Source: a virus. From it: 64,000 nt of DNA. The position numbers were made by a program, and so were the translations under genes. The notes under the pieces are model-generated. The model was not told the DNA's origin, searched no databases, and saw only the letters and a program-made list of their open reading frames with translations. Below, in pieces: positions 1-64,000 of this stretch (position 1 is the stretch's first letter; each line of letters opens with the position of its first letter). The stretch is from positions 32,001 to 96,000 of the IMG/VR virus record IMGVR_UViG_3300013947_000002, one strand, 5' to 3'.

Positions 1-780
1 GTATCTTGACTTTTTATCCATATAATATCCTGTTACACAATCCTTCCAAGTTCGATACCACCACTGATACTTATACTTAGAAGATGTCAGATATATACTC
101 TTTGGTTCTTCAAGCCATCTTTTATTATTTGCGTATTTTGGATTATTCAAATAAAGAGGTTGCCTTGGAAATGCCATGCCTTCAAAAATCTGGTCAATAG
201 CAGACTTTTTCATAACTGCCGCTTCGTCATAAATTGTAAAATTAGAACGACTGCGACGGCTAGACTCGACAGGCGCTAATACGCGCAGGACAGAATTATT
301 AAGAGTGTTCTCTATTCTATAACCATCGCCCGGCTTGGTTATAACCAACCATTGTTTTTCGTAGCAATACCTGAGATAAGGAGAGAGTTTGTTAATCAAT
401 TCCCTTTGAATCTTGTCCTCAACAATAGCATTGGCCTGATCTACGGTGGATGCCGTGACAACAATCCAACAATTCGGATAAAGCATAAGCTTACACATTG
501 CAGCACAAGCCGTAACAAACGTTTTGGCACCGCCGCGCCCAGCTCTCCAAAAGAAGGTATCACTAACACCGATTTCATGTATAGCATCGCGCTGATACGG
601 CTTTAACGATATACCAAGATGAAACTCTGTATAAATATCCCAGTTGTAACGGTACAAGGAGTCCCAATCTATAACCCTTTCTTCTATCTCTGCATCGAGA
701 TTCTCATTACCAGATACTGTGCCACGCAATTTGTCAGCCATATACGCCCTACGAATGCCACCCATCTGAGAGCGCCCCAT
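1..780 (-). CDS. terL: terminase large subunit, N-terminal ~260 aa (runs off window start)
   Basis: Own minus-strand translation from ATG at 780. SD aggagg lies upstream and TAATG overlaps the upstream gene. Sequence: MGRSQMGG...KPYQRDAIHEIGVSDTFFWRAGRGGAKTF (Walker A-like)...NFTIYDEAAVM (Walker B-like). Not in the ORF track because there is no stop inside the window. Confidence 0.8.
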   Translation of the reverse strand, partial: MGRSQMGGIRRAYMADKLRGTVSGNENLDAEIEERVIDWDSLYRYNWDIYTEFHLGISLKPYQRDAIHEIGVSDTFFWRAGRGGAKTFVTACAAMCKLMLYPNCWIVVTASTVDQANAIVEDKIQRELINKLSPYLRYCYEKQWLVITKPGDGYRIENTLNNSVLRVLAPVESSRRSRSNFTIYDEAAVMKKSAIDQIFEGMAFPRQPLYLNNPKYANNKRWLEEPKSIYLTSSKYKYQWWYRTWKDCVTGYYMDKKSRY

Positions 781-1604
781 TATGCTTCCTCCTTGCTAAC
801 GTCTGGATATTCGCGAGTACAACAAATTGCATTGCGCAAGCTGCGCATCATCATTGCCTTTTCTTTCTCATAACCAACCTTATCGAGAAATTCTTGTAAT
901 TCCTCACATTCAGCCGGTCTAGTTGATTCTATAATGGCAACTCTCTTCTCAAATGCCCTTTCAGCGTCCGACTTTTGATTACTCTTAAAGTCATCAAGTT
1001 TAAGCAAAGACATAAGTGTCTTAATCTGCGCCTGAGTGTCTTTAGTTACGCCATTTTTATACTGTTCCAATTCCAACTTGCACAAATCACGATAGCGCAT
1101 CTCCATAGCGGTGCCCATCTCAAATACGCCAGACGTATAGCTATCAAACATATCGTCTAGCCATTGACAGTCCTCGTCCTCATAATCGCCACCCCACTGT
1201 TTGCGCCATCTTGCTTTAAGCGCCACCTCATCAGTTTCGCCCTTAGCAACATCGCCCAAATCCTTGAAATTAGACAGCTCCATATCACTATCCCATACAC
1301 CCGTTAATTTATCGGGCGATGTAGACAAGTAGGTATGATACAACATAAATAGACTAGGTTTTTTGCCCTTAGCCGCCTTATCTAGTGTCTCTAAGCATGA
1401 ATTATATTCTGCCCGCCGCATAGGAATGCCAGTCATCATACAGGTTGACCATAACGCCGCGCCTTGGTCTTTGGTCGCATCGAGCGCCTGTTTATATAGC
1501 TCAGTCACGCATGATTTACACGGCTTAATATATTCGCCCGTCTTGATTGGGCTTTTGTAAAATTGGCTATCTTGCTTTTCTTTGCCACAATACGGGCAAA
1601 ACAT
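780..1604 (-). CDS. hypothetical protein with N-terminal zinc ribbon; possible small terminase by position
   Basis: Track ORF 780..1637. Start moved to ATG 1604 (MFCPYCGKEK), preceded by aaaggaa. Lies directly upstream of terL and overlaps it. Function is inferred from position only. Confidence 0.35.
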   Translation of the reverse strand: MFCPYCGKEKQDSQFYKSPIKTGEYIKPCKSCVTELYKQALDATKDQGAALWSTCMMTGIPMRRAEYNSCLETLDKAAKGKKPSLFMLYHTYLSTSPDKLTGVWDSDMELSNFKDLGDVAKGETDEVALKARWRKQWGGDYEDEDCQWLDDMFDSYTSGVFEMGTAMEMRYRDLCKLELEQYKNGVTKDTQAQIKTLMSLLKLDDFKSNQKSDAERAFEKRVAIIESTRPAECEELQEFLDKVGYEKEKAMMMRSLRNAICCTREYPDVSKEEA

Positions 1605-1632
1605 ATTCTCATTCCTTTCAATTTCCAAATAT

Positions 1633-1665
1633 AACAAAACGGCCAGCCCACACAGAGCCAGCCGT
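1633..1665 (-). terminator. intrinsic terminator ending the long ncRNA
   Basis: Minus strand: acggctggctc-tgtgt-gggctggccgt, an 11 bp stem with 3 G.U pairs, followed by UUUUGUU. Confidence 0.5.
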
Positions 1666-2441
1666 TCGTTTATTTCATTTATTCAGTTGTCAAGGTTCAT
1701 ACTGTGATACCCTATCGCTAGGGGCATACGGCGTTTCGCCTTTAGTTGAACAACAGTTCCCATTGAGTTGGGCTTATTGTAGATATGAGGCCGTAGCCTC
1801 CGTCACCTCCTTTCGTCAATTATGCTTCGGATAAACCAGTGGATAATTCAAGAGAAAGTGACCTCCCTTCGGATATTCATAGCCGCCAATGAGTAGTAGC
1901 GACAGGCAGTTTCAGTATGTGCCTAGATACAAGCATTTCGTCAAAGCTCTTACTTGTCAAGCGCCATCAAGCATCTAGCGCTACTCACTGTTATGTTTTA
2001 ATCACGGCTAAGACTCGCTTGGTGTTACCGCCAATTTGGTCTTATTTAATCCCTCATCCCATGCACACGGGAACCGCAGTGCGCCTCATCTTATTTCACC
2101 CACGCATGGCGCTATGTTGGGAAATATGGTGCAATGGGTCTTAGATGTCTGCTCATCTCGCCTTTGCCTACTTATAGCAGAATCACCTGATATTTCTTTG
2201 CCGCATATCAGAAGCGTTTTTGAATATACGGTTTTCATCGTTGCCTTATGGTATACCGCAAACCTTCGATAAGCGTCCACATATCACTCATAGGCAACCG
2301 AGCCATATGCTTCATACGTTCGTATAACACACCTGTTGCTATACGCCTATCATCAAGGATAGGATTTTCGATACTATATTGACGTAGCCCGCCACAGCCA
2401 ACGTCATGCTCGTATTAGGCTCCACTGAATTGTGGATTCAC
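1666..2441 (-). ncRNA. candidate large structured non-coding RNA (~0.8 kb)
   Basis: Bounded by a near-consensus promoter and a terminator. No credible ORF in six frames. Visibly more G+C than its flanks. Many helices, e.g. gaggc-UACG-gcctc (1787-1800), TCCAC/GTGGA, and nested ATAGGC..GCAAC / GTTGC-CTAT. Confidence 0.5.
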
Positions 2442-2447
2442 GGCTCG

Positions 2448-2476
2448 ATTATATTCAACCCTACTAGATGCGTCAA
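2448..2476 (-). promoter_or_regulatory. sigma70-type promoter for the ncRNA
   Basis: Minus strand TTGACG (2476-2471), 17 nt spacer, TATAAT (2453-2448). Confidence 0.6.
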
Positions 2477-2529
2477 TCGCCCCGCAAGCATGATTGACCA
2501 GCCGTAGCTATCACCTAGTAGAGAATGAA

Positions 2530-3714
2530 TCAAAGATAAAATGTTTTACGCCACTCTGCACCATCTTCTGAATATGTAGTAAACATACAGGACGGTCTTG
2601 ACGCTTTACGAATTTTCTTGGCAAATCCATCAACGCCACATACAGAACCAACTCGCCAGCACAGCTTATCGCCTAGCTCGGTAATACCAGCGTTCTTCAT
2701 TTCTTGCCGATGCAGATGCCCAACATAGCACTCGTCAACGTCGATATTATATAAGTTCTCAAAATATCGCATTGTCTCGGCTACGTCGCCGCCATCACCA
2801 TGATGAAGCATAATTGCATTATTTTTAATATACTTAATGGCACAATCTGTATAATCATCAACCGTAATGCCGTCTATTGACTTTAGTCGCTCTTGTAGAT
2901 ACCATACAATGATTTTACCTAGATTTTCTTCCTCAAACTGTGGTTTAGATGTAAGAATGCGGCAGGTATCATGATTACCCCCGACCATTACAACGTTGAC
3001 AGGGATTTCAAGCCGGTCATGCAATTCAACAAACCAATCAGCTAGATATTCAGACAACTTGATAACTGTATCAATAACCGGCTCTCTCAGCTTAGTCAGG
3101 CTGGACGTGCGTAGAATATTCTCTACACAATCACCAAGCACAGCAACCGTAATATCATCAAGCCAAATGCAGTTATCATCATTGCACATCTTGTTAAGCA
3201 ACCCATCAAGCCGCGCCCTCATAATGTTGAAATCGTATTTATTCACAATTTCATTATATGCGCCCTTAATCTCGTAAGTTGAACCAGCATGAAGGTCTGA
3301 AATACAAAGAAGTCCACTCATATTTGTTTGAGGCAATTTATTAAACTCACGAATAGTAAAAGGCTCAAGACATCTAATCGACTCTGCAATCCTCTCCTGA
3401 ATCATGTCAGCTCTTGCGTCTAACCGCTGATTCTGGACATGCTGAATGTTCTCGCTCTGTAATTTCTTGCGCTCTTTCTCCAACTCAGTCTTCGCTTCTC
3501 TGAGTTGGTCTAAAATCTCCGCATCTTTCTCATCTGTCTCGACATCATCTGCACCATTCAGCATATTGCGGACAAACACGGCGCATCTTCGCAGATATTC
3601 GCTTGACCAGACATCCCTATAATCTTCACCAAGACAACGAGCCGTCCATTCTTGCAAGTCAATCAACTTGCTATCTAGTAGCTCAGTCGCTTGTCGTATC
3701 TTCGTTAGATTCAT
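2530..3714 (-). CDS. calcineurin-like metallophosphoesterase (SbcD/Mre11-like fold) with N-terminal coiled coil
   Basis: Motifs in order: ISDLHAGS (DxH), LGDCVENI (GD), GGNHD, MLHHGDGG, GHLH. Confidence 0.8.
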   Translation of the reverse strand: MNLTKIRQATELLDSKLIDLQEWTARCLGEDYRDVWSSEYLRRCAVFVRNMLNGADDVETDEKDAEILDQLREAKTELEKERKKLQSENIQHVQNQRLDARADMIQERIAESIRCLEPFTIREFNKLPQTNMSGLLCISDLHAGSTYEIKGAYNEIVNKYDFNIMRARLDGLLNKMCNDDNCIWLDDITVAVLGDCVENILRTSSLTKLREPVIDTVIKLSEYLADWFVELHDRLEIPVNVVMVGGNHDTCRILTSKPQFEEENLGKIIVWYLQERLKSIDGITVDDYTDCAIKYIKNNAIMLHHGDGGDVAETMRYFENLYNIDVDECYVGHLHRQEMKNAGITELGDKLCWRVGSVCGVDGFAKKIRKASRPSCMFTTYSEDGAEWRKTFYL

Positions 3715-4246
3715 TCAATTTCCGTTCCTTTTCCTTCTGTTTCCGTTCATATTCCTCTTTTTTCTTATTGATGACATTGATAAAATCATCATAGTTCTGT
3801 TGCTTTGCCTTTTCCATGCGCTCTTGTGCTCTTTGCTCAAGCGTTTTTCTTGCTGTTCGTTCTGCCTCGGCCTGAGTCAGCAACTTTAGGTCATTTGGAG
3901 TCAACTTGCGCTCACGGACGCGCTTACGGTATTTCTTTGTAACACCGCGCCCATTGACATTGTTAAGAAAATCTTCGTTGACTTTGTATAATATTTTAAA
4001 CCAAGCCGGATTGATTTGCTCAATAAGCTCCCCTTGTTCATTTTTAGCCATCACCCTACGTTCAGGTAATTCCTCCAATGAGAATGTTCCTACTGCTGGC
4101 ATTTGACACCTGCCATCAAAATGAAGAATGTGTATAATAGTATCAACAAATCCCATCCAGTATTTCTTGGCAGTCTGGGGCGATACATTGAGCAATCCAC
4201 CTGCATAAGTATAAAATTCTTGATTCAGCTTGTTATGTTCGGCCAT
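3683..4246 (-). CDS. HU/IHF-like DNA-binding protein with long basic/acidic coiled-coil tail
   Basis: Start at ATG 4246 (SD aaggaag). Core MPAVGTFSLEELPERRVMAKNEQGELIEQINPAWFKILYKV follows the HU beta-arm pattern. Confidence 0.55.
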   Translation of the reverse strand: MAEHNKLNQEFYTYAGGLLNVSPQTAKKYWMGFVDTIIHILHFDGRCQMPAVGTFSLEELPERRVMAKNEQGELIEQINPAWFKILYKVNEDFLNNVNGRGVTKKYRKRVRERKLTPNDLKLLTQAEAERTARKTLEQRAQERMEKAKQQNYDDFINVINKKKEEYERKQKEKERKLNESNEDTTSD

Positions 4247-4658
4247 CTTCTTCTTCCTTAGCAAACTTAGGATTGTCAGGATAATTCTCTAGTACCCAAG
4301 CGTCCCATTCTTCCTTGGCCGGGCCTTTACCGTACAATGTGCCAGCCTTAACATAACTTGCCATATGTTTCTCGGCCTTGAACTCTAGCCGATAGTAGCC
4401 CTTCCTATCAGGGTAATACATACGCCGCTTCTGAAAGCCGTTCCAATATTCACCCGCTGGCTTGGGCGGATGGTCGCGGAACGTAATCACGCCAATGTCA
4501 GGCAATGAATACTCGACACCGTGCTGTAGCGTCTCGCGGATGATGTCGTGATATGCCGTTAGCACAATTTCAATAATTTTTGTGTCAACGCCTGTGCGCC
4601 GAATCAGCTCTTTTTTCATATCGGCCTTGCCAAGCCGTGGATATTTATTCTTGTGCAA
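4233..4658 (-). CDS. HU/IHF-like DNA-binding protein
   Basis: MKKELIRRTGVD...LPDIGVITFRDHP...YYRLEFKAEK resembles the HU fold. TTG start behind ggaaggag; an alternative ATG lies at 4619. Confidence 0.5.
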   Translation of the reverse strand: MHKNKYPRLGKADMKKELIRRTGVDTKIIEIVLTAYHDIIRETLQHGVEYSLPDIGVITFRDHPPKPAGEYWNGFQKRRMYYPDRKGYYRLEFKAEKHMASYVKAGTLYGKGPAKEEWDAWVLENYPDNPKFAKEEEDGRT

Positions 4659-4734
4659 TTATATTGCTCCTTCCCTATTACTTTACCACTATATATTGTG
4701 GCTGACTCATTTTATCCATATATTTCCTACGATT

Positions 4735-5415
4735 TTAACATATCCCCCGTTCGGACAGGCGGGCTTCACGTGATGCAATGCGGCGCTGATTATCCGCTTT
4801 TTTGCCACACTCCTCAGAGCAATAATGCTGGCATACATCACGTGGTTTGAACCGCTTGCCGCAAATTGGGCAAATTGGATTAAGTGTGGCTGCATTGACT
4901 TTCAGATTCTCTACAATCTGCTTGCCAAAACAAGCCCACAACATTTTTTTATTGCTTGCTTTCTTAACCGTATATAGATACGCCACCAAGCTATTAACCA
5001 CAACATCCAGTGGCTCTTTGCTGTAATCCACAATATCTTGTGCTATGCACCGATACTTGTACAAATCGTCCTCATTGATATGCGGGTCATCGCCATAATC
5101 AAATCGGCGCTGATTCTTAATCCAGTAATTATACCGCTCAATGATTGGCGATTCTTCTCGCGTCGTATAATCAACTTGTTTGTTAATCAGCATTATCCAA
5201 TCAAACTTCCCAATTTTGTTATTATAGTGGATTCGGGAAGTAGGAATTTTGGCCGATATACGATTCATCGTGGAATTGTTGGGAGGCTCTACTTGGGTAT
5301 CCGGGTCTTTGTCTTTGGCGTATTGGAAGAAATTTGGCAATTTGGATTTAGTATATTTTTTTATAATATCTGAAATTTCTTTTGGCGGTTCCGATTTCCA
5401 CAATGTCTTTGCGAA
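4735..5415 (-). CDS. YonO/RdRP-like single-subunit RNA polymerase, exon 2 (C-terminal 226 aa)
   Basis: Frame is open exactly from the predicted 3' splice site (ggtattaaagG|ttcgca). No SD or ATG of its own. C-terminal zinc ribbon CPICGKRF...CSEEC. Confidence 0.55.
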   Translation of the reverse strand, partial: FAKTLWKSEPPKEISDIIKKYTKSKLPNFFQYAKDKDPDTQVEPPNNSTMNRISAKIPTSRIHYNNKIGKFDWIMLINKQVDYTTREESPIIERYNYWIKNQRRFDYGDDPHINEDDLYKYRCIAQDIVDYSKEPLDVVVNSLVAYLYTVKKASNKKMLWACFGKQIVENLKVNAATLNPICPICGKRFKPRDVCQHYCSEECGKKADNQRRIASREARLSERGIC

Positions 5416-6426
5416 CCTTTAATACCGTCTCTTTCGAGATACTTTAACACCACTCTAAGCGGTCGGAGTAGACTATCTCTTCATCTCAATGAGATGGATG
5501 GCACTTCGCAAGTAGGAATTTCACCTACAAGCTACACTGAAAACAGTTAGTCGTTACAGCTTCAAATGTTTGATATTTTAATTTTCTTGATAACCAAATA
5601 TCCAATCCTTATGGGTTTTATTTCGTCCGTGTAACACTCTGTCAATACAGGAATAACTTAAATTGCGGTCTTTTGCAAAATTTCTAATATTCACAAATTC
5701 TACATATTCGCCAGTTTTTAAGTTTCTTCCCCAACACGCCTTTTCGTGCGCCCTAGATGAATTGTCATGCAGGGTGAGCCATCTACAATTTTCTGGACAA
5801 TAATCACCATGTGGATTTATTCTGTCGATAGTCAAATCTTCTTGATAACCATTGGATAACGCCCAATCTCTGAATGTTTCATAAGAATTTAACCACTCGT
5901 CACAAACCGTAATACCCTTTGCTCCATAATCCGCATAGCTACGAACGTTAGGATTATAGCAACGCGACTTCATATTTGACCACGTCCTATAAAGTTTGCT
6001 TCGATTGCCAACTATCGCACCACCAGACTCTCCATGACGAGTTTTGTTCTGATGAACTCTCTCAAGTCTTAAACATCCACAAGAACGAATTGGTTTATAC
6101 TGCTGGACTAATTTGTATTTAACAACCTCGACAATGTTGCCGCAATCACACTTGCATACTACAAGTAATTTACCTTCTTTATTTCTTTTGTCTGGTAATT
6201 CAACAACCGTCAATTTTTCAAATTTATCGCCTATCTTAATTTCATTTGATCTCACACCTAAACCTCCTTTCTTTTATGATAACATCAAACATTCGCTTGC
6301 CACGGTATTGCCATGCGCTCATGCGTTTAGGGTTTTACCGTTAGCACGGCATATGCCGCACACCCTACATTTGTAGGTTCACCATCATTCACATCATATG
6401 TCACCATATGAGTGGACTATCGTTTA
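5416..6426 (-). mobile_element. group I intron with homing-endonuclease ORF, inside the RNA polymerase gene
   Basis: Minus strand carries gctaacggtaaaaccctaa (P3-P4 like), the R element taacGACTAactg and the S element agaTAGTCtactcc (P7 pairing GACTA/TAGTC). The 3' end ggtattaaagg matches the thyX intron end gggtataaagg. P1 is weak (gat/gtc). Confidence 0.7.
5578..6255 (-). CDS. intron-encoded homing endonuclease (HNH-related DRID...NCRW family)
   Basis: GTG start 7 nt after aaggagg. KLYRTWSNMKSRCYNPNVRSYADYGAKGITVCDEW...LTIDRINPHGDYCPENCRW. Paralogous to 37310..38005 and 58639..59334. Confidence 0.75.
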   Translation of the reverse strand: MRSNEIKIGDKFEKLTVVELPDKRNKEGKLLVVCKCDCGNIVEVVKYKLVQQYKPIRSCGCLRLERVHQNKTRHGESGGAIVGNRSKLYRTWSNMKSRCYNPNVRSYADYGAKGITVCDEWLNSYETFRDWALSNGYQEDLTIDRINPHGDYCPENCRWLTLHDNSSRAHEKACWGRNLKTGEYVEFVNIRNFAKDRNLSYSCIDRVLHGRNKTHKDWIFGYQEN

Positions 6427-8325
6427 ATCTATAACTTGATTATTCTTCATTGTCAACCAAGCGATAACCTTGATTTGTTCCTCCGTCATCTTACCGCCAT
6501 TAGCGTTTTTTACCTTCGAAATTGCATTACTGATAGGGCCGATTGAGCCGCCTGTATATGCTGTACTTACACCTTCATATAGCCTGTCTGCGTCGATAAT
6601 ACCACCACGAGCTTTTTTAAGGTCATATGACAGCGGAACAATCCCTTGCATATTGCGCTTTGCTACAGTTGTTAGCGTCTTATCCTTGACAACTAAAGAA
6701 ATATCTCCGTCAAAATCTTGCTGCAAGATACGGCTAATCATGTCATGACAACTAAAATAAACACACTTTGTCCCACCCAACCATTTATCAGTCAATTCAT
6801 TTCGCTTGTTGACACGAACGGCGTGTTCTTGGTATAGGTGCGGACTTCTCAGACAATCAAGCTCGTCGCCATCCTTGAATTGATTAGTATATACTTCACC
6901 ATTCTCAAGTAATCCAGTTGGGAATTGTTCACCCTTGAATAACCACTCACAGAACGCCACAGGGTCAGGTGAGATGAACAAGTATTTGCCATTGATTCTC
7001 AATCTACCGCCTTTTGCTTGTTTGACAAGACTTTTTTTAGTTTGCTTTAATATTTCCCGATTGTAAACATCCTTGAATAATTCTGGATAAATCGTCAACG
7101 CCTCTTGCATGGCTGTTTTTGTCTGATTATACTCAGTTGCCCCAAGCAATCTCATCGTTGTTTGATAGTCACGCCCAACACTGTCAATTTCATCTACTGT
7201 CTTCGCGATAAGCCGCTCAATTTCATTGTCGGTCATATCGCTCAATGATTGTAGCATCTGATAATTGATTCGAGCCTTTGGGATATAATCCTCCTCGACT
7301 TTGCAGCAACCGAAGTGACAACCATAACTCTTAAAGTTCGACTTGTAGCAGAACCAGCTAGGGTAGAATTTGTACAGCTTAAACATTGATTTCGTTAGGA
7401 TATACTGAATATCATCTTCAATGATTTTCCATTCCTTTCCATATATATCCGTAACAGACCAATCATCAGCGGAACAATATTCTTTGAGCCATCCTCTAAA
7501 ATCAAAGTAGGACACCAACCCCTTTATCCACGGGCCGCGCACGATTTGCGTCTTGAATCCGGGCTTACAACACATGCCCCACCCGTCAGTTTCAGCTATA
7601 ACCGTCTCTGATACTTTGCGCGTAATGCTATAATCTGTATAATCAATAAAGTCCGACTCGGCAGTTACCGGCATCTCAAAATCATCCACCACTATACACC
7701 GGTCTATATCAAAATCGTCCATTCTGTCTGTTGCAGATGCCATAAGGCTCTTATAGCTCAACAGCTTGTTTTCATTCATACCGCCCTGAGCGTTAATTGA
7801 ATCGATGGTTAATCCGCACATGAGCGTCTGCTCAACTTCATTATAGTCTTTTTCCCTAACGGCCATAAACCGCTTTGTGCGTATCATGCCAGCGCCGCAT
7901 GAGTAGAAAATGTAATGCTCGCCTTTGTAATTGAAACCATTGTGAATGATGCTATTAAGAATCTCAAAAAAGAACACGTTGACAATGATTATTTTGTCGC
8001 TACGCTCGAACGTCTTGATTCCTAGACTTCGAGTCAACTCAGAACAGAATAGATTGATGATTGTCTTGTCTTTTACTGCGTCTGGATTGAGTTCTCTAGT
8101 AATATTATCTTCGAGAGATTTTTTAAGCAATTTGACAAGTTCGTCTTTATGCTTTTTAATAACACGATTGATAGATGAGACACGCCATTTGCGATTTTGC
8201 CCATCTTTTTCTCGCATACGCAATGTATATAATTTAACAAGACGATTATGAATGGCTTGTTCATCCGATGTATAGAAAGCATCTGTATTGATGGAGGGGA
8301 TGAAGCAAAACTCTGTTAATGGCAC
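6427..8325 (-). CDS. YonO/RdRP-like single-subunit (two-barrel) RNA polymerase, exon 1 (633 aa)
   Basis: GTG start after gaggtgat. CLRSPHLYQEHAVRV...VYFSCHDMISRILQQDFDGDISLVVKD matches the cellular-RdRP/YonO catalytic pattern (P-x-L-H-like strand, then DxDGD). The joined length of 859 aa is consistent with my recollection of YonO at roughly 800-plus aa; I could not verify that here. Confidence 0.6.
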
Positions 8326-8457
8326 TTAGTAAATCACCTCTAATTCATTTTCTGAACTTCCATATATCCAAAGCGCCCAATCGCACTCAGTTGGCTCATA
8401 TTCATCATCCCATACCTCTGGTTCAGTATCGTCGCGCCGATACCAGTTATAGCTCAT
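8326..8457 (-). CDS. small hypothetical protein (43 aa)
   Basis: Own translation: MSYNWYRRDDTEPEVWDDEYEPTECDWALWIYGSSENELEVIY. ATGA overlap with bro; its stop abuts the RNAP GTG start. Confidence 0.4.
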   Translation of the reverse strand: MSYNWYRRDDTEPEVWDDEYEPTECDWALWIYGSSENELEVIY

Positions 8458-9113
8458 TTCGCTCCACAATTCTCCTTATCACCTCTTTCCTGCGACTGAA
8501 TAAACTTGCAAAATTCCTCCATTAGTCCATTGTCTGCAATCCACTCAATCTTTGTCTTATGTTCAGCAACCGCCTTAGTGTTGATATTATAACCAAGTTG
8601 CTTACTGAACCCAATATACATATCGCGCCAAGCATTGTCGGCGTTGTGCTTGTTCATATTATTAGCTCGGATGATATCTCGCATCAGCCTATAGCAATAA
8701 GCGCGGTCGAATTTGACTGGACACGTCTCTTTGAACACACCACTACTGTCAATGTATCGACCATACTTACGAATTGACGGTAAGACCTCATGTGTGACCC
8801 AGCGTCTGAATTTGCGCAACTCGGCTTCGCGCCTTGCAATGTCTTCTTTAGCTGCTCCACGAACCATCTTTGGCTTCATTATGAACAACGCCTGATAAAG
8901 ACCCGGTTCATTGACAGTCAACACCTTCTGCTTTCCGCCAAGGGTGTTCACAATGCGAATACCCTTTTCATCGTCATCGAGCCGATTTGCGATGTGGCTG
9001 ACGTTCTTAACATACAAAATATCGCAAATATCCTTTAGTACAAACCAGACCTCACCATCAACTTCTGCGACTCTCACGCCTTGTGTAGTATATTCAAATT
9101 CCTTAAATTCCAT
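8454..9113 (-). CDS. Bro-N domain antirepressor-like protein
   Basis: N-terminus FEYTTQGVRVAEVDGEVWFVLKDICDILYVKNVSHIANRLDDDEKG...NEPGLYQALF is the typical Bro-N signature. Confidence 0.85.
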   Translation of the reverse strand: MEFKEFEYTTQGVRVAEVDGEVWFVLKDICDILYVKNVSHIANRLDDDEKGIRIVNTLGGKQKVLTVNEPGLYQALFIMKPKMVRGAAKEDIARREAELRKFRRWVTHEVLPSIRKYGRYIDSSGVFKETCPVKFDRAYCYRLMRDIIRANNMNKHNADNAWRDMYIGFSKQLGYNINTKAVAEHKTKIEWIADNGLMEEFCKFIQSQERGDKENCGAK

Positions 9114-9200
9114 ATTTTTATTAGCCTCCTTGAGCTTAATGCCATTATATCATAATATAACTTGATATTTGTCAAGTAATAATTTCGGTCTAAAATTTAT

Positions 9201-9220
9201 CCCCCTATAACCCCCTATAA
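9201..9220. repeat. tandem 10-mer CCCCCTATAA x2, with an inverted near-copy at 9409-9418
   Basis: Direct reading. ttgtaggggg at 9409-9418 is the reverse complement with 1 mismatch. Confidence 0.8.
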
Positions 9221-9309
9221 GGTATAATTAAATACTAACGTATTTAATTATTTACTATATTATATCACAAATTTTTCTATTTGTCAATAGCAAAAATAAA
9301 AAATTTTCT

Positions 9310-9338
9310 CTTGACATTGTATTGCTTCTATGATATAT
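9310..9338 (+). promoter_or_regulatory. sigma70-type promoter (upstream of two tandem rightward promoters)
   Basis: TTGACA 9310-9315, 17 nt spacer, TATATT 9333-9338. Followed by the palindromes atattacta-gta-tagtaatat and ACAGTATATACTGT. Confidence 0.5.
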
Positions 9339-9459
9339 TACTAGTATAGTAATATATAAGTATTAACAGTATATACTGTAATAATAATTATTTTTTATAG
9401 AAAAGGGGTTGTAGGGGGAAAACCGTCAAATTGTAAACGAATTGTAAATGAAATTGTTC

Positions 9460-9488
9460 TTGACAAGTTGCGCGACATATGCTATAAT
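9460..9488 (+). promoter_or_regulatory. sigma70-type promoter of the rightward gene block
   Basis: TTGACA 9460-9465, 17 nt spacer, TATAAT 9483-9488. Confidence 0.7.
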
Positions 9489-9509
9489 CTTGCCATGAGG
9501 TGAAAAACA

Positions 9510-9722
9510 ATGCCACGAACAAAGAAAATTAACCCGCGCGTCCAATATGGCGACACTAGCTGGATTGTCAATGATTGCGGCAATGGGCAATTCGAGCTGT
9601 ATAATACCAGCACCAAACAAATTCCAGCAAAGAGTAATAATCCACTGGATTTTGATAAATATATTGACAAAATTTTTGGTAAGGAGGCGGCTAAGAATGT
9701 TCGAGATTTTCAAGCTGAATAA
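9510..9722 (+). CDS. hypothetical protein (70 aa)
   Basis: First ORF after the promoter, with SD gaggtg upstream of the ATG. Confidence 0.5.
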   Translation: MPRTKKINPRVQYGDTSWIVNDCGNGQFELYNTSTKQIPAKSNNPLDFDKYIDKIFGKEAAKNVRDFQAE

Positions 9723-10857
9723 GAAGAAGAAAGAGCTTGAAGGGCAGATTTCCAAATTAGAATCAACTATTGCAGAGCAACAAGAGAATATTTCTTACAC
9801 ACAGCTCAACATCGATATGTTGCACAAAGAAGAAAAGAAAGCACAATCTGCCGCGCTTCAAGAACAGAACAACTTAGATATTCTTGAAAACAAAATCCAC
9901 GCTATCGAAGAAATGCAGGATTATAACATCCCATATTATCAGGATTCGCTTGATGAACTTGAACATCGCCGCTATGAACTACAGAGCAAGATTGAATTGG
10001 CTGTGAATACTGGTCTGTATCGCATCGAACAAGGATATACGCTCAATGGCTCTGACAGGCGCGGCAAGGAAATGCAGGACGTATATGGGCGAGGACTGGT
10101 TTGCAGTTGCAACGCTTATATTGACAGCAAAGAAAAATCGCTGACAACAGGCAATATTGCTAAAAGCAAAGAATTGATTAAGAATAAATTTAATTCTTAT
10201 CAGTCCAAAGCCGGTAAGGTCGGCTTGGCGCTTAATGCTGAATATGTCAAGGCGCGACTTGATATGTTTGATGTCAATTTGGCCATCAAGGTTAAAAAGA
10301 AGGAAGAAGCAGCTAAGATTAGAGAAGAAAAGCGGCGGCTTAGAGAGCAAGAGCAATTGTTGGCTGATATTGCTAGAGAACGCGCCAAGCTGATTGAAGA
10401 AAAGAAAGCAATGAATATTGCATTTAGCAAGGCATTGACAGATGATGAGCGCAATGAGATTAAGGCTCAGCTTGCTAGTATTGATAAGCGACTTGATTCT
10501 ATTGCATATCGTGAAGCACATAGTAAAGCTGGTTGGCTATATGTTATTAGCTCGCCCAGCTTGCCCGGATTGACCAAAATCGGTTGCACGCGGAGATTGG
10601 TACCAATGGTGCGCGTGAAAGAATTATCAAGTTCCTCGCTCCCGTCACCATTTGTAGCTCATTGCTTTGTATTTAGTGATGATTGCTTTGAGCTTGAATC
10701 GCAGATGCACAAATATTTTGACAAAGAGCGAGTCAATCCTGATAGAGAATTTTTCCGCATTGAGCCGAAAGAGGCCATTGAGGTGCTAAGAGAAATTTTT
10801 GACGTTGATGTCCATTTTGTAGATGAAGATTGTGAAGATAATGAGGAGGATAAATAA
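9697..10857 (+). CDS. DUF4041-like coiled-coil protein with C-terminal T5orf172/GIY-YIG-like domain
   Basis: Start at ATG 9697 behind aaggagg. C-terminus GWLYVISSPSLPGLTKIGCTRR...RVKELSSSSLPSPFVAHCFVFSDDCFELESQMHKYFDKERVNPDREFF matches the T5orf172 pattern. Confidence 0.75.
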   Translation: MFEIFKLNKKKKELEGQISKLESTIAEQQENISYTQLNIDMLHKEEKKAQSAALQEQNNLDILENKIHAIEEMQDYNIPYYQDSLDELEHRRYELQSKIELAVNTGLYRIEQGYTLNGSDRRGKEMQDVYGRGLVCSCNAYIDSKEKSLTTGNIAKSKELIKNKFNSYQSKAGKVGLALNAEYVKARLDMFDVNLAIKVKKKEEAAKIREEKRRLREQEQLLADIARERAKLIEEKKAMNIAFSKALTDDERNEIKAQLASIDKRLDSIAYREAHSKAGWLYVISSPSLPGLTKIGCTRRLVPMVRVKELSSSSLPSPFVAHCFVFSDDCFELESQMHKYFDKERVNPDREFFRIEPKEAIEVLREIFDVDVHFVDEDCEDNEEDK

Positions 10858-10858
10858 T

Positions 10859-11371
10859 ATGACAAGAAAAGAAAAGATTGATATTCTTGAATGGTATTGT
10901 GACCATTGCGGCGATACTTGTGATGGATGCCCGTTTAATACTGTCGAGAACTATGGATGTGACTTTTCAGAAATGAATGACACAAAACTAGACAAGTTGT
11001 GTAAACACCTGAATGACGCAGACCAAGCCGCTTATGAAAACGCTGTTAATGAGTATTGTCACACAGAACCAGATGATCTTGAACTCCATATCGACCCAAA
11101 GGCGGCTCGCCACTATGCTATCTGCCAAAAACTCAATGCGGTATATAAGGCTAAGAATCATGATTATGGGGATTCATTTGGTGATACGTTCAAAAAGCTC
11201 GGCATTATCAGCGCAGTGACTCGCCTGAGCGATAAAATGAACCGACTTATGTCACTTGCTGTGGCACACGATGCCCAGGTAAAAGATGAAAAGATTGAGG
11301 ATACGCTACTTGACATGGCTAATTATGCAATTATGACGCTGATTGAATTGGGATATGAGGTAGATGAATAA
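10859..11371 (+). CDS. DUF1599/MazG-like nucleotide pyrophosphohydrolase-like protein
   Basis: Start at ATG 10859 behind ggagg. YKAKNHDYGDSFGDTFKKLG...RLSDKMNRL resembles the KxxDYG DUF1599 core. Confidence 0.5.
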   Translation: MTRKEKIDILEWYCDHCGDTCDGCPFNTVENYGCDFSEMNDTKLDKLCKHLNDADQAAYENAVNEYCHTEPDDLELHIDPKAARHYAICQKLNAVYKAKNHDYGDSFGDTFKKLGIISAVTRLSDKMNRLMSLAVAHDAQVKDEKIEDTLLDMANYAIMTLIELGYEVDE

Positions 11372-11619
11372 TGGCTGATTGTATTGATCGTGATGCACTG
11401 ATTGATAATTTGCAGAAATTCGCGTCAAACAGTTATGACGCTTATGTGAACAATATCATCATGGGTATGCCTAGAGCCAATGTTAAAAAAATTGTAACGG
11501 CACATTGGTTTTTTGGTGACGATGGTGTGTTCATTTGTAGCAAATGTGGCAATGCAGAGTCTAGCAATGGTCGTTACTGTTCGTATTGTGGTGCTGAAAT
11601 GAGCGAGGTTGCAGAATGA
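11371..11619 (+). CDS. hypothetical protein, C-terminal zinc ribbon
   Basis: CSKCGN...CSYCG. The N-terminus MADCIDRDALIDNL is paralogous to 12615..12929. Confidence 0.5.
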   Translation: MADCIDRDALIDNLQKFASNSYDAYVNNIIMGMPRANVKKIVTAHWFFGDDGVFICSKCGNAESSNGRYCSYCGAEMSEVAE

Positions 11620-11789
11620 GTGTATATATCAAACTTGAGGATGCGGTTGAAGCATTTAAGAAAGCCGAAGCAGATGACATTGAGAGGTTTGGTTATCATA
11701 TCGTTGACTGCTTTCCATCGGACAGAGCCATTGAAATCATCTGTAAATGTCATAGGTATTTGAGTAAAGACTACGAGGTTACAGAATGA
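11616..11789 (+). CDS. small hypothetical protein (57 aa)
   Basis: Own translation MSVYIKLEDAVEAFKKAEADDIERFG... with ATGA overlaps at both ends. Confidence 0.4.
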   Translation: MSVYIKLEDAVEAFKKAEADDIERFGYHIVDCFPSDRAIEIICKCHRYLSKDYEVTE

Positions 11790-11968
11790 CTAATCGTGAA
11801 TGGTTTGAGTTGAATTACTCGGAAGATAATAGGTTGGATTATATAAATAGTAAATGTCCACCCAGCACTGGTGGATATCCCAATTGTTCACATTTAATTG
11901 ATGATGTAACCTGTGATATTTGTTGGGAACAATGGCTCAGAGAGGAATACAATGAACCAGAGAACTAG
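11786..11968 (+). CDS. hypothetical protein (60 aa)
   Basis: Track ORF coupled to its neighbours. Confidence 0.4.
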   Translation: MTNREWFELNYSEDNRLDYINSKCPPSTGGYPNCSHLIDDVTCDICWEQWLREEYNEPEN

Positions 11969-12368
11969 GCGCGGCATTGAATCGGCGCGTCGAGCTAGCT
12001 ATGAATCTGCTTTTCCTCGCTATCATCTTGGAGCGGCGTTGTATTATAAGGGTGTATTGCTTGCTACTGGTTGCAACAGTACCAAAACAAGCCCATTGCA
12101 AAAGCGGCTCAATGCAGAGCGCGATTTCAACCCAGACCAGAGTGGCGTGGTCAATTCGCTCCATGCGGAAATTAGAGCATTGAGCAAAGTAAAATATCTG
12201 GATATTGATTTTGATAAAACCACGCTTTATATTTACAGAGAATATGCAAATGGCAATAAAGCAATGGCGCGACCATGCCCAGCCTGTATGCGATATATTA
12301 AAGAGCTGGGTATTAAGAATATATGCTATAGTACGGCCGATGGAATTGCCGAAGAAAGGATTGATTGA
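11952..12368 (+). CDS. dCMP/cytidine deaminase
   Basis: HAEIRAL and PCPACMRYI zinc-binding motifs. Start at ATG 11952. Confidence 0.85.
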   Translation: MNQRTRRGIESARRASYESAFPRYHLGAALYYKGVLLATGCNSTKTSPLQKRLNAERDFNPDQSGVVNSLHAEIRALSKVKYLDIDFDKTTLYIYREYANGNKAMARPCPACMRYIKELGIKNICYSTADGIAEERID

Positions 12369-12622
12369 TAATGCAACCGATTGACCTAGATTCTGAATAT
12401 ATCAAAGAAACCCTATATCGCACCGGCTTTAAGTCGAGAAAAGATATTGAGGATTGGTTGAATGCTGCGCCAGTTGTTGATGCTGTACCGGTTGTTAGAT
12501 GTAAGGATTGCATCTATTTTGGCGTGAATGATGAAAATGTACCATATTGCTTTAACAGGTTTGGACTTGATGACCTTGAGCTAAATGGATATTGTAATTA
12601 TGGGAGGGTAAATAATGGCTGA
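12365..12622 (+). CDS. hypothetical protein (VVRCKDCIYF family)
   Basis: Track ORF; paralogous motif shared with 12615..12929. Confidence 0.45.
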   Translation: MIMQPIDLDSEYIKETLYRTGFKSRKDIEDWLNAAPVVDAVPVVRCKDCIYFGVNDENVPYCFNRFGLDDLELNGYCNYGRVNNG

Positions 12623-12929
12623 TTATATCCGGCGCGAGGATCTGATGGCCGCACGGGAACAAGCGATTCGTGTGTATGAAAATGCAAATATTTTCAATGC
12701 CGCCGCAATCCGAGAAGATTTAAGACCGCTTCTGGATGCTGTTGTCGACGTACCCGCTGCAAATATTACAGAGATTATCCATTGTAAAGATTGTGCCTAT
12801 TTTCATCCATATCCATTTGAGCCCGAGTATGGCAGTTGCAAATATCATCTTGACCCCGACTTACAATGGGAAGAAAAGAAAGAAACGGACTACTGTAGTG
12901 ATGCAGAGAGGTTAGAAGATGAAGATTGA
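12615..12929 (+). CDS. hypothetical protein (IHCKDCAYF family)
   Basis: Track ORF; paralogous motif shared with its neighbours. Confidence 0.45.
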   Translation: MADYIRREDLMAAREQAIRVYENANIFNAAAIREDLRPLLDAVVDVPAANITEIIHCKDCAYFHPYPFEPEYGSCKYHLDPDLQWEEKKETDYCSDAERLEDED

Positions 12930-13419
12930 AAGAATCTGGGCAATGCCGAACAAATGGACTTTTAGTATTAAGCCAATTGCACAGTTGCTTAGAGATGAAA
13001 TTGGCGATGGTCTATGGGTCGACCCGTTTGCTGGCGAAATGTCTCCGGCTCAAATTACAAACGACCTGAACCCAGAACGGCCAACAACATACCATATGGA
13101 CGCGCTTGATTTTCTAAAGATGTTTGACGGTAATTCCATAGACGGGATTCTATATGATCCGCCATATTCCCCAAGGCAGGTTAAGGAATGCTATGATGGT
13201 ATTGGTGGCGAGTTGAAATGGGATGGCCGGACAAACTTTTGGAGCGATACAAAGAACGAATGTGCGCGTATTCTAAAGTTAAACGGTAAGATTATTTGTT
13301 TTGGTTGGAACAGCATGGGGCTTGGAAAAAATCGCGGCTTTGAGATGACAAGGATTTTGCTTGTACCTCATGGTGGGAGTCGTAATGATACAATCTGTAC
13401 AGTTGAGGTTAAGTGTTAA
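12919..13419 (+). CDS. small orphan DNA methyltransferase (N6A/N4C type)
   Basis: VDPFAGE (AdoMet loop) followed by ILYDPPYS (DPPY catalytic motif). Confidence 0.7.
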   Translation: MKIERIWAMPNKWTFSIKPIAQLLRDEIGDGLWVDPFAGEMSPAQITNDLNPERPTTYHMDALDFLKMFDGNSIDGILYDPPYSPRQVKECYDGIGGELKWDGRTNFWSDTKNECARILKLNGKIICFGWNSMGLGKNRGFEMTRILLVPHGGSRNDTICTVEVKC

Positions 13420-13546
13420 TGTGGACAAAATTCAAACGATGGCTAATTCGAAAGCTGGGCGGCTTTGCTGATGGATATAGGGTGCCTGATGAATGTAAGG
13501 AGAAGGTAAAGAAAGTGATTGAGAAATGAAAGGAGAGTAAAGATAA

Positions 13547-13810
13547 ATGAAACGGATTGCAATTATCATCAGCATGATTTTTTGTGTATTGCTTGGTGCT
13601 TGTAGCGTCACTATGGTAAATGCAGAACAAAACAGACCGGTTAAAATTTGGGCTGAAAATAGCAATGGATCTTACGATGTTTGTATTGTCGTAGATGAAA
13701 CTACTGGCGTGAATTATATTGTTGTTGGCGGAGATATGTATCAACGCCCAAGAGGAACTGCAATCACTCCTAGACTAAACGAGGATGGTACGCTATATGT
13801 TAGTAAATGA
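13547..13810 (+). CDS. putative lipoprotein
   Basis: Signal peptide MKRIAIIISMIFCVLLGAC with lipobox LGAC. Confidence 0.6.
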   Translation: MKRIAIIISMIFCVLLGACSVTMVNAEQNRPVKIWAENSNGSYDVCIVVDETTGVNYIVVGGDMYQRPRGTAITPRLNEDGTLYVSK

Positions 13811-14006
13811 TAAAATTATTACATCGGTATGTGATGGTTGCTTAAATTGGCACATCTGCAAATTTAGCGACGATGTGAAGCGCGCCGAGATTGAGTACAG
13901 AAAGATGCAGGAGGGCGCAAATTGGCCTGAATGTGTAGAAACGACGCTAGGATGTAAGCATAAGCAATGTGTAAGTAACCAGTGGTTGTATGACATCGGT
14001 AGATAG
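13797..14006 (+). CDS. hypothetical protein
   Basis: Track ORF 13785..14006, taken from its internal ATG. Confidence 0.4.
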   Translation: MLVNDKIITSVCDGCLNWHICKFSDDVKRAEIEYRKMQEGANWPECVETTLGCKHKQCVSNQWLYDIGR

Positions 14007-14121
14007 CACAACGACAAAAGCTGAATATATGCCGTCTGATTATACAAAATACGTTAATTATGATGATGACGATATTCATGATATTTTAGACGGATATAGT
14101 AAGGCTCGTTATAAATAAAAT

Positions 14122-14177
14122 AAAAAATCTGCCCCAAAACCCTATATATGTAGGGAATGAAATGGGGCAGATTTTTA
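14122..14177. terminator. bidirectional intrinsic terminator
   Basis: A-run, then atctgcccca ... tggggcagat (10 bp), then a T-run. Inner hairpin ccctatatatgtaggg. Sits between convergent genes. Confidence 0.75.
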
Positions 14178-15218
14178 TTGCTTATTGCGCTCATTTTTAA
14201 TCAGGTCTTTGAGTTTATCTGGTTGCGCAGGATTCATGTTAATATCAACGAACTCGCGCCGCTCTTTGCCAGTGATACAACTGAGCTGACTGGTCTGAAT
14301 AATCTTAACACAAGCCTCTTTATTGATTTTTTCAAAGCTAGGATAATGCTCATAGACATCTAAGAGCCGGTTGGCAATCCATTCTTTAGTGGCTGGCTTA
14401 ATGACATACACCTCTTTCACAAGGTCGTATTTGCCGCCAAACGCCTCTTTGGTCAGTTCGCCAAGTCGCGCCTCAAATTTATTATATAGCTCTTGACTGA
14501 CATATGGCTTATATACCTTGTTGTCAACAACTTTGCCCCAATTTGGTGGCATAATCTCAGAAACAGCCTTGGAATGAATGGCTAGGCACGTCTGATGGTC
14601 TACGCTGTCTTCAGGCACGTCATGGGTGGCCATATACTCCTCACCGTTTTTATTGGTTTTGAGTTTATAGAGCCGGTAACCGCGATTTAGGTCGATGACG
14701 TAACGGTTCTTCATAGTCAGCAATTTGCGCCTAGTCCATTGAGCAAGGATATTGTATACTATACCATTGACTATGCCCATGTATCCATAACGCTCTGAAT
14801 CTGAGACGGCTTGACTGTAGGTATAATTAAAATTATCATTGACCTCTTGGAACATCCTGAGCAGATTGCTGGTCGAAGCATAAATGGTGGCACAGTTAGT
14901 CTTGAGGAAGATCTGGTAAAGGGCGGCTTCAAATGCGGCCTGATACGAGTCTTTGTCTAGCTCATTGATAAGAGAATCAGCCTCTGGATAGACTTCTTGG
15001 ACAATATAGCGGGTCGGATATGAATTAGGCACAATATCAAGTTGGCAATAGTTGCGAATTTTATCAAGTTGATAGGAGCGAGAATTTCCGTTTTTTGGTG
15101 GAATATCAACTGCAGCACATAACTCTGAATATTTTAATTCGCGCCCTTCTATACCGACTAGAGCGTCAATTAGTTTATTATCTTCATTGGACGGCAGATA
15201 TTTTGATTTGTTTGGCAT
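14175..15218 (-). CDS. hypothetical protein (347 aa), the only reverse-oriented gene in the plus block
   Basis: Start at ATG 15218 behind aaaggaaa. No motif recognised. Lies beside the DnaA-box/AT-rich region. Confidence 0.6.
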   Translation of the reverse strand: MPNKSKYLPSNEDNKLIDALVGIEGRELKYSELCAAVDIPPKNGNSRSYQLDKIRNYCQLDIVPNSYPTRYIVQEVYPEADSLINELDKDSYQAAFEAALYQIFLKTNCATIYASTSNLLRMFQEVNDNFNYTYSQAVSDSERYGYMGIVNGIVYNILAQWTRRKLLTMKNRYVIDLNRGYRLYKLKTNKNGEEYMATHDVPEDSVDHQTCLAIHSKAVSEIMPPNWGKVVDNKVYKPYVSQELYNKFEARLGELTKEAFGGKYDLVKEVYVIKPATKEWIANRLLDVYEHYPSFEKINKEACVKIIQTSQLSCITGKERREFVDINMNPAQPDKLKDLIKNERNKQ

Positions 15219-15618
15219 ATTATTTCCTTTCTGTAACAATTTTGTAATGTTGGGACGTTCGTGGGTCTCCACTGGGACTTTGCGTGACGCTTTTATAGAA
15301 ATACTATATTAGTATCAGCGAACGTCCCAGTCCGCCCCATTATCTAATTATACTATATTTTGATTGGCTATTTGTTAATAAATTGTAAATTATGTCATAG
15401 ATTATTGGATTTACCGATTAAGTAAAATAGCAATCGTTATAAGGTGTGTGGTTTGATTTATTTTTTTTATCATGCTTTACAGGGTATGTGATTTGTAGTG
15501 CTACATACCATTTTCATCCATTTTTACCAGTTTCATCCATATCCCAGCCCCCGTCCTGGAAAATGCTGGCATCTTGAAAAACACCTGAAAATAGCACTTT
15601 GCAGGCGTATCGGCGAAG

Positions 15619-15647
15619 TTGTCCACTTTTCCACAGGTTTATCCACA
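15619..15647 (+). promoter_or_regulatory. three tandem DnaA-box-like 9-mers
   Basis: TTGTCCACT (15619-27), TTTTCCACA (15627-35) and TTATCCACA (15639-47, perfect consensus), all in the same orientation. Confidence 0.6.
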
Positions 15648-16433
15648 AGTTGCCAAGTGGTAACTCAAAAATCCAGATTCTGGTATCAAAATCGATATCC
15701 AAAATTTTGATATATAACGCGTGTTATATTACACGGATCGCATTTTTAGTAAACACAATTCACCTATTTACTCCAAGTAAATACCTATTACCATCATATA
15801 AATAATTATTATATCCACGTCAATAAACATTTACTTAAAATAAACATATACTATATCCTGCAATATAACCTAATATACCGCACTAGATGTTATACTATTG
15901 TAACTATTGTAATAAGTATATCATATCACTATTTTTATCAATACAATATATCGATAAAAAGTTAGTATAGTCAATATCGATATAAATATACTGATTGATA
16001 ACAAGAATCATTCTCATATGTATAATAATACAGTATATACATAGCATACTCATAGTCAATAGCGCACATTCTAACTTTTTTATAGTATAATGGCCGCCTT
16101 TACCTATAAAACAGTGAATATTGTAACTGTATAAAAACTGTATAACGGAATAAAAAGATCAGGCATATAAAAACACGCCTGCACATAAAAACGGCATCAC
16201 AGGACTATTATAGCTTTTTGTCCAGTCCAGCTATCATATACTATATAAATAAGAGATAGCCGTTAGTCAATTTATACAATTCAAACGCTTGTAATTTGTG
16301 CAAAATGTACTATTGACTTTTGCAGCGTTCTGGTATATCATATCGCAGCAGTGACGCGGGGAAGGCCGGCGAAATATCCGGCAAACCGCTAAAATAAACA
16401 AAACAATCACTTAAAAATTTTACAATATGCCGA

Positions 16434-16462
16434 TTGACAAAAAGAAATTTATCGGATATACT
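16434..16462 (+). promoter_or_regulatory. sigma70-type promoter of the G+C-richer gene island
   Basis: TTGACA 16434-39, 17 nt spacer, TATACT 16457-62. Confidence 0.6.
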
Positions 16463-16510
16463 CAAGGCACGATAAACAACTACAACAAAACATTTTAGGA
16501 GGAACAAAAA

Positions 16511-16903
16511 ATGAAAATCACTGTAAAATCTTTTGAGCCGCAAGAAAACATGAACGCTTACATCAGGGACCAGGAAGCAAAGCATCTTTGCAAGGGATTC
16601 AAGGCTATAGCAATCGACGGGGAAAAACTGGTAGAACTGGTAGATTTGAGAATCGGTGCAACCGCATCAACTGCATATGCTTGCGTATGGTTCAAAGGCG
16701 CGGATAAGTGGGCATACGGTTCTGGCAAGGCTTCCGGCTATGGATACGATAAGGGGAGCGCCGCTGTTGAATCAGCCTTCCGTGCTGCTGGCATGGTAAC
16801 TTCTGGTTTCGGCGGTACTGGATGCAATCGAGAGGCTGTGCAAGCTGCCGGGGAATATCTGTCAAACGAAAAGCCCGTGTTCGTCGTAGAATTTTACGGA
16901 TAA
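16511..16903 (+). CDS. hypothetical protein (130 aa)
   Basis: SD aggagg 8 nt upstream. Gly/Ala-rich; no motif recognised. Confidence 0.6.
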   Translation: MKITVKSFEPQENMNAYIRDQEAKHLCKGFKAIAIDGEKLVELVDLRIGATASTAYACVWFKGADKWAYGSGKASGYGYDKGSAAVESAFRAAGMVTSGFGGTGCNREAVQAAGEYLSNEKPVFVVEFYG

Positions 16904-16990
16904 ACATTTCCGCGCGGTTTCTTAAGGGTTTCCGCTCAAAAAGCCCTATTCCATGAACAAAAATTTTATAAAAATTTGGAGGAATTTACA

Positions 16991-17272
16991 ATGAAGTTTT
17001 ATCAAGTAAAGCACGAGGCCGACAACAAAAAACTTGACAAAAATTGGAATATTTTTGTCGGCGGCGAACTGTTTACCGAAAAAGAGATGGAAAAATATGG
17101 TAGACGGTGGGCAGATAGAAATAACTATGACCGGAATCGAGAAATGGCATACACAAAAAGACAACGTGAACTTTTTATGGAACATTTTATTGAACGAGAA
17201 ATTCCAAAAAACAAGACTTTTTGGATGTTTGGTGCGCGTTTCCCGTTCAAAGAATATAAACTGGAGGCGTGA
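16991..17272 (+). CDS. hypothetical protein
   Basis: ATG 16991 behind ggagg. Confidence 0.5.
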   Translation: MKFYQVKHEADNKKLDKNWNIFVGGELFTEKEMEKYGRRWADRNNYDRNREMAYTKRQRELFMEHFIEREIPKNKTFWMFGARFPFKEYKLEA

Positions 17273-17395
17273 CCATGAAAAGAAAAAAGTTAAACCCGGT
17301 TTACTGGGCATTTCAAATTTTGGGCGGCATGATTGCATTTACTAGCATTTTCTGGATTCCTGCGCTTGTCTGTAAAATTTTAGGAGGTTGACGTA

Positions 17396-17608
17396 ATGAA
17401 AAGATTCGTTCTCGAATATGCACATTTTGAAAAATCACGTCCGCGTGAGTATATGCCGGAGTGCGGACGCATTTTACATAATAAGGAATTGGACAAAATT
17501 GAATATTCATATATCCGTGGATATATCACGGAATCGGAAGCGGTAAAAATGATTTTGGAATCAGAAAGTAAAATCATTAAAGAATTACAGAAAGTAGGTT
17601 TAATGTGA
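17396..17608 (+). CDS. hypothetical protein
   Basis: ATG behind aggagg. Confidence 0.5.
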   Translation: MKRFVLEYAHFEKSRPREYMPECGRILHNKELDKIEYSYIRGYITESEAVKMILESESKIIKELQKVGLM

Positions 17609-17829
17609 TGCACACTGTAAAATATTGGGATAAAAAATTGCTTGCCTTGCAGAGTCTCGCGGACTCCGTAGGATATGATATTGACAACGACGCGGACTAT
17701 ATAGCCGCTTGCGCTTGCCAACCTGCAACGTTTGCGGAGTTTTGTAGAATGAAATACCCGCGCCCGGAGATTTTACCACTTTTTTACAACGTGGTCGAGC
17801 GTGTTCAATCTGTTAAAAATTGTAAATAA
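17605..17829 (+). CDS. hypothetical protein
   Basis: ATGTGATG overlap with the upstream ORF. Confidence 0.45.
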   Translation: MMHTVKYWDKKLLALQSLADSVGYDIDNDADYIAACACQPATFAEFCRMKYPRPEILPLFYNVVERVQSVKNCK

Positions 17830-17845
17830 TATGGAGGAAATTACC

Positions 17846-18250
17846 ATGGAAAGAACTACCAATTTTATGAACCGTATCCGTACCATTGCCAGAAAAAATC
17901 AGTTCCAGTATATGGTACTTGACAATTATGAAATCCCAGCCGTGCGCTTTACACCGTCCGACTACTGGGAAAAATCGGAAATTGTAAGCAAACTGAGAAA
18001 AACTGGGAAATACCACGTCGAAGAATCCAGATATGACTATACTTGCTACAATGAGTTTTGCGGAACCGTGTTAGTATTTGATGCACGGCAGTATGCCGAC
18101 TGGCGAGCGTTTCAGGATCGGCGTTCTCTGCTTATCGATTCCTTTTTCCTTGCGAGGCGGCACGGCTCCGATGCCTATGGTAAAAAATGCCAAGAACACT
18201 ATGCTCGGCGCAAGGGCATGATGCAGGAGTTTAACAGCATATACGCCTGA
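17846..18250 (+). CDS. hypothetical protein
   Basis: ATG 17846 lies 8 nt after ggagg. Confidence 0.5.
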   Translation: MERTTNFMNRIRTIARKNQFQYMVLDNYEIPAVRFTPSDYWEKSEIVSKLRKTGKYHVEESRYDYTCYNEFCGTVLVFDARQYADWRAFQDRRSLLIDSFFLARRHGSDAYGKKCQEHYARRKGMMQEFNSIYA

Positions 18251-18314
18251 GACGTCATACGCCGCCCGTAGCAAACCGAACAAGGAAAACGATAAACTAT
18301 AGCCAGACGCGCTG

Positions 18315-18416
18315 AAAAACCCGTGCGGAGGCGCTGAGGGCGTGAGACAAAAAAGGACGGCGAGAACATAAAACGGAATACAGATATAAACCCTCAGCGC
18401 CTCCGCACGGGTTTTT
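18315..18416. terminator. very long perfect inverted repeat (21 bp G+C-rich core, 26 bp with A/T runs), bidirectional terminator-like
   Basis: aaaaacccgtgcggaggcgctgaggg ... ccctcagcgcctccgcacgggttttt, with a ~50 nt loop. Confidence 0.6.
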
Positions 18417-18537
18417 CTTTGCTCCCCTATGTTCCTATATCCCGGCATAGTTCGCACCGTGTAAAGCCGCCAGAGCCGTCATAATGGCATTGTACAATAT
18501 GCCTAAAATGGACGACCATTTTTTATGCAATTTTTTG

Positions 18538-18566
18538 TTGACATATGGCGCACGATCTGCTATAAT
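18538..18566 (+). promoter_or_regulatory. consensus sigma70 promoter
   Basis: TTGACA 18538-43, 17 nt spacer, TATAAT 18561-66. Confidence 0.7.
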
Positions 18567-18572
18567 CAAAGT

Positions 18573-18805
18573 GACCTAGGGAAGCACCTATGAGGAGGGG
18601 GAGGTCGACCATGAGTTAAAGGCGTTTAACTGAATTACCAGCGGCTTCCAATCACCAGATTTTCCCAGCTATGCTTTAGCCAAGTGAAGCAATAAATCGA
18701 GGCGAAAAATCCTCACGCATATGACCTTACAATTTTTCACATTTTCCCCAGCAATATACAGTACATATACCTGCTCGGCGCGGCAAAAATCGAGCAGGGT
18801 TTTTT
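18573..18805 (+). ncRNA. candidate small RNA (~230 nt) from promoter to intrinsic terminator
   Basis: Only a 9-codon ORF. Hairpins GTTAAA/TTTAAC, GCTTC/GAAGC and GAGG/CCTC. Terminator cctgctcg...cgagcagg + GTTTTTT (18770-18805). Confidence 0.45.
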
Positions 18806-19533
18806 CGTGTACGCGTGTGTGGATTAGGCCAAGCGGATTTCCCCCAGTAATATATGCGTATATATGATTGCGGCGCGGCGCAGGGACGGCTCAGGACAGG
18901 CGTGGAGGCTCGAATCGACCGTGGGCATAATCTGCCTAGGGTGGATGTAAACATGGCTCAAATCGGCACGAGCTGGCTGTGGTGGCTATGATATAATCTT
19001 GACGTAATCTGCGCTTAAAACTCGCCTATCTCATATCGGCGCAAAAAGCAAAATCTTGTGTTATCCATTCAGAACTCGGAATAAATGACAACAACACATT
19101 ATTTTACGACGGAAAAATGTGTGAATGTATAAAAATCTCCTACGAAAAAGTGTCATATGTGTGTGAATATTCATATGAAAAATGTGATTAGTGCAACTTT
19201 CATACTAATATAAATCGTGATATGTGCAAGAAAGTATGGTGATGTATATATGCGCATTGCCGATAAATACATATATCTACGTCATGCGTATTGCTATCTG
19301 CATCATTTATGTGCATGATGATGTAGATGTATATGCATATGAATATGTGAATGGATATGCAGATGGATATATAACGTGTGTTATATATAGGTGAATATTT
19401 ATGTATGTACGAGCCGGAAATTTGAAATCCGTCTGCGAGATTGTATATATGAATGGAAAATCGAAACTCAAAATCGAGATTGATATTTTGCTTACATACA
19501 TACAAGCCCTAGAATTAAAATTGATTTTTCTAC

Positions 19534-19562
19534 TTGACAAATGAAATCAAATATGCTATATA
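19534..19562 (+). promoter_or_regulatory. sigma70-type promoter whose -10 is embedded in a (TA)8 run
   Basis: TTGACA 19534-39, 17 nt spacer, TATATA 19557-62. The TA run spans 19557-19572. Confidence 0.55.
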
Positions 19563-19603
19563 TATATATATACGAGCCACAGATTTGGAGAGGAGAAACG
19601 AAA

Positions 19604-20371
19604 ATGAAAAATGAGATTCGATATATCATTGCAGGAATTGGATTGGCTGTAATTGGATTTACTGCTTGTGGCGCATTTGTCTATCAGCAAATCAATGAAT
19701 ATAATGCCATGATGGATGAACGAGCCGCAAAATCAAAGCCGGTATCCTATTCAATTAAATGTGTGCCGATTGATGTACAAGAGCCGGTTGGCGCAACTGA
19801 AATCGAATATCTGCCATCCGATGATGATGATATAGGTATAGTCGAGATGGAGACTGTAGTCACCGAGGTTGAGCCTGAGCCTGAGCAGCAGATTGAAGAA
19901 TCAGAATCGGATTATGTCTATGTGCCGCCATTTCATTTGACAGAATACGAGACATGGTTTGTTGAATGTGTGGTAGCTGGTGAGGCTGCTGGTGAGCCGT
20001 ATAAGGGTAAACTGGCCGTTGCTCAGTGCTATTTTGACGCAATGCTGAAGGACGGCTTGTCAGCCACAGAAGTAAAATCGGCATATGGATATAGTGGCTG
20101 GAATGAAAATCTGGATAAGCAAGACCCCAAAGCATATGATGAGGTTAAAAATGCTGTAGCCGATGTGTTCTATGGCGGCAAATTTGTAACTGATAAACCG
20201 ATTTTATATTTCTATGCACCCGCATATGGTCGTAGTGATTGGCATGAAGCTCAGGAATATTGGAAAAGTATTGCTAACCATAAGTTCTTTTACCTTGCTG
20301 AAGATGTAAATGCAGAATGGACAAATATCCTCTTGACAAATGTAAATGAATATGATATGATTGAGCCGTGA
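19604..20371 (+). CDS. membrane-anchored SleB/CwlJ-like cell-wall hydrolase (possible lysin)
   Basis: ATG 19604 behind ggagaggag. N-terminal TM segment IIAGIGLAVIGFTACGAFV. C-terminus VVAGEAAGEPYKGKLAVAQC...ILYFYAP resembles the Hydrolase_2 pattern. Confidence 0.65.
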   Translation: MKNEIRYIIAGIGLAVIGFTACGAFVYQQINEYNAMMDERAAKSKPVSYSIKCVPIDVQEPVGATEIEYLPSDDDDIGIVEMETVVTEVEPEPEQQIEESESDYVYVPPFHLTEYETWFVECVVAGEAAGEPYKGKLAVAQCYFDAMLKDGLSATEVKSAYGYSGWNENLDKQDPKAYDEVKNAVADVFYGGKFVTDKPILYFYAPAYGRSDWHEAQEYWKSIANHKFFYLAEDVNAEWTNILLTNVNEYDMIEP

Positions 20372-20386
20372 GAGGTGAATTGAGAT

Positions 20387-20872
20387 ATGGATTTTGAGTA
20401 TATGAAAAAATGTTTCCCAAATTATACCTATAATATGTGGTGCGGTAATGAGCCAAAGAATCACGCGCCGTGCGTTAATGGCGATGAATTTGACAATTAT
20501 GAGGATATGTCAACGCCAAATCAGGGTTTCTGTCAGGCGTATCATGGCGAGTGCATCAATGGTGAATGGTCTTTTGAACCATATAGAATTTTCGTATCTA
20601 ATACGCGCCAATTCGATAATAATTATCATCTTGGTATCATGTATAATGTTGGCGATTTGGAATCGTATTGGCTCTATGAGAATTGGAATGGTAAATGCGA
20701 GCTTAAGACGACAACGAGTTGTAAGAAGTTACCTTATGTATCTGAATCCAAACTGCGCAGAATTTTGAATCCAAAGACAGAGCCTAAATCAATCGCATAT
20801 ACAATGTTTATCACTAAAGCAAGAGAGTTATTTGAGCTTGGAGATTGGAAAGGGGAATATAGAGATTTATGA
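20387..20872 (+). CDS. hypothetical protein
   Basis: Track ORF with SD gaggtg. Confidence 0.5.
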   Translation: MDFEYMKKCFPNYTYNMWCGNEPKNHAPCVNGDEFDNYEDMSTPNQGFCQAYHGECINGEWSFEPYRIFVSNTRQFDNNYHLGIMYNVGDLESYWLYENWNGKCELKTTTSCKKLPYVSESKLRRILNPKTEPKSIAYTMFITKARELFELGDWKGEYRDL

Positions 20873-21306
20873 TTAAATTAAAAGAGCCATATGTCTATTA
20901 TGATGACACAAACGATGTATTGTATATTTACGACGGAAAGACAGAGGTTGCGCAAATTGAACAGCCCCAATTTGATTTGAAATATGTCGCAGAATCACTT
21001 GGATGTGAGATAGAAAATTCGGCTGTTGTTAGTCAGAATCGAGAATTGGTCAAAATCGAACCATCTGGGATTTGTAGATTGTCTAAACCAGTTGCAGAAA
21101 TTGACGGTCGTCATGTTTTGTGGTATAGGTTTGCTGGTGAAGAATATAAGGTCGTAGAGGCTTTTACGGATGAGAATGGCGAATTTGTAATGTTTGACGT
21201 TGGGAATGTGGATTCAAATATAGTTGAGACCGTGTATTTTGTGAATGTGAAAGCTGAATGCTATCTGCGCGATTGCTTAATTGATGAGGGTGATAATGAT
21301 GATTGA
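20869..21306 (+). CDS. hypothetical protein
   Basis: ATGA-coupled track ORF. Confidence 0.5.
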   Translation: MIKLKEPYVYYDDTNDVLYIYDGKTEVAQIEQPQFDLKYVAESLGCEIENSAVVSQNRELVKIEPSGICRLSKPVAEIDGRHVLWYRFAGEEYKVVEAFTDENGEFVMFDVGNVDSNIVETVYFVNVKAECYLRDCLIDEGDNDD

Positions 21307-21679
21307 ATTTCTTGCTGATAATTATGAAGTCTGGAATGGGCATTTTATATTTCCGGATAAAGTGTATGAAAAATTACAACGTGTTCAGGCTTATTGCGAT
21401 GGGATTAAGCCGGTCGCATATTGTAGTGAGGCGATGGGCAAACTGATATTTGATATGAAATATGGAGATGAGCAAAAGAAATGGCAAGGATTTACTATTA
21501 GAATGGATAAGCGTCTTCCATTCTCTTATATCATCATATATTGCAAAAGAAAAAGTTGGAGAACGAAGAATCTTATTGTGTGGGATGAGGTTGTCCAATT
21601 TGGTGATTGCTCAGACAGAGAAAAAGAAACTGTCTCGCGCATTCTTTTGAGGAACCTGAAAGAGGGTGTTTGCTTATGA
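21296..21679 (+). CDS. hypothetical protein
   Basis: Track ORF. Start set at the ATG after gagggtg and uncertain by a few codons. Confidence 0.45.
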   Translation: MMIEFLADNYEVWNGHFIFPDKVYEKLQRVQAYCDGIKPVAYCSEAMGKLIFDMKYGDEQKKWQGFTIRMDKRLPFSYIIIYCKRKSWRTKNLIVWDEVVQFGDCSDREKETVSRILLRNLKEGVCL

Positions 21680-22065
21680 GCATTGAATTTTCTATTTCAT
21701 CTGGCATTCCCATTGCTATTTCTGGCGTAGGATATGTATACGATGAATACGACATTGAGATTGGTAGATTCTTAGTTGATTCTACATCAAGAATGAATGC
21801 GCCTCAATATTTCTTTTTGCATACACATGGTAATATTGACATATGGGAATCTGCTAATTATTTCGAAGATTGTATCCCAGAGCCAGATATGTTAGAATGC
21901 TTTACAGACAAAATCAAGATTGTAATGGATGTTATTAGCGCGGTCAATGTTGATTGGGTGATTGATGGATTTGAACTCCTCAAAGAAGGAGCTAAAATTG
22001 GTGAATTGACGTTTTGGTATTCTAAATGTGAGAAAGGAATATATAGGATTGAATCTAATGGATGA
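21676..22065 (+). CDS. hypothetical protein
   Basis: ATGA overlap; internal ATG of track ORF 21607..22065. Confidence 0.45.
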   Translation: MSIEFSISSGIPIAISGVGYVYDEYDIEIGRFLVDSTSRMNAPQYFFLHTHGNIDIWESANYFEDCIPEPDMLECFTDKIKIVMDVISAVNVDWVIDGFELLKEGAKIGELTFWYSKCEKGIYRIESNG

Positions 22066-22333
22066 TGGTGTTTATAAAATCCAAAATCTTGACGATGTTG
22101 AAATCAAAAAGATTGATGACGTTGATGCAGGATATATATATCCACTTAAGCGCGGCGACATCATTGACGTGTTCAAACCCGCTATCAAATGTAAATTGAA
22201 GCCAGACCAAATCTGGTCTGAATATCCTATGCTCAAATGCATCTCGCGTATTTATGAACGGCATAAGTGGTGGCAATTTTGGAAATGGGGCAAGGTGATT
22301 GGATATCAAATGATGTATATTGGAAAGGATTAA
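22058..22333 (+). CDS. hypothetical protein
   Basis: Track ORF; start uncertain (GTG 22028 or ATG 22058). Confidence 0.4.
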   Translation: MDDGVYKIQNLDDVEIKKIDDVDAGYIYPLKRGDIIDVFKPAIKCKLKPDQIWSEYPMLKCISRIYERHKWWQFWKWGKVIGYQMMYIGKD

Positions 22334-22350
22334 AAGGGAAAGAAATACAG

Positions 22351-22530
22351 ATGAAGATTGTAGTAGACGAAATGCCAGCCTATCCCTATGAATGTCGCAA
22401 TTGTTGTCTTGAAGGCGACATGGAATTTCATAATTGGGTATGTCTGGTTGGTGAAGAAAAGCACGTCTGTAAAAATGTAAAGGATTGCCCGTATTTTATT
22501 GGATTGGATGAGGTATTGAAAAATGATTGA
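22351..22530 (+). CDS. hypothetical Cys-rich protein
   Basis: ATG 22351. CRNCC...C..C pattern. Confidence 0.4.
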   Translation: MKIVVDEMPAYPYECRNCCLEGDMEFHNWVCLVGEEKHVCKNVKDCPYFIGLDEVLKND

Positions 22531-22711
22531 TTTTCTGCTACGCGCATTGTGGATATTTATTATTACAATTTTAGTATGTCTTGGATTTTTTGTTATATAT
22601 TTGGGTTGTTCTTGTGGAAGTTGGCTTGGATTATTTGCGATTCCAGCTTTGGCACTGATCATAGCCGGTATATTTGAAATAAATGATTGGGGGTATTGGC
22701 ATTGGCTATGA
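22523..22711 (+). CDS. small membrane protein (2 TM)
   Basis: Hydrophobic track ORF. Confidence 0.45.
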   Translation: MIDFLLRALWIFIITILVCLGFFVIYLGCSCGSWLGLFAIPALALIIAGIFEINDWGYWHWL

Positions 22712-22965
22712 CGGAGAATAAATTATTTGAATTACTAAAATCATACGACGAAGAATGCTGGACTATGGAACAAAAAGCAGATGGTAATTATCACATTATG
22801 TATAAGAGGCGCATGATAAACAATGATGGCTCAGATGCTGGTTGGCTATACACCGATGTTCCAAATGTAAGATTAAACAAGAATAACAAATGGGTCATCG
22901 AGTTGCCACGAGAAGATAGAATTGGAAGTCGAGCCGAACGTAGGAGAAAGCGAAATGAACAATAG
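22708..22965 (+). CDS. hypothetical protein
   Basis: ATG 22708 within track ORF 22687..22965. Confidence 0.45.
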   Translation: MTENKLFELLKSYDEECWTMEQKADGNYHIMYKRRMINNDGSDAGWLYTDVPNVRLNKNNKWVIELPREDRIGSRAERRRKRNEQ

Positions 22966-23182
22966 ACTTTCTGAATATCTTGAATCGTGCGATGACGAAG
23001 GAATGATCACATAGACTGCGGGATTTGACGAATGGTGGCGTATATGGTGTGACAAGTTAAATTTACCATACGACACATCATTTGAGGATTTCACGTTAGC
23101 ATTACAGCATTATCTATGGCCAAATGGTGTTTTATATCCTCTAAATAGAGCCGAACGCCGCAAATCAAAAAGAAAGAAATGA
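22955..23182 (+). pseudogene. 75-codon ORF interrupted by one in-frame TAG (23012-23014): nonsense allele or read-through gene
   Basis: Own translation MNNRLSEYLESCDDEGMIT*TAGFDEWWRIWCDKLNLPYDTSFEDFTLALQHYLWPNGVLYPLNRAERRKSKRKK. The 55 codons after the TAG contain no ATG, GTG or TTG. Confidence 0.45.
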
Positions 23183-23188
23183 CAACCT

Positions 23189-23764
23189 ATGTACGTCTTA
23201 TATAATCAAAAATATTATCTTATGCAAAACGCAATCGGACAGTGGATTCCAGCCGATAATCTAGCTGAGGCGTTCAAATTCAAAGACCGTATCAAAGCCG
23301 AAAATGCGCTTGCCAATTTACCAAAAGCAACACGCAATCTTGGCTATCAGATCAAGCAAATCGATGAGCCATCTAAACCCGTCGATATCGACCAGTTTGA
23401 AAATGTCGAATTGGTAAATTACGATTCAGCATTGGCACAAATTGGGGCATTCTGTGATTTGCATGACCAGCTTGTAGCAAGGGCGGCATGGGTTGAATAT
23501 AAGCTCAATGAGGTCGAAAACAAGATTCAGGATGTGCTACACGCCATTGAATTTAATAGCTATAATGCGCGAGATGGATATAAGATGTATAAGCTGCTAC
23601 ATGATTTGCGGCTCGAACGGCGCAGATACAAAGACGAGCAGATTATAGCAGACGTTACAACTAAGGGATTTGCCGGGTCAAATTGGGAAACAACTAAGAC
23701 CAGAGTGGACGATTTAAAGAATAGGAAATATCATGTAAGAAAAATGGAGGAGTTGTTTGAATGA
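23189..23764 (+). CDS. hypothetical protein (coiled-coil)
   Basis: Track ORF. Confidence 0.5.
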   Translation: MYVLYNQKYYLMQNAIGQWIPADNLAEAFKFKDRIKAENALANLPKATRNLGYQIKQIDEPSKPVDIDQFENVELVNYDSALAQIGAFCDLHDQLVARAAWVEYKLNEVENKIQDVLHAIEFNSYNARDGYKMYKLLHDLRLERRRYKDEQIIADVTTKGFAGSNWETTKTRVDDLKNRKYHVRKMEELFE

Positions 23765-23898
23765 CTGATATATTGTGGAATATTATTTCTCTTGCCGGTA
23801 CTATTGCACTTGCATTGGCAACCATTGGAACTTGTATTCTTTTAGCATGTGGTATAATTTGCATCATTCAGCAAGTCAAGGAGAAAATTAAGAAATGA
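23761..23898 (+). CDS. small membrane protein (45 aa)
   Basis: Own translation MTDILWNIISLAGTIALALATIGTCILLACGIICIIQQVKEKIKK, with ATGA overlaps at both ends. Confidence 0.4.
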   Translation: MTDILWNIISLAGTIALALATIGTCILLACGIICIIQQVKEKIKK

Positions 23899-24320
23899 TC
23901 GAAACAACGATTTATAAATGCGAATACTGTGGAGCGGAGTTTGATGATGAATATGAGGCGAATTGCCATGAATGGGTGTGTTGGTATGTCGACGTGAAGA
24001 AACGTGACGGTGGCAGCCTTAGATTTTATAAGGAAGATGGCACAGAAATCAAATTTGATGACCCTGGTTTCGTATGGGCTGAATTTGACGATGTGATGGC
24101 ATTTACAGTTGCTAATGATAGCGACGTAAAATTCGCTAAAGACTTCTTTGAATGGCATGGCTATAGCAATCCATTTCGAGCCATTGAGGACGATGAGCAT
24201 CCGAACTATTATGGTCTATGGTGGTTCGACCCAGATCTGCATTATGGTGGATGGGTGCGCGTAGACGACCAGATTAAAAAATGGGTAGATACTAAAAATA
24301 AATTTGTCAAAAGGGCTTGA
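23895..24320 (+). CDS. hypothetical protein
   Basis: Track ORF. N-terminal CxxC...CxxxxC. Confidence 0.5.
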   Translation: MIETTIYKCEYCGAEFDDEYEANCHEWVCWYVDVKKRDGGSLRFYKEDGTEIKFDDPGFVWAEFDDVMAFTVANDSDVKFAKDFFEWHGYSNPFRAIEDDEHPNYYGLWWFDPDLHYGGWVRVDDQIKKWVDTKNKFVKRA

Positions 24321-24345
24321 CATATGCGATTCTATATGGTATAAT
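24317..24345 (+). promoter_or_regulatory. sigma70-type promoter
   Basis: TTGACA 24317-22, 17 nt spacer, TGgTATAAT (-10 at 24340-45). Confidence 0.65.
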
Positions 24346-24375
24346 CCAATTATCAAATGAACGGAGATAACGATT

Positions 24376-24531
24376 ATGCTTAATACTTATTTCAAAATTG
24401 GCGATTATATTTGCCGCGTTGACCGCTATGACCGAGAAACTGGTCTGTGGGGATATCGTTGTGACGATGTACCTGTGTTCAATGGCTGGGCTTGTGAAAA
24501 ATTTATTGAGATGAATAAAATTTGTAGTTGA
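24376..24531 (+). CDS. small hypothetical protein (51 aa)
   Basis: Own translation MLNTYFKIGDYICRVDRYDRETGLWGYRCDDVPVFNGWACEKFIEMNKICS, with SD ggag. Confidence 0.4.
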   Translation: MLNTYFKIGDYICRVDRYDRETGLWGYRCDDVPVFNGWACEKFIEMNKICS

Positions 24532-24556
24532 CAAACAGCAAATCGTGTGGTATAAT
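24528..24556 (+). promoter_or_regulatory. sigma70-type promoter driving the leader + tRNA transcript
   Basis: TTGACA 24528-33, 17 nt spacer, TGgTATAAT (24551-56). Confidence 0.65.
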
Positions 24557-24653
24557 TAAGAAGCAATGAGGGAATTGGGAAGCCTGATTTGCGGCATTGT
24601 GAACCTCCTGAAAATATAGTCCTGAGCATGACGGTAAAACTGCTCGACAATAT

Positions 24654-24731
24654 GGTAGGGACGCCAATGTGGTATCGGCACCGCCCTTATAAGACGGAGA
24701 TAGTTTGGTTCGAATCCAACCCCTATCACCA
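24654..24731 (+). tRNA. tRNA-like gene, anticodon UAU (Ile, AUA codon), CCA encoded
   Basis: Hand fold. Acceptor GGTAGGG/CCCTATC (one G.U). 3 bp D stem with a GG loop. Anticodon stem CCGCC/GACGG (one C.A mismatch), loop CTTATAA. T arm TTGG-TTCGAAT-CCAA. Discriminator A + CCA. Imperfections lower confidence. Confidence 0.55.
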
Positions 24732-24764
24732 CGAAAAAATATAGATAATTAATGAGGCGATAAC

Positions 24765-25028
24765 ATGAAATTGTTCAAAGTATGGGTAGACAAGGTTGAC
24801 TATGACACCTATGATTCGTTTGTGTGTGTAGCAAATAGCGAAGAGGAAATTAGAAACAGTATCAGCGTAGATAGGTATAACAGTCGTGTTATACATTTGG
24901 ACGAGGGTGATGACAAGTATGAAACCTATGTCGCTTTTGAGGATTTTCAGGGCGAAATTCATATTGAAGAGGTAAATCTTGATGTAGATAAGCCATACAT
25001 TGTATGCGCAAGCTATAATGCTGGTTGA
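24765..25028 (+). CDS. hypothetical protein
   Basis: Track ORF. Confidence 0.5.
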   Translation: MKLFKVWVDKVDYDTYDSFVCVANSEEEIRNSISVDRYNSRVIHLDEGDDKYETYVAFEDFQGEIHIEEVNLDVDKPYIVCASYNAG

Positions 25029-25037
25029 GGTGATAAT

Positions 25038-25376
25038 ATGAGACTATATTTCGACATCGATGACTCTTGGTATGAGGGCTATGATAGTTATGATTTTAGA
25101 AAAGACATTGAGTCTGGAATTGTAGAATCGATCACTAATCGTCTATTGTCGGAAGACAAATACAGTTTCGCCGAAGAAGAGGCACGACAAATTGTTAAAG
25201 AAAACAAAACCGAGATTATTGATAAGGTAGTGCAGACAGTCAGTGCTACAATTCTCAAAAAACAAGAAATCAAATTGCTTGCGCCGTCTCTGTCTGAACT
25301 AAAAAATGCTGATGCTCAGGTTGTCAAATATTTTGAGGAAATGGTTGACAAGGCTATTGCTAAGAGGTTTAAGTAA
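25038..25376 (+). CDS. hypothetical protein
   Basis: Track ORF with SD gaggtg. Confidence 0.5.
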   Translation: MRLYFDIDDSWYEGYDSYDFRKDIESGIVESITNRLLSEDKYSFAEEEARQIVKENKTEIIDKVVQTVSATILKKQEIKLLAPSLSELKNADAQVVKYFEEMVDKAIAKRFK

Positions 25377-25377
25377 T

Positions 25378-25626
25378 ATGGAACAATCTCCGCTAAAAGC
25401 TATACGCGCCCACTGCATCGAATGTAGTTGTGGCTCAACCAGCGAAGTCAAAAATTGCGTCATCCGTGATTGTGAGCTGTGGCCGTTTCGCATGGGCAAC
25501 AATCCATTCCGTACCCGCTCAATGACCGATGAACAGAAGCAAGCTGCGGCTGAACGGCTCAAATCCGCTCGTCTCGCTAAAAAATCTTCATTAAATAATG
25601 TAGAAAATTCTGAACAAGAAGATTAG
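25378..25626 (+). CDS. small Cys4 zinc-finger protein
   Basis: ATG 25378 within track ORF 25306..25626. AHCIECSCGSTSEVKNCVIRDCELWPFRMG. Confidence 0.5.
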   Translation: MEQSPLKAIRAHCIECSCGSTSEVKNCVIRDCELWPFRMGNNPFRTRSMTDEQKQAAAERLKSARLAKKSSLNNVENSEQED

Positions 25627-25792
25627 TAAGGTAAGTTGTAGTGTAAATAATAAAGGAAATTTTATTGATTATTAGTGTATGAATCTTAACGATTGGATTT
25701 GTTTACTTGCTGGAATCGGCTATTCATTGTTTATGTTTGTGTGTGGTGCAGCATGGGCAAGCGACGTGTTGAAAAAATAATTAAAATACCTC

Positions 25793-25821
25793 TTGATAAA
25801 TAAAATCAAATGTGGTATAAT
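25793..25821 (+). promoter_or_regulatory. sigma70-type promoter driving a ~1 kb ORF-free transcript
   Basis: TTGATA 25793-98, 17 nt spacer, TGgTATAAT (25816-21). Confidence 0.65.
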
Positions 25822-25827
25822 TGAGAA

Positions 25828-26830
25828 TGTAAAGATGATGGTGCTACGAAGCCCACAGAGGACACTATCCATGGAGTGCCGAGCTGGGGAATACAGGAGC
25901 AGTAGTAAATGGAGTGAGATGAACAGCCATCATTATATGCCATATGAGGTCTTGAATGCGAATGAGCCAATGGCTGAAATTGCTCATCCAGATTTGGAGT
26001 AGTATTCAAGATATAACCTTAGCATTGCTCGTGCGAGAGGCAAGCCAAGCTAACTGCATATCCTACGTGGAATGTCTGTCTTGGATGGAAAAGAGCGAAT
26101 TAGGGAACGTGCGTGAGATAAATGAGAGAAGCATAAAAGCGGGTCACAGTCGTGTGAAAGACCGTAATGCCAAGTAGGGCGCACCAGTCAATCTGTTCGG
26201 CATAATAAAGGGATTGGGGTTGACGATTATAGAATGGCACATCGGAAAGACGATGATAATATCCGACCGGATTTGAAGATAACCGTCAAATCTATATCAC
26301 GCCTGCACTGGGGTCTGCGCAGAGTTTGAGAAGCGGCAGATACAGACTAGAGAATTGGGGTCGCGCCCAATCGTGCCACGTTAGCATCCATGCAAAAACG
26401 TAACGTCGAAGGTGATATAAGGATGTTATGTAAACAGCATTCACGAGCCGATGCTAGAAGTAGCTATGAGGTAGGAAGTCGGCTTGAGATTGAATATGGA
26501 AGTGTAAGCTAACTGGATAAACCTCGCCAATTTGGTGAGATTGCAAGTTCGATTCTTGTCACTTCTATTCCCCCACATCCATCACGCTTCTGTTTAGCAT
26601 TGCAAGCGTACCACGATGGATGTATAGAAAAGTCTAAAATCCTAGCTTTGTAAGGCTGAACACAAGAATTGGTCACTTGTGAACGGTCTAGTTTATAAGT
26701 TATAATGCTAGTTGCCGAATAGTTGAAAGCTGACCACCTGACGCTATGAGGCAGCGCTCGCCACACTCCCGATTTTAAGATGGTTGCGCAACTGTAAATT
26801 CAATTTAGCCTGAATTTGTAAGGAGTGTGG
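25828..26830 (+). ncRNA. candidate large structured non-coding RNA (~1 kb) with an embedded tRNA-like module
   Basis: No ORF with an SD. Visibly more G+C than its flanks. Helices include TTGGG-gtcgcg-CCCAA (26355-70), ACGTTA/TAACGT (26378-83/26401-06), AGCCGA/TCGGCT (26446-51/26479-84) and CCACACTCC/GGAGTGTGG (26771-79/26822-30). The 3' end is uncertain, and this could be a long 5' UTR of the HU gene. Confidence 0.45.
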
Positions 26831-26917
26831 CAATTCTATCAGGTCAATATGCGCATGAACATAGCGACTTGTTTTAATAAAATTTTATTAGAAATCGAAA
26901 GGAATTTATCAGGAACA

Positions 26918-27193
26918 ATGACAAAGAAGGAACTAATCAAGTATGTTGCTGGCTCGACCGAGCATACCATTAAGGACACAGAAGAAATTGTTGATGAATT
27001 TATCGACTATGTCAAGAATGCGCTGATTGAGCATGAGGATGTAACCATCCACGGCTTCGGCACATTCAAGACCAAGCTACGCGATGCTCGTACAGCTAGA
27101 AACCCCCAGACCGGTGAAACCATTGAAGTCCCTGCCAAGTATGCACTGGCATTTAAGCCGACAAGCACATTCAAGGCGGCTATCAATGAGTGA
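26918..27193 (+). CDS. hup: HU-type DNA-binding protein
   Basis: MTKKELIKYVA...VTIHGFGTFKTKLRDARTARNPQTGETIEVPAKYALAFKPTSTFKAAI is the canonical HU signature. Confidence 0.9.
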   Translation: MTKKELIKYVAGSTEHTIKDTEEIVDEFIDYVKNALIEHEDVTIHGFGTFKTKLRDARTARNPQTGETIEVPAKYALAFKPTSTFKAAINE

Positions 27194-27207
27194 ATAATCC
27201 TCCTGTT

Positions 27208-27244
27208 AAAAATCCCTATGGTCGAAAGATTGTAGGGATTTTTC
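27208..27244 (+). terminator. intrinsic terminator
   Basis: aaaaatcccta ... tagggattttt. Confidence 0.75.
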
Positions 27245-27256
27245 TAAAAATAACCC

Positions 27257-27285
27257 TTGACAAATCGCCGCTGTGGTGCTATACT
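27257..27285 (+). promoter_or_regulatory. sigma70-type promoter
   Basis: TTGACA 27257-62, 17 nt spacer, TATACT 27280-85. Confidence 0.65.
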
Positions 27286-27314
27286 TAAACCATCAAATAA
27301 AGGAGCTGAATGAT

Positions 27315-28151
27315 ATGAACGAACTATTTATTATGTCGCTTAAAGCAAAGCATCGTAGTGAGGGTACCATTCGCGAATATACCAAGGCGATCGAGAACTG
27401 CTTGTCGTATGTCAAGAAGCCTGAAACCGACATCAAGCCGATTGACCTTGAGTTGTGGCAGTCCAGCATGAGCAATCTTAGCTCTGCATCCGTAGCACAG
27501 CGCACATCGGCTGTTCGCGAGTATTTCAAGTTCTTGTATCGCAATGAATTTATCAGTCGCAATCCTGCTGATATGCTTGAAGCGCCGAGTATCAAGAATC
27601 GTGAGCAGTCGGCTCTTGATGGAGAGCAGGTCAGAGCGATGATTAACGCCGCAACAAATCTGCGTAACAAGGCGATTATTACGATGCTGGCTCAGACCGG
27701 TCTTCGCATCCATGAGCTTGCCAATATCACGCTTGAGCAGTATCAGAGCCGCAATGGTAATGTGTTGGTCATTCGTGGTAAGGGTGATAAGGATAGGCTG
27801 GTTGGCCTGGCTGATGAGACGATCAAGCTGATTGATAGCTATATTGCTAATGAGCGCAAAGACGGCTGCGAATACCTGTTCGTCGGCAATCGCGGCAATA
27901 AGATGGACGGCAAGAACACCAGTGCTATGCTCAAGGTGTGCGCTAAGAAGGCTGGTATTGAGAATTGGGAGGAGTTGCATATCAGCAATCATACGATGCG
28001 CCGCACGTTTGCTACGATGATGTCCGAAGCCGACGTACCTATTGAGATAATTAGTAAGGCAATGGGGCACTCAGGTTTGGCTATCACGTCCAGATACATC
28101 AAGCGCACCGAGCAGAGAGCGGTCAATGCTATGGCTGTTATGAGTTTTTAA
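27315..28151 (+). CDS. tyrosine recombinase/integrase (XerC/XerD-like)
   Basis: ATG 27315 behind aggag. GLRIHEL (Arg), HTMRRTFAT (HxxR), GHSGLAITSRYI (His...Tyr). Confidence 0.85.
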   Translation: MNELFIMSLKAKHRSEGTIREYTKAIENCLSYVKKPETDIKPIDLELWQSSMSNLSSASVAQRTSAVREYFKFLYRNEFISRNPADMLEAPSIKNREQSALDGEQVRAMINAATNLRNKAIITMLAQTGLRIHELANITLEQYQSRNGNVLVIRGKGDKDRLVGLADETIKLIDSYIANERKDGCEYLFVGNRGNKMDGKNTSAMLKVCAKKAGIENWEELHISNHTMRRTFATMMSEADVPIEIISKAMGHSGLAITSRYIKRTEQRAVNAMAVMSF

Positions 28152-28169
28152 GTTGAGGAGGATACAACA

Positions 28170-28724
28170 ATGATTCCGTATTCACTGTGGTTAGACGTAC
28201 TGAAAGAATTTGAAGAAAGGATGAAGAAAGACATGAAATTTGAGTACAAATTTTACGAAAAGAATCTAGCGCCAAAGTGGCTAGAGGGCGATTATGATCT
28301 TCATATTGAGGGCAATCGCATGGTTATGACGAGCAAGGATGGCAAGCAGGTTGAGACGCACTGCCATCCAGATGACGATTGGCAGTTACAGGTTGGGCTT
28401 GATGAGCTGAAGGATAGAATGGATAAGGCGAAGAAGCCAAGGGAGATTAAGGTTGGAGATGTTGTTAAAGTAAAGTTCCCGCAGAAGTATGGTTCTACAG
28501 ACTTGACAAGTTTCTTTGAAGAAAACAATATTCCTGTAGAGTGCATTATTCGTGTTGTTCAGGCTAATTCAAACCTTAATATGCCGTCCATTGATTACAA
28601 ATACCGCGTTTTGGCTATTGGATGTTTGTCTGCAAAGAGCGGCAAAAAATTGGCTTTAATCAAAAGCAATGTAACCGCATACCTGTATGTAGTTGACTAT
28701 GACAATCTGAGGTTAGTAGAATGA
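28170..28724 (+). CDS. hypothetical protein
   Basis: Track ORF with SD gaggagg. Confidence 0.5.
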   Translation: MIPYSLWLDVLKEFEERMKKDMKFEYKFYEKNLAPKWLEGDYDLHIEGNRMVMTSKDGKQVETHCHPDDDWQLQVGLDELKDRMDKAKKPREIKVGDVVKVKFPQKYGSTDLTSFFEENNIPVECIIRVVQANSNLNMPSIDYKYRVLAIGCLSAKSGKKLALIKSNVTAYLYVVDYDNLRLVE

Positions 28725-29017
28725 TCGAGATGCACAATGAGGTCGTGGAGGCCGTTGTAGAGCAGTACAAGGGCGCTGATGAGGATATTGCGGCTGATTG
28801 CTTGGTATATTTATCTAGCCTAAAAGTCCTGCCATTAGCGTACACAGCGACCACGGCACTAGAATCAATGGGGCGATGCCCTACTTGCGGCTGTAAGCTA
28901 GAGTCATACACTCATAGGGTGTATCATAGCGAAGTTGATGAGCCGCCGTATTATGAGTCAGTCACAGAGGTATATTGCCCATATTGCGACATCAGAGGAG
29001 GAGATTATGTCGGATAA
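28721..29017 (+). CDS. hypothetical zinc-ribbon protein
   Basis: CPTCGC...CPYCD. Confidence 0.45.
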   Translation: MIEMHNEVVEAVVEQYKGADEDIAADCLVYLSSLKVLPLAYTATTALESMGRCPTCGCKLESYTHRVYHSEVDEPPYYESVTEVYCPYCDIRGGDYVG

Positions 29018-29216
29018 TAAATTACATGACGTACTGAAAGCCGAACTTGAGCCTAAATTTCAGAGCTATTTCAATCAGGGCTTGATGACCGGCTGGGATG
29101 CTTGTATCTATGAGATTGACAAGCTGACGAACGGCCTGACTTCTGCCAAAGCAATCAAAGAGGTAATTAAGCGCAAGGTGGCTGAAGCCAATACAAGAGG
29201 AAAGAAGAATGGATGA
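29007..29216 (+). CDS. hypothetical protein
   Basis: ATG 29007 behind ggagga. Confidence 0.45.
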   Translation: MSDNKLHDVLKAELEPKFQSYFNQGLMTGWDACIYEIDKLTNGLTSAKAIKEVIKRKVAEANTRGKKNG

Positions 29217-29288
29217 TGTATGGCGGCTGGGTGTGTTTATGCTTCTATGGCTCGGCTTAATGTTCTATGAAATCAAGAAAGGTGATGT

Positions 29289-29558
29289 ATGAAAGACAAA
29301 AATCATCTATTGCCACTGTGGATTGCTGGCGGCTCGATATTATTTGTATCAGCCGCTATGCCGCTTATTGACTCTATGGTTACATGGATTTCATCGGCTA
29401 TTAATGCGCATATTAACCGTATGCAGATTGACTTAGAGCTTGACCAAAGAGAGGCACAGGCTGCTGCTGAGACGATTAAGCCAACACCTCAGATGACACA
29501 AGCCATTGGGTTTCATGTTGATTCTGAATCTGAATATGAGGATGATGATTATGAGTAA
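29289..29558 (+). CDS. hypothetical membrane-anchored protein
   Basis: N-terminal TM segment, acidic tail. Confidence 0.45.
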   Translation: MKDKNHLLPLWIAGGSILFVSAAMPLIDSMVTWISSAINAHINRMQIDLELDQREAQAAAETIKPTPQMTQAIGFHVDSESEYEDDDYE

Positions 29559-29748
29559 ACGCCCCTGCCACGTCTGGCAAATCCCATGTATGCGTTGTGA
29601 TTATCAATCTGATTGCGATAAGTACGTGAAAATTGATAATCGCATGGTTGCACAAAGAGAAAAAATGTGGAATGATGCCGATTTGAATTGTATGGACTGC
29701 ATCTTGAGGACGGTGCTGAAGATGAAGAAGGAGGGCAAGACGGCGTAA
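29551..29748 (+). CDS. hypothetical Cys-rich protein
   Basis: ATGA-coupled; internal ATG of track ORF 29506..29748. Confidence 0.4.
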   Translation: MSKRPCHVWQIPCMRCDYQSDCDKYVKIDNRMVAQREKMWNDADLNCMDCILRTVLKMKKEGKTA

Positions 29749-30071
29749 TGGAATGGATTGAAAAAATTGTATGGCATGAGGTTGTGAGTAGACCGCCTAC
29801 TGAACAAGAAAATGAATGGGCGGCTGAATGTGGACTTGCCGAATCAGAATATCCACCATACGTCTTTGACTGTGAAATGCCAGATGATAACCGTGATATT
29901 CTAGTATTGGGAAAAAGTGGCGATGTGTGGCAGGACACCTGCATGGCTGACGATGGATACGCTGGCTACAATTCGCTATATCTGGATAATCATGGCGATT
30001 GGGATGATGTTGTAGCATGGGCTTATATGCCCACTGGCAAGAGAGATATGGAGGCGGCTGATGCCAGCTAA
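29748..30071 (+). CDS. hypothetical protein
   Basis: TAATG-coupled; internal ATG of track ORF 29688..30071. Confidence 0.45.
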   Translation: MEWIEKIVWHEVVSRPPTEQENEWAAECGLAESEYPPYVFDCEMPDDNRDILVLGKSGDVWQDTCMADDGYAGYNSLYLDNHGDWDDVVAWAYMPTGKRDMEAADAS

Positions 30072-30089
30072 ATCATCTGAAAATAATTC

Positions 30090-30118
30090 TTGACATCTAG
30101 TTGATTCTGTGGTATAAT
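30090..30118 (+). promoter_or_regulatory. sigma70-type promoter of a free-standing homing-endonuclease cassette
   Basis: TTGACA 30090-95, 17 nt spacer, TGgTATAAT (30113-18). Confidence 0.7.
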
Positions 30119-30205
30119 ATAATAGAGGTGAGAAGTGGGTGCGCACCTACGATCTTTAAGGGAAGGTTGCTTGTCTCAATCTTCCCTACTCTAATAAATT
30201 AAATT
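30119..30205 (+). promoter_or_regulatory. conserved structured 5' leader (copy B), shared with 37207-37290
   Basis: Shared blocks TAGAGGT, TTTAAG, CTACTCTAA and ATTAAAT. Hairpins 30135-50 and agggaaggttg/caatcttccct (30159-69/30177-87) differ in sequence from copy A but keep their pairing. Confidence 0.55.
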
Positions 30206-30228
30206 CTTAGACAAGGAGAATATTAAAT

Positions 30229-30855
30229 ATTAAGAAATTTGGTAAAGAACATCCTAATTTTAAGGGGAATGAGTGGCGTATCGATGGTAATGTTGCAATC
30301 GGTATAGATGCTAGAGGGAATGAATTTTTGATTGATATCGCAGACATGGACGCTGTGAGTTATCATAGATGGAGTGGGCGAGATAAATCATCAAGACGTG
30401 CTTTGGGTGGCATTTATTTTACTGCTAGAATGTCGCGTACAGCACCTACTGGCAACAAAATTAAAATGTTGCAGAATTTTATATGGGAGATACATAATGG
30501 TGAAATTCCTGATGGATATATGGTTGATCATATAAATATGAAGCCCTATGATAACCGCTATTCTAATTTGCGCCTAGCCAATAAGAGTGTCAACGCTTTT
30601 AATGCACAGCGCATAAACAAAGTAAGCAATTGTGGTATTGTAGGCGTTATGAAGGTCAAAGATAATACTAAATATAAAGCTGGTCAATACCGCGCGTATA
30701 TTTCATACGGTGGTAAACGACATGAATTAGGATATTATAAAAATATAGAAGACGCAATTATCGAACGGCTCAAAGCAGAGCTTGAGCATTTTGGAGAAAT
30801 TTGTCCAAATAATAGAGAGTTATATAAAGAGTATGAGGATAGAGTGAATGGTTAA
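30229..30855 (+). CDS. free-standing HNH homing endonuclease with AP2-like DNA-binding domain
   Basis: DHINMKPYDNRYSNLRLANKSVNAFN (HNH), then GVMKVKDNTKYKAGQYRAYISYGGKRHELGYY (AP2-like). The frame is open from 30211 and the N-terminal IKKFGKEHPNFKGNEWRIDG looks coding. No ATG there; probable ATT start 10 nt after aaggag (track TTG 30328 is the alternative). Confidence 0.7.
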   Translation: MKKFGKEHPNFKGNEWRIDGNVAIGIDARGNEFLIDIADMDAVSYHRWSGRDKSSRRALGGIYFTARMSRTAPTGNKIKMLQNFIWEIHNGEIPDGYMVDHINMKPYDNRYSNLRLANKSVNAFNAQRINKVSNCGIVGVMKVKDNTKYKAGQYRAYISYGGKRHELGYYKNIEDAIIERLKAELEHFGEICPNNRELYKEYEDRVNG

Positions 30856-32254
30856 TAAAGGCGCATCTAGGCCATATCTAAAATGCATCGGCGCATCGGC
30901 TGTTGGTGTTACTCAATCATGCTATATGGTTCGTTTTCAAAAATACTGTATTATGTTAGATTGCGGCATTTACCAAGAGAGCGACATCCTTACTAATTAC
31001 AGACAGAATCAAGCGTTGCTTAAAAAGATTAAGCCAAGAGAGGTGGATTGGCTTATTTTACATGAGGCTCATGCCGATCACACATGTCTTGTTCCGGCTC
31101 TATATGCTAAAGGATGTCAAGCTCATATCATATGCCCAAAAGGAACTACGGCTTATCTTAAGGTGTTATGGGAAGATTCTTGTAAAATAATGACGCAGGA
31201 TTGTCAAAAGATTACAAACAAGCACGGGATTAAAGCTGCGCCATTATATACACCGGATGATATTGCGACAGCTCTTAGTAGATGTATCGAAGTCGAGGCA
31301 TTGACAAAATACAACTTAACACCTAATATTGTACTAACATATTATCCAGCCAATCACATTATCAATTCGTGCCAATTATCACTTGTAATGACGCAAGGCT
31401 ATCAACGTAAAGTGTTAAATTTTACTGGTGATATTGGAGGAAAAACGTCGCAGTTTTATCTTGAGTCAAGAGTTGATTTGCCGTTCTGCGACGTGCTGCT
31501 TGGTGAAAACACATATAATGCCATTGGGCGCAACAACAAGCCGTATGATAGGCAGAAAGATTTAGATAAGATTGAAGCCGTTCTTAATCAGTCTAAACGA
31601 ACACTGTTCCCTGTATTTGCATTAGGTCGATGCCAAAGTATATTAACTATACTATACCAGTTGTGGAAAGATAACAAGATTCCGCACGATGTTCAAGTAT
31701 ATGTAGATTCGCCTATGGCCCAAAAGATATGTGCTTTATATCCAGAAGACGATGTGCTGTGGAATGAAGTATATCATTGGGATAAATTGCAGTTTGTGCC
31801 TGACCACGCAACTACATTATTACTTCAAAATACAAAACCAACTCATCCTATGGTGGTTTGCTCGTCTGCGGGTATGCTATCGGGCGGTAAGAGTATATCA
31901 TGGGCTAAGGCGTTACTGCCAGACCCAAATGCCCATATTATGTTCTGCGGTTATAGCTCTGAAAATACGCTTGCTTCAAAGATTAGATTTGGTGAGAGAA
32001 AGATTAGTATTGAAGGTGACGTGGTTGAGAACAATGCTAATATCACGGAGCTTGTGTCATTCTCGTCTCATGCCTCGCGCGATGAATTGATTAATTATTA
32101 CGCAAATACGTTGCGTTTCAACAAGCTCTGCCTGGTACATGGCAATTATGACAATAAAGTCGAATTTGCCCATACTCTACAAGATGCGCTTGTTAAACAG
32201 GGTAAATCAAATAGGGTTGTAGTGACCCAACAAGACCAGAGAATTTTTATCTGA
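30848..32254 (+). CDS. metallo-beta-lactamase fold beta-CASP nuclease (RNase J/CPSF/SNM1-like)
   Basis: LHEAHADHTCLVP, SSAGMLSGGKS, FSSHASRDEL and LVHGN motifs in beta-CASP order. Confidence 0.75.
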   Translation: MVNKGASRPYLKCIGASAVGVTQSCYMVRFQKYCIMLDCGIYQESDILTNYRQNQALLKKIKPREVDWLILHEAHADHTCLVPALYAKGCQAHIICPKGTTAYLKVLWEDSCKIMTQDCQKITNKHGIKAAPLYTPDDIATALSRCIEVEALTKYNLTPNIVLTYYPANHIINSCQLSLVMTQGYQRKVLNFTGDIGGKTSQFYLESRVDLPFCDVLLGENTYNAIGRNNKPYDRQKDLDKIEAVLNQSKRTLFPVFALGRCQSILTILYQLWKDNKIPHDVQVYVDSPMAQKICALYPEDDVLWNEVYHWDKLQFVPDHATTLLLQNTKPTHPMVVCSSAGMLSGGKSISWAKALLPDPNAHIMFCGYSSENTLASKIRFGERKISIEGDVVENNANITELVSFSSHASRDELINYYANTLRFNKLCLVHGNYDNKVEFAHTLQDALVKQGKSNRVVVTQQDQRIFI

Positions 32255-32274
32255 AAAAATTAAATAAAACCCTA

Positions 32275-32329
32275 TTGACAACCGCTCTAATCTATGATAT
32301 AATCCAAGTATCAAATGAAAGGAGCGGTT
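32275..32329 (+). promoter_or_regulatory. nested promoter + SD-occluding hairpin cassette
   Basis: TTGACA 32275-80, 17 nt spacer, TATAAT 32298-303. The left arm aaccgctc (32280-87) lies in the spacer. The right arm gagcggtt (32322-29) overlaps SD aaaggag. Confidence 0.6.
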
Positions 32330-32398
32330 GTTATTATGACCACTGAAAAACTGTATGACGCAATCAAGACATGACGCGATTCTTGTAATGCTGAGGGT

Positions 32399-32983
32399 AT
32401 GACCAGTACGGCGTTTGAGATGAATAAGGTGATGGAGCAACTCGAATCCGATATGCTCCTTGCTGAAGCGAAGAAATCCGGCACTAAGCCGATTGTCACA
32501 GCGGCGAATCGGATTATCAAGAATGCACAGACTATGCCGAGAGAAATGTTGTGGGGTATGTTCACCAATCAGAACGAGGACGGCTCGACCTTATATTGTG
32601 TATGCGATGGTTATGTGGCTGTGCGGTTTAAGGAAAAGCCGCTCCTGCCTGAGATTGATAGTAAATATCATGGGCAAGAAATGCAACTTGAGCAGATTAT
32701 TAAAAAGGGCGATGGAGCTAGAGAAATTGGCCTGCCTGATATTGGCGAACTCAAGGTATATGTCAAAACGCATAAAATCAAGAAAACAAAAACAACTGAG
32801 GCTGGATTTGAGCCGTATCTGCTCAATGAAGAAATTGGCTTGTGGGTCAATCCTCAGTATTTGCTGAACGGCATGGAGTGCTTGCCTGATTGCAAGGCAT
32901 ATGCTACTAATGCGATTAGCGGCGTATATATGGAGTCTAAAAATGGCGATGGGCTGGTATTGCCGGTGAGAAAGAATAAATAA
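32399..32983 (+). CDS. hypothetical protein (possible sliding-clamp-like C-terminus); in-frame leader ORF upstream
   Basis: Track ORF. The C-terminal GLVLPVRKNK is reminiscent of the DnaN end (weak). The strong SD serves ATG 32336, which is in frame but separated by TGA 32372-74. Confidence 0.5.
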   Translation: MTSTAFEMNKVMEQLESDMLLAEAKKSGTKPIVTAANRIIKNAQTMPREMLWGMFTNQNEDGSTLYCVCDGYVAVRFKEKPLLPEIDSKYHGQEMQLEQIIKKGDGAREIGLPDIGELKVYVKTHKIKKTKTTEAGFEPYLLNEEIGLWVNPQYLLNGMECLPDCKAYATNAISGVYMESKNGDGLVLPVRKNK

Positions 32984-32997
32984 GGAGGATTGAAAAT

Positions 32998-33318
32998 ATG
33001 GAATACAATATTGGGGATATTATCAAGCTCAAGAATGATGCTGGTGTATTTAAGGTTGAAATTAAGAGAAAAATGGAAACAAATCAAGCCATTCAAGGAT
33101 ATGACGATGATTGCAGGTTTGATGGCGAGATGCGGCTCGAGGTGCATCATAGGGATTATGGTGAATATATCATCACTATGACGAGCCGTGAAGAATCTAA
33201 CGACACTGGTAGAATTATTGTATGCTGGCTTAATACTTGTAACGACGAGGTTGAATATTATCTTGGGCAGATTATTCAGTACGAAGAAAAAGAAGACGTG
33301 TTCGAGCTGATGAAGTGA
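32998..33318 (+). CDS. hypothetical protein
   Basis: Track ORF with SD aaggagg. Confidence 0.5.
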   Translation: MEYNIGDIIKLKNDAGVFKVEIKRKMETNQAIQGYDDDCRFDGEMRLEVHHRDYGEYIITMTSREESNDTGRIIVCWLNTCNDEVEYYLGQIIQYEEKEDVFELMK

Positions 33319-36300
33319 TGAGTAAGAATTATACGATTCTTCACCTTCATTCCATGCTGTCTAACGGTGTAACTAATATTGATTCAGTCACACGGTACGA
33401 CCAATATATAAATCGTGCCGCAGAGCTTGGCATGAAGGCTATTGCGTTCAGTGAACATGGGTCTGTTTTTCAGTGGGTTAGGAAAAAATTGTACGCCGAA
33501 GAAATGGGCTTAAAATTTATTGCAGCTGAAGAATTTTATCTAACTCAAACCCTATCAGAAAAAATTCGCGACAACTATCACTGTCTGCTTATCGCCAAGA
33601 ATTATGATGGCGTACTAGAGCTAAACAAGTTATCAACTAAATCATTCAATCGTGATGATAATTCATTCTACTATGTTCCGCGAATCACGATTGATGATGT
33701 GAAAAATACAAGCGACAATATTATCGTAAGCACGGCTTGCTTGGGCGGCGTTCTTAATAAAGCGCCAGATGATGTCAGATGGGATTTTTATCATTGGTTA
33801 TGTGAGCATAAAGATCGCTGTTTCCTTGAGATTCAGCCCCATCTTGACCCGGCTCAAAAGAGCTACAATAACACGCTATGGGCGCTATCCAAACAGAGCG
33901 GATTGCGGTTGTTAATGTGTACTGACACCCATGCGCTCAATTCTACCCATGTAGATGGGCGGCGCATTTTGCAGAAAGCCAAGAATATTCACTTTGATGG
34001 CGAAGACCGGTTTCACCTTGAGATGATGAACTACGATGAACTAGTTCAGCTATGCCGTATGCAAGATGTGCTTCCCATGGATGTGTATCTGGACGCTATC
34101 GAGATGACCAATACTGTGGCTGATATGGTTGAGCCGTTCGAGCTTGATTATAGCTATAAATATCCTCATCTATGGGGCGATGATAGCGAGGCTGTGCTTA
34201 GAGCTAAGATAGCAGATGGCATTAAATGGCGCGGCGTTGATAAACTATCTAATTATCAAGAATACCTAGACCGCATTGAATATGAAATGAAGGCGTACAT
34301 TCATAACGGCGCCATTGACTTTATGCTGCTCATGGAAGATATTGTTACTTGGTGTAGAACGCAAGATATTCAGATTGGATATGGGCGCGGCTCTTGCACC
34401 GGCAGTTTGATTGCTTACCTGCTTGGCATTACTGAGATGGATAGCATTAAGCATAAGCTTAATTTCGATCGCTTCATGAATGTCGAGCGCGTATCATTGT
34501 CTGATATCGACTCGGATATACCGCCTAACAGAATTGATGAAGTAAAGAATTATGTATTTAACAAGCATGGGTTGTATTGTGCCGATATTGTTACATTTAA
34601 TACCATTGCTCTAAAGGGTGCTATTCGGGATGTTGGTAGGGCACTTGAAATGTCGCTTGATGAGGTGGGCGATATTTGCAATAAGGTTGAACAAGACGAG
34701 GCCGGATGCCGCGCCAAATACCCAGAGCTATTTAAGTATGTAGATATTGTTAATGGTTGTGTTGTATCGGTTGGCAACCATCCATCAGGAATGATTGTTG
34801 CGCCGCATAGCATTGATGACTGCATGGGGTTATTTACTACAACAACCGATACCGTGCCAATCAGCCAAATCAATATGAAAGAGGTTGACTTGCAGAATTA
34901 TGTAAAGCTCGACTTGTTAAAGCTGATTACGATACAGATTATCAATGAGACGTGTAAGATGTGTGGAATTGAGCGCTTAACACCTGATAATATTGATGTT
35001 GCAGACAACGCCGTGTGGCGTTCTATCAGAGATGATACGACAGCAATATTTCAGTGGGAATCAGGCAGCGCAAGGCAGTATATAGCCAAGTTGCTATCAG
35101 ATACAACCATTGCCAAGTTGCGCAAGGTTCAGCCAGATATCGACTATATCACATTGCTGTCTATGGGCAATGGTGCGATTCGTCCTGCTGGTGCATCATA
35201 CCGCGATGAGCTTGCCAATGGCGATGTTCGCACATATGACAATGAGGCTATTAACCATTTCATGTCTGATACGTTCGGCTTTCTTATCTTCCAATGCCAG
35301 ATTATCGGATTTTTGCATAAATACTGCGGTTATACTATGGGCGAGGCCGATGTGGTGCGCCGCCATTTCGCCAAGAAGACGGGTACAGATAAGGATATAC
35401 CGCAAATTAAGGCTGGATTCGCTAAGACAATGGCTGAGCAATACGGCATGAGCCAAGAGCAATCTGATAAAACCATAGCGGATTTTATTCAGGTCATTGA
35501 GGATGCCAGCAATTACTTGTTCTCTCTCAACCATAGTCAGCCATATAGCTATGAGGGCTATGCAGAGGGATGGCTTAGATATTATTATCCGTTTCAGTTC
35601 TTGACAGTGTGCCTAAATGTCAATCAGGGCGACAATTCTGAGACATCGGCTCTGACCGCCTATGCTCATAAGATGGGCATTAAAATCAAGTCGCCGCGAT
35701 TCCGTCATTCTCGCTCGGATTATTTTTGCGATACTGCTGAAAATGTAATCTATAAGGGGCTTGGCTCAATTAAGTATATGAGCGCAGATGTGGCTGAAGC
35801 TCTGTATGGTATGCGCGATATGCAGTTTAAGAATTTTATTGATGTGCTGTTTGCCATCCAGCAGCTTGAATCAAAGCCTGATTCGCGCCAACTTGATATT
35901 CTAGTCAAGATCGGCTATTTTGACGAATTTGGCCCACCCAAAGCGCTATTGATTGGCATTGAGATTTTTAATAAATTTTCAAAATGCAAGACAATTAAAC
36001 TTGACAAATGGCGCGAAATAGGGTATAATGTAGATATGCTTGCGCCCTATGCCGGTAAGATGACGGATAAGACGGCGAGCCAGCTTGATAATCGTGGTAT
36101 TGTACTGGCCATCCTACGTTCAATGGAAATGCCAAAAACAACGATTATTGATAGGCTAAAATGGCAATCTGAGCTACTTGGCTATGTTGATACTTGTGAC
36201 CCTAAATCGCCCATTACAGATTGGCTTGTGCTTGATGTTAAGACAACTGGTTATGGCACGGTATATTGCCGCCTGTATAATATCAGCATTGGCATTGAGC

Positions 36301-36470
36301 GTGAAATGCGGGCGAATCGGCAATTTTGGGCTAAGAACAAATTAGAGCGTGGAGACGCAATTAGAGCTGTGACGCAAGAGAAAAATAAGATGAAAAAGGA
36401 TGAAAATGGTGAATGGGTGAGAACTAGTGAGGTTTACACCGAATTGAAATGCTGGTCTAGGATTGATTAA
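33315..36470 (+). CDS. dnaE: DNA polymerase III alpha subunit (PHP + PolIIIA core)
   Basis: ILHLHSMLSNGVTNIDS (PHP), GYGRGSCTGSLIAYLLGIT, SDIDSDIPPNR. 1051 aa. Confidence 0.9.
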   Translation: MMSKNYTILHLHSMLSNGVTNIDSVTRYDQYINRAAELGMKAIAFSEHGSVFQWVRKKLYAEEMGLKFIAAEEFYLTQTLSEKIRDNYHCLLIAKNYDGVLELNKLSTKSFNRDDNSFYYVPRITIDDVKNTSDNIIVSTACLGGVLNKAPDDVRWDFYHWLCEHKDRCFLEIQPHLDPAQKSYNNTLWALSKQSGLRLLMCTDTHALNSTHVDGRRILQKAKNIHFDGEDRFHLEMMNYDELVQLCRMQDVLPMDVYLDAIEMTNTVADMVEPFELDYSYKYPHLWGDDSEAVLRAKIADGIKWRGVDKLSNYQEYLDRIEYEMKAYIHNGAIDFMLLMEDIVTWCRTQDIQIGYGRGSCTGSLIAYLLGITEMDSIKHKLNFDRFMNVERVSLSDIDSDIPPNRIDEVKNYVFNKHGLYCADIVTFNTIALKGAIRDVGRALEMSLDEVGDICNKVEQDEAGCRAKYPELFKYVDIVNGCVVSVGNHPSGMIVAPHSIDDCMGLFTTTTDTVPISQINMKEVDLQNYVKLDLLKLITIQIINETCKMCGIERLTPDNIDVADNAVWRSIRDDTTAIFQWESGSARQYIAKLLSDTTIAKLRKVQPDIDYITLLSMGNGAIRPAGASYRDELANGDVRTYDNEAINHFMSDTFGFLIFQCQIIGFLHKYCGYTMGEADVVRRHFAKKTGTDKDIPQIKAGFAKTMAEQYGMSQEQSDKTIADFIQVIEDASNYLFSLNHSQPYSYEGYAEGWLRYYYPFQFLTVCLNVNQGDNSETSALTAYAHKMGIKIKSPRFRHSRSDYFCDTAENVIYKGLGSIKYMSADVAEALYGMRDMQFKNFIDVLFAIQQLESKPDSRQLDILVKIGYFDEFGPPKALLIGIEIFNKFSKCKTIKLDKWREIGYNVDMLAPYAGKMTDKTASQLDNRGIVLAILRSMEMPKTTIIDRLKWQSELLGYVDTCDPKSPITDWLVLDVKTTGYGTVYCRLYNISIGIEREMRANRQFWAKNKLERGDAIRAVTQEKNKMKKDENGEWVRTSEVYTELKCWSRID
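36001..36029 (+). promoter_or_regulatory. perfect consensus promoter inside the dnaE coding sequence
   Basis: TTGACA 36001-06, 17 nt spacer, TATAAT 36024-29. Confidence 0.45.
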
Positions 36471-36498
36471 ATTTAAGGAGGATTAAGTAAGTAAAAGT

Positions 36499-37158
36499 AT
36501 GGGTATCAGTGTGATGATTTTGGGCGATAGTGGCAGTGGCAAATCTGCCTCTATGCGCAACTTTAGTGGTAACGATGTGGCGATTCTAAATGTTGCATCC
36601 AAGCCGCTCCCATTCCGCAACAAGAATGGGCTAAAGATGGCCAATAAAGCCACATATGAAATGATTAAGGGTGCTGTATCAAGCAATCGCGCACCGAGCT
36701 ACGTTATTGATGACGCACAGTACCTTATGGCGTTTGAGAGCTTTGCTAAAGCCAATGAAACAGGATACGGCAAGTTCACCGTAATGGCTAAGAATTATGA
36801 AGAAATGCTGCGTTATGTGCAGGAGGAAACTAGCCCAGATACAATCGTGTATGTTATGCAACATATCGAAACGGATGAAAATGGCAAGGTTAAGGCTAAG
36901 ACGCTAGGCAAGATGCTAGATCAGCAGCTTACAGTAGAGGGGCTATTTACCATTGTCTTGCTTTGCGAGGCAGACGAAACCGGGCATCACTTTATCACTC
37001 AGTCCGATGGTACAAATCCGGCCAAGTCGCCTATGGGTATGTTTGATTCCGTAAAGATTGATAATGACCTAAAGATGGTTGATGATGCCATTAGAGACTA
37101 TTATGGGTTGAAAAAGCCAAAAAATACAAGTAAGTCTACTACGGCAAAAGCCGAGTAA
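36499..37158 (+). CDS. AAA_24/Sak4-like recombination-associated ATPase
   Basis: VMILGDSGSGKSAS (Walker A), VYVMQHIE (Walker B-like). Size and its DUF669 neighbour are typical. Confidence 0.7.
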   Translation: MGISVMILGDSGSGKSASMRNFSGNDVAILNVASKPLPFRNKNGLKMANKATYEMIKGAVSSNRAPSYVIDDAQYLMAFESFAKANETGYGKFTVMAKNYEEMLRYVQEETSPDTIVYVMQHIETDENGKVKAKTLGKMLDQQLTVEGLFTIVLLCEADETGHHFITQSDGTNPAKSPMGMFDSVKIDNDLKMVDDAIRDYYGLKKPKNTSKSTTAKAE

Positions 37159-37177
37159 AATATAATTGAAATAATAC

Positions 37178-37206
37178 TTGACAAATAGCAAGTATTGTGG
37201 TATAAT
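37178..37206 (+). promoter_or_regulatory. sigma70-type promoter of the second free-standing endonuclease cassette
   Basis: TTGACA 37178-83, 17 nt spacer, TGgTATAAT (37201-06). Confidence 0.7.
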
Positions 37207-37290
37207 AAAATAGAGGTCAAAGCTTGGTTGCAAACTAGCTTAGTTTAAGAGGGTTGCCTATATCAACCCTCTACTCTAAATTAAATCTTA
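37207..37290 (+). promoter_or_regulatory. conserved structured 5' leader (copy A)
   Basis: TAGAGGT. Hairpin aagct/agctt (37220-24/37237-41). TTTAAG. Hairpin agagggttg/caaccctct (37248-56/37264-72). CTACTCTAAATTAAAT. Confidence 0.55.
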
Positions 37291-37309
37291 TATAGGGAGA
37301 TTGATAAGT

Positions 37310-38005
37310 ATGGGTAAAATCGGGTAACATTCATCTAATTTCATTGATATGACTGGATGGAAAATGTGGGAGCATGGAATCTCTGACAGCAGGTTAATTA
37401 TAATTAAACAAGCACCAATCAAGAAAAGAAAAAAGGCTTATTGGATATGTAAATGTTCTTGTGGGAATCCGTCATATTTTATTGTAGAGGGAACGTGTAT
37501 AAGGTCTGGAAATACATTATCATGTGGGTGTGTGAAAAAAGATAGACATCCGCAGTCACATGGCTAATCAAAAAGTAAACTATATGCAGTTTGGGTTGCA
37601 ATGAAAAAGCGGTGCGAAAACGCAAACAGCCATGATTACGTTAGATATGGGGGACGTGGGATATGCGTATGTGATGAATGGAAAACATATGAACCATTCT
37701 ATAATTGGGCAATGAATAATGGATATTTAGAAGGCCTAGAGTTAGACAGGGTGGATAATGATGGCAATTATTGCCCGGAAAATTGTCGATGGACAACACA
37801 TCGAGAACAATGTAGAAATAGAAGTACAAATATTTGGATAGAGTATAATGGCAAGAAACTATCTCCAAGAGAATGGAGTAAAATAACGGGCATTCCAGAC
37901 GCAACTATTAGAGCAAGGCTACAATGCGGGTGGACGTCTGAAGAAGCTATTTTAGTACCATACAAAATGAAAAGGAAGGCGTATTATAATGAGAAAAATC
38001 AGTAA
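37310..38005 (+). pseudogene. free-standing homing endonuclease (DRxD...NCRW family) with two in-frame TAA stops
   Basis: One reading frame: MGKIG*HSSNF...CKCSCGN...RHPQSHG*SKSKLYAVWVAMKKRCENANSHDYVRYGGRGICVCDEW...LELDRVDNDGNYCPENCRW. TAA at 37325-27 and 37565-67. It aligns to the intact paralog 5578..6255, where the stops fall at D and E positions. Confidence 0.7.
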
Positions 38006-38609
38006 TTGGGATTCTATTGTTGAAAGCACATCGTTTAAGCGTCTAGCACCGGGAGGCTATATTGTCAAGATTCTCAATGTTGAGGACAACCCCAATAAGG
38101 AGTATCTAAAAATTTCGTTTGACATTGTAGAAGGAGATGAAAAGGGCTACTTCAAGAAGCAGTATGATAATGATAAGCGTGAGACGCGCAAGTGGCCCAA
38201 CGCTGGCTCGTTCATCAGATCGTATAAGGATAGTGCTGCTTCGATGTTTAAGGGATTCGTTGGAGCCGTTGAACGCTCAAACAAGGGATATGTGTGGAAT
38301 TTTGAAGAAAAGACACTAGTTGGTAAGCTGGTGGGGCTTATCATCGCAGATGAGCAGTATCAAAATCAGAAGGGCCAGATTCGTGAGCGTAACTATGTAG
38401 CTGCTGTTCGGTCTGTTGATATTATCAAGAAGGGTGAATTTGACGTGCCTCCTCTAAAGGAGTTAGATGGCTCTAAAGTCCAGCAGACAACCGCCAAGCC
38501 TGCACCCATTGCAGACCCGTTTGCGAATGATGCTTCCACCGCAACTGAGCCAGCTCCTGATTATGATAATCCGTGGGGTGGCGATGATGAATCTAATCCA
38601 TTTCTATAA
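37989..38609 (+). CDS. DUF669-like single-stranded DNA-binding protein
   Basis: Partner position next to the AAA_24 gene. Acidic C-terminal tail ending GGDDESNPFL, like SSB tips. Confidence 0.6.
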   Translation: MRKISNWDSIVESTSFKRLAPGGYIVKILNVEDNPNKEYLKISFDIVEGDEKGYFKKQYDNDKRETRKWPNAGSFIRSYKDSAASMFKGFVGAVERSNKGYVWNFEEKTLVGKLVGLIIADEQYQNQKGQIRERNYVAAVRSVDIIKKGEFDVPPLKELDGSKVQQTTAKPAPIADPFANDASTATEPAPDYDNPWGGDDESNPFL

Positions 38610-38616
38610 AAATATC

Positions 38617-38656
38617 AAAGCCGGGGCTTGACAACTCCGGCTTTTTATTGTATAAT
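38617..38656 (+). promoter_or_regulatory. nested terminator/promoter cassette
   Basis: Hairpin aaagccgg(gg)...(ct)ccggcttt + TTTTATT. TTGACA (38628-33) lies in the hairpin loop and TATAAT (38651-56) 17 nt downstream. Confidence 0.65.
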
Positions 38657-38676
38657 AGCCGCGAGGTGATAAATAT

Positions 38677-39108
38677 ATGAATACAGATGTGATGTTCTCT
38701 AGCGCGACAGATAATTGGTCAACACCACAAGATTTCTTTGATAAGTTGAATGACGAGTTCCATTTCACTCTTGATGTATGTGCAGATGACAAAAATCACA
38801 AATGCGAACACTACTATACCAAAGAAACAAACGGGTTAATTAGACCTTGGATTGGTACAGTATGGTGTAATCCTCCATATGGGCACACCATTGGCGAATG
38901 GGTGAGACGAGCATACTTGTCATCGCGCGTTGGCTCAACCACAGTGGTAATGTTACTACCAGCTAGAACAGATACTAGATGGTTCCATGATTACATCTAC
39001 AATAAACCAAATGTGGAAATCCGCTTCATCAAAGGGCGGCTCAAATTTGGCGATAGTAAAAATTCAGCGCCATTCCCATCTATGGCGGTAATCTTTAGAC
39101 CAAGGTAA
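38677..39108 (+). CDS. phage-type N6-adenine DNA methyltransferase (NPPY)
   Basis: SSATDNWSTPQDFF...VWCNPPYG...MLLPARTDTRWFH is the typical small phage Dam_N6 family pattern. Confidence 0.8.
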   Translation: MNTDVMFSSATDNWSTPQDFFDKLNDEFHFTLDVCADDKNHKCEHYYTKETNGLIRPWIGTVWCNPPYGHTIGEWVRRAYLSSRVGSTTVVMLLPARTDTRWFHDYIYNKPNVEIRFIKGRLKFGDSKNSAPFPSMAVIFRPR

Positions 39109-39126
39109 AAATCGAGGTGATGATGC

Positions 39127-39759
39127 TTGAATAGATTTCTATGTGTAGGTCAGCTATCAGAGCTACGAATTGACCTATATCAAACCCATATGAAAGCCAG
39201 ATTCAGCATCATCACCAACAACCAGTGCCTCACCATGAGCCAAACGATAAGCCGCAAATGGAATGAGGTGCAGATAAAGCAATGGCTTGATATGATGCCC
39301 TATATCCATCCGCGCATAGATAGCTATGTATATGTCAAAAATAAACATTATTATACAATGAAAAAATCTGATATGCCTACTAGGCTATTGGTATCTGGCA
39401 ATATCAATGAATGGAAAAAATCATTGTATTTTAATGTACAATATTGTCGCATAGCTGATGATAGTGCAGCTGATGGCATGAGCATAGAGATGGATGGGCA
39501 ATGGGTCGATTCTGGCCGATTCTTGAATATATGCGGAGATTCGCCTAGGGTGTTTAGCATCCAGCGCCCAGACGGCTGTGATGACCGCATATGCCGATTA
39601 CGGCTCAATTATGATGCAGGATATAGCATAGAGCAAAATCGGGTCATAACGCATGAGAGCGGCCTTAGTATAGTTGATTGTAAGAGGACAGATGTGGCTA
39701 TGAGCCAAGAAGAAATTGATAAATGGATGCTAGAATATGAGATAATTTCAGGAGGTTGA
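39127..39759 (+). CDS. hypothetical protein
   Basis: TTG start 7 nt after gaggtg. Confidence 0.45.
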   Translation: MNRFLCVGQLSELRIDLYQTHMKARFSIITNNQCLTMSQTISRKWNEVQIKQWLDMMPYIHPRIDSYVYVKNKHYYTMKKSDMPTRLLVSGNINEWKKSLYFNVQYCRIADDSAADGMSIEMDGQWVDSGRFLNICGDSPRVFSIQRPDGCDDRICRLRLNYDAGYSIEQNRVITHESGLSIVDCKRTDVAMSQEEIDKWMLEYEIISGG

Positions 39760-39760
39760 A

Positions 39761-40423
39761 ATGAATAATAAACGATTGCTTGTTTGTTGTGAAGAATCTC
39801 AGCGCGTGTGTACGGCCTTTCGTGAACGTGGTTGGGAGGCGTATAGCTGTGACATTGAGCCATATTCTGGTGGTCATCCAGAATGGCATATCCAGCAGGA
39901 TGTATTACCGCTAATCAATGGCGATTGTGAATTTGATACAGTTGATGGTGTGCATCATGTCATCGATGGCGAATGGGATTTGTTGATTTGTCATCCTCCT
40001 TGCACTTACCTTAGTAATGCCGGTGCGCGTCATCTATGGAAAGAGCACATTTTAAATCAAGAGCGGTATGCAAAAGGACTTGAAGCCAAAGAATTTTTCA
40101 TGAAATTCATCAATGCTAAATGCGAACATATTGTTGTTGAAAATCCAACACCGTCTAAAGTATATAATTTGCCACCTTATCAGCAGACAATTCAACCATA
40201 TGAATATGGACATCCATTCAAGAAAACAACTAGATTATGGGAGAAGGGCGTTCCACAACTTATCCCTACTAATATTGTAGAGCAAAGAGAGTCAACTAAA
40301 ATTGCTGGAAACTGGTATAACAAAGGTGGTAAAGAACGCCAAAAGAACCGTAGCAAGACGTTTGAAGGAATAGCTAAAGCCATGGCTGAACAGTGGGGAG
40401 AATATATCGAAAATTTATCTTGA
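39761..40423 (+). CDS. probable C5-cytosine methyltransferase-like protein
   Basis: ICHPPCTYLS (PC motif) and VVENP (ENV-like). No clear FxGxG loop, so confidence is lower. Confidence 0.5.
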   Translation: MNNKRLLVCCEESQRVCTAFRERGWEAYSCDIEPYSGGHPEWHIQQDVLPLINGDCEFDTVDGVHHVIDGEWDLLICHPPCTYLSNAGARHLWKEHILNQERYAKGLEAKEFFMKFINAKCEHIVVENPTPSKVYNLPPYQQTIQPYEYGHPFKKTTRLWEKGVPQLIPTNIVEQRESTKIAGNWYNKGGKERQKNRSKTFEGIAKAMAEQWGEYIENLS

Positions 40424-40448
40424 CAAATCAAACAATATATGCTATACT
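40420..40448 (+). promoter_or_regulatory. sigma70-type promoter
   Basis: TTGACA 40420-25, 17 nt spacer, TATACT 40443-48. Confidence 0.6.
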
Positions 40449-40478
40449 TGGATTATCAAAGAGATGGAGGTAAGGATT

Positions 40479-40625
40479 ATGGTTTGGAGAGTATGGTTCT
40501 ATAAAGACTGGATTGAGGATGCGATGTATGTGGCAGCAGATTCATTTGATGAAGCAATTGCATTGGCTCGTCAGTTTGACAATAGATATAGCGTGGCTCA
40601 GCCTGTAGGCAAAGCTAATGCCTAA
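40479..40625 (+). CDS. small hypothetical protein (48 aa)
   Basis: Own translation MVWRVWFYKDWIEDAMYVAADSFDEAIALARQFDNRYSVAQPVGKANA, with SD ggagg. Confidence 0.4.
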   Translation: MVWRVWFYKDWIEDAMYVAADSFDEAIALARQFDNRYSVAQPVGKANA

Positions 40626-41100
40626 GCCACCTACCATTAAATGCCGTCAATGCGGCAAACAGCAGCTCAAATCTGATGCAATCCAATTACCTAATAAATT
40701 CTGGTTCTGTTGTCAAGATTGCGCCGATAAGTGGTTGGCTGGACGTAAAAAGCAAGACAAGCCAAAAGAGGATTATAGCCCGCTGCGCAAATTGACCGAT
40801 TATGTACAGACATATGCACCTGATACCAAATGGGTCAAATTCGTACAGACGGTCAAGAAGATGCAGAGCGATTATGGGTTGACACCTCAATCTATACAAT
40901 ACTCTTTGTGGTATATGCGCGAACATCTGCGGCTTGGCTTTGATGGGTCTGGTTTACCACTAGTGCCATATTATGCTGAAGCAGCTAAAAAATACTACAA
41001 CTGGCGCAAAAAGATGCAACAGGTTGTTGCTGATTGGCAACTTGAGGACAAGAATGTTGAGATTGTTAGGCAAGAGAAAGAGGAGGATGTGTTTGAATGA
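40618..41100 (+). CDS. hypothetical zinc-ribbon protein
   Basis: CRQCGK...CCQDC. Confidence 0.5.
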   Translation: MPKPPTIKCRQCGKQQLKSDAIQLPNKFWFCCQDCADKWLAGRKKQDKPKEDYSPLRKLTDYVQTYAPDTKWVKFVQTVKKMQSDYGLTPQSIQYSLWYMREHLRLGFDGSGLPLVPYYAEAAKKYYNWRKKMQQVVADWQLEDKNVEIVRQEKEEDVFE

Positions 41101-41357
41101 AGCATAAAATGATTGGTTGTTCAGAAGAGTGTTTGAGGCTTGCTTGTTGCGATTTTTGCATCTACGTCATTTATAACACAATCTACGATGAAGTAGGTAG
41201 TATTGTGGGTATCGAGCCGATTGGTTGTAGTTTACATGATGATGAGCGCCATCAAGATATCGCTGAAAGCTGTGGATATTGTTCCGATTTCCATTGCTTT
41301 AGAGCGGATGAAGATAATATGGTCGTAGAGGAGATTGATGATGATGAACTGGCGTAG
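41097..41357 (+). CDS. hypothetical Cys-rich protein
   Basis: ATGA-coupled track ORF. Confidence 0.45.
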   Translation: MKHKMIGCSEECLRLACCDFCIYVIYNTIYDEVGSIVGIEPIGCSLHDDERHQDIAESCGYCSDFHCFRADEDNMVVEEIDDDELA

Positions 41358-41568
41358 TATGAGAATTAAGCCATCTGCGTATGAGTGGGTGCTTGTATCG
41401 TTCGCTGGTGAAAACAGAGAAAGGTTGCCAGATACTTGTATTGTTGGGGCGCTCTGGGAAACTGATGAAAGCGATTTAGCATGGTATGACGGCAATAGAT
41501 TTTATACAATTCACGACACAGACTATTGGGCTTATATTGAGTTGCCGATTGAATTTCCGGAGGACTGA
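41335..41568 (+). CDS. hypothetical protein (DUF551-like)
   Basis: W..P...VLVSF....A.WYDGNRFY pattern. Start uncertain within the ATG run. Confidence 0.4.
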   Translation: MMMMNWRSMRIKPSAYEWVLVSFAGENRERLPDTCIVGALWETDESDLAWYDGNRFYTIHDTDYWAYIELPIEFPED

Positions 41569-41571
41569 TTA

Positions 41572-43047
41572 TTGATATATGATGCAAATTCAGCACGTCT
41601 TTTATTAGGTTGTTTGCTAATCAAGCCCTCGCTTGCCATCTCCGATAAATACCCCCTGTCTAAAGCCGATTTTGAGCCAACGCCGTTCCATCTCCGTCTT
41701 TGGCAAGCGTGTGTAGCTCTTGCTCGTCGTGGAGCTGAGTCCATATCGAGCCTAGACATCTATATGCTATGTAAGAACAATAAGCAAGTAGAGGGTATAT
41801 TCAAGGCAAATCAACTTGACGATTTTATTGATACGGTCAAGCAACTTGCCAATGTCGGCAACTTTGACGTATATTACGCAAATGTGCGCCGGTGCACGTT
41901 GATTAGAGCGTATAAGGCGGCTGGGTACAATGTAGACAAATTTGAGCAAGATGACCAAGCATCCATTGAAGATATTGTACAGTGGTTTGACGCACAACAG
42001 ATAGCTATTAAAAAGACGTTCTATAAAGATAAGGATATTGACGAACTAAAGGCTGGTGATGGCTTTGAGGCGGTCAAAGAGGGCTTCAAATCAGAGCCGC
42101 TATTTGGCGCTACTACATTCAGCGAATATCTGAACACAGCGGCTAGAGGCTGGATTCCGGGACAGTTGTCAATCTATTCAGTCGGCTCAGGTATAGGTAA
42201 GTCAACTATCGGCTTGGCTAATCTTGTGCAAGTATGCTGTCCTAGAATCTATGATATAGACAAAGAGCAATATGTAGACAACCCATGCTATCAACATAAG
42301 GCCGGTCTGTATCTCCAATTTGAGATGGCTGGTGATACTGAAGTCACGCCTAAAATCGTGGCTACAATTAGCGGCGTACCATGCTTTAGCATTTTGAATG
42401 GCCGCTATGAAGAGGGCGAAGAAGAACGGGTAGACGAAGCGATTAAGATTCTGCATGAATCTAATCTGTATATCGTCACTATGCCTAATTATACGGTTGA
42501 CCTGATTGAATCATATGTCAAGGATTATGTGGTAAACCGAGGGGTCGGCTATTTGTGCTACGATTATATAGTCGAGTCAGCCTCAGTATCGAGCGATATT
42601 GCCAAAAAGAACGGTGTGGCTACACGGTCAGATCAGGTCTTATCAGGTATTGCAAGCAAGCTCAAGGATTTAGCCGTTGAATATAATATTGCCGTCCTTA
42701 CATTTACTCAAGTTAATGCCAATGCTATGACGCAAGAAATTATGGATAGTGGTGTTGCGGCTGGTTCTAGGGCGATTCAGAACAAGGCTGATATTGCTGG
42801 TGTTATTATGCCACTGCGCCATAAAGAACAGGACATAGCCGACATGGTGGCTGAAAAATATCCCGATAGAGTCAAGCCGAATCGTGTATTATCTGTCTAC
42901 AAAATGCGGTTCTCATCGGTTGAACAAGGCATCAAGATTTATTTTTATCTCGATTTGAATACAGGTAGAACTAAGGATTGTTTTATAACAACAAAATTTG
43001 ACCAGCTATATTCGCTCAGTAAGACAAGGTTGGTGTATGCTAAATAA
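41572..43047 (+). CDS. dnaB: DnaB-like replicative helicase
   Basis: N-terminus ARLLLGCLLIKPSL. Walker A YSVGSGIGKSTIG. RecA-like C-terminal domain. TTG start. Confidence 0.8.
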   Translation: MIYDANSARLLLGCLLIKPSLAISDKYPLSKADFEPTPFHLRLWQACVALARRGAESISSLDIYMLCKNNKQVEGIFKANQLDDFIDTVKQLANVGNFDVYYANVRRCTLIRAYKAAGYNVDKFEQDDQASIEDIVQWFDAQQIAIKKTFYKDKDIDELKAGDGFEAVKEGFKSEPLFGATTFSEYLNTAARGWIPGQLSIYSVGSGIGKSTIGLANLVQVCCPRIYDIDKEQYVDNPCYQHKAGLYLQFEMAGDTEVTPKIVATISGVPCFSILNGRYEEGEEERVDEAIKILHESNLYIVTMPNYTVDLIESYVKDYVVNRGVGYLCYDYIVESASVSSDIAKKNGVATRSDQVLSGIASKLKDLAVEYNIAVLTFTQVNANAMTQEIMDSGVAAGSRAIQNKADIAGVIMPLRHKEQDIADMVAEKYPDRVKPNRVLSVYKMRFSSVEQGIKIYFYLDLNTGRTKDCFITTKFDQLYSLSKTRLVYAK

Positions 43048-43319
43048 TGAAAGATATAATTGATGAACTGGTAGATTATATTGAAAATTGTACTTATGTT
43101 GATGTGTTGCAGACATTGAACAACGAGGAGAATATTCTACGGAAATATGGCAGTGCTTGGTCTGACAAGGTAGATAAAATTGTTCGTGACTCCATTACAA
43201 ATAACCATGATGCTTTATATACAAGCGTACTTAATGAGTGTTGTATTATATTTGGCCTTAGCAAGAAAGAACGTGATGAAATTGTGTCGAAGCTAAAGAA
43301 TGAAGGATACGCTAAATGA
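43047..43319 (+). CDS. hypothetical protein
   Basis: TAATG-coupled track ORF. Confidence 0.45.
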   Translation: MKDIIDELVDYIENCTYVDVLQTLNNEENILRKYGSAWSDKVDKIVRDSITNNHDALYTSVLNECCIIFGLSKKERDEIVSKLKNEGYAK

Positions 43320-43513
43320 TTGATAGAGTAAAAGAACTATACCTATGTGCTCAAGATATTGCTGCAAATGCTGATAAGTTATTAGCAGATGTTCCATATT
43401 ATCAAGATTGTGATGTTGTTATTGGTTTGCATAATGATGAATCGCCGTTCGTCAAGGTGGTACAGAGATATGTGCCAGAGGAAATTGTGCTGTGGTATAA
43501 GGAGAATAGCTAA
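43316..43513 (+). CDS. hypothetical protein
   Basis: ATGA-coupled track ORF. Confidence 0.45.
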   Translation: MIDRVKELYLCAQDIAANADKLLADVPYYQDCDVVIGLHNDESPFVKVVQRYVPEEIVLWYKENS

Positions 43514-43686
43514 TGTTGTGGATTCTTTATTGTGTAGGATTATTCTTGTCATTCTTTGGCATTTTTGTTGGTGGTAATAATTATAAACGAACACATAAAT
43601 ATAGCGACTTATTTGTATGTTGCACTGGTTGCGGCTTGTTGGCGTTTACTTTGATGCTTGGAGCTGTGTTGATTTTTGTTGTATGA
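43513..43686 (+). CDS. small membrane protein (57 aa)
   Basis: Own translation MLWILYCVGLFLSFFGIFVGG...LLAFTLMLGAVLIFVV. Confidence 0.4.
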   Translation: MLWILYCVGLFLSFFGIFVGGNNYKRTHKYSDLFVCCTGCGLLAFTLMLGAVLIFVV

Positions 43687-43729
43687 TTGATATTCCCAAT
43701 CTCAAATCTTAACCAATCGAGGAATTACT

Positions 43730-44056
43730 ATGATTCATATAAAAGTAAATGAGGAGCGCGAACAGGTGAATGTCCCGTATGCGCCTCCTCACTCATATGT
43801 TAAAAGCACAGAAACAATCTTGTCGTTCGATACTAAAGATGATTATGACAATTTTGTGGTAGAATCCCATGATAATGCAGATGGCTCTAAATATCTAAAG
43901 CTCGGTATCAATCTATATAAAGAGCCGGTTCGCTTGTGCCCTGCAATCACACACTATCTCAATGTTCAAACGTCTGATAATAAATCAGATGAGGAGCTAA
44001 TTCTTATTGGTACACAATATATTGAATTTGAAAAGATATATTTGAATCATGATTGA
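43730..44056 (+). CDS. hypothetical protein
   Basis: Track ORF with SD gagga. Confidence 0.5.
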   Translation: MIHIKVNEEREQVNVPYAPPHSYVKSTETILSFDTKDDYDNFVVESHDNADGSKYLKLGINLYKEPVRLCPAITHYLNVQTSDNKSDEELILIGTQYIEFEKIYLNHD

Positions 44057-45098
44057 TATTGCCTCTCTCAAATCCCAATTAACCGAAGACCGCATTATTG
44101 AGTTGCTTGATGCTCTAGGTGCTCCGTTGATGAAAGCGGATAGTAACAACCTTGTATTCCCGTCTATCTGCCACCAGAGCGACCCATTAGCCCATTCCGC
44201 TAAGCTCTGGCTATACCTCGACTCCATGCAATACAAGTGCTGGAGTTGTGGCTTTTCAGGTGATACCATATCTCTAGTTCAGCACGTCAAACATCTTGAC
44301 TTCAATCAAGCGATTACCTATATTTGCTCAACTCTAAATCTGCAAGTCGGTCAAATAGAGCAAAATGAGCAACTTGATAATTGGTCTGAATTGCGCCGAT
44401 TCTTACCAGATGCTGAGCCAGAGCCAGATAAGTTGGTTACATATGACCCAGCCGTCTTATCCCTATTTGACCACTTATACCCGCAAGATTGGCTAGATTA
44501 TGGGATAACGAAAGATATACTTGATAAATTCGGCGTAGGTTGGTATGCACGGCAAGCGTGTATTTCCATACCTGTAGTGTTTAATGGGCAACTGGTAGGT
44601 GTAAGGGGGAGATATACAAAAGAACAGGATGTAGCTAAAGGCAAGTATAGACCGATATGTACGCTTGATGGACAGGTGTTTAAATTCCCAAGCGGTGCTT
44701 GCTTTTATGGCTATGACCAGAATAGAGCAGCTATTGAAAAGTCGCGCCAAGTAGTGTTATTTGAATCAGAAAAAAGTGTGCTAAAGTCGCCCCAATATGG
44801 CATAGATAATGCTCTAGCCGTTTTTGGCTCTAATATTAGTAAGCGACATATTCAGCTATTGCTTGAGTTGGGTGTAAATGAGGTGGCGCTTGGCTTCGAC
44901 TCGGATTACCATATAGTGGGCGATGATGAATTTAGATTCTTTGCGACTAAGATGAAGAAGCTGGCGGCTAAGTTGCGTAGTTATTTTAACGTCTCGATTA
45001 TATATAACAATCAAGGCTATGATATGTATAAATGCAATATGATGGATATATCATATGAGCAAGCAATGAAGTTATGGGAAAGTAGGGTGAAAATTTAA
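44049..45098 (+). CDS. DnaG-like DNA primase (zinc finger + Toprim)
   Basis: CHQSD...CWSCGFSGD (CHC2). LFESEKSVLK and GFDSD (Toprim E and DxD). Confidence 0.8.
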   Translation: MIDIASLKSQLTEDRIIELLDALGAPLMKADSNNLVFPSICHQSDPLAHSAKLWLYLDSMQYKCWSCGFSGDTISLVQHVKHLDFNQAITYICSTLNLQVGQIEQNEQLDNWSELRRFLPDAEPEPDKLVTYDPAVLSLFDHLYPQDWLDYGITKDILDKFGVGWYARQACISIPVVFNGQLVGVRGRYTKEQDVAKGKYRPICTLDGQVFKFPSGACFYGYDQNRAAIEKSRQVVLFESEKSVLKSPQYGIDNALAVFGSNISKRHIQLLLELGVNEVALGFDSDYHIVGDDEFRFFATKMKKLAAKLRSYFNVSIIYNNQGYDMYKCNMMDISYEQAMKLWESRVKI

Positions 45099-45106
45099 TA
45101 TAGCTC

Positions 45107-45163
45107 TTGACAATCAACCTCCTTTGTGGTATAATCGCTATATCAACAATAAGGAGGTTGATT
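45107..45163 (+). promoter_or_regulatory. nested terminator/promoter/SD-hairpin cassette
   Basis: TTGACA 45107-12, 17 nt spacer, TATAAT 45130-35. Perfect 13 bp inverted repeat aatcaacctcctt (45112-24) / aaggaggttgatt (45151-63). The right arm contains the SD and is followed by TTTTATTT. Confidence 0.65.
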
Positions 45164-45169
45164 TTATTT

Positions 45170-46057
45170 ATGAGAGTATTATCGTTATTTGATGGGATTG
45201 CCTGTGGACGGTTGGCATTAGAAAGAGCTGGTATTAGAATCGATTCATATGATGCTTGGGAGATTGAAAAGAACGCAATTAAAGTCGCGGCGACCAATTA
45301 TCCAGACATTATAGAACACGGCGATGTAACAAAACAGGATTTTACAAAATATAAAGACAAGGTGGATTTGCTTATTGGAGGTTCGCCTTGTCAAGGATTC
45401 AGCTTTTCAGGTAGAATGCTGAATTTTAATGACCCTCGTAGCAAACTCTTTTTTGAATTTGTCAGAGCCATTGAAGAATGCAAGCCCAAATACTTTTTAC
45501 TTGAAAACGTTGTGATGAAACAGGAATGGCGAAACATCATTTCATCATATCTTGGAGTTGAGCCAATTGAAATAAATTCAGCACTTGTATCAGCTCAAAA
45601 TCGACGCAGATTGTATTGGACTAATATACCGAATGTAAATCAACCAAGAGATAAAAACATCAAACTAATTGACATTCTTGATGATAAATCAATGCTTAAT
45701 CCGGCCGCTATTCGTGGTCGTACAATTGTTGGGTATAATAAGAATACTGTTCAATGTCTTGAGGTTAGGTCTAAATACACTGACAAATCAAATTGTTTGA
45801 CAACCGTTGATAAGGACAATGTATTAACATCATTGTCACATGGTAGATATATTGACGTATTTAACAATACTTATCCGTGGCGATACTATACCACTGCGGA
45901 AATGTGTAGGTTACAAACATTGACAGATGATTATCTTAATATGATACCTGATAGCGCAGCGAGAAAAGCGCTTGGGAATGGATGGGCAGTGGATGTAATC
46001 ACACATATCTTCAGTTATTTACCAGATAAATATAAGATTGGAGGGGAGAAAGATTAA
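45170..46057 (+). CDS. dcm: C5-cytosine DNA methyltransferase
   Basis: LFDGIACG (I), GGSPCQGFS (IV), LLENV (VI), SAQNRRR (VIII), GNGWAV (X). Confidence 0.9.
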   Translation: MRVLSLFDGIACGRLALERAGIRIDSYDAWEIEKNAIKVAATNYPDIIEHGDVTKQDFTKYKDKVDLLIGGSPCQGFSFSGRMLNFNDPRSKLFFEFVRAIEECKPKYFLLENVVMKQEWRNIISSYLGVEPIEINSALVSAQNRRRLYWTNIPNVNQPRDKNIKLIDILDDKSMLNPAAIRGRTIVGYNKNTVQCLEVRSKYTDKSNCLTTVDKDNVLTSLSHGRYIDVFNNTYPWRYYTTAEMCRLQTLTDDYLNMIPDSAARKALGNGWAVDVITHIFSYLPDKYKIGGEKD

Positions 46058-46775
46058 AATTCATCCACTACTAGATTCCCTTAATGAAGCCACATTTTTA
46101 CGAGCATATTTACGTGTCTGTGGTATAGATGATGTTGATGCTTATCTGCATCCAGATAAGATTGAATATCAAAGCCCAGATATGTATAAGAATATGGATG
46201 TGGCTGTACTGCTACTTAAACAACATCTTACAAAAATGAGTAGAATCGCAGTTTTGTGCGACGAGGACGACGATGGCCTGTGTTCATGCGTTATCATTGC
46301 AGATATGCTTAAGCGGCTCAATGCTGAATATCGTATCTTCTTCCATACGGTTGCAAAGGCGCACGGTATTAGAGCCGACTCATCTGATAAGGTGCTGGAT
46401 GATATTCTTGAATATGCGCCATCTCTACTTATCATCCCAGACGCAAGCGCAGATAGAGAATCATGCCAGACGCTCAGAGAGCATGACTGTGACGTGCTTA
46501 TCCTAGACCATCATCTATATGATTTTTCAAATAATCCATACGCAGTTATTGTGAATTGTCTGCAACAGAGCGATACTAATCAATCAGCAAGTGGCGCATT
46601 GATAGCAAGCAAATTCGCCAATACCGTTCTGGGCAACGATAAAGACGAATATGCCGACCTTGTAGCCATGTCGCTTATTGGTGATGTTATGGATTTACGC
46701 GACCTAGAGAATAGAGCCTATATCAATCAATGGCAAAGAGATTATGAGAAGGCGGTGAGCAAGCCGAATGAATGA
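46038..46775 (+). CDS. DHH-family phosphoesterase, N-terminal (DHH) half of a RecJ/NrnA-like protein
   Basis: CDEDDDG and ILDHH motifs. Ends inside a (GAAT)3 repeat. Start uncertain (TTG 46038 or ATT 46053 after ggagg). Confidence 0.7.
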   Translation: MEGRKIKIHPLLDSLNEATFLRAYLRVCGIDDVDAYLHPDKIEYQSPDMYKNMDVAVLLLKQHLTKMSRIAVLCDEDDDGLCSCVIIADMLKRLNAEYRIFFHTVAKAHGIRADSSDKVLDDILEYAPSLLIIPDASADRESCQTLREHDCDVLILDHHLYDFSNNPYAVIVNCLQQSDTNQSASGALIASKFANTVLGNDKDEYADLVAMSLIGDVMDLRDLENRAYINQWQRDYEKAVSKPNE

Positions 46776-46777
46776 AT
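46766..46777 (+). repeat. (GAAT)3 tetranucleotide repeat at the DHH/DHHA1 ORF junction
   Basis: ccGAATGAATGAATtttt. It holds the stop of ORF 1 and the ATG of ORF 2. Removing one unit fuses the frames (PNEFLTYMVEK). Confidence 0.85.
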
Positions 46778-47703
46778 TTTTGACCTATATGGTAGAGAAG
46801 TTGGGCAAAGGTAGGCCGCCCTCTCCAACAAACGTGTCTTGGAACGTTGTGCCCAAGATTAACGCCGTTTTCCGAAATGGTACACAAGATGATAGGGCTG
46901 TGCTGATTGACGGCTTTATGGGCAACGTAGAGCCTGAGACGGCTATTAAGGTTGCTACTCGTTGCCATAGTAAACAAACGCGAGAGGTCAAAGCGCTGTT
47001 CGATTCGGCTATTAACAATCTCAACATTTATAAAAATTGCGTCGTAGCAATGATTAATAATAAACACAAAGAATATACTGGTCTATTGGCTAATAAGCTA
47101 ATGTCCAAATATAATAAGACTGCATTTGTGTTTAGAAAATTAGACCCATGCACTCTATCAGGTAGTTATCGCTCGCCTGTTGATATTATTGATTTACTCA
47201 ATGATAGCGGCTTAATCAAAGCGCAGGGTCACGGTTGTGCCGCTGGTTGCTTCTTGAAGGTGTCAAATGCCAAGCGATTCGTCAAGTGGTTTGACGAACA
47301 ACAGATTGATATGGCTGGCGTTGTTGAGGTTGCGGCAAGTATTGAACCAAGTCAAATTACACACGCGCTATGTCAAATTTGTGTGGACAATGAAGGCTTG
47401 TTCGGACAGGGGTGCCCCAAGCCACTATTCCATTGTACTTTAACAACTCCACAGATTTATGTATATCGTAATCGCTCAACTACTGTCAAGCTGATTCAGG
47501 ACGGCATTGAGTTCATTAAATTCTTTGTTAACAATGAAGAAGTAAGTCAGTTTGAGGCGGCACAGGGCAAATCCATAGAGGTTGTGGTATCTCTTGGATT
47601 GAATGAATATAATGGGCAAATTAAGCCGCAAGCAATAATCGAGCGATATGAAATTGTAGATAAGAAAAACGATGAATTTGATTGGGAAAGGATTTTTCAA
47701 TGA
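46768..47703 (+). CDS. DHHA1 half of the RecJ/NrnA-like phosphoesterase
   Basis: VVPKINAVFRNG linker motif. QGHGCAAG (GGGH-like DHHA1 motif). Confidence 0.7.
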   Translation: MNEFLTYMVEKLGKGRPPSPTNVSWNVVPKINAVFRNGTQDDRAVLIDGFMGNVEPETAIKVATRCHSKQTREVKALFDSAINNLNIYKNCVVAMINNKHKEYTGLLANKLMSKYNKTAFVFRKLDPCTLSGSYRSPVDIIDLLNDSGLIKAQGHGCAAGCFLKVSNAKRFVKWFDEQQIDMAGVVEVAASIEPSQITHALCQICVDNEGLFGQGCPKPLFHCTLTTPQIYVYRNRSTTVKLIQDGIEFIKFFVNNEEVSQFEAAQGKSIEVVVSLGLNEYNGQIKPQAIIERYEIVDKKNDEFDWERIFQ

Positions 47704-48773
47704 TTTACCTAGAATATGCAGCAACTAATTCATTCACCAAGTATCCGTCTAGCAGGTACGGCCCGTTCTTGAACCCTAATGCCAATTATGCTTACAGAGA
47801 GCAGAAGTTGCTTGATGAATGCAGAGATAGGGTAAAGGCGACTATTGGTGCAAAGAGTGGCAAAGTTATATTTGGTGGTACAAGTAGCCAGTTGATTGAA
47901 AATTTGATGAATCGTGCCAAGCGGAACACGGTAATCTGTTCAAAATACGAGCATGACAGTTTTTGGAGATACGGCTTTGATTCTATTGGAAATATCGATG
48001 AGTTACCAAATATTATTTCTGATACACCAGAAAGCTACGGAAAAATGCTTGTCATGTGGCAGGGTGTGAATAATATCACAGGTCAGATTTTTCCCATTGA
48101 GCAAATCGGCAATATGTGCCACAGCTATAATGCGTTCTTCATCTGCGACATGACGGCCATGATTGGAAAGGTGGCGATTCCTGACAATATTGACCAGTGG
48201 TGCGATATTGCTGTGTGGAGCGGCCATAAGCTAGCCACCGAGGGCGGCATTGGTTGTATGTGGCTATCTGACAGGTTTAATGAATGGCTGGGCGGCTTCA
48301 AGCTACGTGGTACGCCTAATCTGGCTGGGGCTTGTGCTATTGCAGATGCTACAGAGGATGCTTGTCAGAACGTAGATGCACATGAAGAATATTGCTATGA
48401 GCTATATCGCTATTTGCTTGCCGAGCTATCAGCTAATGGTATTTATGGCGGCGTTGTCAACTCAGCTATGAAACCAGACAAATCCGATGCTACAGAAAGA
48501 GCGCCTAGTACGTATGCTATCAATGCTATCATGCTTGACAATATCAATGCCGATAGTCTACAACAGTATCTAGCGTCGCAGTCTATTTATATTGGGATTG
48601 GTGGCTCTGCCTGTTCGAGCCTACATGATTTTAGAGTGCTTAATGCTTGCGGCTTGACAAATAATGAGGCAAGCAGAGTTATTAGAGTATCGTTTGATTA
48701 TGATACGGATAAGCAAGATATTGACGATTTGGTGTATAATATTAAACAATATAAGGAGAAGTTTGTAGGATGA
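47700..48773 (+). CDS. NifS/IscS/DndA-type cysteine desulfurase (PLP, class V aminotransferase fold)
   Basis: IYLEYAATN, VIFGGTSSQ, SKYEHDS, VNNITGQIFPI, WSGHKL (PLP Lys), LRGTPNLAG, GIGGSACSS (catalytic Cys loop), IRVSFDYDTDKQDID. ATGA overlap upstream. Confidence 0.85.
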   Translation: MIYLEYAATNSFTKYPSSRYGPFLNPNANYAYREQKLLDECRDRVKATIGAKSGKVIFGGTSSQLIENLMNRAKRNTVICSKYEHDSFWRYGFDSIGNIDELPNIISDTPESYGKMLVMWQGVNNITGQIFPIEQIGNMCHSYNAFFICDMTAMIGKVAIPDNIDQWCDIAVWSGHKLATEGGIGCMWLSDRFNEWLGGFKLRGTPNLAGACAIADATEDACQNVDAHEEYCYELYRYLLAELSANGIYGGVVNSAMKPDKSDATERAPSTYAINAIMLDNINADSLQQYLASQSIYIGIGGSACSSLHDFRVLNACGLTNNEASRVIRVSFDYDTDKQDIDDLVYNIKQYKEKFVG

Positions 48774-49834
48774 ACCATACAAAGGAAGATTTGAAAGAGC
48801 TACAATCTAAATCTCTTGAAGAAAAAGTACAGATTAGCTTGGCCCGTATTATTGAATGGCATGAACATTGGGATGGTAAGGTGTATATCTCTAATTCTGG
48901 CGGCGTTGACTCTACTGTCCTCAGTCACCTAGTCCATTCCATATATCCCGATGTACCAGATGTGTATTGTGATACTGGGCTTGAATATCCTGAATTACGC
49001 GATTTTATTATGAGTAAGCCAAATGTGGTTGTTCTAAAGCCTAAAATGAATTTTGTTGAAGTAATTAAAAAGTATGGTTATCCAATTATTTCAAAAGAGG
49101 TTGCATCTGTTATATCTCAAGCACGAAAAGGCAATAATTGGGGGTTGCATAAAATAAATGGGAAGAAAACAAATGGGCAAGACGATGCCTATGGAAAAGC
49201 TATGATGAAGTGGAAGTTTCTACTTGATGCCGATTTTAATGTTGATAATTATTGTTGTAAGGAAATGAAGAAAAAACTTGCGTATAAATATGAGAAAGAA
49301 AGTGGGTTAAAAGCGTTTGTCGGTACGATGACAGATGAGTCATTATTAAGAAAAACGGAATGGCTAAAACATGGCTGCAATGCCTTTGATGGTAATCGTC
49401 CAATTTCGACTCCGCTATCATTTTGGACTAAATCCGACGTACTGCATTATATTGTCAAATATAACATCCCATATGTCAAAGAAATCTATGGTGACATCAT
49501 AGAAAAAGATGGTGTATATACCACAACCAAACAAAAGCGCACAGGTTGCATTTTCTGTGGCTTTGGTTGCCATCTTGAAAAAGAGCCAAACAAATTCCAA
49601 ATATTAGCTAATATCAATCCTCATCTCTACGACTACTGTATGCGTGGCGGCAAATACAACGAATCTGGCATGTGGATTCCTGACAAGGGACTTGGTATGG
49701 CTAAAGTGTTAGATTATATCAATGTCAAATGGTGGAACGATGGCGATGAAGCCAAGCGAGACGACTATAGAGCAAAATATAAGGAGAAAGAAAAAATTGA
49801 GCAGAGCAGAACGCAACCGCCGCAAGAAGATTGA
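48770..49834 (+). CDS. PP-loop ATPase of the PAPS-reductase family (DndC/SspD/IbrA-like)
   Basis: YISNSGGVDSTVL (PP-loop), PLSFWTKSDVLHYI, RTGCIFCGFGCH Cys cluster, long C-terminal extension. ATGA overlap with the desulfurase. Confidence 0.8.
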   Translation: MNHTKEDLKELQSKSLEEKVQISLARIIEWHEHWDGKVYISNSGGVDSTVLSHLVHSIYPDVPDVYCDTGLEYPELRDFIMSKPNVVVLKPKMNFVEVIKKYGYPIISKEVASVISQARKGNNWGLHKINGKKTNGQDDAYGKAMMKWKFLLDADFNVDNYCCKEMKKKLAYKYEKESGLKAFVGTMTDESLLRKTEWLKHGCNAFDGNRPISTPLSFWTKSDVLHYIVKYNIPYVKEIYGDIIEKDGVYTTTKQKRTGCIFCGFGCHLEKEPNKFQILANINPHLYDYCMRGGKYNESGMWIPDKGLGMAKVLDYINVKWWNDGDEAKRDDYRAKYKEKEKIEQSRTQPPQED

Positions 49835-49979
49835 GCGACCACTAAAATATGCGCCTATTCATTGTCCGGATTGCGGACTAGTCGTAGATGAAAAATATAT
49901 TGTTGATATTAACTCGACTTGTCCTATTTGTGGTAAAGAGCTATTTGGCGCACTAAAAGAAATGATGAAAAATAATTAA
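49797..49979 (+). CDS. small zinc-ribbon protein
   Basis: TTG start 10 nt after aaggag. CPDCG...CPICG. Confidence 0.4.
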   Translation: MSRAERNRRKKIERPLKYAPIHCPDCGLVVDEKYIVDINSTCPICGKELFGALKEMMKNN

Positions 49980-49987
49980 ATAACCTA

Positions 49988-50042
49988 TTGACAACCTCCT
50001 GTTCATGTGATATGCTTATGGTACAAATTGAACAGGAGGTTG
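49988..50042 (+). promoter_or_regulatory. nested promoter/SD-hairpin cassette
   Basis: TTGACA 49988-93, 17 nt spacer, TATGCT 50011-16. 14 bp inverted repeat caacctcctgttca (49992-50005) / tgaacaggaggttg (50029-42), with the right arm containing the SD. Confidence 0.6.
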
Positions 50043-50049
50043 TTTAATT

Positions 50050-50298
50050 ATGAAATTTTATATCCATCGCACATTGAATTGTGAAACCGCAGATCAACTT
50101 AGACGTATTTACCCGATCCTCAGCTATTATGTTATGCACGATGAAAAGATTGGTTGGCTTGGAAACATGGGTGCTTGTATTGAAATCAATTCTTTTAAGA
50201 AGCTGATTGAATTGAACAAGACAACAAACCACCCCATTATCATTGATGTAAACGATGAAATTCCGACCATTGAAATCTATGACGATTGGAGGGAGTAA
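50050..50298 (+). CDS. hypothetical protein
   Basis: Track ORF. Confidence 0.5.
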   Translation: MKFYIHRTLNCETADQLRRIYPILSYYVMHDEKIGWLGNMGACIEINSFKKLIELNKTTNHPIIIDVNDEIPTIEIYDDWRE

Positions 50299-50302
50299 TT
50301 AA

Positions 50303-50566
50303 ATGCAAGATATACTTACCTACACAGCATGGCTCGATGTGGCATGCGACATCTGTAATAGCTTGTTGAAAGCAACTGTAACTATTGTAGATAATGAATT
50401 TAAGGTTGTGGCGAGTAAATATAGATGGGTTACATTTATCAGTACAGAGCGAATCCACTATGTATATAATAAAGGATGGGAACCAGCTTGGGGTGCAACC
50501 GAACTCATGAAGATGATTATTGACGATTGGGATATGTTGCTGGTTGATGCAGTACATGGGCGGTAA
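50303..50566 (+). CDS. hypothetical protein
   Basis: Track ORF. Confidence 0.5.
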   Translation: MQDILTYTAWLDVACDICNSLLKATVTIVDNEFKVVASKYRWVTFISTERIHYVYNKGWEPAWGATELMKMIIDDWDMLLVDAVHGR

Positions 50567-50667
50567 GAGCCGCATTTCTAAACAAATTTCGGAGGTATTG
50601 AATAATGCGTTATATGGGCGGAAAGAGCCGAATCAGCAAGCAGATCGCGAATGTGCTGAACGGCGCA
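50553..50667 (+). repeat. tandem codon-diverged duplication of the Dam N-terminal motif, in two frames
   Basis: 50553-50609 encodes YMGGKSRISKQISEVLNNA. 50611-50667 encodes YMGGKSRISKQIANVLNGA. The 58 nt offset shifts the frame by +1. Confidence 0.85.
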
Positions 50668-51345
50668 ATGAGAGAGAGAGAGAGAGAGAGAGCATTCGTA
50701 AGCCTGTTCTGTGGCTCATGCGCCATTGAGTCAAAGGTACAAGCAGACGTTAAAATCCTCAATGACAAGCACTCCTATCTCATTGCTATGTGGCAAGCGT
50801 TACAGAATGGCTGGATGCCACCTGATGTAGTGACCAAGGAAGAATATTATCACGTTAAAGCCAATATGGACGAAGACCCTGCTTTGACCGGATTTGTCGG
50901 CTTTGGTTGCTCATTCGGCGGCAAATGGTGGGGTGGCTATGCTAAAGATAAACGTGGCGATGATTACTGCGGTCAGGCAAAGCGCAGCTTGATGCGCAAC
51001 TATGTGGGTAAAGCCAAGTCTACTTTACAAAAAGATTTATCTGGTCTACAGATCGCTACATTCACTTGTCTTGATTATAAAGATGTAGAAATCCCAGATG
51101 GCGCGGTTGTATATTGTGATCCACCTTATGCAAACACAACGGGTTATACATTAGGCAAATTTGATACAGATGAATTTTGGGATTATATGCGCCAGCTATC
51201 TAAGCGATGTGATGTATATATCAGTGAGGAATCCGCGCCTGATGATTTTGAATGTGTCTGGAGCAAAGAGAAAGTAAGGACGCTTGAAAAGAGCGACAAT
51301 GTGAGTCGCGTCAAAGTAGAAAAATTATTTAAGTGTAAAGGTTAA
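50605..51345 (+). CDS. dam: Dam-type N6-adenine DNA methyltransferase (D12 class) with an internal (AG)11 tract
   Basis: MRYMGGKSRISKQI, FVSLFCGSCAIE (motif I-like), VVYCDPPYA (DPPY). SD ggagg 50591-95. Confidence 0.85.
   Translation: MRYMGGKSRISKQIANVLNGAMRERERERAFVSLFCGSCAIESKVQADVKILNDKHSYLIAMWQALQNGWMPPDVVTKEEYYHVKANMDEDPALTGFVGFGCSFGGKWWGGYAKDKRGDDYCGQAKRSLMRNYVGKAKSTLQKDLSGLQIATFTCLDYKDVEIPDGAVVYCDPPYANTTGYTLGKFDTDEFWDYMRQLSKRCDVYISEESAPDDFECVWSKEKVRTLEKSDNVSRVKVEKLFKCKG
50671..50692 (+). repeat. (AG)11 dinucleotide repeat inside the dam CDS
   Basis: Direct count: agagagagagagagagagagag, translated as RERERER. Confidence 0.95.
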
Positions 51346-51351
51346 AATATT

Positions 51352-53520
51352 ATGCCAAAAGCAAAACTACTCCCACAGCGATTCTTATACCGTGACACCA
51401 AGACCGATTTTGCCATCCTGTCATGTAAGCTGGTTAATCCTGTTGCCGGTATAGAGACGCACCCTGTATATCACAACCTAACATTGAAAGGTGCGAATAT
51501 AGCCAACTTTGAGCTGAATCGCCGCATTGACTGTATCATCGAGCCAATCATTGATGAGAAGCATCCATACAGCTATAAATTTATCAGCTTTGGCTCGTTT
51601 GAGGCAAAAGGCGGCAAATTCAAGTTGACAGAGAAACAGGAGTTACAGGCTCTACGCAGCTTGATGACGAATAGACAGGCTGAATCATGCCATGCCGCCT
51701 ACCCTCACTTTGTCAGTATGGTGCTAAATGGCGAACAAGAACAAATCGACCCAAGCAAAATCAAGTATGTGAAGAACGTGCTGTTAAACCGTTATATCGC
51801 CAAAATCAAGTCAATCAATAACCGCATCGCATTTATGGAAGAAGCGGCTAAATGGTCTATTGAATCCGATGAGAACCTGAATAAGATTGCGGCGCGATAC
51901 GGCAATATTGACGAGTTCAAAGAGGACATTGAACAGAACCCATACAACGTGCTTATGGACGTGTTGGATTGGGGCTGGACAAGGGCTGATAAGGCGGTAA
52001 TGAAATATGCGCCATCTCTTGCTTGTTCATTAAATAGAGCCGAAGCCGCCTGTATCTATCTACTCAAGCGAAATGAGGATGATGGCAACACGCGAATCGG
52101 CGCATCTGAGCTATTTGACCAGTTTGTGTCTCTATGCCCCGAATCGGTTAGTTATATCTATGAGGCAGTCACTACATCGTCTAAAATTTACTATGAGCCA
52201 GAGCGCAAGTATGTAAGCCGCAAATCGACCTATATGGCGGAATGCCATGTAGCTGAGGTCGTGAAGAAAAAAATAGCCAATCCACATTATTATCCTATGA
52301 ATTGGCAGAAGTTTACAAGCGTAGACGGATTAGATCTGACAGATGAACAATCACAGATTCTTGAGATGGCTTGTAAACAGGACGTAATGATGTTGACGGG
52401 GAGTGCCGGTTCTGGTAAGAGTCAGACACTCAAGGCCATTATTGAGATGCTTGAAGCTAACAACTATGGCTATACACTGCTAGCTCCAACAGGAATCGCC
52501 GCAAAGAGGATGCGTGAGGCAACAAGTCGTGAAGCCAGCACCATTCATATGTTCTTGCTGAGTGAAGCGATGGCGGGCGATTATGTGTTGATTGACGAAT
52601 CTGGCATGGTTGCAGTTGACCTGCTATCCGCTCTATTCAATAAGCTCAATGACAATACCAAACTCATCTTTATTGCAGACCCATCTCAACTTGCTTCTAT
52701 CTCATGTGGCAATGTTGTGCGCGATCTGCTTGATGGCGGCATCGTGCCTGTATGTAACTTAACCAAGGTGTTCAGATACAACACGTCTGGTATCATAACC
52801 ATTGCTACTGATGTACGAAATGGTGATAGTAGCCATCTGACAGATACTTTCACGGATTATAAGTTTGTTGAAATTGATACATTACCAATCAAGCAAATTG
52901 AGCGAGAATATGCGGCGCTGTTGGCTAGTGGCTATGGGCAGGATGATATATTGATTCTGTCGCCATTCAATAAGGGGCAATGCGGCTCATTGGTTATCAA
53001 CAATTATATCCAAGATAAATTTAACCCAAATCCACCTACAGATGTTGGCTGGACGATGAATGGTGTAGAAGTCAAGTTCCGTGTTGGTGATAAGGTCATC
53101 AATAAAAAGAATGAATATCGTATGCCGCTTGCCGATAGAGATGATACGGCGTTTGTAGCTAATGGCGACATGGGGCGCATCGTGGATATTGAGCCTGATG
53201 ATAAAATGCCACAGATGGTCGTGCATTTTGATTGCGGTGATTGCCTGGTTGATAAGGCGCATATCAGTAGAATGTTGCTAGGATATTGTATCAGCACACA
53301 TAGCAGCCAGGGCTGTCAAGCAAAGGCGGTGATTGTGGTGGTAGATAGAAGCCATATGCGGCTTATTTCGCGTAACCTGCTATACACTGGGGTGTCAAGG
53401 GCGCAAGAGCGGCTAGTAGTAATTGGCGATATGGAGGCGATTGAGGCAGGACTAAATGTGCAGGAAGAAAAATGTAGGAATACGTGGTTGAGAGAGGTGT
53501 TAAAGGATGGCGTTGATTAA
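51352..53520 (+). CDS. RecD-like SF1 helicase
   Basis: MLTGSAGSGKSQTL (Walker A), VLIDESGMV (Walker B). C-terminus ISTHSSQGCQAKAV...LLYTGVSRAQ. Confidence 0.8.
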   Translation: MPKAKLLPQRFLYRDTKTDFAILSCKLVNPVAGIETHPVYHNLTLKGANIANFELNRRIDCIIEPIIDEKHPYSYKFISFGSFEAKGGKFKLTEKQELQALRSLMTNRQAESCHAAYPHFVSMVLNGEQEQIDPSKIKYVKNVLLNRYIAKIKSINNRIAFMEEAAKWSIESDENLNKIAARYGNIDEFKEDIEQNPYNVLMDVLDWGWTRADKAVMKYAPSLACSLNRAEAACIYLLKRNEDDGNTRIGASELFDQFVSLCPESVSYIYEAVTTSSKIYYEPERKYVSRKSTYMAECHVAEVVKKKIANPHYYPMNWQKFTSVDGLDLTDEQSQILEMACKQDVMMLTGSAGSGKSQTLKAIIEMLEANNYGYTLLAPTGIAAKRMREATSREASTIHMFLLSEAMAGDYVLIDESGMVAVDLLSALFNKLNDNTKLIFIADPSQLASISCGNVVRDLLDGGIVPVCNLTKVFRYNTSGIITIATDVRNGDSSHLTDTFTDYKFVEIDTLPIKQIEREYAALLASGYGQDDILILSPFNKGQCGSLVINNYIQDKFNPNPPTDVGWTMNGVEVKFRVGDKVINKKNEYRMPLADRDDTAFVANGDMGRIVDIEPDDKMPQMVVHFDCGDCLVDKAHISRMLLGYCISTHSSQGCQAKAVIVVVDRSHMRLISRNLLYTGVSRAQERLVVIGDMEAIEAGLNVQEEKCRNTWLREVLKDGVD

Positions 53521-53907
53521 ATGAATTATGAATTTCATGTAGGGGATTATGTTAAGACAAGAGCTGGATATATCGGGTATATTGATAATGTCTCCGACTT
53601 GGGAGATGGGAACATTGTAGTTCGTGTACGTTGCGAAGATGAAGACCTTGTGCCCTTTAAAGTTAATGACTTAAATGTCACAAATAATTTTCTTCGTATC
53701 GGCGCATATGATTTCACTAAGAAAGAAAAGAAGAAGATTGAACATCTTGAAAAAGACTTGCCAGTAGAGGGACGAATTAAAGATAAAACGGTTGAATTTA
53801 AGCAATACTTTAGCGATGGAGAGTACGTTAAGTTTGTTTATAATGGCAAGATGATTGATAAAATCAATGAGCTTGTTGATGCTGTGAATAAATTGATGGA
53901 GAAATAA
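53521..53907 (+). CDS. hypothetical protein
   Basis: TAAATG-coupled track ORF. Confidence 0.5.
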   Translation: MNYEFHVGDYVKTRAGYIGYIDNVSDLGDGNIVVRVRCEDEDLVPFKVNDLNVTNNFLRIGAYDFTKKEKKKIEHLEKDLPVEGRIKDKTVEFKQYFSDGEYVKFVYNGKMIDKINELVDAVNKLMEK

Positions 53908-53909
53908 AA

Positions 53910-54128
53910 ATGACAAGAACAACGTGTGATATTTGTGGCAAACTAATTACTGATAATAGAGAGAGATGGCTCGTGTCAATTCAATCTGCAGTTGGCGTTA
54001 ACGTCCTTAAATATGGGCAAAAAAATTGTGAGCTGACCATTTGTGATGTTTGCCAAGATTGTGCCGATTCAATTTATAATTATGTTCAAACACTAAAAAC
54101 CACTCTTGACAAATCGATCGAGGTGTGA
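53910..54128 (+). CDS. hypothetical zinc-finger protein
   Basis: CDICGK...CDVCQDC. Confidence 0.45.
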   Translation: MTRTTCDICGKLITDNRERWLVSIQSAVGVNVLKYGQKNCELTICDVCQDCADSIYNYVQTLKTTLDKSIEV

Positions 54129-54150
54129 TAATATAGATGACAAGGAGGTA

Positions 54151-54330
54151 ATGCGATTGACAAAACAGCAACTAATCAACAATTTGTCGAAAATGCGTAC
54201 AATGGCTGAAGATACGGCACACGTCCGTATCCATATTGGCAACCAGCTCCATGACATTGACAAAATTGATACAGTAATTGACATGGATACAAATAAACCA
54301 AATATTGTTATTCATGTTAAAGATAAATAA
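54151..54330 (+). CDS. hypothetical protein
   Basis: ATG 54151 after aaggagg. A promoter-like TTGACA at 54106-11 lies upstream. Confidence 0.45.
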   Translation: MRLTKQQLINNLSKMRTMAEDTAHVRIHIGNQLHDIDKIDTVIDMDTNKPNIVIHVKDK

Positions 54331-54347
54331 AAGGAGGATGATGATTA

Positions 54348-54665
54348 TTGTTTGTAAATGAGGTATATGAGTCTATCTGGAAAGACCGATACCAAAAGGA
54401 TGGTGAGTCATATGATGAGCAACTATGGCGCGTAGCTGAATTTATTGCTAGAGCAGAAGATGATAAGCCATATATGTGGGCTGATAAGTTTTACTCAATT
54501 ATGAAAGAAGGTTATTTCTTTCCTGCTGGTCGTACCATGAGCAATGCTGGCGTTGGTGAAAAACTAACCCTCAATAATTGCTTTGTCGCGCCTATTATTG
54601 GCAATAGTATGGAGCAGATTTTTGATGCGGTTAAGCTAGGCGCTATGACACATAAGGCTGGAGGT
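54348..54665 (+). CDS. nrdJ: class II (B12-dependent) ribonucleotide reductase NrdJ, exon 1
   Basis: TTG start 10 nt after aaggagg. FFPAGRTMSNAG...LNNCFV...SMEQIFDAVKLGAMTHKAGG. The joined product is 786 aa. Confidence 0.8.
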
Positions 54666-55530
54666 AAACACAATTCTGCCTCCCTGTGCAGTAATGCACA
54701 GTAAAAAATTCTGTGAACCTATAAATATAGGGTGTGGTTTTGACGTTTAGTAGTTATAGGAAATGATAATTAACAAAACCGCTAACGGGGAAACCTAAGT
54801 CAATACGATATGGCAATCCCGTGGAAAGTTGCTTGGTTTAAGAGAAAAAATAAATAAGAGAGGAGGATTCAATGTGAATCATGTAGAAATTTCAGATTAT
54901 CCGGGTTATGAAATTTTTGAAGATGGTCGCGTGTTTTCAAAATATACAAACAAGTTTCTAACATCAAAGATTGATAGATACGGATATAGCGTATATCATT
55001 TAAGACGTGGTAAAAATGAATTTCCAACAGCGCATAGATTGGTTGCGTTGGCATTTATTCCCAATCCGAATGGTTTTCAATCTGTAAACCATAAAGATGG
55101 AAATAAACAGAATAATAATAAAGACAATCTTGAGTGGTGTTCTGAATCATATAATAGTTGGCATAAATGCAACATCCTTAATGAGAAACCAATCAGATAT
55201 GGAGATAAACAAGTTGTGGCTAAAAATACAATAACTAACGAAGAGATATTGTTTAATTCAGAATCTGATGCTGCGATATTCTTTAATGTATCACAAACAA
55301 CTATCAGTCGAAAAATTTTGACCAAACATATTACACCTAAAAGATGTAAGACACAAAATTGGCTGTTTGAATTTAAGTAACTCAAAAACTCTTAAACCAA
55401 GTAAAATCTCTAACGACTATCCATAATGGAGTACAGCATAAGCGAAATTCTTATGTTGGAAGTGCAGAACCCCAACAAATAGTTGGGTGAAGATATAGTC
55501 TAAACTATTATGAAAATAATAGAATCAATG
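54666..55530 (+). mobile_element. group I intron 1 in nrdJ, with HNH endonuclease ORF
   Basis: P1: exon ggaggT pairs with the IGS Gcctcc (54678-83), with U.G at the splice site. gctaacggggaaacctaag. R tctaacGACTAtcc, S aagataTAGTCtaa. Ends in G. The splice restores AGG|GIGYAFSNL. Confidence 0.8.
54874..55380 (+). CDS. intron-encoded HNH homing endonuclease (NUMOD4-HNH-HTH type)
   Basis: GTG start 7 nt after ggagg. ISDYPGYEIFEDGRVFS, VNHKDGNKQNNNKDNLEWCSESYNSWH, C-terminal FFNVSQTTISRKI. Confidence 0.8.
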   Translation: MNHVEISDYPGYEIFEDGRVFSKYTNKFLTSKIDRYGYSVYHLRRGKNEFPTAHRLVALAFIPNPNGFQSVNHKDGNKQNNNKDNLEWCSESYNSWHKCNILNEKPIRYGDKQVVAKNTITNEEILFNSESDAAIFFNVSQTTISRKILTKHITPKRCKTQNWLFEFK

Positions 55531-56032
55531 GGAATTGGATATGCGTTCAGTAATCTAGCCCCCAATGGCTATAAGACGCGCAATGACGCTATTGCATCTG
55601 GCCCAGTTAGTTTTATGGATGTATTTAATGCTCAGACAGCTACGGTGCAGCAAGGTAGCAGGCGCGGCGCAAACATGGGTATGCTCAGTGTGTATCATCC
55701 TGACATCCTTGAATTTATACGCGCCAAGTCTGCAACTGAAGGACGGCTTAATCATTTTAATCTATCCGTAGTTGTAGATGATGCTTTTATGCAGTTAGTC
55801 ATTGCCGATGGTCAAGTTCAGTTGCATTGGCCTATTTATGATGAAAAGGGCAATAAGTTACCACCAGCCAAGTGGGATAAGCAGTTTACCAAGCTAGTGC
55901 CAGCTCGTGATATTTGGAATGAAATCATGAAGATGGCATATGATAATGGTGAGCCGGGCGTATTCTATGAGGATAATGCTAATAACCGCAATCCTGCATG
56001 GTATGTAGAAAGAATTGTATGCAGCAATCCGT
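55531..56032 (+). CDS. nrdJ: NrdJ exon 2
   Basis: GIGYAFSNLAPNG...GPVSFMDVFN...SRRGANMGML...RIVCSNP, then 1 nt of the Cys codon. Confidence 0.8.
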
Positions 56033-56202
56033 TAGCCGTATAAACGTGCGGATGTAAAATCTCCTCTGATTGACTTGGACGCTGAATACACAGCTACAAG
56101 GGGCAAGGGTAATGCTAGCCTGAACGACTAAGCGAGGAGACCCCAAGGGGATGCGATAGTCTAGCGCACGATGTGAAATGTATTTGATACACATTGTGTG
56201 AG
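56033..56202 (+). mobile_element. ORF-less group I intron 2 in nrdJ (short; 3' boundary less certain)
   Basis: P1: exon atccgT pairs with Gcggat (56047-52), with U.G at the splice site. R gaacGACTAagc, S gcgaTAGTCtagc. Ends in G at 56202. The splice gives SNP-C-AEYL and creates the catalytic Cys codon t|gc. Confidence 0.65.
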
Positions 56203-57743
56203 GCGCTGAATATCTAGCAGGTACAATCAATTCAATCGGCCCGTCGCAGTATGGCGGTGCTTGTAACCTCGGCTCATTGTTCCTTCATAATTTTGTTCGT
56301 AATCCATTTACTAAACAGGCACATCTTGATACTGAAGCCCTACGCGATACAATTTCTATTGCTGTCCGTATGCTTGATGATATTATTGATGTCAATAAAT
56401 TCCCCGACAAGATTTATGAGAATTATCAGAGGGGTATGCGCACCATTGGTATTGGTATTACAGGTCTAGCTGATATGCTTGCTATGCTAGGCATGAAGTA
56501 TGACAGTCAAAAAGCAAGAGATTATGTTGAATCTCTAATGCAAATGATTACAAATGCTGAATATTATGCCTCTGTGCAACTTGCTAAAGAAAAGGGTTGT
56601 TTTCCTCTGTGTGAGCCCGACAAGCATATTGACGGCGCATATGTCAAGGACGTCCTAGAAAAAGACGTACTCGATGAAATGGCCGAGTACGGTATTCGCA
56701 ATGCCAAGATTCAAGCCGTTGCCCCATGTGGCACAATCTCTATAGTATTCGGGAACAACTGCTCTAGCGGCATTGAGCCGATTTTCTCTCTGAGTTATGA
56801 CCGCAAGGCAAAGATTGGCGGTCAGGATGATAAGGATGTCAAAATCGTCAAGATGATGGACTACGCTTATTATCTATATCATAAGCTGAAAGATGAAGGC
56901 AAGCTCCTAGATTTTGATGAACATGATATTTTCCCAACCGCTCTCAATATGTCTGTTGATGACCATGTAGCTATGCTTGCCATTATTAGCAAATACACCG
57001 ACATGAGCGTTAGCAAGACAATCAACGTTCCTACTGAAGCATCGTTTAATGAAGTCAAGGACATTTATATGCAATGCTGGGAAAAAGGCATTAAGGGTTG
57101 CACCATCTTTAGACCTAATGCTATTCGTCAGGGCATTTTGCTGACTGATAATAAGCAAGGCGAAGAAAAATCTGAATCGATGGAACCACCAACTCTCCCT
57201 CGCGGTTCAATCATCGAGCCAAGCAATGACCTGATTGGCAAAAAGCGCAAGATTCAGACAGGATGTGGCAGCTTACACGTCATCGGCTTCTTTGACCCCA
57301 TTGATGGCAGTCTACAAGAGGTATATTTCAACAAAGGCTCGACAGGCGGATGCCAGAATTTCATGGTTGGTCTGAGTCGCGCAATCAGCCTACTATGCCG
57401 TGCCGGTGTAGATATTATGACCATCAAAGACCAGCTTGATTCAACAGGTGTATGCCCCTCTTATGCTACGCGCAGAGCAACCAACCATGATACCAGTAAG
57501 GGGTCTTGTTGCCCCATGGCTATTGGCAATGCTCTAGTTGATATGTATAATGAGATGCAAGCAGAGCTAGATGATAAAGAGGATGACGATAAGCCGGTAA
57601 AGAAAGTACCGATTAAATCCGAGATTGGCAAAGTAAACGTATTAAATACGAACAATGGTGTATGCCCTGAATGTGGCGAACCGCTTGTGTTTGAGGGCGG
57701 TTGCTGCACCTGTAAGTCATGTGGATATACAAAGTGCGAATAA
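56203..57743 (+). CDS. nrdJ: NrdJ exon 3
   Basis: YGGACNLGSLFLHNFV...TGLADML...APCGTISI...C-terminal Cys cluster CPECGEPLVFEGGCCTCKSCGYTKC. Confidence 0.8.
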
Positions 57744-57761
57744 ATAAGGAGGATTAACCAA

Positions 57762-57986
57762 ATGACAGAACCCCGTATCAATTTCTATAAGAATCGACTA
57801 GGTGATGAGGACTGGATTTGCTCATGTGATGAACTTGACCTCATGTCCGAACCAAACAAAGGTGACCTACTATGGTTGCCCCTAGATGGTGATGACGAAG
57901 GCCGCGAGATGTATGTAGTCATGCAGAAATATATCTCAGGTGATGAAATTGCCTATTTCTGCAAGCCATATAATTGGGAGGATTGA
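57762..57986 (+). CDS. hypothetical protein
   Basis: Track ORF with SD aaggagg. Confidence 0.5.
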   Translation: MTEPRINFYKNRLGDEDWICSCDELDLMSEPNKGDLLWLPLDGDDEGREMYVVMQKYISGDEIAYFCKPYNWED

Positions 57987-57987
57987 G

Positions 57988-58230
57988 ATGAAGTACCTAC
58001 TAAGATTTTTTATCAACTATGCAAATTGTTGCAAAACAAAACATCAATATGAATACACTTATGCCGCCCGTATGCTAGTGCCACGCATTGGTGAGCACGT
58101 CTGGCTACCAACAGAAGATGGGCTAGGTGCTAGATATCTAGTTCGCAATGTTGAATACGACCTATATAACAGTAGAGATATTAATATATATGTCGTAAAA
58201 GATGATGAAGCAGATGAGGAGGATTACTAA
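57988..58230 (+). CDS. hypothetical protein
   Basis: ATG 57988 after ggagg. Confidence 0.45.
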   Translation: MKYLLRFFINYANCCKTKHQYEYTYAARMLVPRIGEHVWLPTEDGLGARYLVRNVEYDLYNSRDINIYVVKDDEADEEDY

Positions 58231-58440
58231 TTGCCAGATTATTTTGTTGAGTTGAAGAAACATCCAACAGATGACGATTGGGCATGGTGTAAATATTGCA
58301 CGTTGAACACAGTGGGGAAGAGCGCAACAGCTCTTCCCTCCGATGAATGGAAACGCAAGCTAATCGCATCTGAGCATAGTCCACTTAGAGAGTTATGGTT
58401 TGGCGTTCATATGGTCATCCCATATTGGGTGTCAGTGCAT
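58231..58440 (+). CDS. thyX: ThyX-like flavin-dependent thymidylate synthase, exon 1
   Basis: TTG start after gaggagga. ASEHSPLRELWFGVHMVIPYWVSVH resembles the ThyX HESVLEH...SR...Q segment. Confidence 0.6.
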
Positions 58441-59461
58441 TAACATAAAAGTGCCCTTACATAGTAATATGTATTGAAAACTCCGTTAACTTGTAATTGC
58501 AAGGTGTGAAGTTAACTTTTTAAGGTCGGCAAGGAAATATGCCGTTTATAACTTTGCTAACAGGGGAAATCTAAGGTTGACACTATGACAACCCTGTGCT
58601 ATAATTAAAATGTCCAGAGAAAGAAGGAGGTGAGAATTTTGAAGAAAATTAACATAGTTAACAATATTTATTCTTCCAATCATTACGGTGATTTTATTGT
58701 AGAGAAAGAGCTAAATTCGCAAGGAACAAGCACATATTATCAAGTCCGCTTTTTGAAAACTGGTACAGTATGCAAGGCTGAAAAACATAACATTAAAAAA
58801 GGTTCCGTAGCCGATTGCTATGCTAAAACAATTTATGGTGTTGCTTGTCGAGGGCAAGCATCTTCCAGACATCCTACTTTAAACAAAGTAGCTTTTAAGC
58901 GTTGGACGGCTATGGTGTCCCGTTGTTATAATCAAAATGATATTGGTTATAAATCTTATGGTGGTAAAGGTTATACCGTATCTGATAGTTGGCTTTGTTT
59001 TGAAAATTATATACGAGACATTGTTGATATTGAAGGTTTTAATGAAGAAAAATATCTCAAAGGCATCATTCAATTGGATAAAGATATTAAAGCCCCCGGT
59101 AACAAAGAATATTCTGCCGACAAGTGCATATTTCTAAATGCTTCTATTAATAAGAGAAATCAACCTTCAAAGCAAAGAGATTTTTATGCTATTTCACCAC
59201 AAGGACAACAATTCATATATAATAACGCTAATGCCTGTGCCAAAGAAAACAACCTAACCGCAAGAACTATCTTAAAATGTTTGAAAGGTCAATTCTCACA
59301 ACACAAAGGCTGGACATTCAAATATGTAGTCTAACGACTATCTCGAAAGAGAGTAGAGCAATTATGAAATGAATTGCTCGAAAAGCGGAGAACCCATATC
59401 TTTATGGGTTGTGATATAGTCTACTCCCCTAATAAATATCGGGAAACCGAGGGTATAAAGG
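58441..59461 (+). mobile_element. group I intron in the thyX-like gene, with endonuclease ORF
   Basis: P1 gcaT / Gtgc. gctaacaggggaaatctaagg. R gtctaacGACTAtctcg, S gtgataTAGTCtactcc. 3' end gggtataaagG. The splice gives WVSVH|FVRHHIGCNHYVQSQR (RHR...S.R-like ThyX motif). Confidence 0.75.
58639..59334 (+). CDS. intron-encoded homing endonuclease (same family as 5578..6255)
   Basis: TTG start 8 nt after aaggagg (track start is GTG 58630). VAFKRWTAMVSRCYNQNDIGYKSYGGKGYTVSDSW. Confidence 0.7.
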   Translation: MKKINIVNNIYSSNHYGDFIVEKELNSQGTSTYYQVRFLKTGTVCKAEKHNIKKGSVADCYAKTIYGVACRGQASSRHPTLNKVAFKRWTAMVSRCYNQNDIGYKSYGGKGYTVSDSWLCFENYIRDIVDIEGFNEEKYLKGIIQLDKDIKAPGNKEYSADKCIFLNASINKRNQPSKQRDFYAISPQGQQFIYNNANACAKENNLTARTILKCLKGQFSQHKGWTFKYVV

Positions 59462-59797
59462 TTTGTACGTCATCATATCGGTTGTAACCACTATGTCCAA
59501 TCTCAGAGAAATGATAGACAAGATAAATACGACCGTAACAAAGCGCCGCAAGATGAGCTAGTCAGTCATGTTATGTCGATTAACGCCCAAGAGCTTGTAT
59601 TTATGTCCCATAAGCGCCTGTGCAATCAAGCATCTCCTGAAACACATAAGGTAATGCAACAGATTGTTGATGAGGTGATTAAAACTAATCCTGAATTTAA
59701 GGATTATCTAGTGCCGTTATGTGAATATAGAGGCGGTTTATGCACCGAGTTCCATCCATGTGGATATAATAAAAAATTTAAGGAGAAGCAAGAATGA
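59462..59797 (+). CDS. thyX: ThyX-like protein, exon 2
   Basis: FVRHHIGCNHYVQSQRNDR...INAQELVFMSHKRLCNQASPETHKVM. The frame is open from the splice site and there is no start codon before 59573. Confidence 0.6.
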   Translation, partial: FVRHHIGCNHYVQSQRNDRQDKYDRNKAPQDELVSHVMSINAQELVFMSHKRLCNQASPETHKVMQQIVDEVIKTNPEFKDYLVPLCEYRGGLCTEFHPCGYNKKFKEKQE

Positions 59798-60117
59798 CTA
59801 AAATTTTTATCTCTCAGCCAATGAATGGCAAGACAAATGAAGAAATCCTTAAAGCGAGAGAAGATATTACTACTAGATTATCAGCGCAATTTGCTAGATG
59901 CAACACATATATTGAGATTATTGATTCGTTCTTCAAAGATGCCTCACACGATGCCAAGCCTCTATGGTATCTAGGCGAATCAATTAAGTTAATGAGTGAA
60001 GCAGACATTGTGTTCTTCTGTGACGGTTGGCAAGCCGCTAGAGGTTGTCAGATTGAGCATGATTGCGCTCTTGAATATGGCATTGATACTATGTATGAGG
60101 AGGATTTAATTTGTTGA
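59794..60117 (+). CDS. DUF4406/nucleoside 2-deoxyribosyltransferase-like protein
   Basis: IFISQPMNGK...SEADIVFFCDGWQAARGCQIEHDCALEYGI. Confidence 0.5.
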   Translation: MTKIFISQPMNGKTNEEILKAREDITTRLSAQFARCNTYIEIIDSFFKDASHDAKPLWYLGESIKLMSEADIVFFCDGWQAARGCQIEHDCALEYGIDTMYEEDLIC

Positions 60118-60608
60118 AGATTAAAGCAAAGCGCATAACCGATACTGCCAAGTTACCTACTTATGGTAGCGAACGCGCGGCTTGTATGGATTTATATGCG
60201 GATTTAAGTGACCATTGCATCACGCTTAATCCGGATGTAGAAGTGCGCAATATTAGTGGCAATGAAAACGGCCCGATTCAGCGTGTGGGTATTGCGCCCC
60301 ATAGCACCATCAAAATTCCTACAGGTTGGGCATTTCAGCCACCTGAAGGATATATGCTACAGATTCTACAGCGCTCCGGTCTAGCAAGCAAAGGGCTAAT
60401 CCCGATTGGTGGGGTAGTAGATAATGATTATGTTGGCGAGGTTACAATCATTCTTCTTAATACAACTGACGATTATATCTTCGTACAGAACGGCGACCGT
60501 ATTGCCCAAATGGCTCTACGCAAGTATTATCAAGCTGACTTCGAGCTAGTTGATGAGCTAGATGAAACAGAGCGTGGGGACGGTGGGTTTGGCTCTACTG
60601 GCACATGA
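60111..60608 (+). CDS. dut: dUTPase
   Basis: RSGLASKG, GVVDNDYVGEV, GDRIAQM, RGDGGFGSTG. Confidence 0.9.
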   Translation: MLKIKAKRITDTAKLPTYGSERAACMDLYADLSDHCITLNPDVEVRNISGNENGPIQRVGIAPHSTIKIPTGWAFQPPEGYMLQILQRSGLASKGLIPIGGVVDNDYVGEVTIILLNTTDDYIFVQNGDRIAQMALRKYYQADFELVDELDETERGDGGFGSTGT

Positions 60609-60835
60609 TTCTACCGCGACTATGTATCAATGGTAGCAGATACCGTGTAGAGCTGTATTATCCTGAAGACCCAGATAATCCCATTGCCACCATGTCTGGC
60701 TCGGCTCGTTCATCATGTGACCTATTTGCCAATATGCTATATATGGTGCTAGAGAATTATGATGACGGCTATGACGTAGGCTACAATGACGCAATAGATG
60801 ATATGGAAGGAGGCGAATTTGATGTGGAAGTTTAG
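60605..60835 (+). CDS. hypothetical protein
   Basis: ATGA-coupled track ORF. Confidence 0.45.
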   Translation: MILPRLCINGSRYRVELYYPEDPDNPIATMSGSARSSCDLFANMLYMVLENYDDGYDVGYNDAIDDMEGGEFDVEV

Positions 60836-61112
60836 ACCAATCGGACTCTACTACGAGCTATTAGTCGATGACGACAGTATCTATCTATGCCGTAAACGAG
60901 ACACGATTATTCAAGCCGTGATTGAGGATTTATGCGATAGACATAATCGAGCAATGGCGGCATATGAAAACCTAGATACTGATATTGTCAGTTGTGATGA
61001 GGCGTATCTGAATGGACTAGAAGATGGCAAGGAATATGGTTATACAAACGGCTACGATGATGGATATAAACGTGGCGTTGCAGATGCTCTAGGCAAAGAT
61101 ACTATAGAATAA
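60822..61112 (+). CDS. hypothetical protein
   Basis: ATG 60822 after ggaagga. Confidence 0.45.
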   Translation: MWKFRPIGLYYELLVDDDSIYLCRKRDTIIQAVIEDLCDRHNRAMAAYENLDTDIVSCDEAYLNGLEDGKEYGYTNGYDDGYKRGVADALGKDTIE

Positions 61113-61116
61113 AAAA

Positions 61117-61160
61117 ATGGGGAACATGATTACAGATATTTATTCTGCCATGTTCCCCAT
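61117..61160. terminator. bidirectional terminator between convergent blocks
   Basis: atggggaacatg ... catgttccccat (12 bp), flanked by A7 and AT-rich runs. Confidence 0.7.
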
Positions 61161-61169
61161 AAATTTATA

Positions 61170-61700
61170 TTAGTCGCCAGCAACCGCTTTCATCACAATC
61201 TTAAATGTTTGGTCACCAGTATTCTTGACTTGTTTAGCTTCAGTAGTATATCCTGTTTTAGTGGCCGTGACAGTGTATGTATCGCCAATGCCACTTAGCA
61301 GAAATTGCTTGGCATTGTCGCTAACAGGGTCGACCTCTTCGCCATCAGCATCGGTGACAGTAATGATAGCATCCTTTGGTGTTACATCAACAGTCAATAC
61401 AAAACCGTCCTGTAGCTCAACAGTGCCCTTTACAACCTTGAAAAAACGTCCATCAAGACCAACACCACAATTGCCCCTACCGACAACAGGCGTACCAACT
61501 TCCTCGCCTTCGCTATTGTGTAGAGTAATAAGCTTAGCGCCGCCAACCGCAGCCACGGCAAATAGTGCTCCATCCCAGAGCTGACCGCAAGTAGAAACTG
61601 CCTTAGATTTATCAACAGTTGTTGCATCAACATCGCAAATCACCCCGTTAATTAGTTTGAGCGTTGAACCGAGCTTGATGCCCCCACAAAAATTAGCCAT
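61170..61700 (-). CDS. tail-fibre-associated protein with C-terminal Ig/beta-sandwich-like domain
   Basis: Position in the fibre block. VLTVDVTPKDAIITVTDADGEEV...YTVTATKTGYTT. Confidence 0.45.
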   Translation of the reverse strand: MANFCGGIKLGSTLKLINGVICDVDATTVDKSKAVSTCGQLWDGALFAVAAVGGAKLITLHNSEGEEVGTPVVGRGNCGVGLDGRFFKVVKGTVELQDGFVLTVDVTPKDAIITVTDADGEEVDPVSDNAKQFLLSGIGDTYTVTATKTGYTTEAKQVKNTGDQTFKIVMKAVAGD

Positions 61701-61720
61701 GTTCTATCCTCCATCCTCTA

Positions 61721-62446
61721 TTATGTTTTAGATACCCATGCAAGAGCGCCGTCAACAACACCTAGCACCTTTCCATTATCATCAGCAGTAAAGGCTGGAA
61801 CGGCGATAGCGGTAGAGGCTAGAGCACCCACGTCAGATGCTGTCAATGTAATATCAGCCGATAGAGCCTTGCCGTTCACCTTGCGTGTGGTTGGAACCTT
61901 GCCATCAAGAGCGGTTTTGGTTGCCGTAGAGACAGGTTTGTTTGCATCGGATGTATTGTCTACATTGCCAAGTCCAACGTCGCCCTTTACAAGTGTCACA
62001 TTTGCGGAAAGTGCATGACCTGCCACCGTTCTTGTAGTAGGTACAGCGCCAACATCGCTTGCAGACAGGGCGATAGCACCAGTCTTCGTATTAACAGACT
62101 GCACGGGCGCTCCGCTTGTTGTGATAAACTTGGAATCATTGGTTAATTCGCTAACCTTAGTAGGAACGGCGCTTGTTTTCGCATAACCGGTGAGCGCAGA
62201 ATTTGTAATAAATCCGTTGTCGTTCTGTAGTTCACTTGTCTTGGTTGGGATAACGGTTGTATCATCGAGCGCTCCAATATCGGATGCGCTTAGTACGACT
62301 TCGCCAGTTTTACCATTGACAGAGGTCACATCTCCACCACTACCAGACTTAGTGTTAAGCACGGGTCTACCTAATTCATCCTTAGTATATTCAAACTGAT
62401 CTGCATTAAGTAAGCATCCACCATCATTTGCTCTAATTGTTGCCAT
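61721..62446 (-). CDS. tail fibre protein with repeat motifs
   Basis: Repeats LSASD(I/V)GA..., TTR(T/K)V(A/N)G(H/K)ALSA(N/D)(V/I)TL and GLGNVDNTSDANKPVSTATKTALDGK. Confidence 0.65.
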   Translation of the reverse strand: MATIRANDGGCLLNADQFEYTKDELGRPVLNTKSGSGGDVTSVNGKTGEVVLSASDIGALDDTTVIPTKTSELQNDNGFITNSALTGYAKTSAVPTKVSELTNDSKFITTSGAPVQSVNTKTGAIALSASDVGAVPTTRTVAGHALSANVTLVKGDVGLGNVDNTSDANKPVSTATKTALDGKVPTTRKVNGKALSADITLTASDVGALASTAIAVPAFTADDNGKVLGVVDGALAWVSKT

Positions 62447-62475
62447 ATATAATCATTCCTTTCATTATTTATGTA

Positions 62476-63627
62476 TTAAATAGCCGAACCAGCACCTAAA
62501 GCAACAATGTATACGTCTAGGTCTGTTGTCGCAGAAGTATTGTTAATATAGATACTATTATCCACAGCGCCCTTTGCCAATGTCCATTCCTTCAGCTCAC
62601 TCACATTGGCAATATTAACAGTAGAGCCACATACATATGCGATAGCAAGACCGCTATGCACAGCATCACAAGCCGTTAGCATATATACGCCATTTGGCAA
62701 CGTAGTAATAGCGCCCGTGTTCTTGCCCTGCCGCACCATCTTCTTTGTTGCTGTCTCATCTTTTACCTCTTGTGTAAGGTAAGCTAAATTAACAGCATGA
62801 TTGGGAGCTGTGGGCGTGCCGACGTTGATTGGGCGATATGTAGACTGACTATCAGGTGCTAATACAGCCGCTTCGTTATTAGTGGTGCTTGTAATGCGAA
62901 CGCCATTAGTGCCAGCAGTATGGACGACATTGCCAATATATAATGGATATTGGTCAGCAGTCGATATTTCCTGAACATCGGTAATGCTATTAGCCGCCAT
63001 GCTGAGATTGCCGTCCATTGTACCGCCTGTCAGCTGTAAATACTCAGCCGCTTGGTCAACATCTGACCATTCATCATTAACTGGGTCAGCAGTATGGAAA
63101 TAATTGACAGCCCGAGTATGGACTAATTGCCCATTCGTAGTAACCTGTGTATATCCAAATGTAAAGCCAGCATCACCACTCTCTGCAATTTGAGCGTTCA
63201 TCAATGGTAGCCGCACATCACCATTTCCAATAGATACAGCGATATTTTCTTTGGCATCAAATGCGGTCTTAATTTCGACCCATGTCTTATTGGCGGTATA
63301 TGTGCCATCTTGATGGTCAGTCAGGATGACAATGAAATCCTCAGATGCCAATGCTTGCCAATGAGTAACTGAGCCGTCATTAGCTAGAAAATGACCCGCT
63401 GTCTCAGATGTGATAGGTGGCAAGCCCGTATCAACCGCAGTGGTATCATCGGGTTGCTCTACCCATTCAGCAGATGCACCATTGTAGATATACCGCTTAG
63501 CTGTATCAATCTCATAGAATTTATCGGCATTGACTGCATCGATTGCCGACTTATCATCTGTGCTCAAGCCGCAATATTCAGCGTATCTTGGCGCGTCATA
63601 ATAGGATGGTCTAGTTAACGTAATCAC
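62476..63627 (-). CDS. tail fibre/receptor-binding protein
   Basis: Track ORF 62476..63645. Likely GTG start at 63627 (ITLTRPSYYDAPRY), parallel to the upstream paralog's N-terminus. Confidence 0.55.
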   Translation of the reverse strand: MITLTRPSYYDAPRYAEYCGLSTDDKSAIDAVNADKFYEIDTAKRYIYNGASAEWVEQPDDTTAVDTGLPPITSETAGHFLANDGSVTHWQALASEDFIVILTDHQDGTYTANKTWVEIKTAFDAKENIAVSIGNGDVRLPLMNAQIAESGDAGFTFGYTQVTTNGQLVHTRAVNYFHTADPVNDEWSDVDQAAEYLQLTGGTMDGNLSMAANSITDVQEISTADQYPLYIGNVVHTAGTNGVRITSTTNNEAAVLAPDSQSTYRPINVGTPTAPNHAVNLAYLTQEVKDETATKKMVRQGKNTGAITTLPNGVYMLTACDAVHSGLAIAYVCGSTVNIANVSELKEWTLAKGAVDNSIYINNTSATTDLDVYIVALGAGSAI

Positions 63628-63803
63628 ACCTTGCCCTCCATCCATTGATTATTTTCAGCGTCATAGCGATATGTGCGCCCTGTATCTAGCTCGTGATATG
63701 TCGCACCATTCTCTATATTGCTTGGCTTAGTATCAATAGAGCGCCCGGTAAATTCAGGCGCTCTTGGTGTAGTATAATATGCTGGACGATATAATGTTAT
63801 CAT
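63624..63803 (-). CDS. small protein (59 aa) paralogous to the fibre N-terminal domain
   Basis: Own translation MITLYRPAYYTTPRAPEFTGRSIDTKPSNIENGATYHELDTGRTYRYDAENNQWMEGKV. Compare ITLTRPSYYDAPRY...FYEIDTAKRYIYNGASAEWVE in the fibre protein. Confidence 0.5.
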   Translation of the reverse strand: MITLYRPAYYTTPRAPEFTGRSIDTKPSNIENGATYHELDTGRTYRYDAENNQWMEGKV

Positions 63804-63818
63804 GGTATCATCCTTTCT

Positions 63819-64000
63819 TTAATTTTTTGCTTTAATATAGGTATACAACCCACTTGCAATAGATATCGATGGTAAATTAGCACTAACTGCAATATTGCTT
63901 TCATAGACAGTAGTATCAACCATCGCGTAATACTTGTCCTTACCGACCAAGATTGGCACTGTTGAAATAATGGGGTTGGATTGTTTGTATAAATTATTAC
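63819..64000 (-). CDS. C-terminal end of a structural protein (runs off window end)
   Basis: Open frame to the window edge: ...VGKDKYYAMVDTTVYESNIAVSANLPSISIASGLYTYIKAKN*. Confidence 0.5.
   Translation of the reverse strand, partial: NNLYKQSNPIISTVPILVGKDKYYAMVDTTVYESNIAVSANLPSISIASGLYTYIKAKN

Follow-up and report, generated by a model that had tools for sequence, protein, structure and literature searches.

A phage Dam-like methylase gene with an intragenic repeat and a duplicated N-terminus: a probable contingency locus with three frame states

Introduction

The expression state of a Dam-like DNA methylase encoded by a phage is probably set by the length of a simple sequence repeat inside its own gene, which would make the gene a contingency locus. 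In this study, the locus was characterized in a 64,000-nucleotide stretch of viral DNA (the window) and in related contigs, and we describe its architecture, its conservation, the hypermutability of the tract between otherwise identical contigs and the natural occurrence of three frame states. A multi-state phase-variable switch had been suggested in a first-pass annotation of the window, and at the sequence level this reading is now backed by tract variation, by a conserved dual module and by the presence of all three frame states in relatives.

In the proposed mechanism, slipped-strand mispairing during replication would add or remove AG units, and each change would put all sequence 5' of the repeat into another frame with respect to the catalytic body. 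Because the segment 5' of the repeat holds an indispensable motif, the phage would encode this segment twice (copies 1 and 2), 58 nt apart, in two frames and with separate starts (ATG1 and ATG2). With n units (here 11), ATG2 (50605) would be in frame and a short enzyme of 246 aa would be made. With n+1 or n-2 units, ATG1 (50547) would be in frame, giving a long enzyme that takes its motif from copy 1 and in which copy 2, read out of frame, would become a disordered linker of some 20 aa that leads into (RE)n. With n-1 or n+2 units, neither motif-bearing start would be in frame; the gene would then be OFF in a reversible way, the body ORF being intact. We infer that both isoforms methylate DNA and that switching takes place within populations, and the two ON states may be unequal in expression level. 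The outcome would be bet-hedging, with methylated and unmethylated progeny set against methylation-sensitive or methylation-dependent restriction.

Architecture of the locus in the window

The following features were identified.

50303..50566, plus strand: upstream ORF of 87 aa without a Pfam match; in L001-L007 and L109, the gene preceding dam is homologous to it
50547..50609, plus strand: copy 1 (MQYMGGKSRISKQISEVLNNA) of the N-terminal module, whose frame is +1 to that of the methylase body; holds the alternative start ATG1
50547..50729, plus strand: copy-1 reading frame at (AG)11, an ORF of 60 aa through copy 2 and the repeat to the stop TGA at 50727-29
50591..50595, plus strand: Shine-Dalgarno (SD) sequence GGAGG for ATG 50605, inside copy 1 and encoded there as Ser-Glu-Val
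50605..50667, plus strand: copy 2 of the N-terminal module (MRYMGGKSRISKQIANVLNGA), from sequence reading and copy comparison
50605..51345, plus strand: D12-class (Dam-like) N6-adenine DNA methyltransferase, short form (Pfam PF02086), in frame from ATG2 (ON)
50670..50692, plus strand: (GA)11.5 / (AG)11 simple sequence repeat (TRF, 100% matches), read as RERERER
50695..50721, plus strand: motif I region FVSLFCGSC (AdoMet-binding loop after beta-1), with FCGSC as residues 35-39; aligns to T4 Dam FVDLFCGGLSV
51118..51129, plus strand: catalytic motif IV DPPY, residues 172-175, from sequence reading; aligns to T4 Dam DPPY

The ORF from ATG 50605 (246 aa, ending at 51345) matches the D12 N6-adenine methyltransferase profile PF02086 with 63.1 bits against a cutoff of 22. 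The AF2 model of the short form has a pLDDT of 77.9, and the top Foldseek matches, E. coli Dam, T4 Dam and DpnM (probability 1.00, TM 0.5-0.6), indicate a Dam-type fold; the same three proteins are the nearest solved relatives, T4 Dam being the best sequence match among solved structures. The N-terminal YxGGK motif, here YMGGK at residues 3-7, aligns to T4 Dam, and YMGGK, FCGSC and DPPY are invariant across alignments A1, A4 and A5. This invariance, together with the T4 Dam and EcoDam structures, which we take to support an essential N-terminal motif, suggests that the YxGGKSRI motif and its helix are indispensable; a literature search for a citable source on the role of the Dam N-terminal motif found none.

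Among 4-mer palindromes, GATC shows the strongest depletion in the window (40 observed versus 268 expected, ratio 0.15), an indirect hint at the target site, and a tRNA scan found no tRNA. A DNA search of GenBank phages with the locus gave no match and the protein-level matches were all below 60% identity; no cultured phage is a close relative. In RefSeq, such genes carry the ordinary label 'DNA adenine methylase', with varying length.

The first-pass annotation had placed an uninterrupted (AG)11, read as RERERER, within the dam ORF, between the N-terminal motif and FCGSC. TRF recovered the tract at 50670-50692 and the sequence reading agrees on its position: YMGGKSRISKQI, with the YxGGK motif, lies on one side, and FVSLFCGSC of the motif I region, the first conserved element 3' of the repeat, on the other. 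In the AF2 model the repeat is predicted to lie at the end of the first helix, in a surface loop before strand beta-1. In the shuffled window, (AG)8 was expected 0.00 times.

A codon-diverged second N-terminus had likewise been claimed at an offset of 58 nt upstream. The modules read from ATG 50547 and from 50605 do stand in this relation, with a nucleotide identity of 41/63 and mostly synonymous differences, and the dual-module pattern matched once in the window against 0.00 times in shuffles. The SD sequence of the 50605 start, also assigned to the upstream copy, is present there as GGAGG; copy-1 codons 15-17 are TCG/GCG-GAG-GTN in 31/31 unique modules, where GGAGG is demanded by the search pattern itself.

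Recomputing the frames reproduced the arithmetic proposed earlier. The frame of the upstream copy is open through the AG tract and ends at 50729. Fusion of this copy to the body by +1 or -2 units holds, as (AG)12 or (AG)9 joins ATG 50547 to the body in a 266-aa product, and the loss of one unit, (AG)10, leaves the body without a motif-bearing start in frame, as does (AG)13. The third-frame stops given at 50579, 50603 and 50657 are all present.

The upstream ORF 50303..50566 overlaps copy 1, its stop TAA (50564-66) lying 17 nt past ATG 50547. Compared with L109, the nearest dual-module relative of the window, the window is missing 14 nt, including the copy-1 SD (GAGGAG). Since the SD of ATG 50547 was lost with this deletion, the long form would need translational coupling to ORF 50303..50566 in the window, and the long-form state may be weak in the window phage, in which ATG 50547 is without the SD of its relatives.

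Related loci

A search with a degenerate dual-module pattern gave 6 IMG/VR, 45 metagenome and 2 MAG loci (about 50), which are phylogenetically non-independent, most of them having been found by a pattern that presupposes both copies. The dual N-terminus is therefore not a scar private to the window; in the first-pass annotation, absence of the upstream copy from relatives would have marked it as a simple duplication scar. The 58-nt offset is common to these loci, which come from separate assemblies of gut and digester samples, and nearly all carry a repeat at the matching loop, as (GA)n of 9-29 nt, (TA)n or poly-G. The tract is interrupted in L114 and L013-L021, while L025-L027 and L111 are fixed in the long-form state without any repeat; a single-copy poly-G lineage (L011/L012 versus L022/L028) behaves as a plain ON/OFF switch.

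Both the repeat and copy 1 are absent from the closest relatives of the window methylase body (L001-L007 and P0001-P0120, 74-89% identity), so that the device can be dispensed with and is moved by recombination. Around the methylase gene, the window and L109 are mosaics. This mosaicism and the lack of both features in the nearest body relatives are what would be expected if the upstream copy were a duplication or recombination scar next to a chance or neutral AG tract; an assembly artefact was also considered. Both were rejected: the offset recurs in about 50 separate assemblies, the chance expectation is zero for the dual module and for the repeat, the copy-1 protein is conserved and copy 2 bears a codon signature of selection (see below), and the exact window methylase protein is present on three contigs, which together leave this explanation with hardly any probability. 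Run SRR1747043 carries the exact protein.

Tract length and frame states

The first-pass annotation had set its switch against an invariant AG copy number, and the copy number does vary. On identical flanks, the tract measures 23 nt in L083/L085 and 15 nt in L104, 17 nt in L008/L076 and 15 nt in L010/L091, and 20 nt in L079 and 22 nt in L113; flanks of tract-variant contig pairs matched at 600/600 and 400/400 positions. Tract-length polymorphism was found in four lineages with flanks that are 98-100% identical. In the window lineage, the sole such difference seen is that between the window (23 nt) and L109 (25 nt), in which the dual module is identical. Furthermore, a 4-nt indel on identical flanks separates L025, in the ATG1 state, from L092, in the ATG2 state, two relatives that have no simple sequence repeat.

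Across 47 loci, copy 2 was in frame in 22, copy 1 in 11 and neither in 14, counts that do not differ from 1:1:1 (chi-square p about 0.13). The body ORF was full length (204-210 aa) in 12/14 OFF loci, the exceptions being L088, in which it is reduced to 178 aa, and L091, in which it runs off the contig. The third frame contains 0-5 stops across copy 2 and 1-8 between ATG1 and the repeat.

These data also bear on whether the arrangement serves to keep the enzyme ON rather than to diversify it, the RE repeat being tolerated low complexity and the second N-terminus rescuing expression after slippage. A full-length enzyme is available from two of three frames, the length of (RE)n varies freely in frame and the repeat is placed in a surface loop, all of which suit such buffering. 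However, consensus sequences are OFF at the 14 loci noted above, with mostly intact bodies, and the state counts are compatible with equal frequencies; in addition, loss of the repeat is easy and is seen (L114, L013-L021), yet long perfect tracts of three chemistries persist at the site. We consider buffering quite improbable.

A single genotype might instead yield both isoforms, through programmed ribosomal frameshifting or through transcriptional slippage at the repeat, given that repeats can promote polymerase slippage and that poly-G variants occur in relatives. An Rfam search at the locus gave no match, and folding of 50530-50730 gave no stable RNA structure (z = +0.64), so that an RNA element or frameshift stimulator was dropped as a candidate and the repeat was not classed as a programmed ribosomal frameshift site. 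To our knowledge, (GA)n has not been described as a slippery site. With DNA-level length variants directly observed and covering all states, this route is very unlikely.

Selection on the upstream copy

In nearly all lineages copy 1 is preceded by a separate SD, and in most lineages both ATG1 and ATG2 have one. The pN/pS of copy 1 is 0.25 when computed in its own frame and exceeds 1.9 in the others, values subject to ascertainment bias from the search pattern; reliance was therefore placed on codons that the pattern does not constrain and on a synonymous-resampling test. At the unconstrained codons 8, 9 and 11, Ser/Arg/Ser is kept through TCA/AGC/AGT and AGA/CGN. The copy-1 frame is free of stops across copy 2 in 27/27 unique modules, compared with 6.3 expected under synonymous resampling, and the codon GGT at Gly-6 is used in 0/27 copies 2 versus 17/27 copies 1 (Fisher p = 3.6e-7). 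As read from these codons, the codon choice of copy 2 keeps the copy-1 frame open, which points to selection on copy 1 and on its read-through.

Long forms are common in nature. Many protein clusters contain intact long-form ORFs of 251-268 aa, among them a RefSeq entry from Ruminococcus bicirculans, and full-length long forms make up 65 of the best 120 protein clusters; a search with an N-terminal profile gave only proteins of at most 156 aa (fragments), and a full-length long form was then used as the query. Single clusters at 90% identity mix long, short and body-only calls with varying (RE)n, and RefSeq holds both a long form (WP_270760192.1) and a short form (WP_410082018.1). The AF2 confidence profile of the N-terminus is the same in the long and the short form (52/87 versus 54/90), and in the long form only the linker residues 28-44 fall below 50, pLDDT being no direct measure of copy-1 docking.

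It could still be held that the repeat is a two-state ON/OFF switch and that copy 1 is an upstream leader ORF which tunes or couples expression, or a relic that carries the SD. The SD of ATG2 does lie inside copy 1, and in ATG2-state loci the copy-1 frame ends just past the repeat, where ...GAGTAA often supplies the stop TAA. ATG1 of the window has no SD, the copy-1 start codon is weak (ATT, ATA or TTG) in some lineages, and the single-copy poly-G lineage is a plain ON/OFF switch. A leader ORF, however, would need neither YxGGKSRI nor a frame open past ATG2, whereas copy 1 keeps the motif despite heavy synonymous change and copy 2 shuns codons that would stop the copy-1 frame; intact long-form ORFs are, moreover, abundant, also in the fixed lineages without a repeat (L025-L027, L111). 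A leader ORF or relic is thus an unlikely account of copy 1.

Discussion

The reading of the locus as a contingency locus with two ON states and one OFF state can be extended to its biology, although with less assurance. The chances appear about even that large gut phages of Clostridia (Ruminococcus/Oscillospiraceae) have evolved a three-state epigenetic bet-hedging device, in which the Dam-like methylase is high, low or off; a mixed burst of methylated and unmethylated progeny would then escape both types of restriction, and host phasevarions could arise in lysogens.

If such a device exists, no phase-variable DNA-modification gene would have been described in phages before it, and the locus would be a rare instance of overlapping-frame coding selected to serve a contingency locus. 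In bacteria, phase-variable methylases are central to epigenetic heterogeneity and anti-phage defence; a counterpart on the phage side, in a counter-defence enzyme, would turn these roles around and bring a stochastic element into the arms race of restriction and anti-restriction in the human gut. The design would hold a lesson, in that a repeat 3' of an essential motif can be accommodated by duplicating the motif in another frame, with the second copy codon-tuned and both frames open. In addition, methylation-based host linking in metagenomes could be confounded if such methylases switch.

Comparison with known systems

Literature searches for a phage-encoded phase-variable methylase found no prior description, which is not proof of novelty; they returned only bacterial phasevarions, poly-G tracts of Campylobacter phages and the constitutive methylase PamA.

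In bacterial phase-variable methylases (Type III mod, Type I hsdM/hsdS and Type IIG; phasevarions), slippage of an intragenic repeat flips an N6-adenine methylase ON or OFF (PMC5909438, PMC7383803, PMC13076061). The present gene is like these in having an intragenic repeat whose length change shifts the methylase reading frame. Phasevarion methylases, however, are chromosomal, associated with restriction-modification, found in host-adapted pathogens and two-state, whereas the enzyme described here is an orphan D12/Dam-like methylase in the replication module of gut Clostridia phages. Here the duplicated N-terminus would also give a second ON state, and membership of a phasevarion is not claimed.

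Campylobacter phages carry hypermutable poly-G tracts whose slippage gives phenotypically mixed progeny (Sorensen et al. 2021, Cell Rep 35:109214, as cited in PMC12823448). Those tracts are likewise phage-encoded contingency loci, but they lie in receptor-binding and structural genes and act on host range through adsorption, with neither an alternative-frame N-terminus nor a DNA-modification enzyme.

The prophage orphan Dam-like methylase PamA of S. aureus is described as constitutive (cited in PMC13076061). The present enzyme resembles T4 Dam (1yf3) and PamA in its D12 fold, in the motifs YxGxK, FxGxG-like and DPPY, and in its phage-borne orphan context; neither of the two is known to have a repeat or a duplicated start, and the literature examined makes no mention of phase variation for PamA. 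We know of no phase variation in T4 Dam.

A parallel for the frames is licA (lic1) of Haemophilus influenzae, which has starts in two of three frames 5' of an intragenic repeat, so that two phases express and one is OFF (PMC2212159). In the same way, ATG1 and ATG2 are starts that occupy two of the three frames 5' of the repeat. In licA, start codons alone are needed upstream of (CAAT)n, whereas here the segment 5' of the repeat encodes an invariant catalytic motif and, because this motif is upstream of the repeat, a segment of roughly 19 codons is duplicated in the second frame. Copy 2, in contrast to licA, is dual-coded, serving in its own frame and as a stop-free linker frame.

The methylase gene and its second N-terminus

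The methylase of the window carries the family motifs YMGGK (residues 3-7), FCGSC (35-39) and DPPY (172-175). Among solved structures, T4 Dam is closest to it in sequence, and E. coli Dam, T4 Dam and DpnM match it best in fold. The gene and its repeat are as follows.

50605..51345, + strand: D12-class N6-adenine methyltransferase (dam), 246 aa (Pfam PF02086, 63 bits)
50670-50692, + strand: perfect (GA)11.5 tract, read as RERERER (TRF)

The chance expectation of such an AG/GA tract in the window is 0, and in the AF2 model it runs from the end of the first helix into the loop preceding strand beta-1. The first 20 codons are duplicated upstream (copy 1, from ATG 50547) in another frame, 58 nt ahead of ATG 50605, where copy 2 starts; 41 of 63 nt are identical between the copies, and the differences are mostly synonymous. 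The GGAGG (50591-95) that serves ATG 50605 is located inside copy 1, the frame of which is open across copy 2 and the repeat until TGA 50727-29. The first-pass annotation had located the ORF, repeat, upstream copy and Shine-Dalgarno (SD) sequence, and all of these coordinates were correct on re-examination. Its frame arithmetic, in which 12 units fuse the upstream copy to the catalytic body and 10 units leave no motif-bearing start, was reproduced on re-computation: with (AG)12 or (AG)9 a 266-aa protein starts at ATG 50547, and with (AG)10 or (AG)13 no start that bears the motif is in frame. No Rfam family was found at the locus, and no significant RNA structure at the repeat region (50530-50730).

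Related loci

The closest relatives of the body (motif I to stop) lack both the repeat and the upstream copy; these are the proteins P0001-P0120 (83-89% identity to the window body for the representatives aligned) and loci L001-L007 (74-81%), in which the loop reads AIDKNTP or similar. The architecture of the window recurs in more distant viral contigs found via protein similarity (L008, L010, L023, L025-L027), and a poly-G lineage with its tract in the same loop has G9 in frame (L011, L012) and G10 out of frame (L022, L028). Further loci were sought with a degenerate DNA pattern (copy 1 YxGGK, GGAGG, ATG, copy 2 YxGGK, 58-nt offset), which matches the window once against 0 expected. It retrieved 45 metagenome contigs, mostly from human gut with some from anaerobic digesters, and two MAG contigs labelled Clostridia and Oscillospiraceae; a stricter junction pattern retrieved six IMG/VR contigs. 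No nucleotide match to the locus was found in GenBank phages. In two related proteins, P0300 and P0150, both N-terminal copies share one frame as an in-frame tandem duplication, the second copy of P0150 apparently degenerating (NQCGKPKIS). In L002, L008, L023, L025, L095 and L114 the C-terminus of a second D12-like gene lies directly upstream, forming tandem methylases.

Tract variability and frame states

A simple repeat lies between copy 2 and motif I in nearly all loci with both copies (dual-module loci), as (GA)n/(AG)n of 9-29 nt, as (TA)n (L078, L086, L117) or as G7-G9 (L087, L093, L098, L105). Pairs with identical or nearly identical flanks differ in frame state as well as in tract length.

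Tract lengths and flank identities of compared dual-module loci
L083/L085 vs L104: tract 23 vs 15 nt; flanks 600/600 and 400/400 identical
L008/L076 vs L010/L091: tract 17 vs 15 nt; flanks 600/600 and 400/400 (L091 body: only 120 nt present)
L079 vs L113: tract 20 vs 22 nt; flanks 598/600 and 392/400 identical

At the level of sequence comparison, these pairs show a hypermutable repeat. Of the 47 non-redundant loci, 22 have copy 2 in frame, 11 have copy 1 in frame and 14 have neither (OFF); these counts do not differ from 1:1:1 (chi-square p about 0.13, the 47 loci not being independent). The body is full length in 12/14 OFF loci; in the remaining two it is shortened (L088) or interrupted by the contig end (L091). 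In loci without a repeat (L025-L027, L111) the copy-1 state is fixed, with 262-aa ORFs, and in the repeat-less L092, with flanks 100% identical to L025, a 4-nt insertion (TAAC) puts copy 2 in frame instead of copy 1.

Evidence of selection on copy 1 as a coding start

In nearly all lineages copy 1 is preceded, at normal spacing, by an SD sequence of its own, and its first codon is ATG, TTG, ATT or ATA. Starts with ATT or ATA occur in L081, L083-L085, L088-L090, L094, L099-L101, L103, L104, L108, L110, L112, L073, L077, L096 and L106; they are preceded by a good SD (GAGGTGAT or AAAGGT), and gene callers choose an upstream GTG (MIAIQYLGGK...) in these lineages. Such codons may be deliberately weak non-canonical starts.

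Codons 8, 9 and 11 of copy 1, unconstrained by the search pattern, stay Ser/Arg/Ser through both Ser codon families and AGA/CGN Arg codons. Read in its own frame, copy 1 has a pN/pS of 0.25, against >1.9 in the other two frames, a measure counted as supporting only because finding loci by pattern biases it. Furthermore, the copy-1 frame contains no stops over copy 2 in 27/27 unique modules, whereas synonymous resampling of copy 2 with the codon usage of the genes themselves leads one to expect 6.3 modules (23%) free of stops. In the third frame, 0-5 stops occur. Gly codon 6 gives the most distinct individual signal, being GGT in 17/27 copies 1 and 0/27 copies 2 (Fisher p = 3.6e-7). GGT is the commonest Gly codon of the gene bodies; in copy 2, GGT-AAG would place a TAA stop in the frame of copy 1. 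Judged by these codon and stop patterns, copy 2 is demonstrably dual-coded, and the same patterns show selection acting on both starts and on read-through from copy 1.

Long forms and structural models

In a collection of 5.8 billion proteins, 65 of the best 120 clusters matched by a long-form query are full-length proteins of 251-268 aa, built of copy 1, linker, (RE)n/Gn and body. Within single 90%-identity clusters (RE)n varies, and the gene calls include long forms, short forms and the body alone. RefSeq contains a long form from Ruminococcus bicirculans (WP_270760192.1) and a short form from Ruminococcus sp. on 424 contigs (WP_410082018.1). For a natural long form (P0251, input alignment of 49 long forms) the AF2 model reaches a mean pLDDT of 80.4 and a pTM of 0.81; for the window short form the mean pLDDT is 77.9. 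The N-terminal profiles are the same (residues 1-10/11-20: 52/87 in the long form vs 54/90 in the short form), a helix begins at residue 7 in both, and the long form falls below 50 only in the linker derived from the other frame (residues 28-44). The model is consistent with a canonical Dam fold that carries a disordered insert, a pLDDT-based reading that is no proof of copy-1 docking.

The start of copy 1 in the window

The nearest dual-module relative of the window, L109, is identical over the whole dual module and ~60 nt beyond the repeat, with a tract of 25 nt (and a small 3'-edge difference) vs 23 nt. Outside this stretch the upstream gene is ~75% and the methylase body 87% identical, which indicates that the 5' part of the gene was exchanged by recent recombination. 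Compared with L109, the window lacks 14 nt before ATG 50547 that hold the SD (GAGGAG) and a TGATG stop-start overlap. Because ATG 50547 is instead preceded by ...ctggttg without an SD, 17 nt ahead of the stop of ORF 50303..50566, the long-form state of this phage would require termination-reinitiation coupling and may be weak, and the window may effectively be nearer to a two-state switch than its relatives.

Genomic context and site avoidance

The dam gene sits within a phage replication module.

33315-36470: large DNA polymerase (phrog_405)
41572-43047: DnaB-like helicase
44049-45098: primase
45107-46057: C5 cytosine methylase
46038-47703: RecJ-like exonuclease, split in two ORFs
47682-48773: class-V aminotransferase (cysteine-desulfurase-like)
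48770-49834: PAPS-reductase-like protein
51352-53520: RecD-like helicase
56277-57743: ribonucleotide reductase

Elsewhere in the window, at 27273-28151, a tyrosine integrase (Phage_integrase and SAM-like N domain) is encoded. The phage may be temperate, or the integrase may have another recombination role. The exact Dam protein of the window occurs on three contigs of 50-200 kb (e.g. an 88.5-kb contig from SRR1747043), and the dual-module locus L081 (266-kb contig) has a similar phage replication neighbourhood. No palindromic tetramer is as strongly depleted in the window as GATC, the site usually modified by Dam-family enzymes (40 occurrences vs 268 expected, ratio 0.15); GGCC comes second (0.36). 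As read from tetramer counts, the GATC depletion is a signature of restriction pressure on this site.

Other features of the region were also noted. The RecJ-like ORFs match one PHROG family, one of them its N-terminal and the other its C-terminal half, and overlap by 8 nt (ATGAATGA, 46768-46775), with no repeat at the junction. The aminotransferase and PAPS-reductase-domain genes just upstream of dam (47682-49834) recall DndA/DndC, an analogy that hints at a second DNA-modification pathway. A (TA)8 tract (19557-19572) lies after TTGACA (19535-40) and before an SD and ATG 19605, the start of a putative cell-wall hydrolase (N-terminal hydrophobic segment; weak Hydrolase_2 match, 24.2 bits, cutoff 27); the stretch 19535-19607 resembles a -35/(TA)n -10 promoter, possibly with a promoter-spacer repeat. 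A tRNA scan found no tRNAs.

Proposed mechanism

The frame comparisons show an arrangement in which a hypermutable repeat decides which of two motif-bearing starts, if any, shares its frame with an intact catalytic body. Both isoforms are probably active, and the states would be heritable yet reversible in phage populations. Levels may differ between the two ON states, copy 2 having ATG and GGAGG and copy 1 often a weaker codon. Such switching could serve as bet-hedging, methylated genomes evading methylation-sensitive restriction and unmethylated genomes evading methylation-dependent restriction. In lysogens, it could also bring epigenetic heterogeneity to the host.

Comparison with known systems

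A literature search found no prior description of a phage-encoded phase-variable methylase, and a search on the role of the Dam N-terminus yielded no useful source. The Type III, Type I and Type IIG systems of bacteria are well-known cases in which a repeat switches the frame of an adenine methylase (PMC5909438, PMC7383803, PMC13076061), whereas the enzyme described here is an orphan Dam-like methylase carried by a phage. For phage genes, repeat-based phase variation has been documented in the poly-G tracts of Campylobacter phages (Sorensen 2021, as cited in PMC12823448). In H. influenzae licA, start codons lie in two of three frames ahead of the repeat (PMC2212159); there only start codons are involved, whereas here a segment encoding a catalytic motif is duplicated in the second frame. 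Besides the phage-borne orphan enzyme and the duplicated segment, the new elements are the dual-coded copy 2, the recurrence of three repeat chemistries at one loop, and a device widespread in gut metagenomes, where it is annotated as ordinary methylases.
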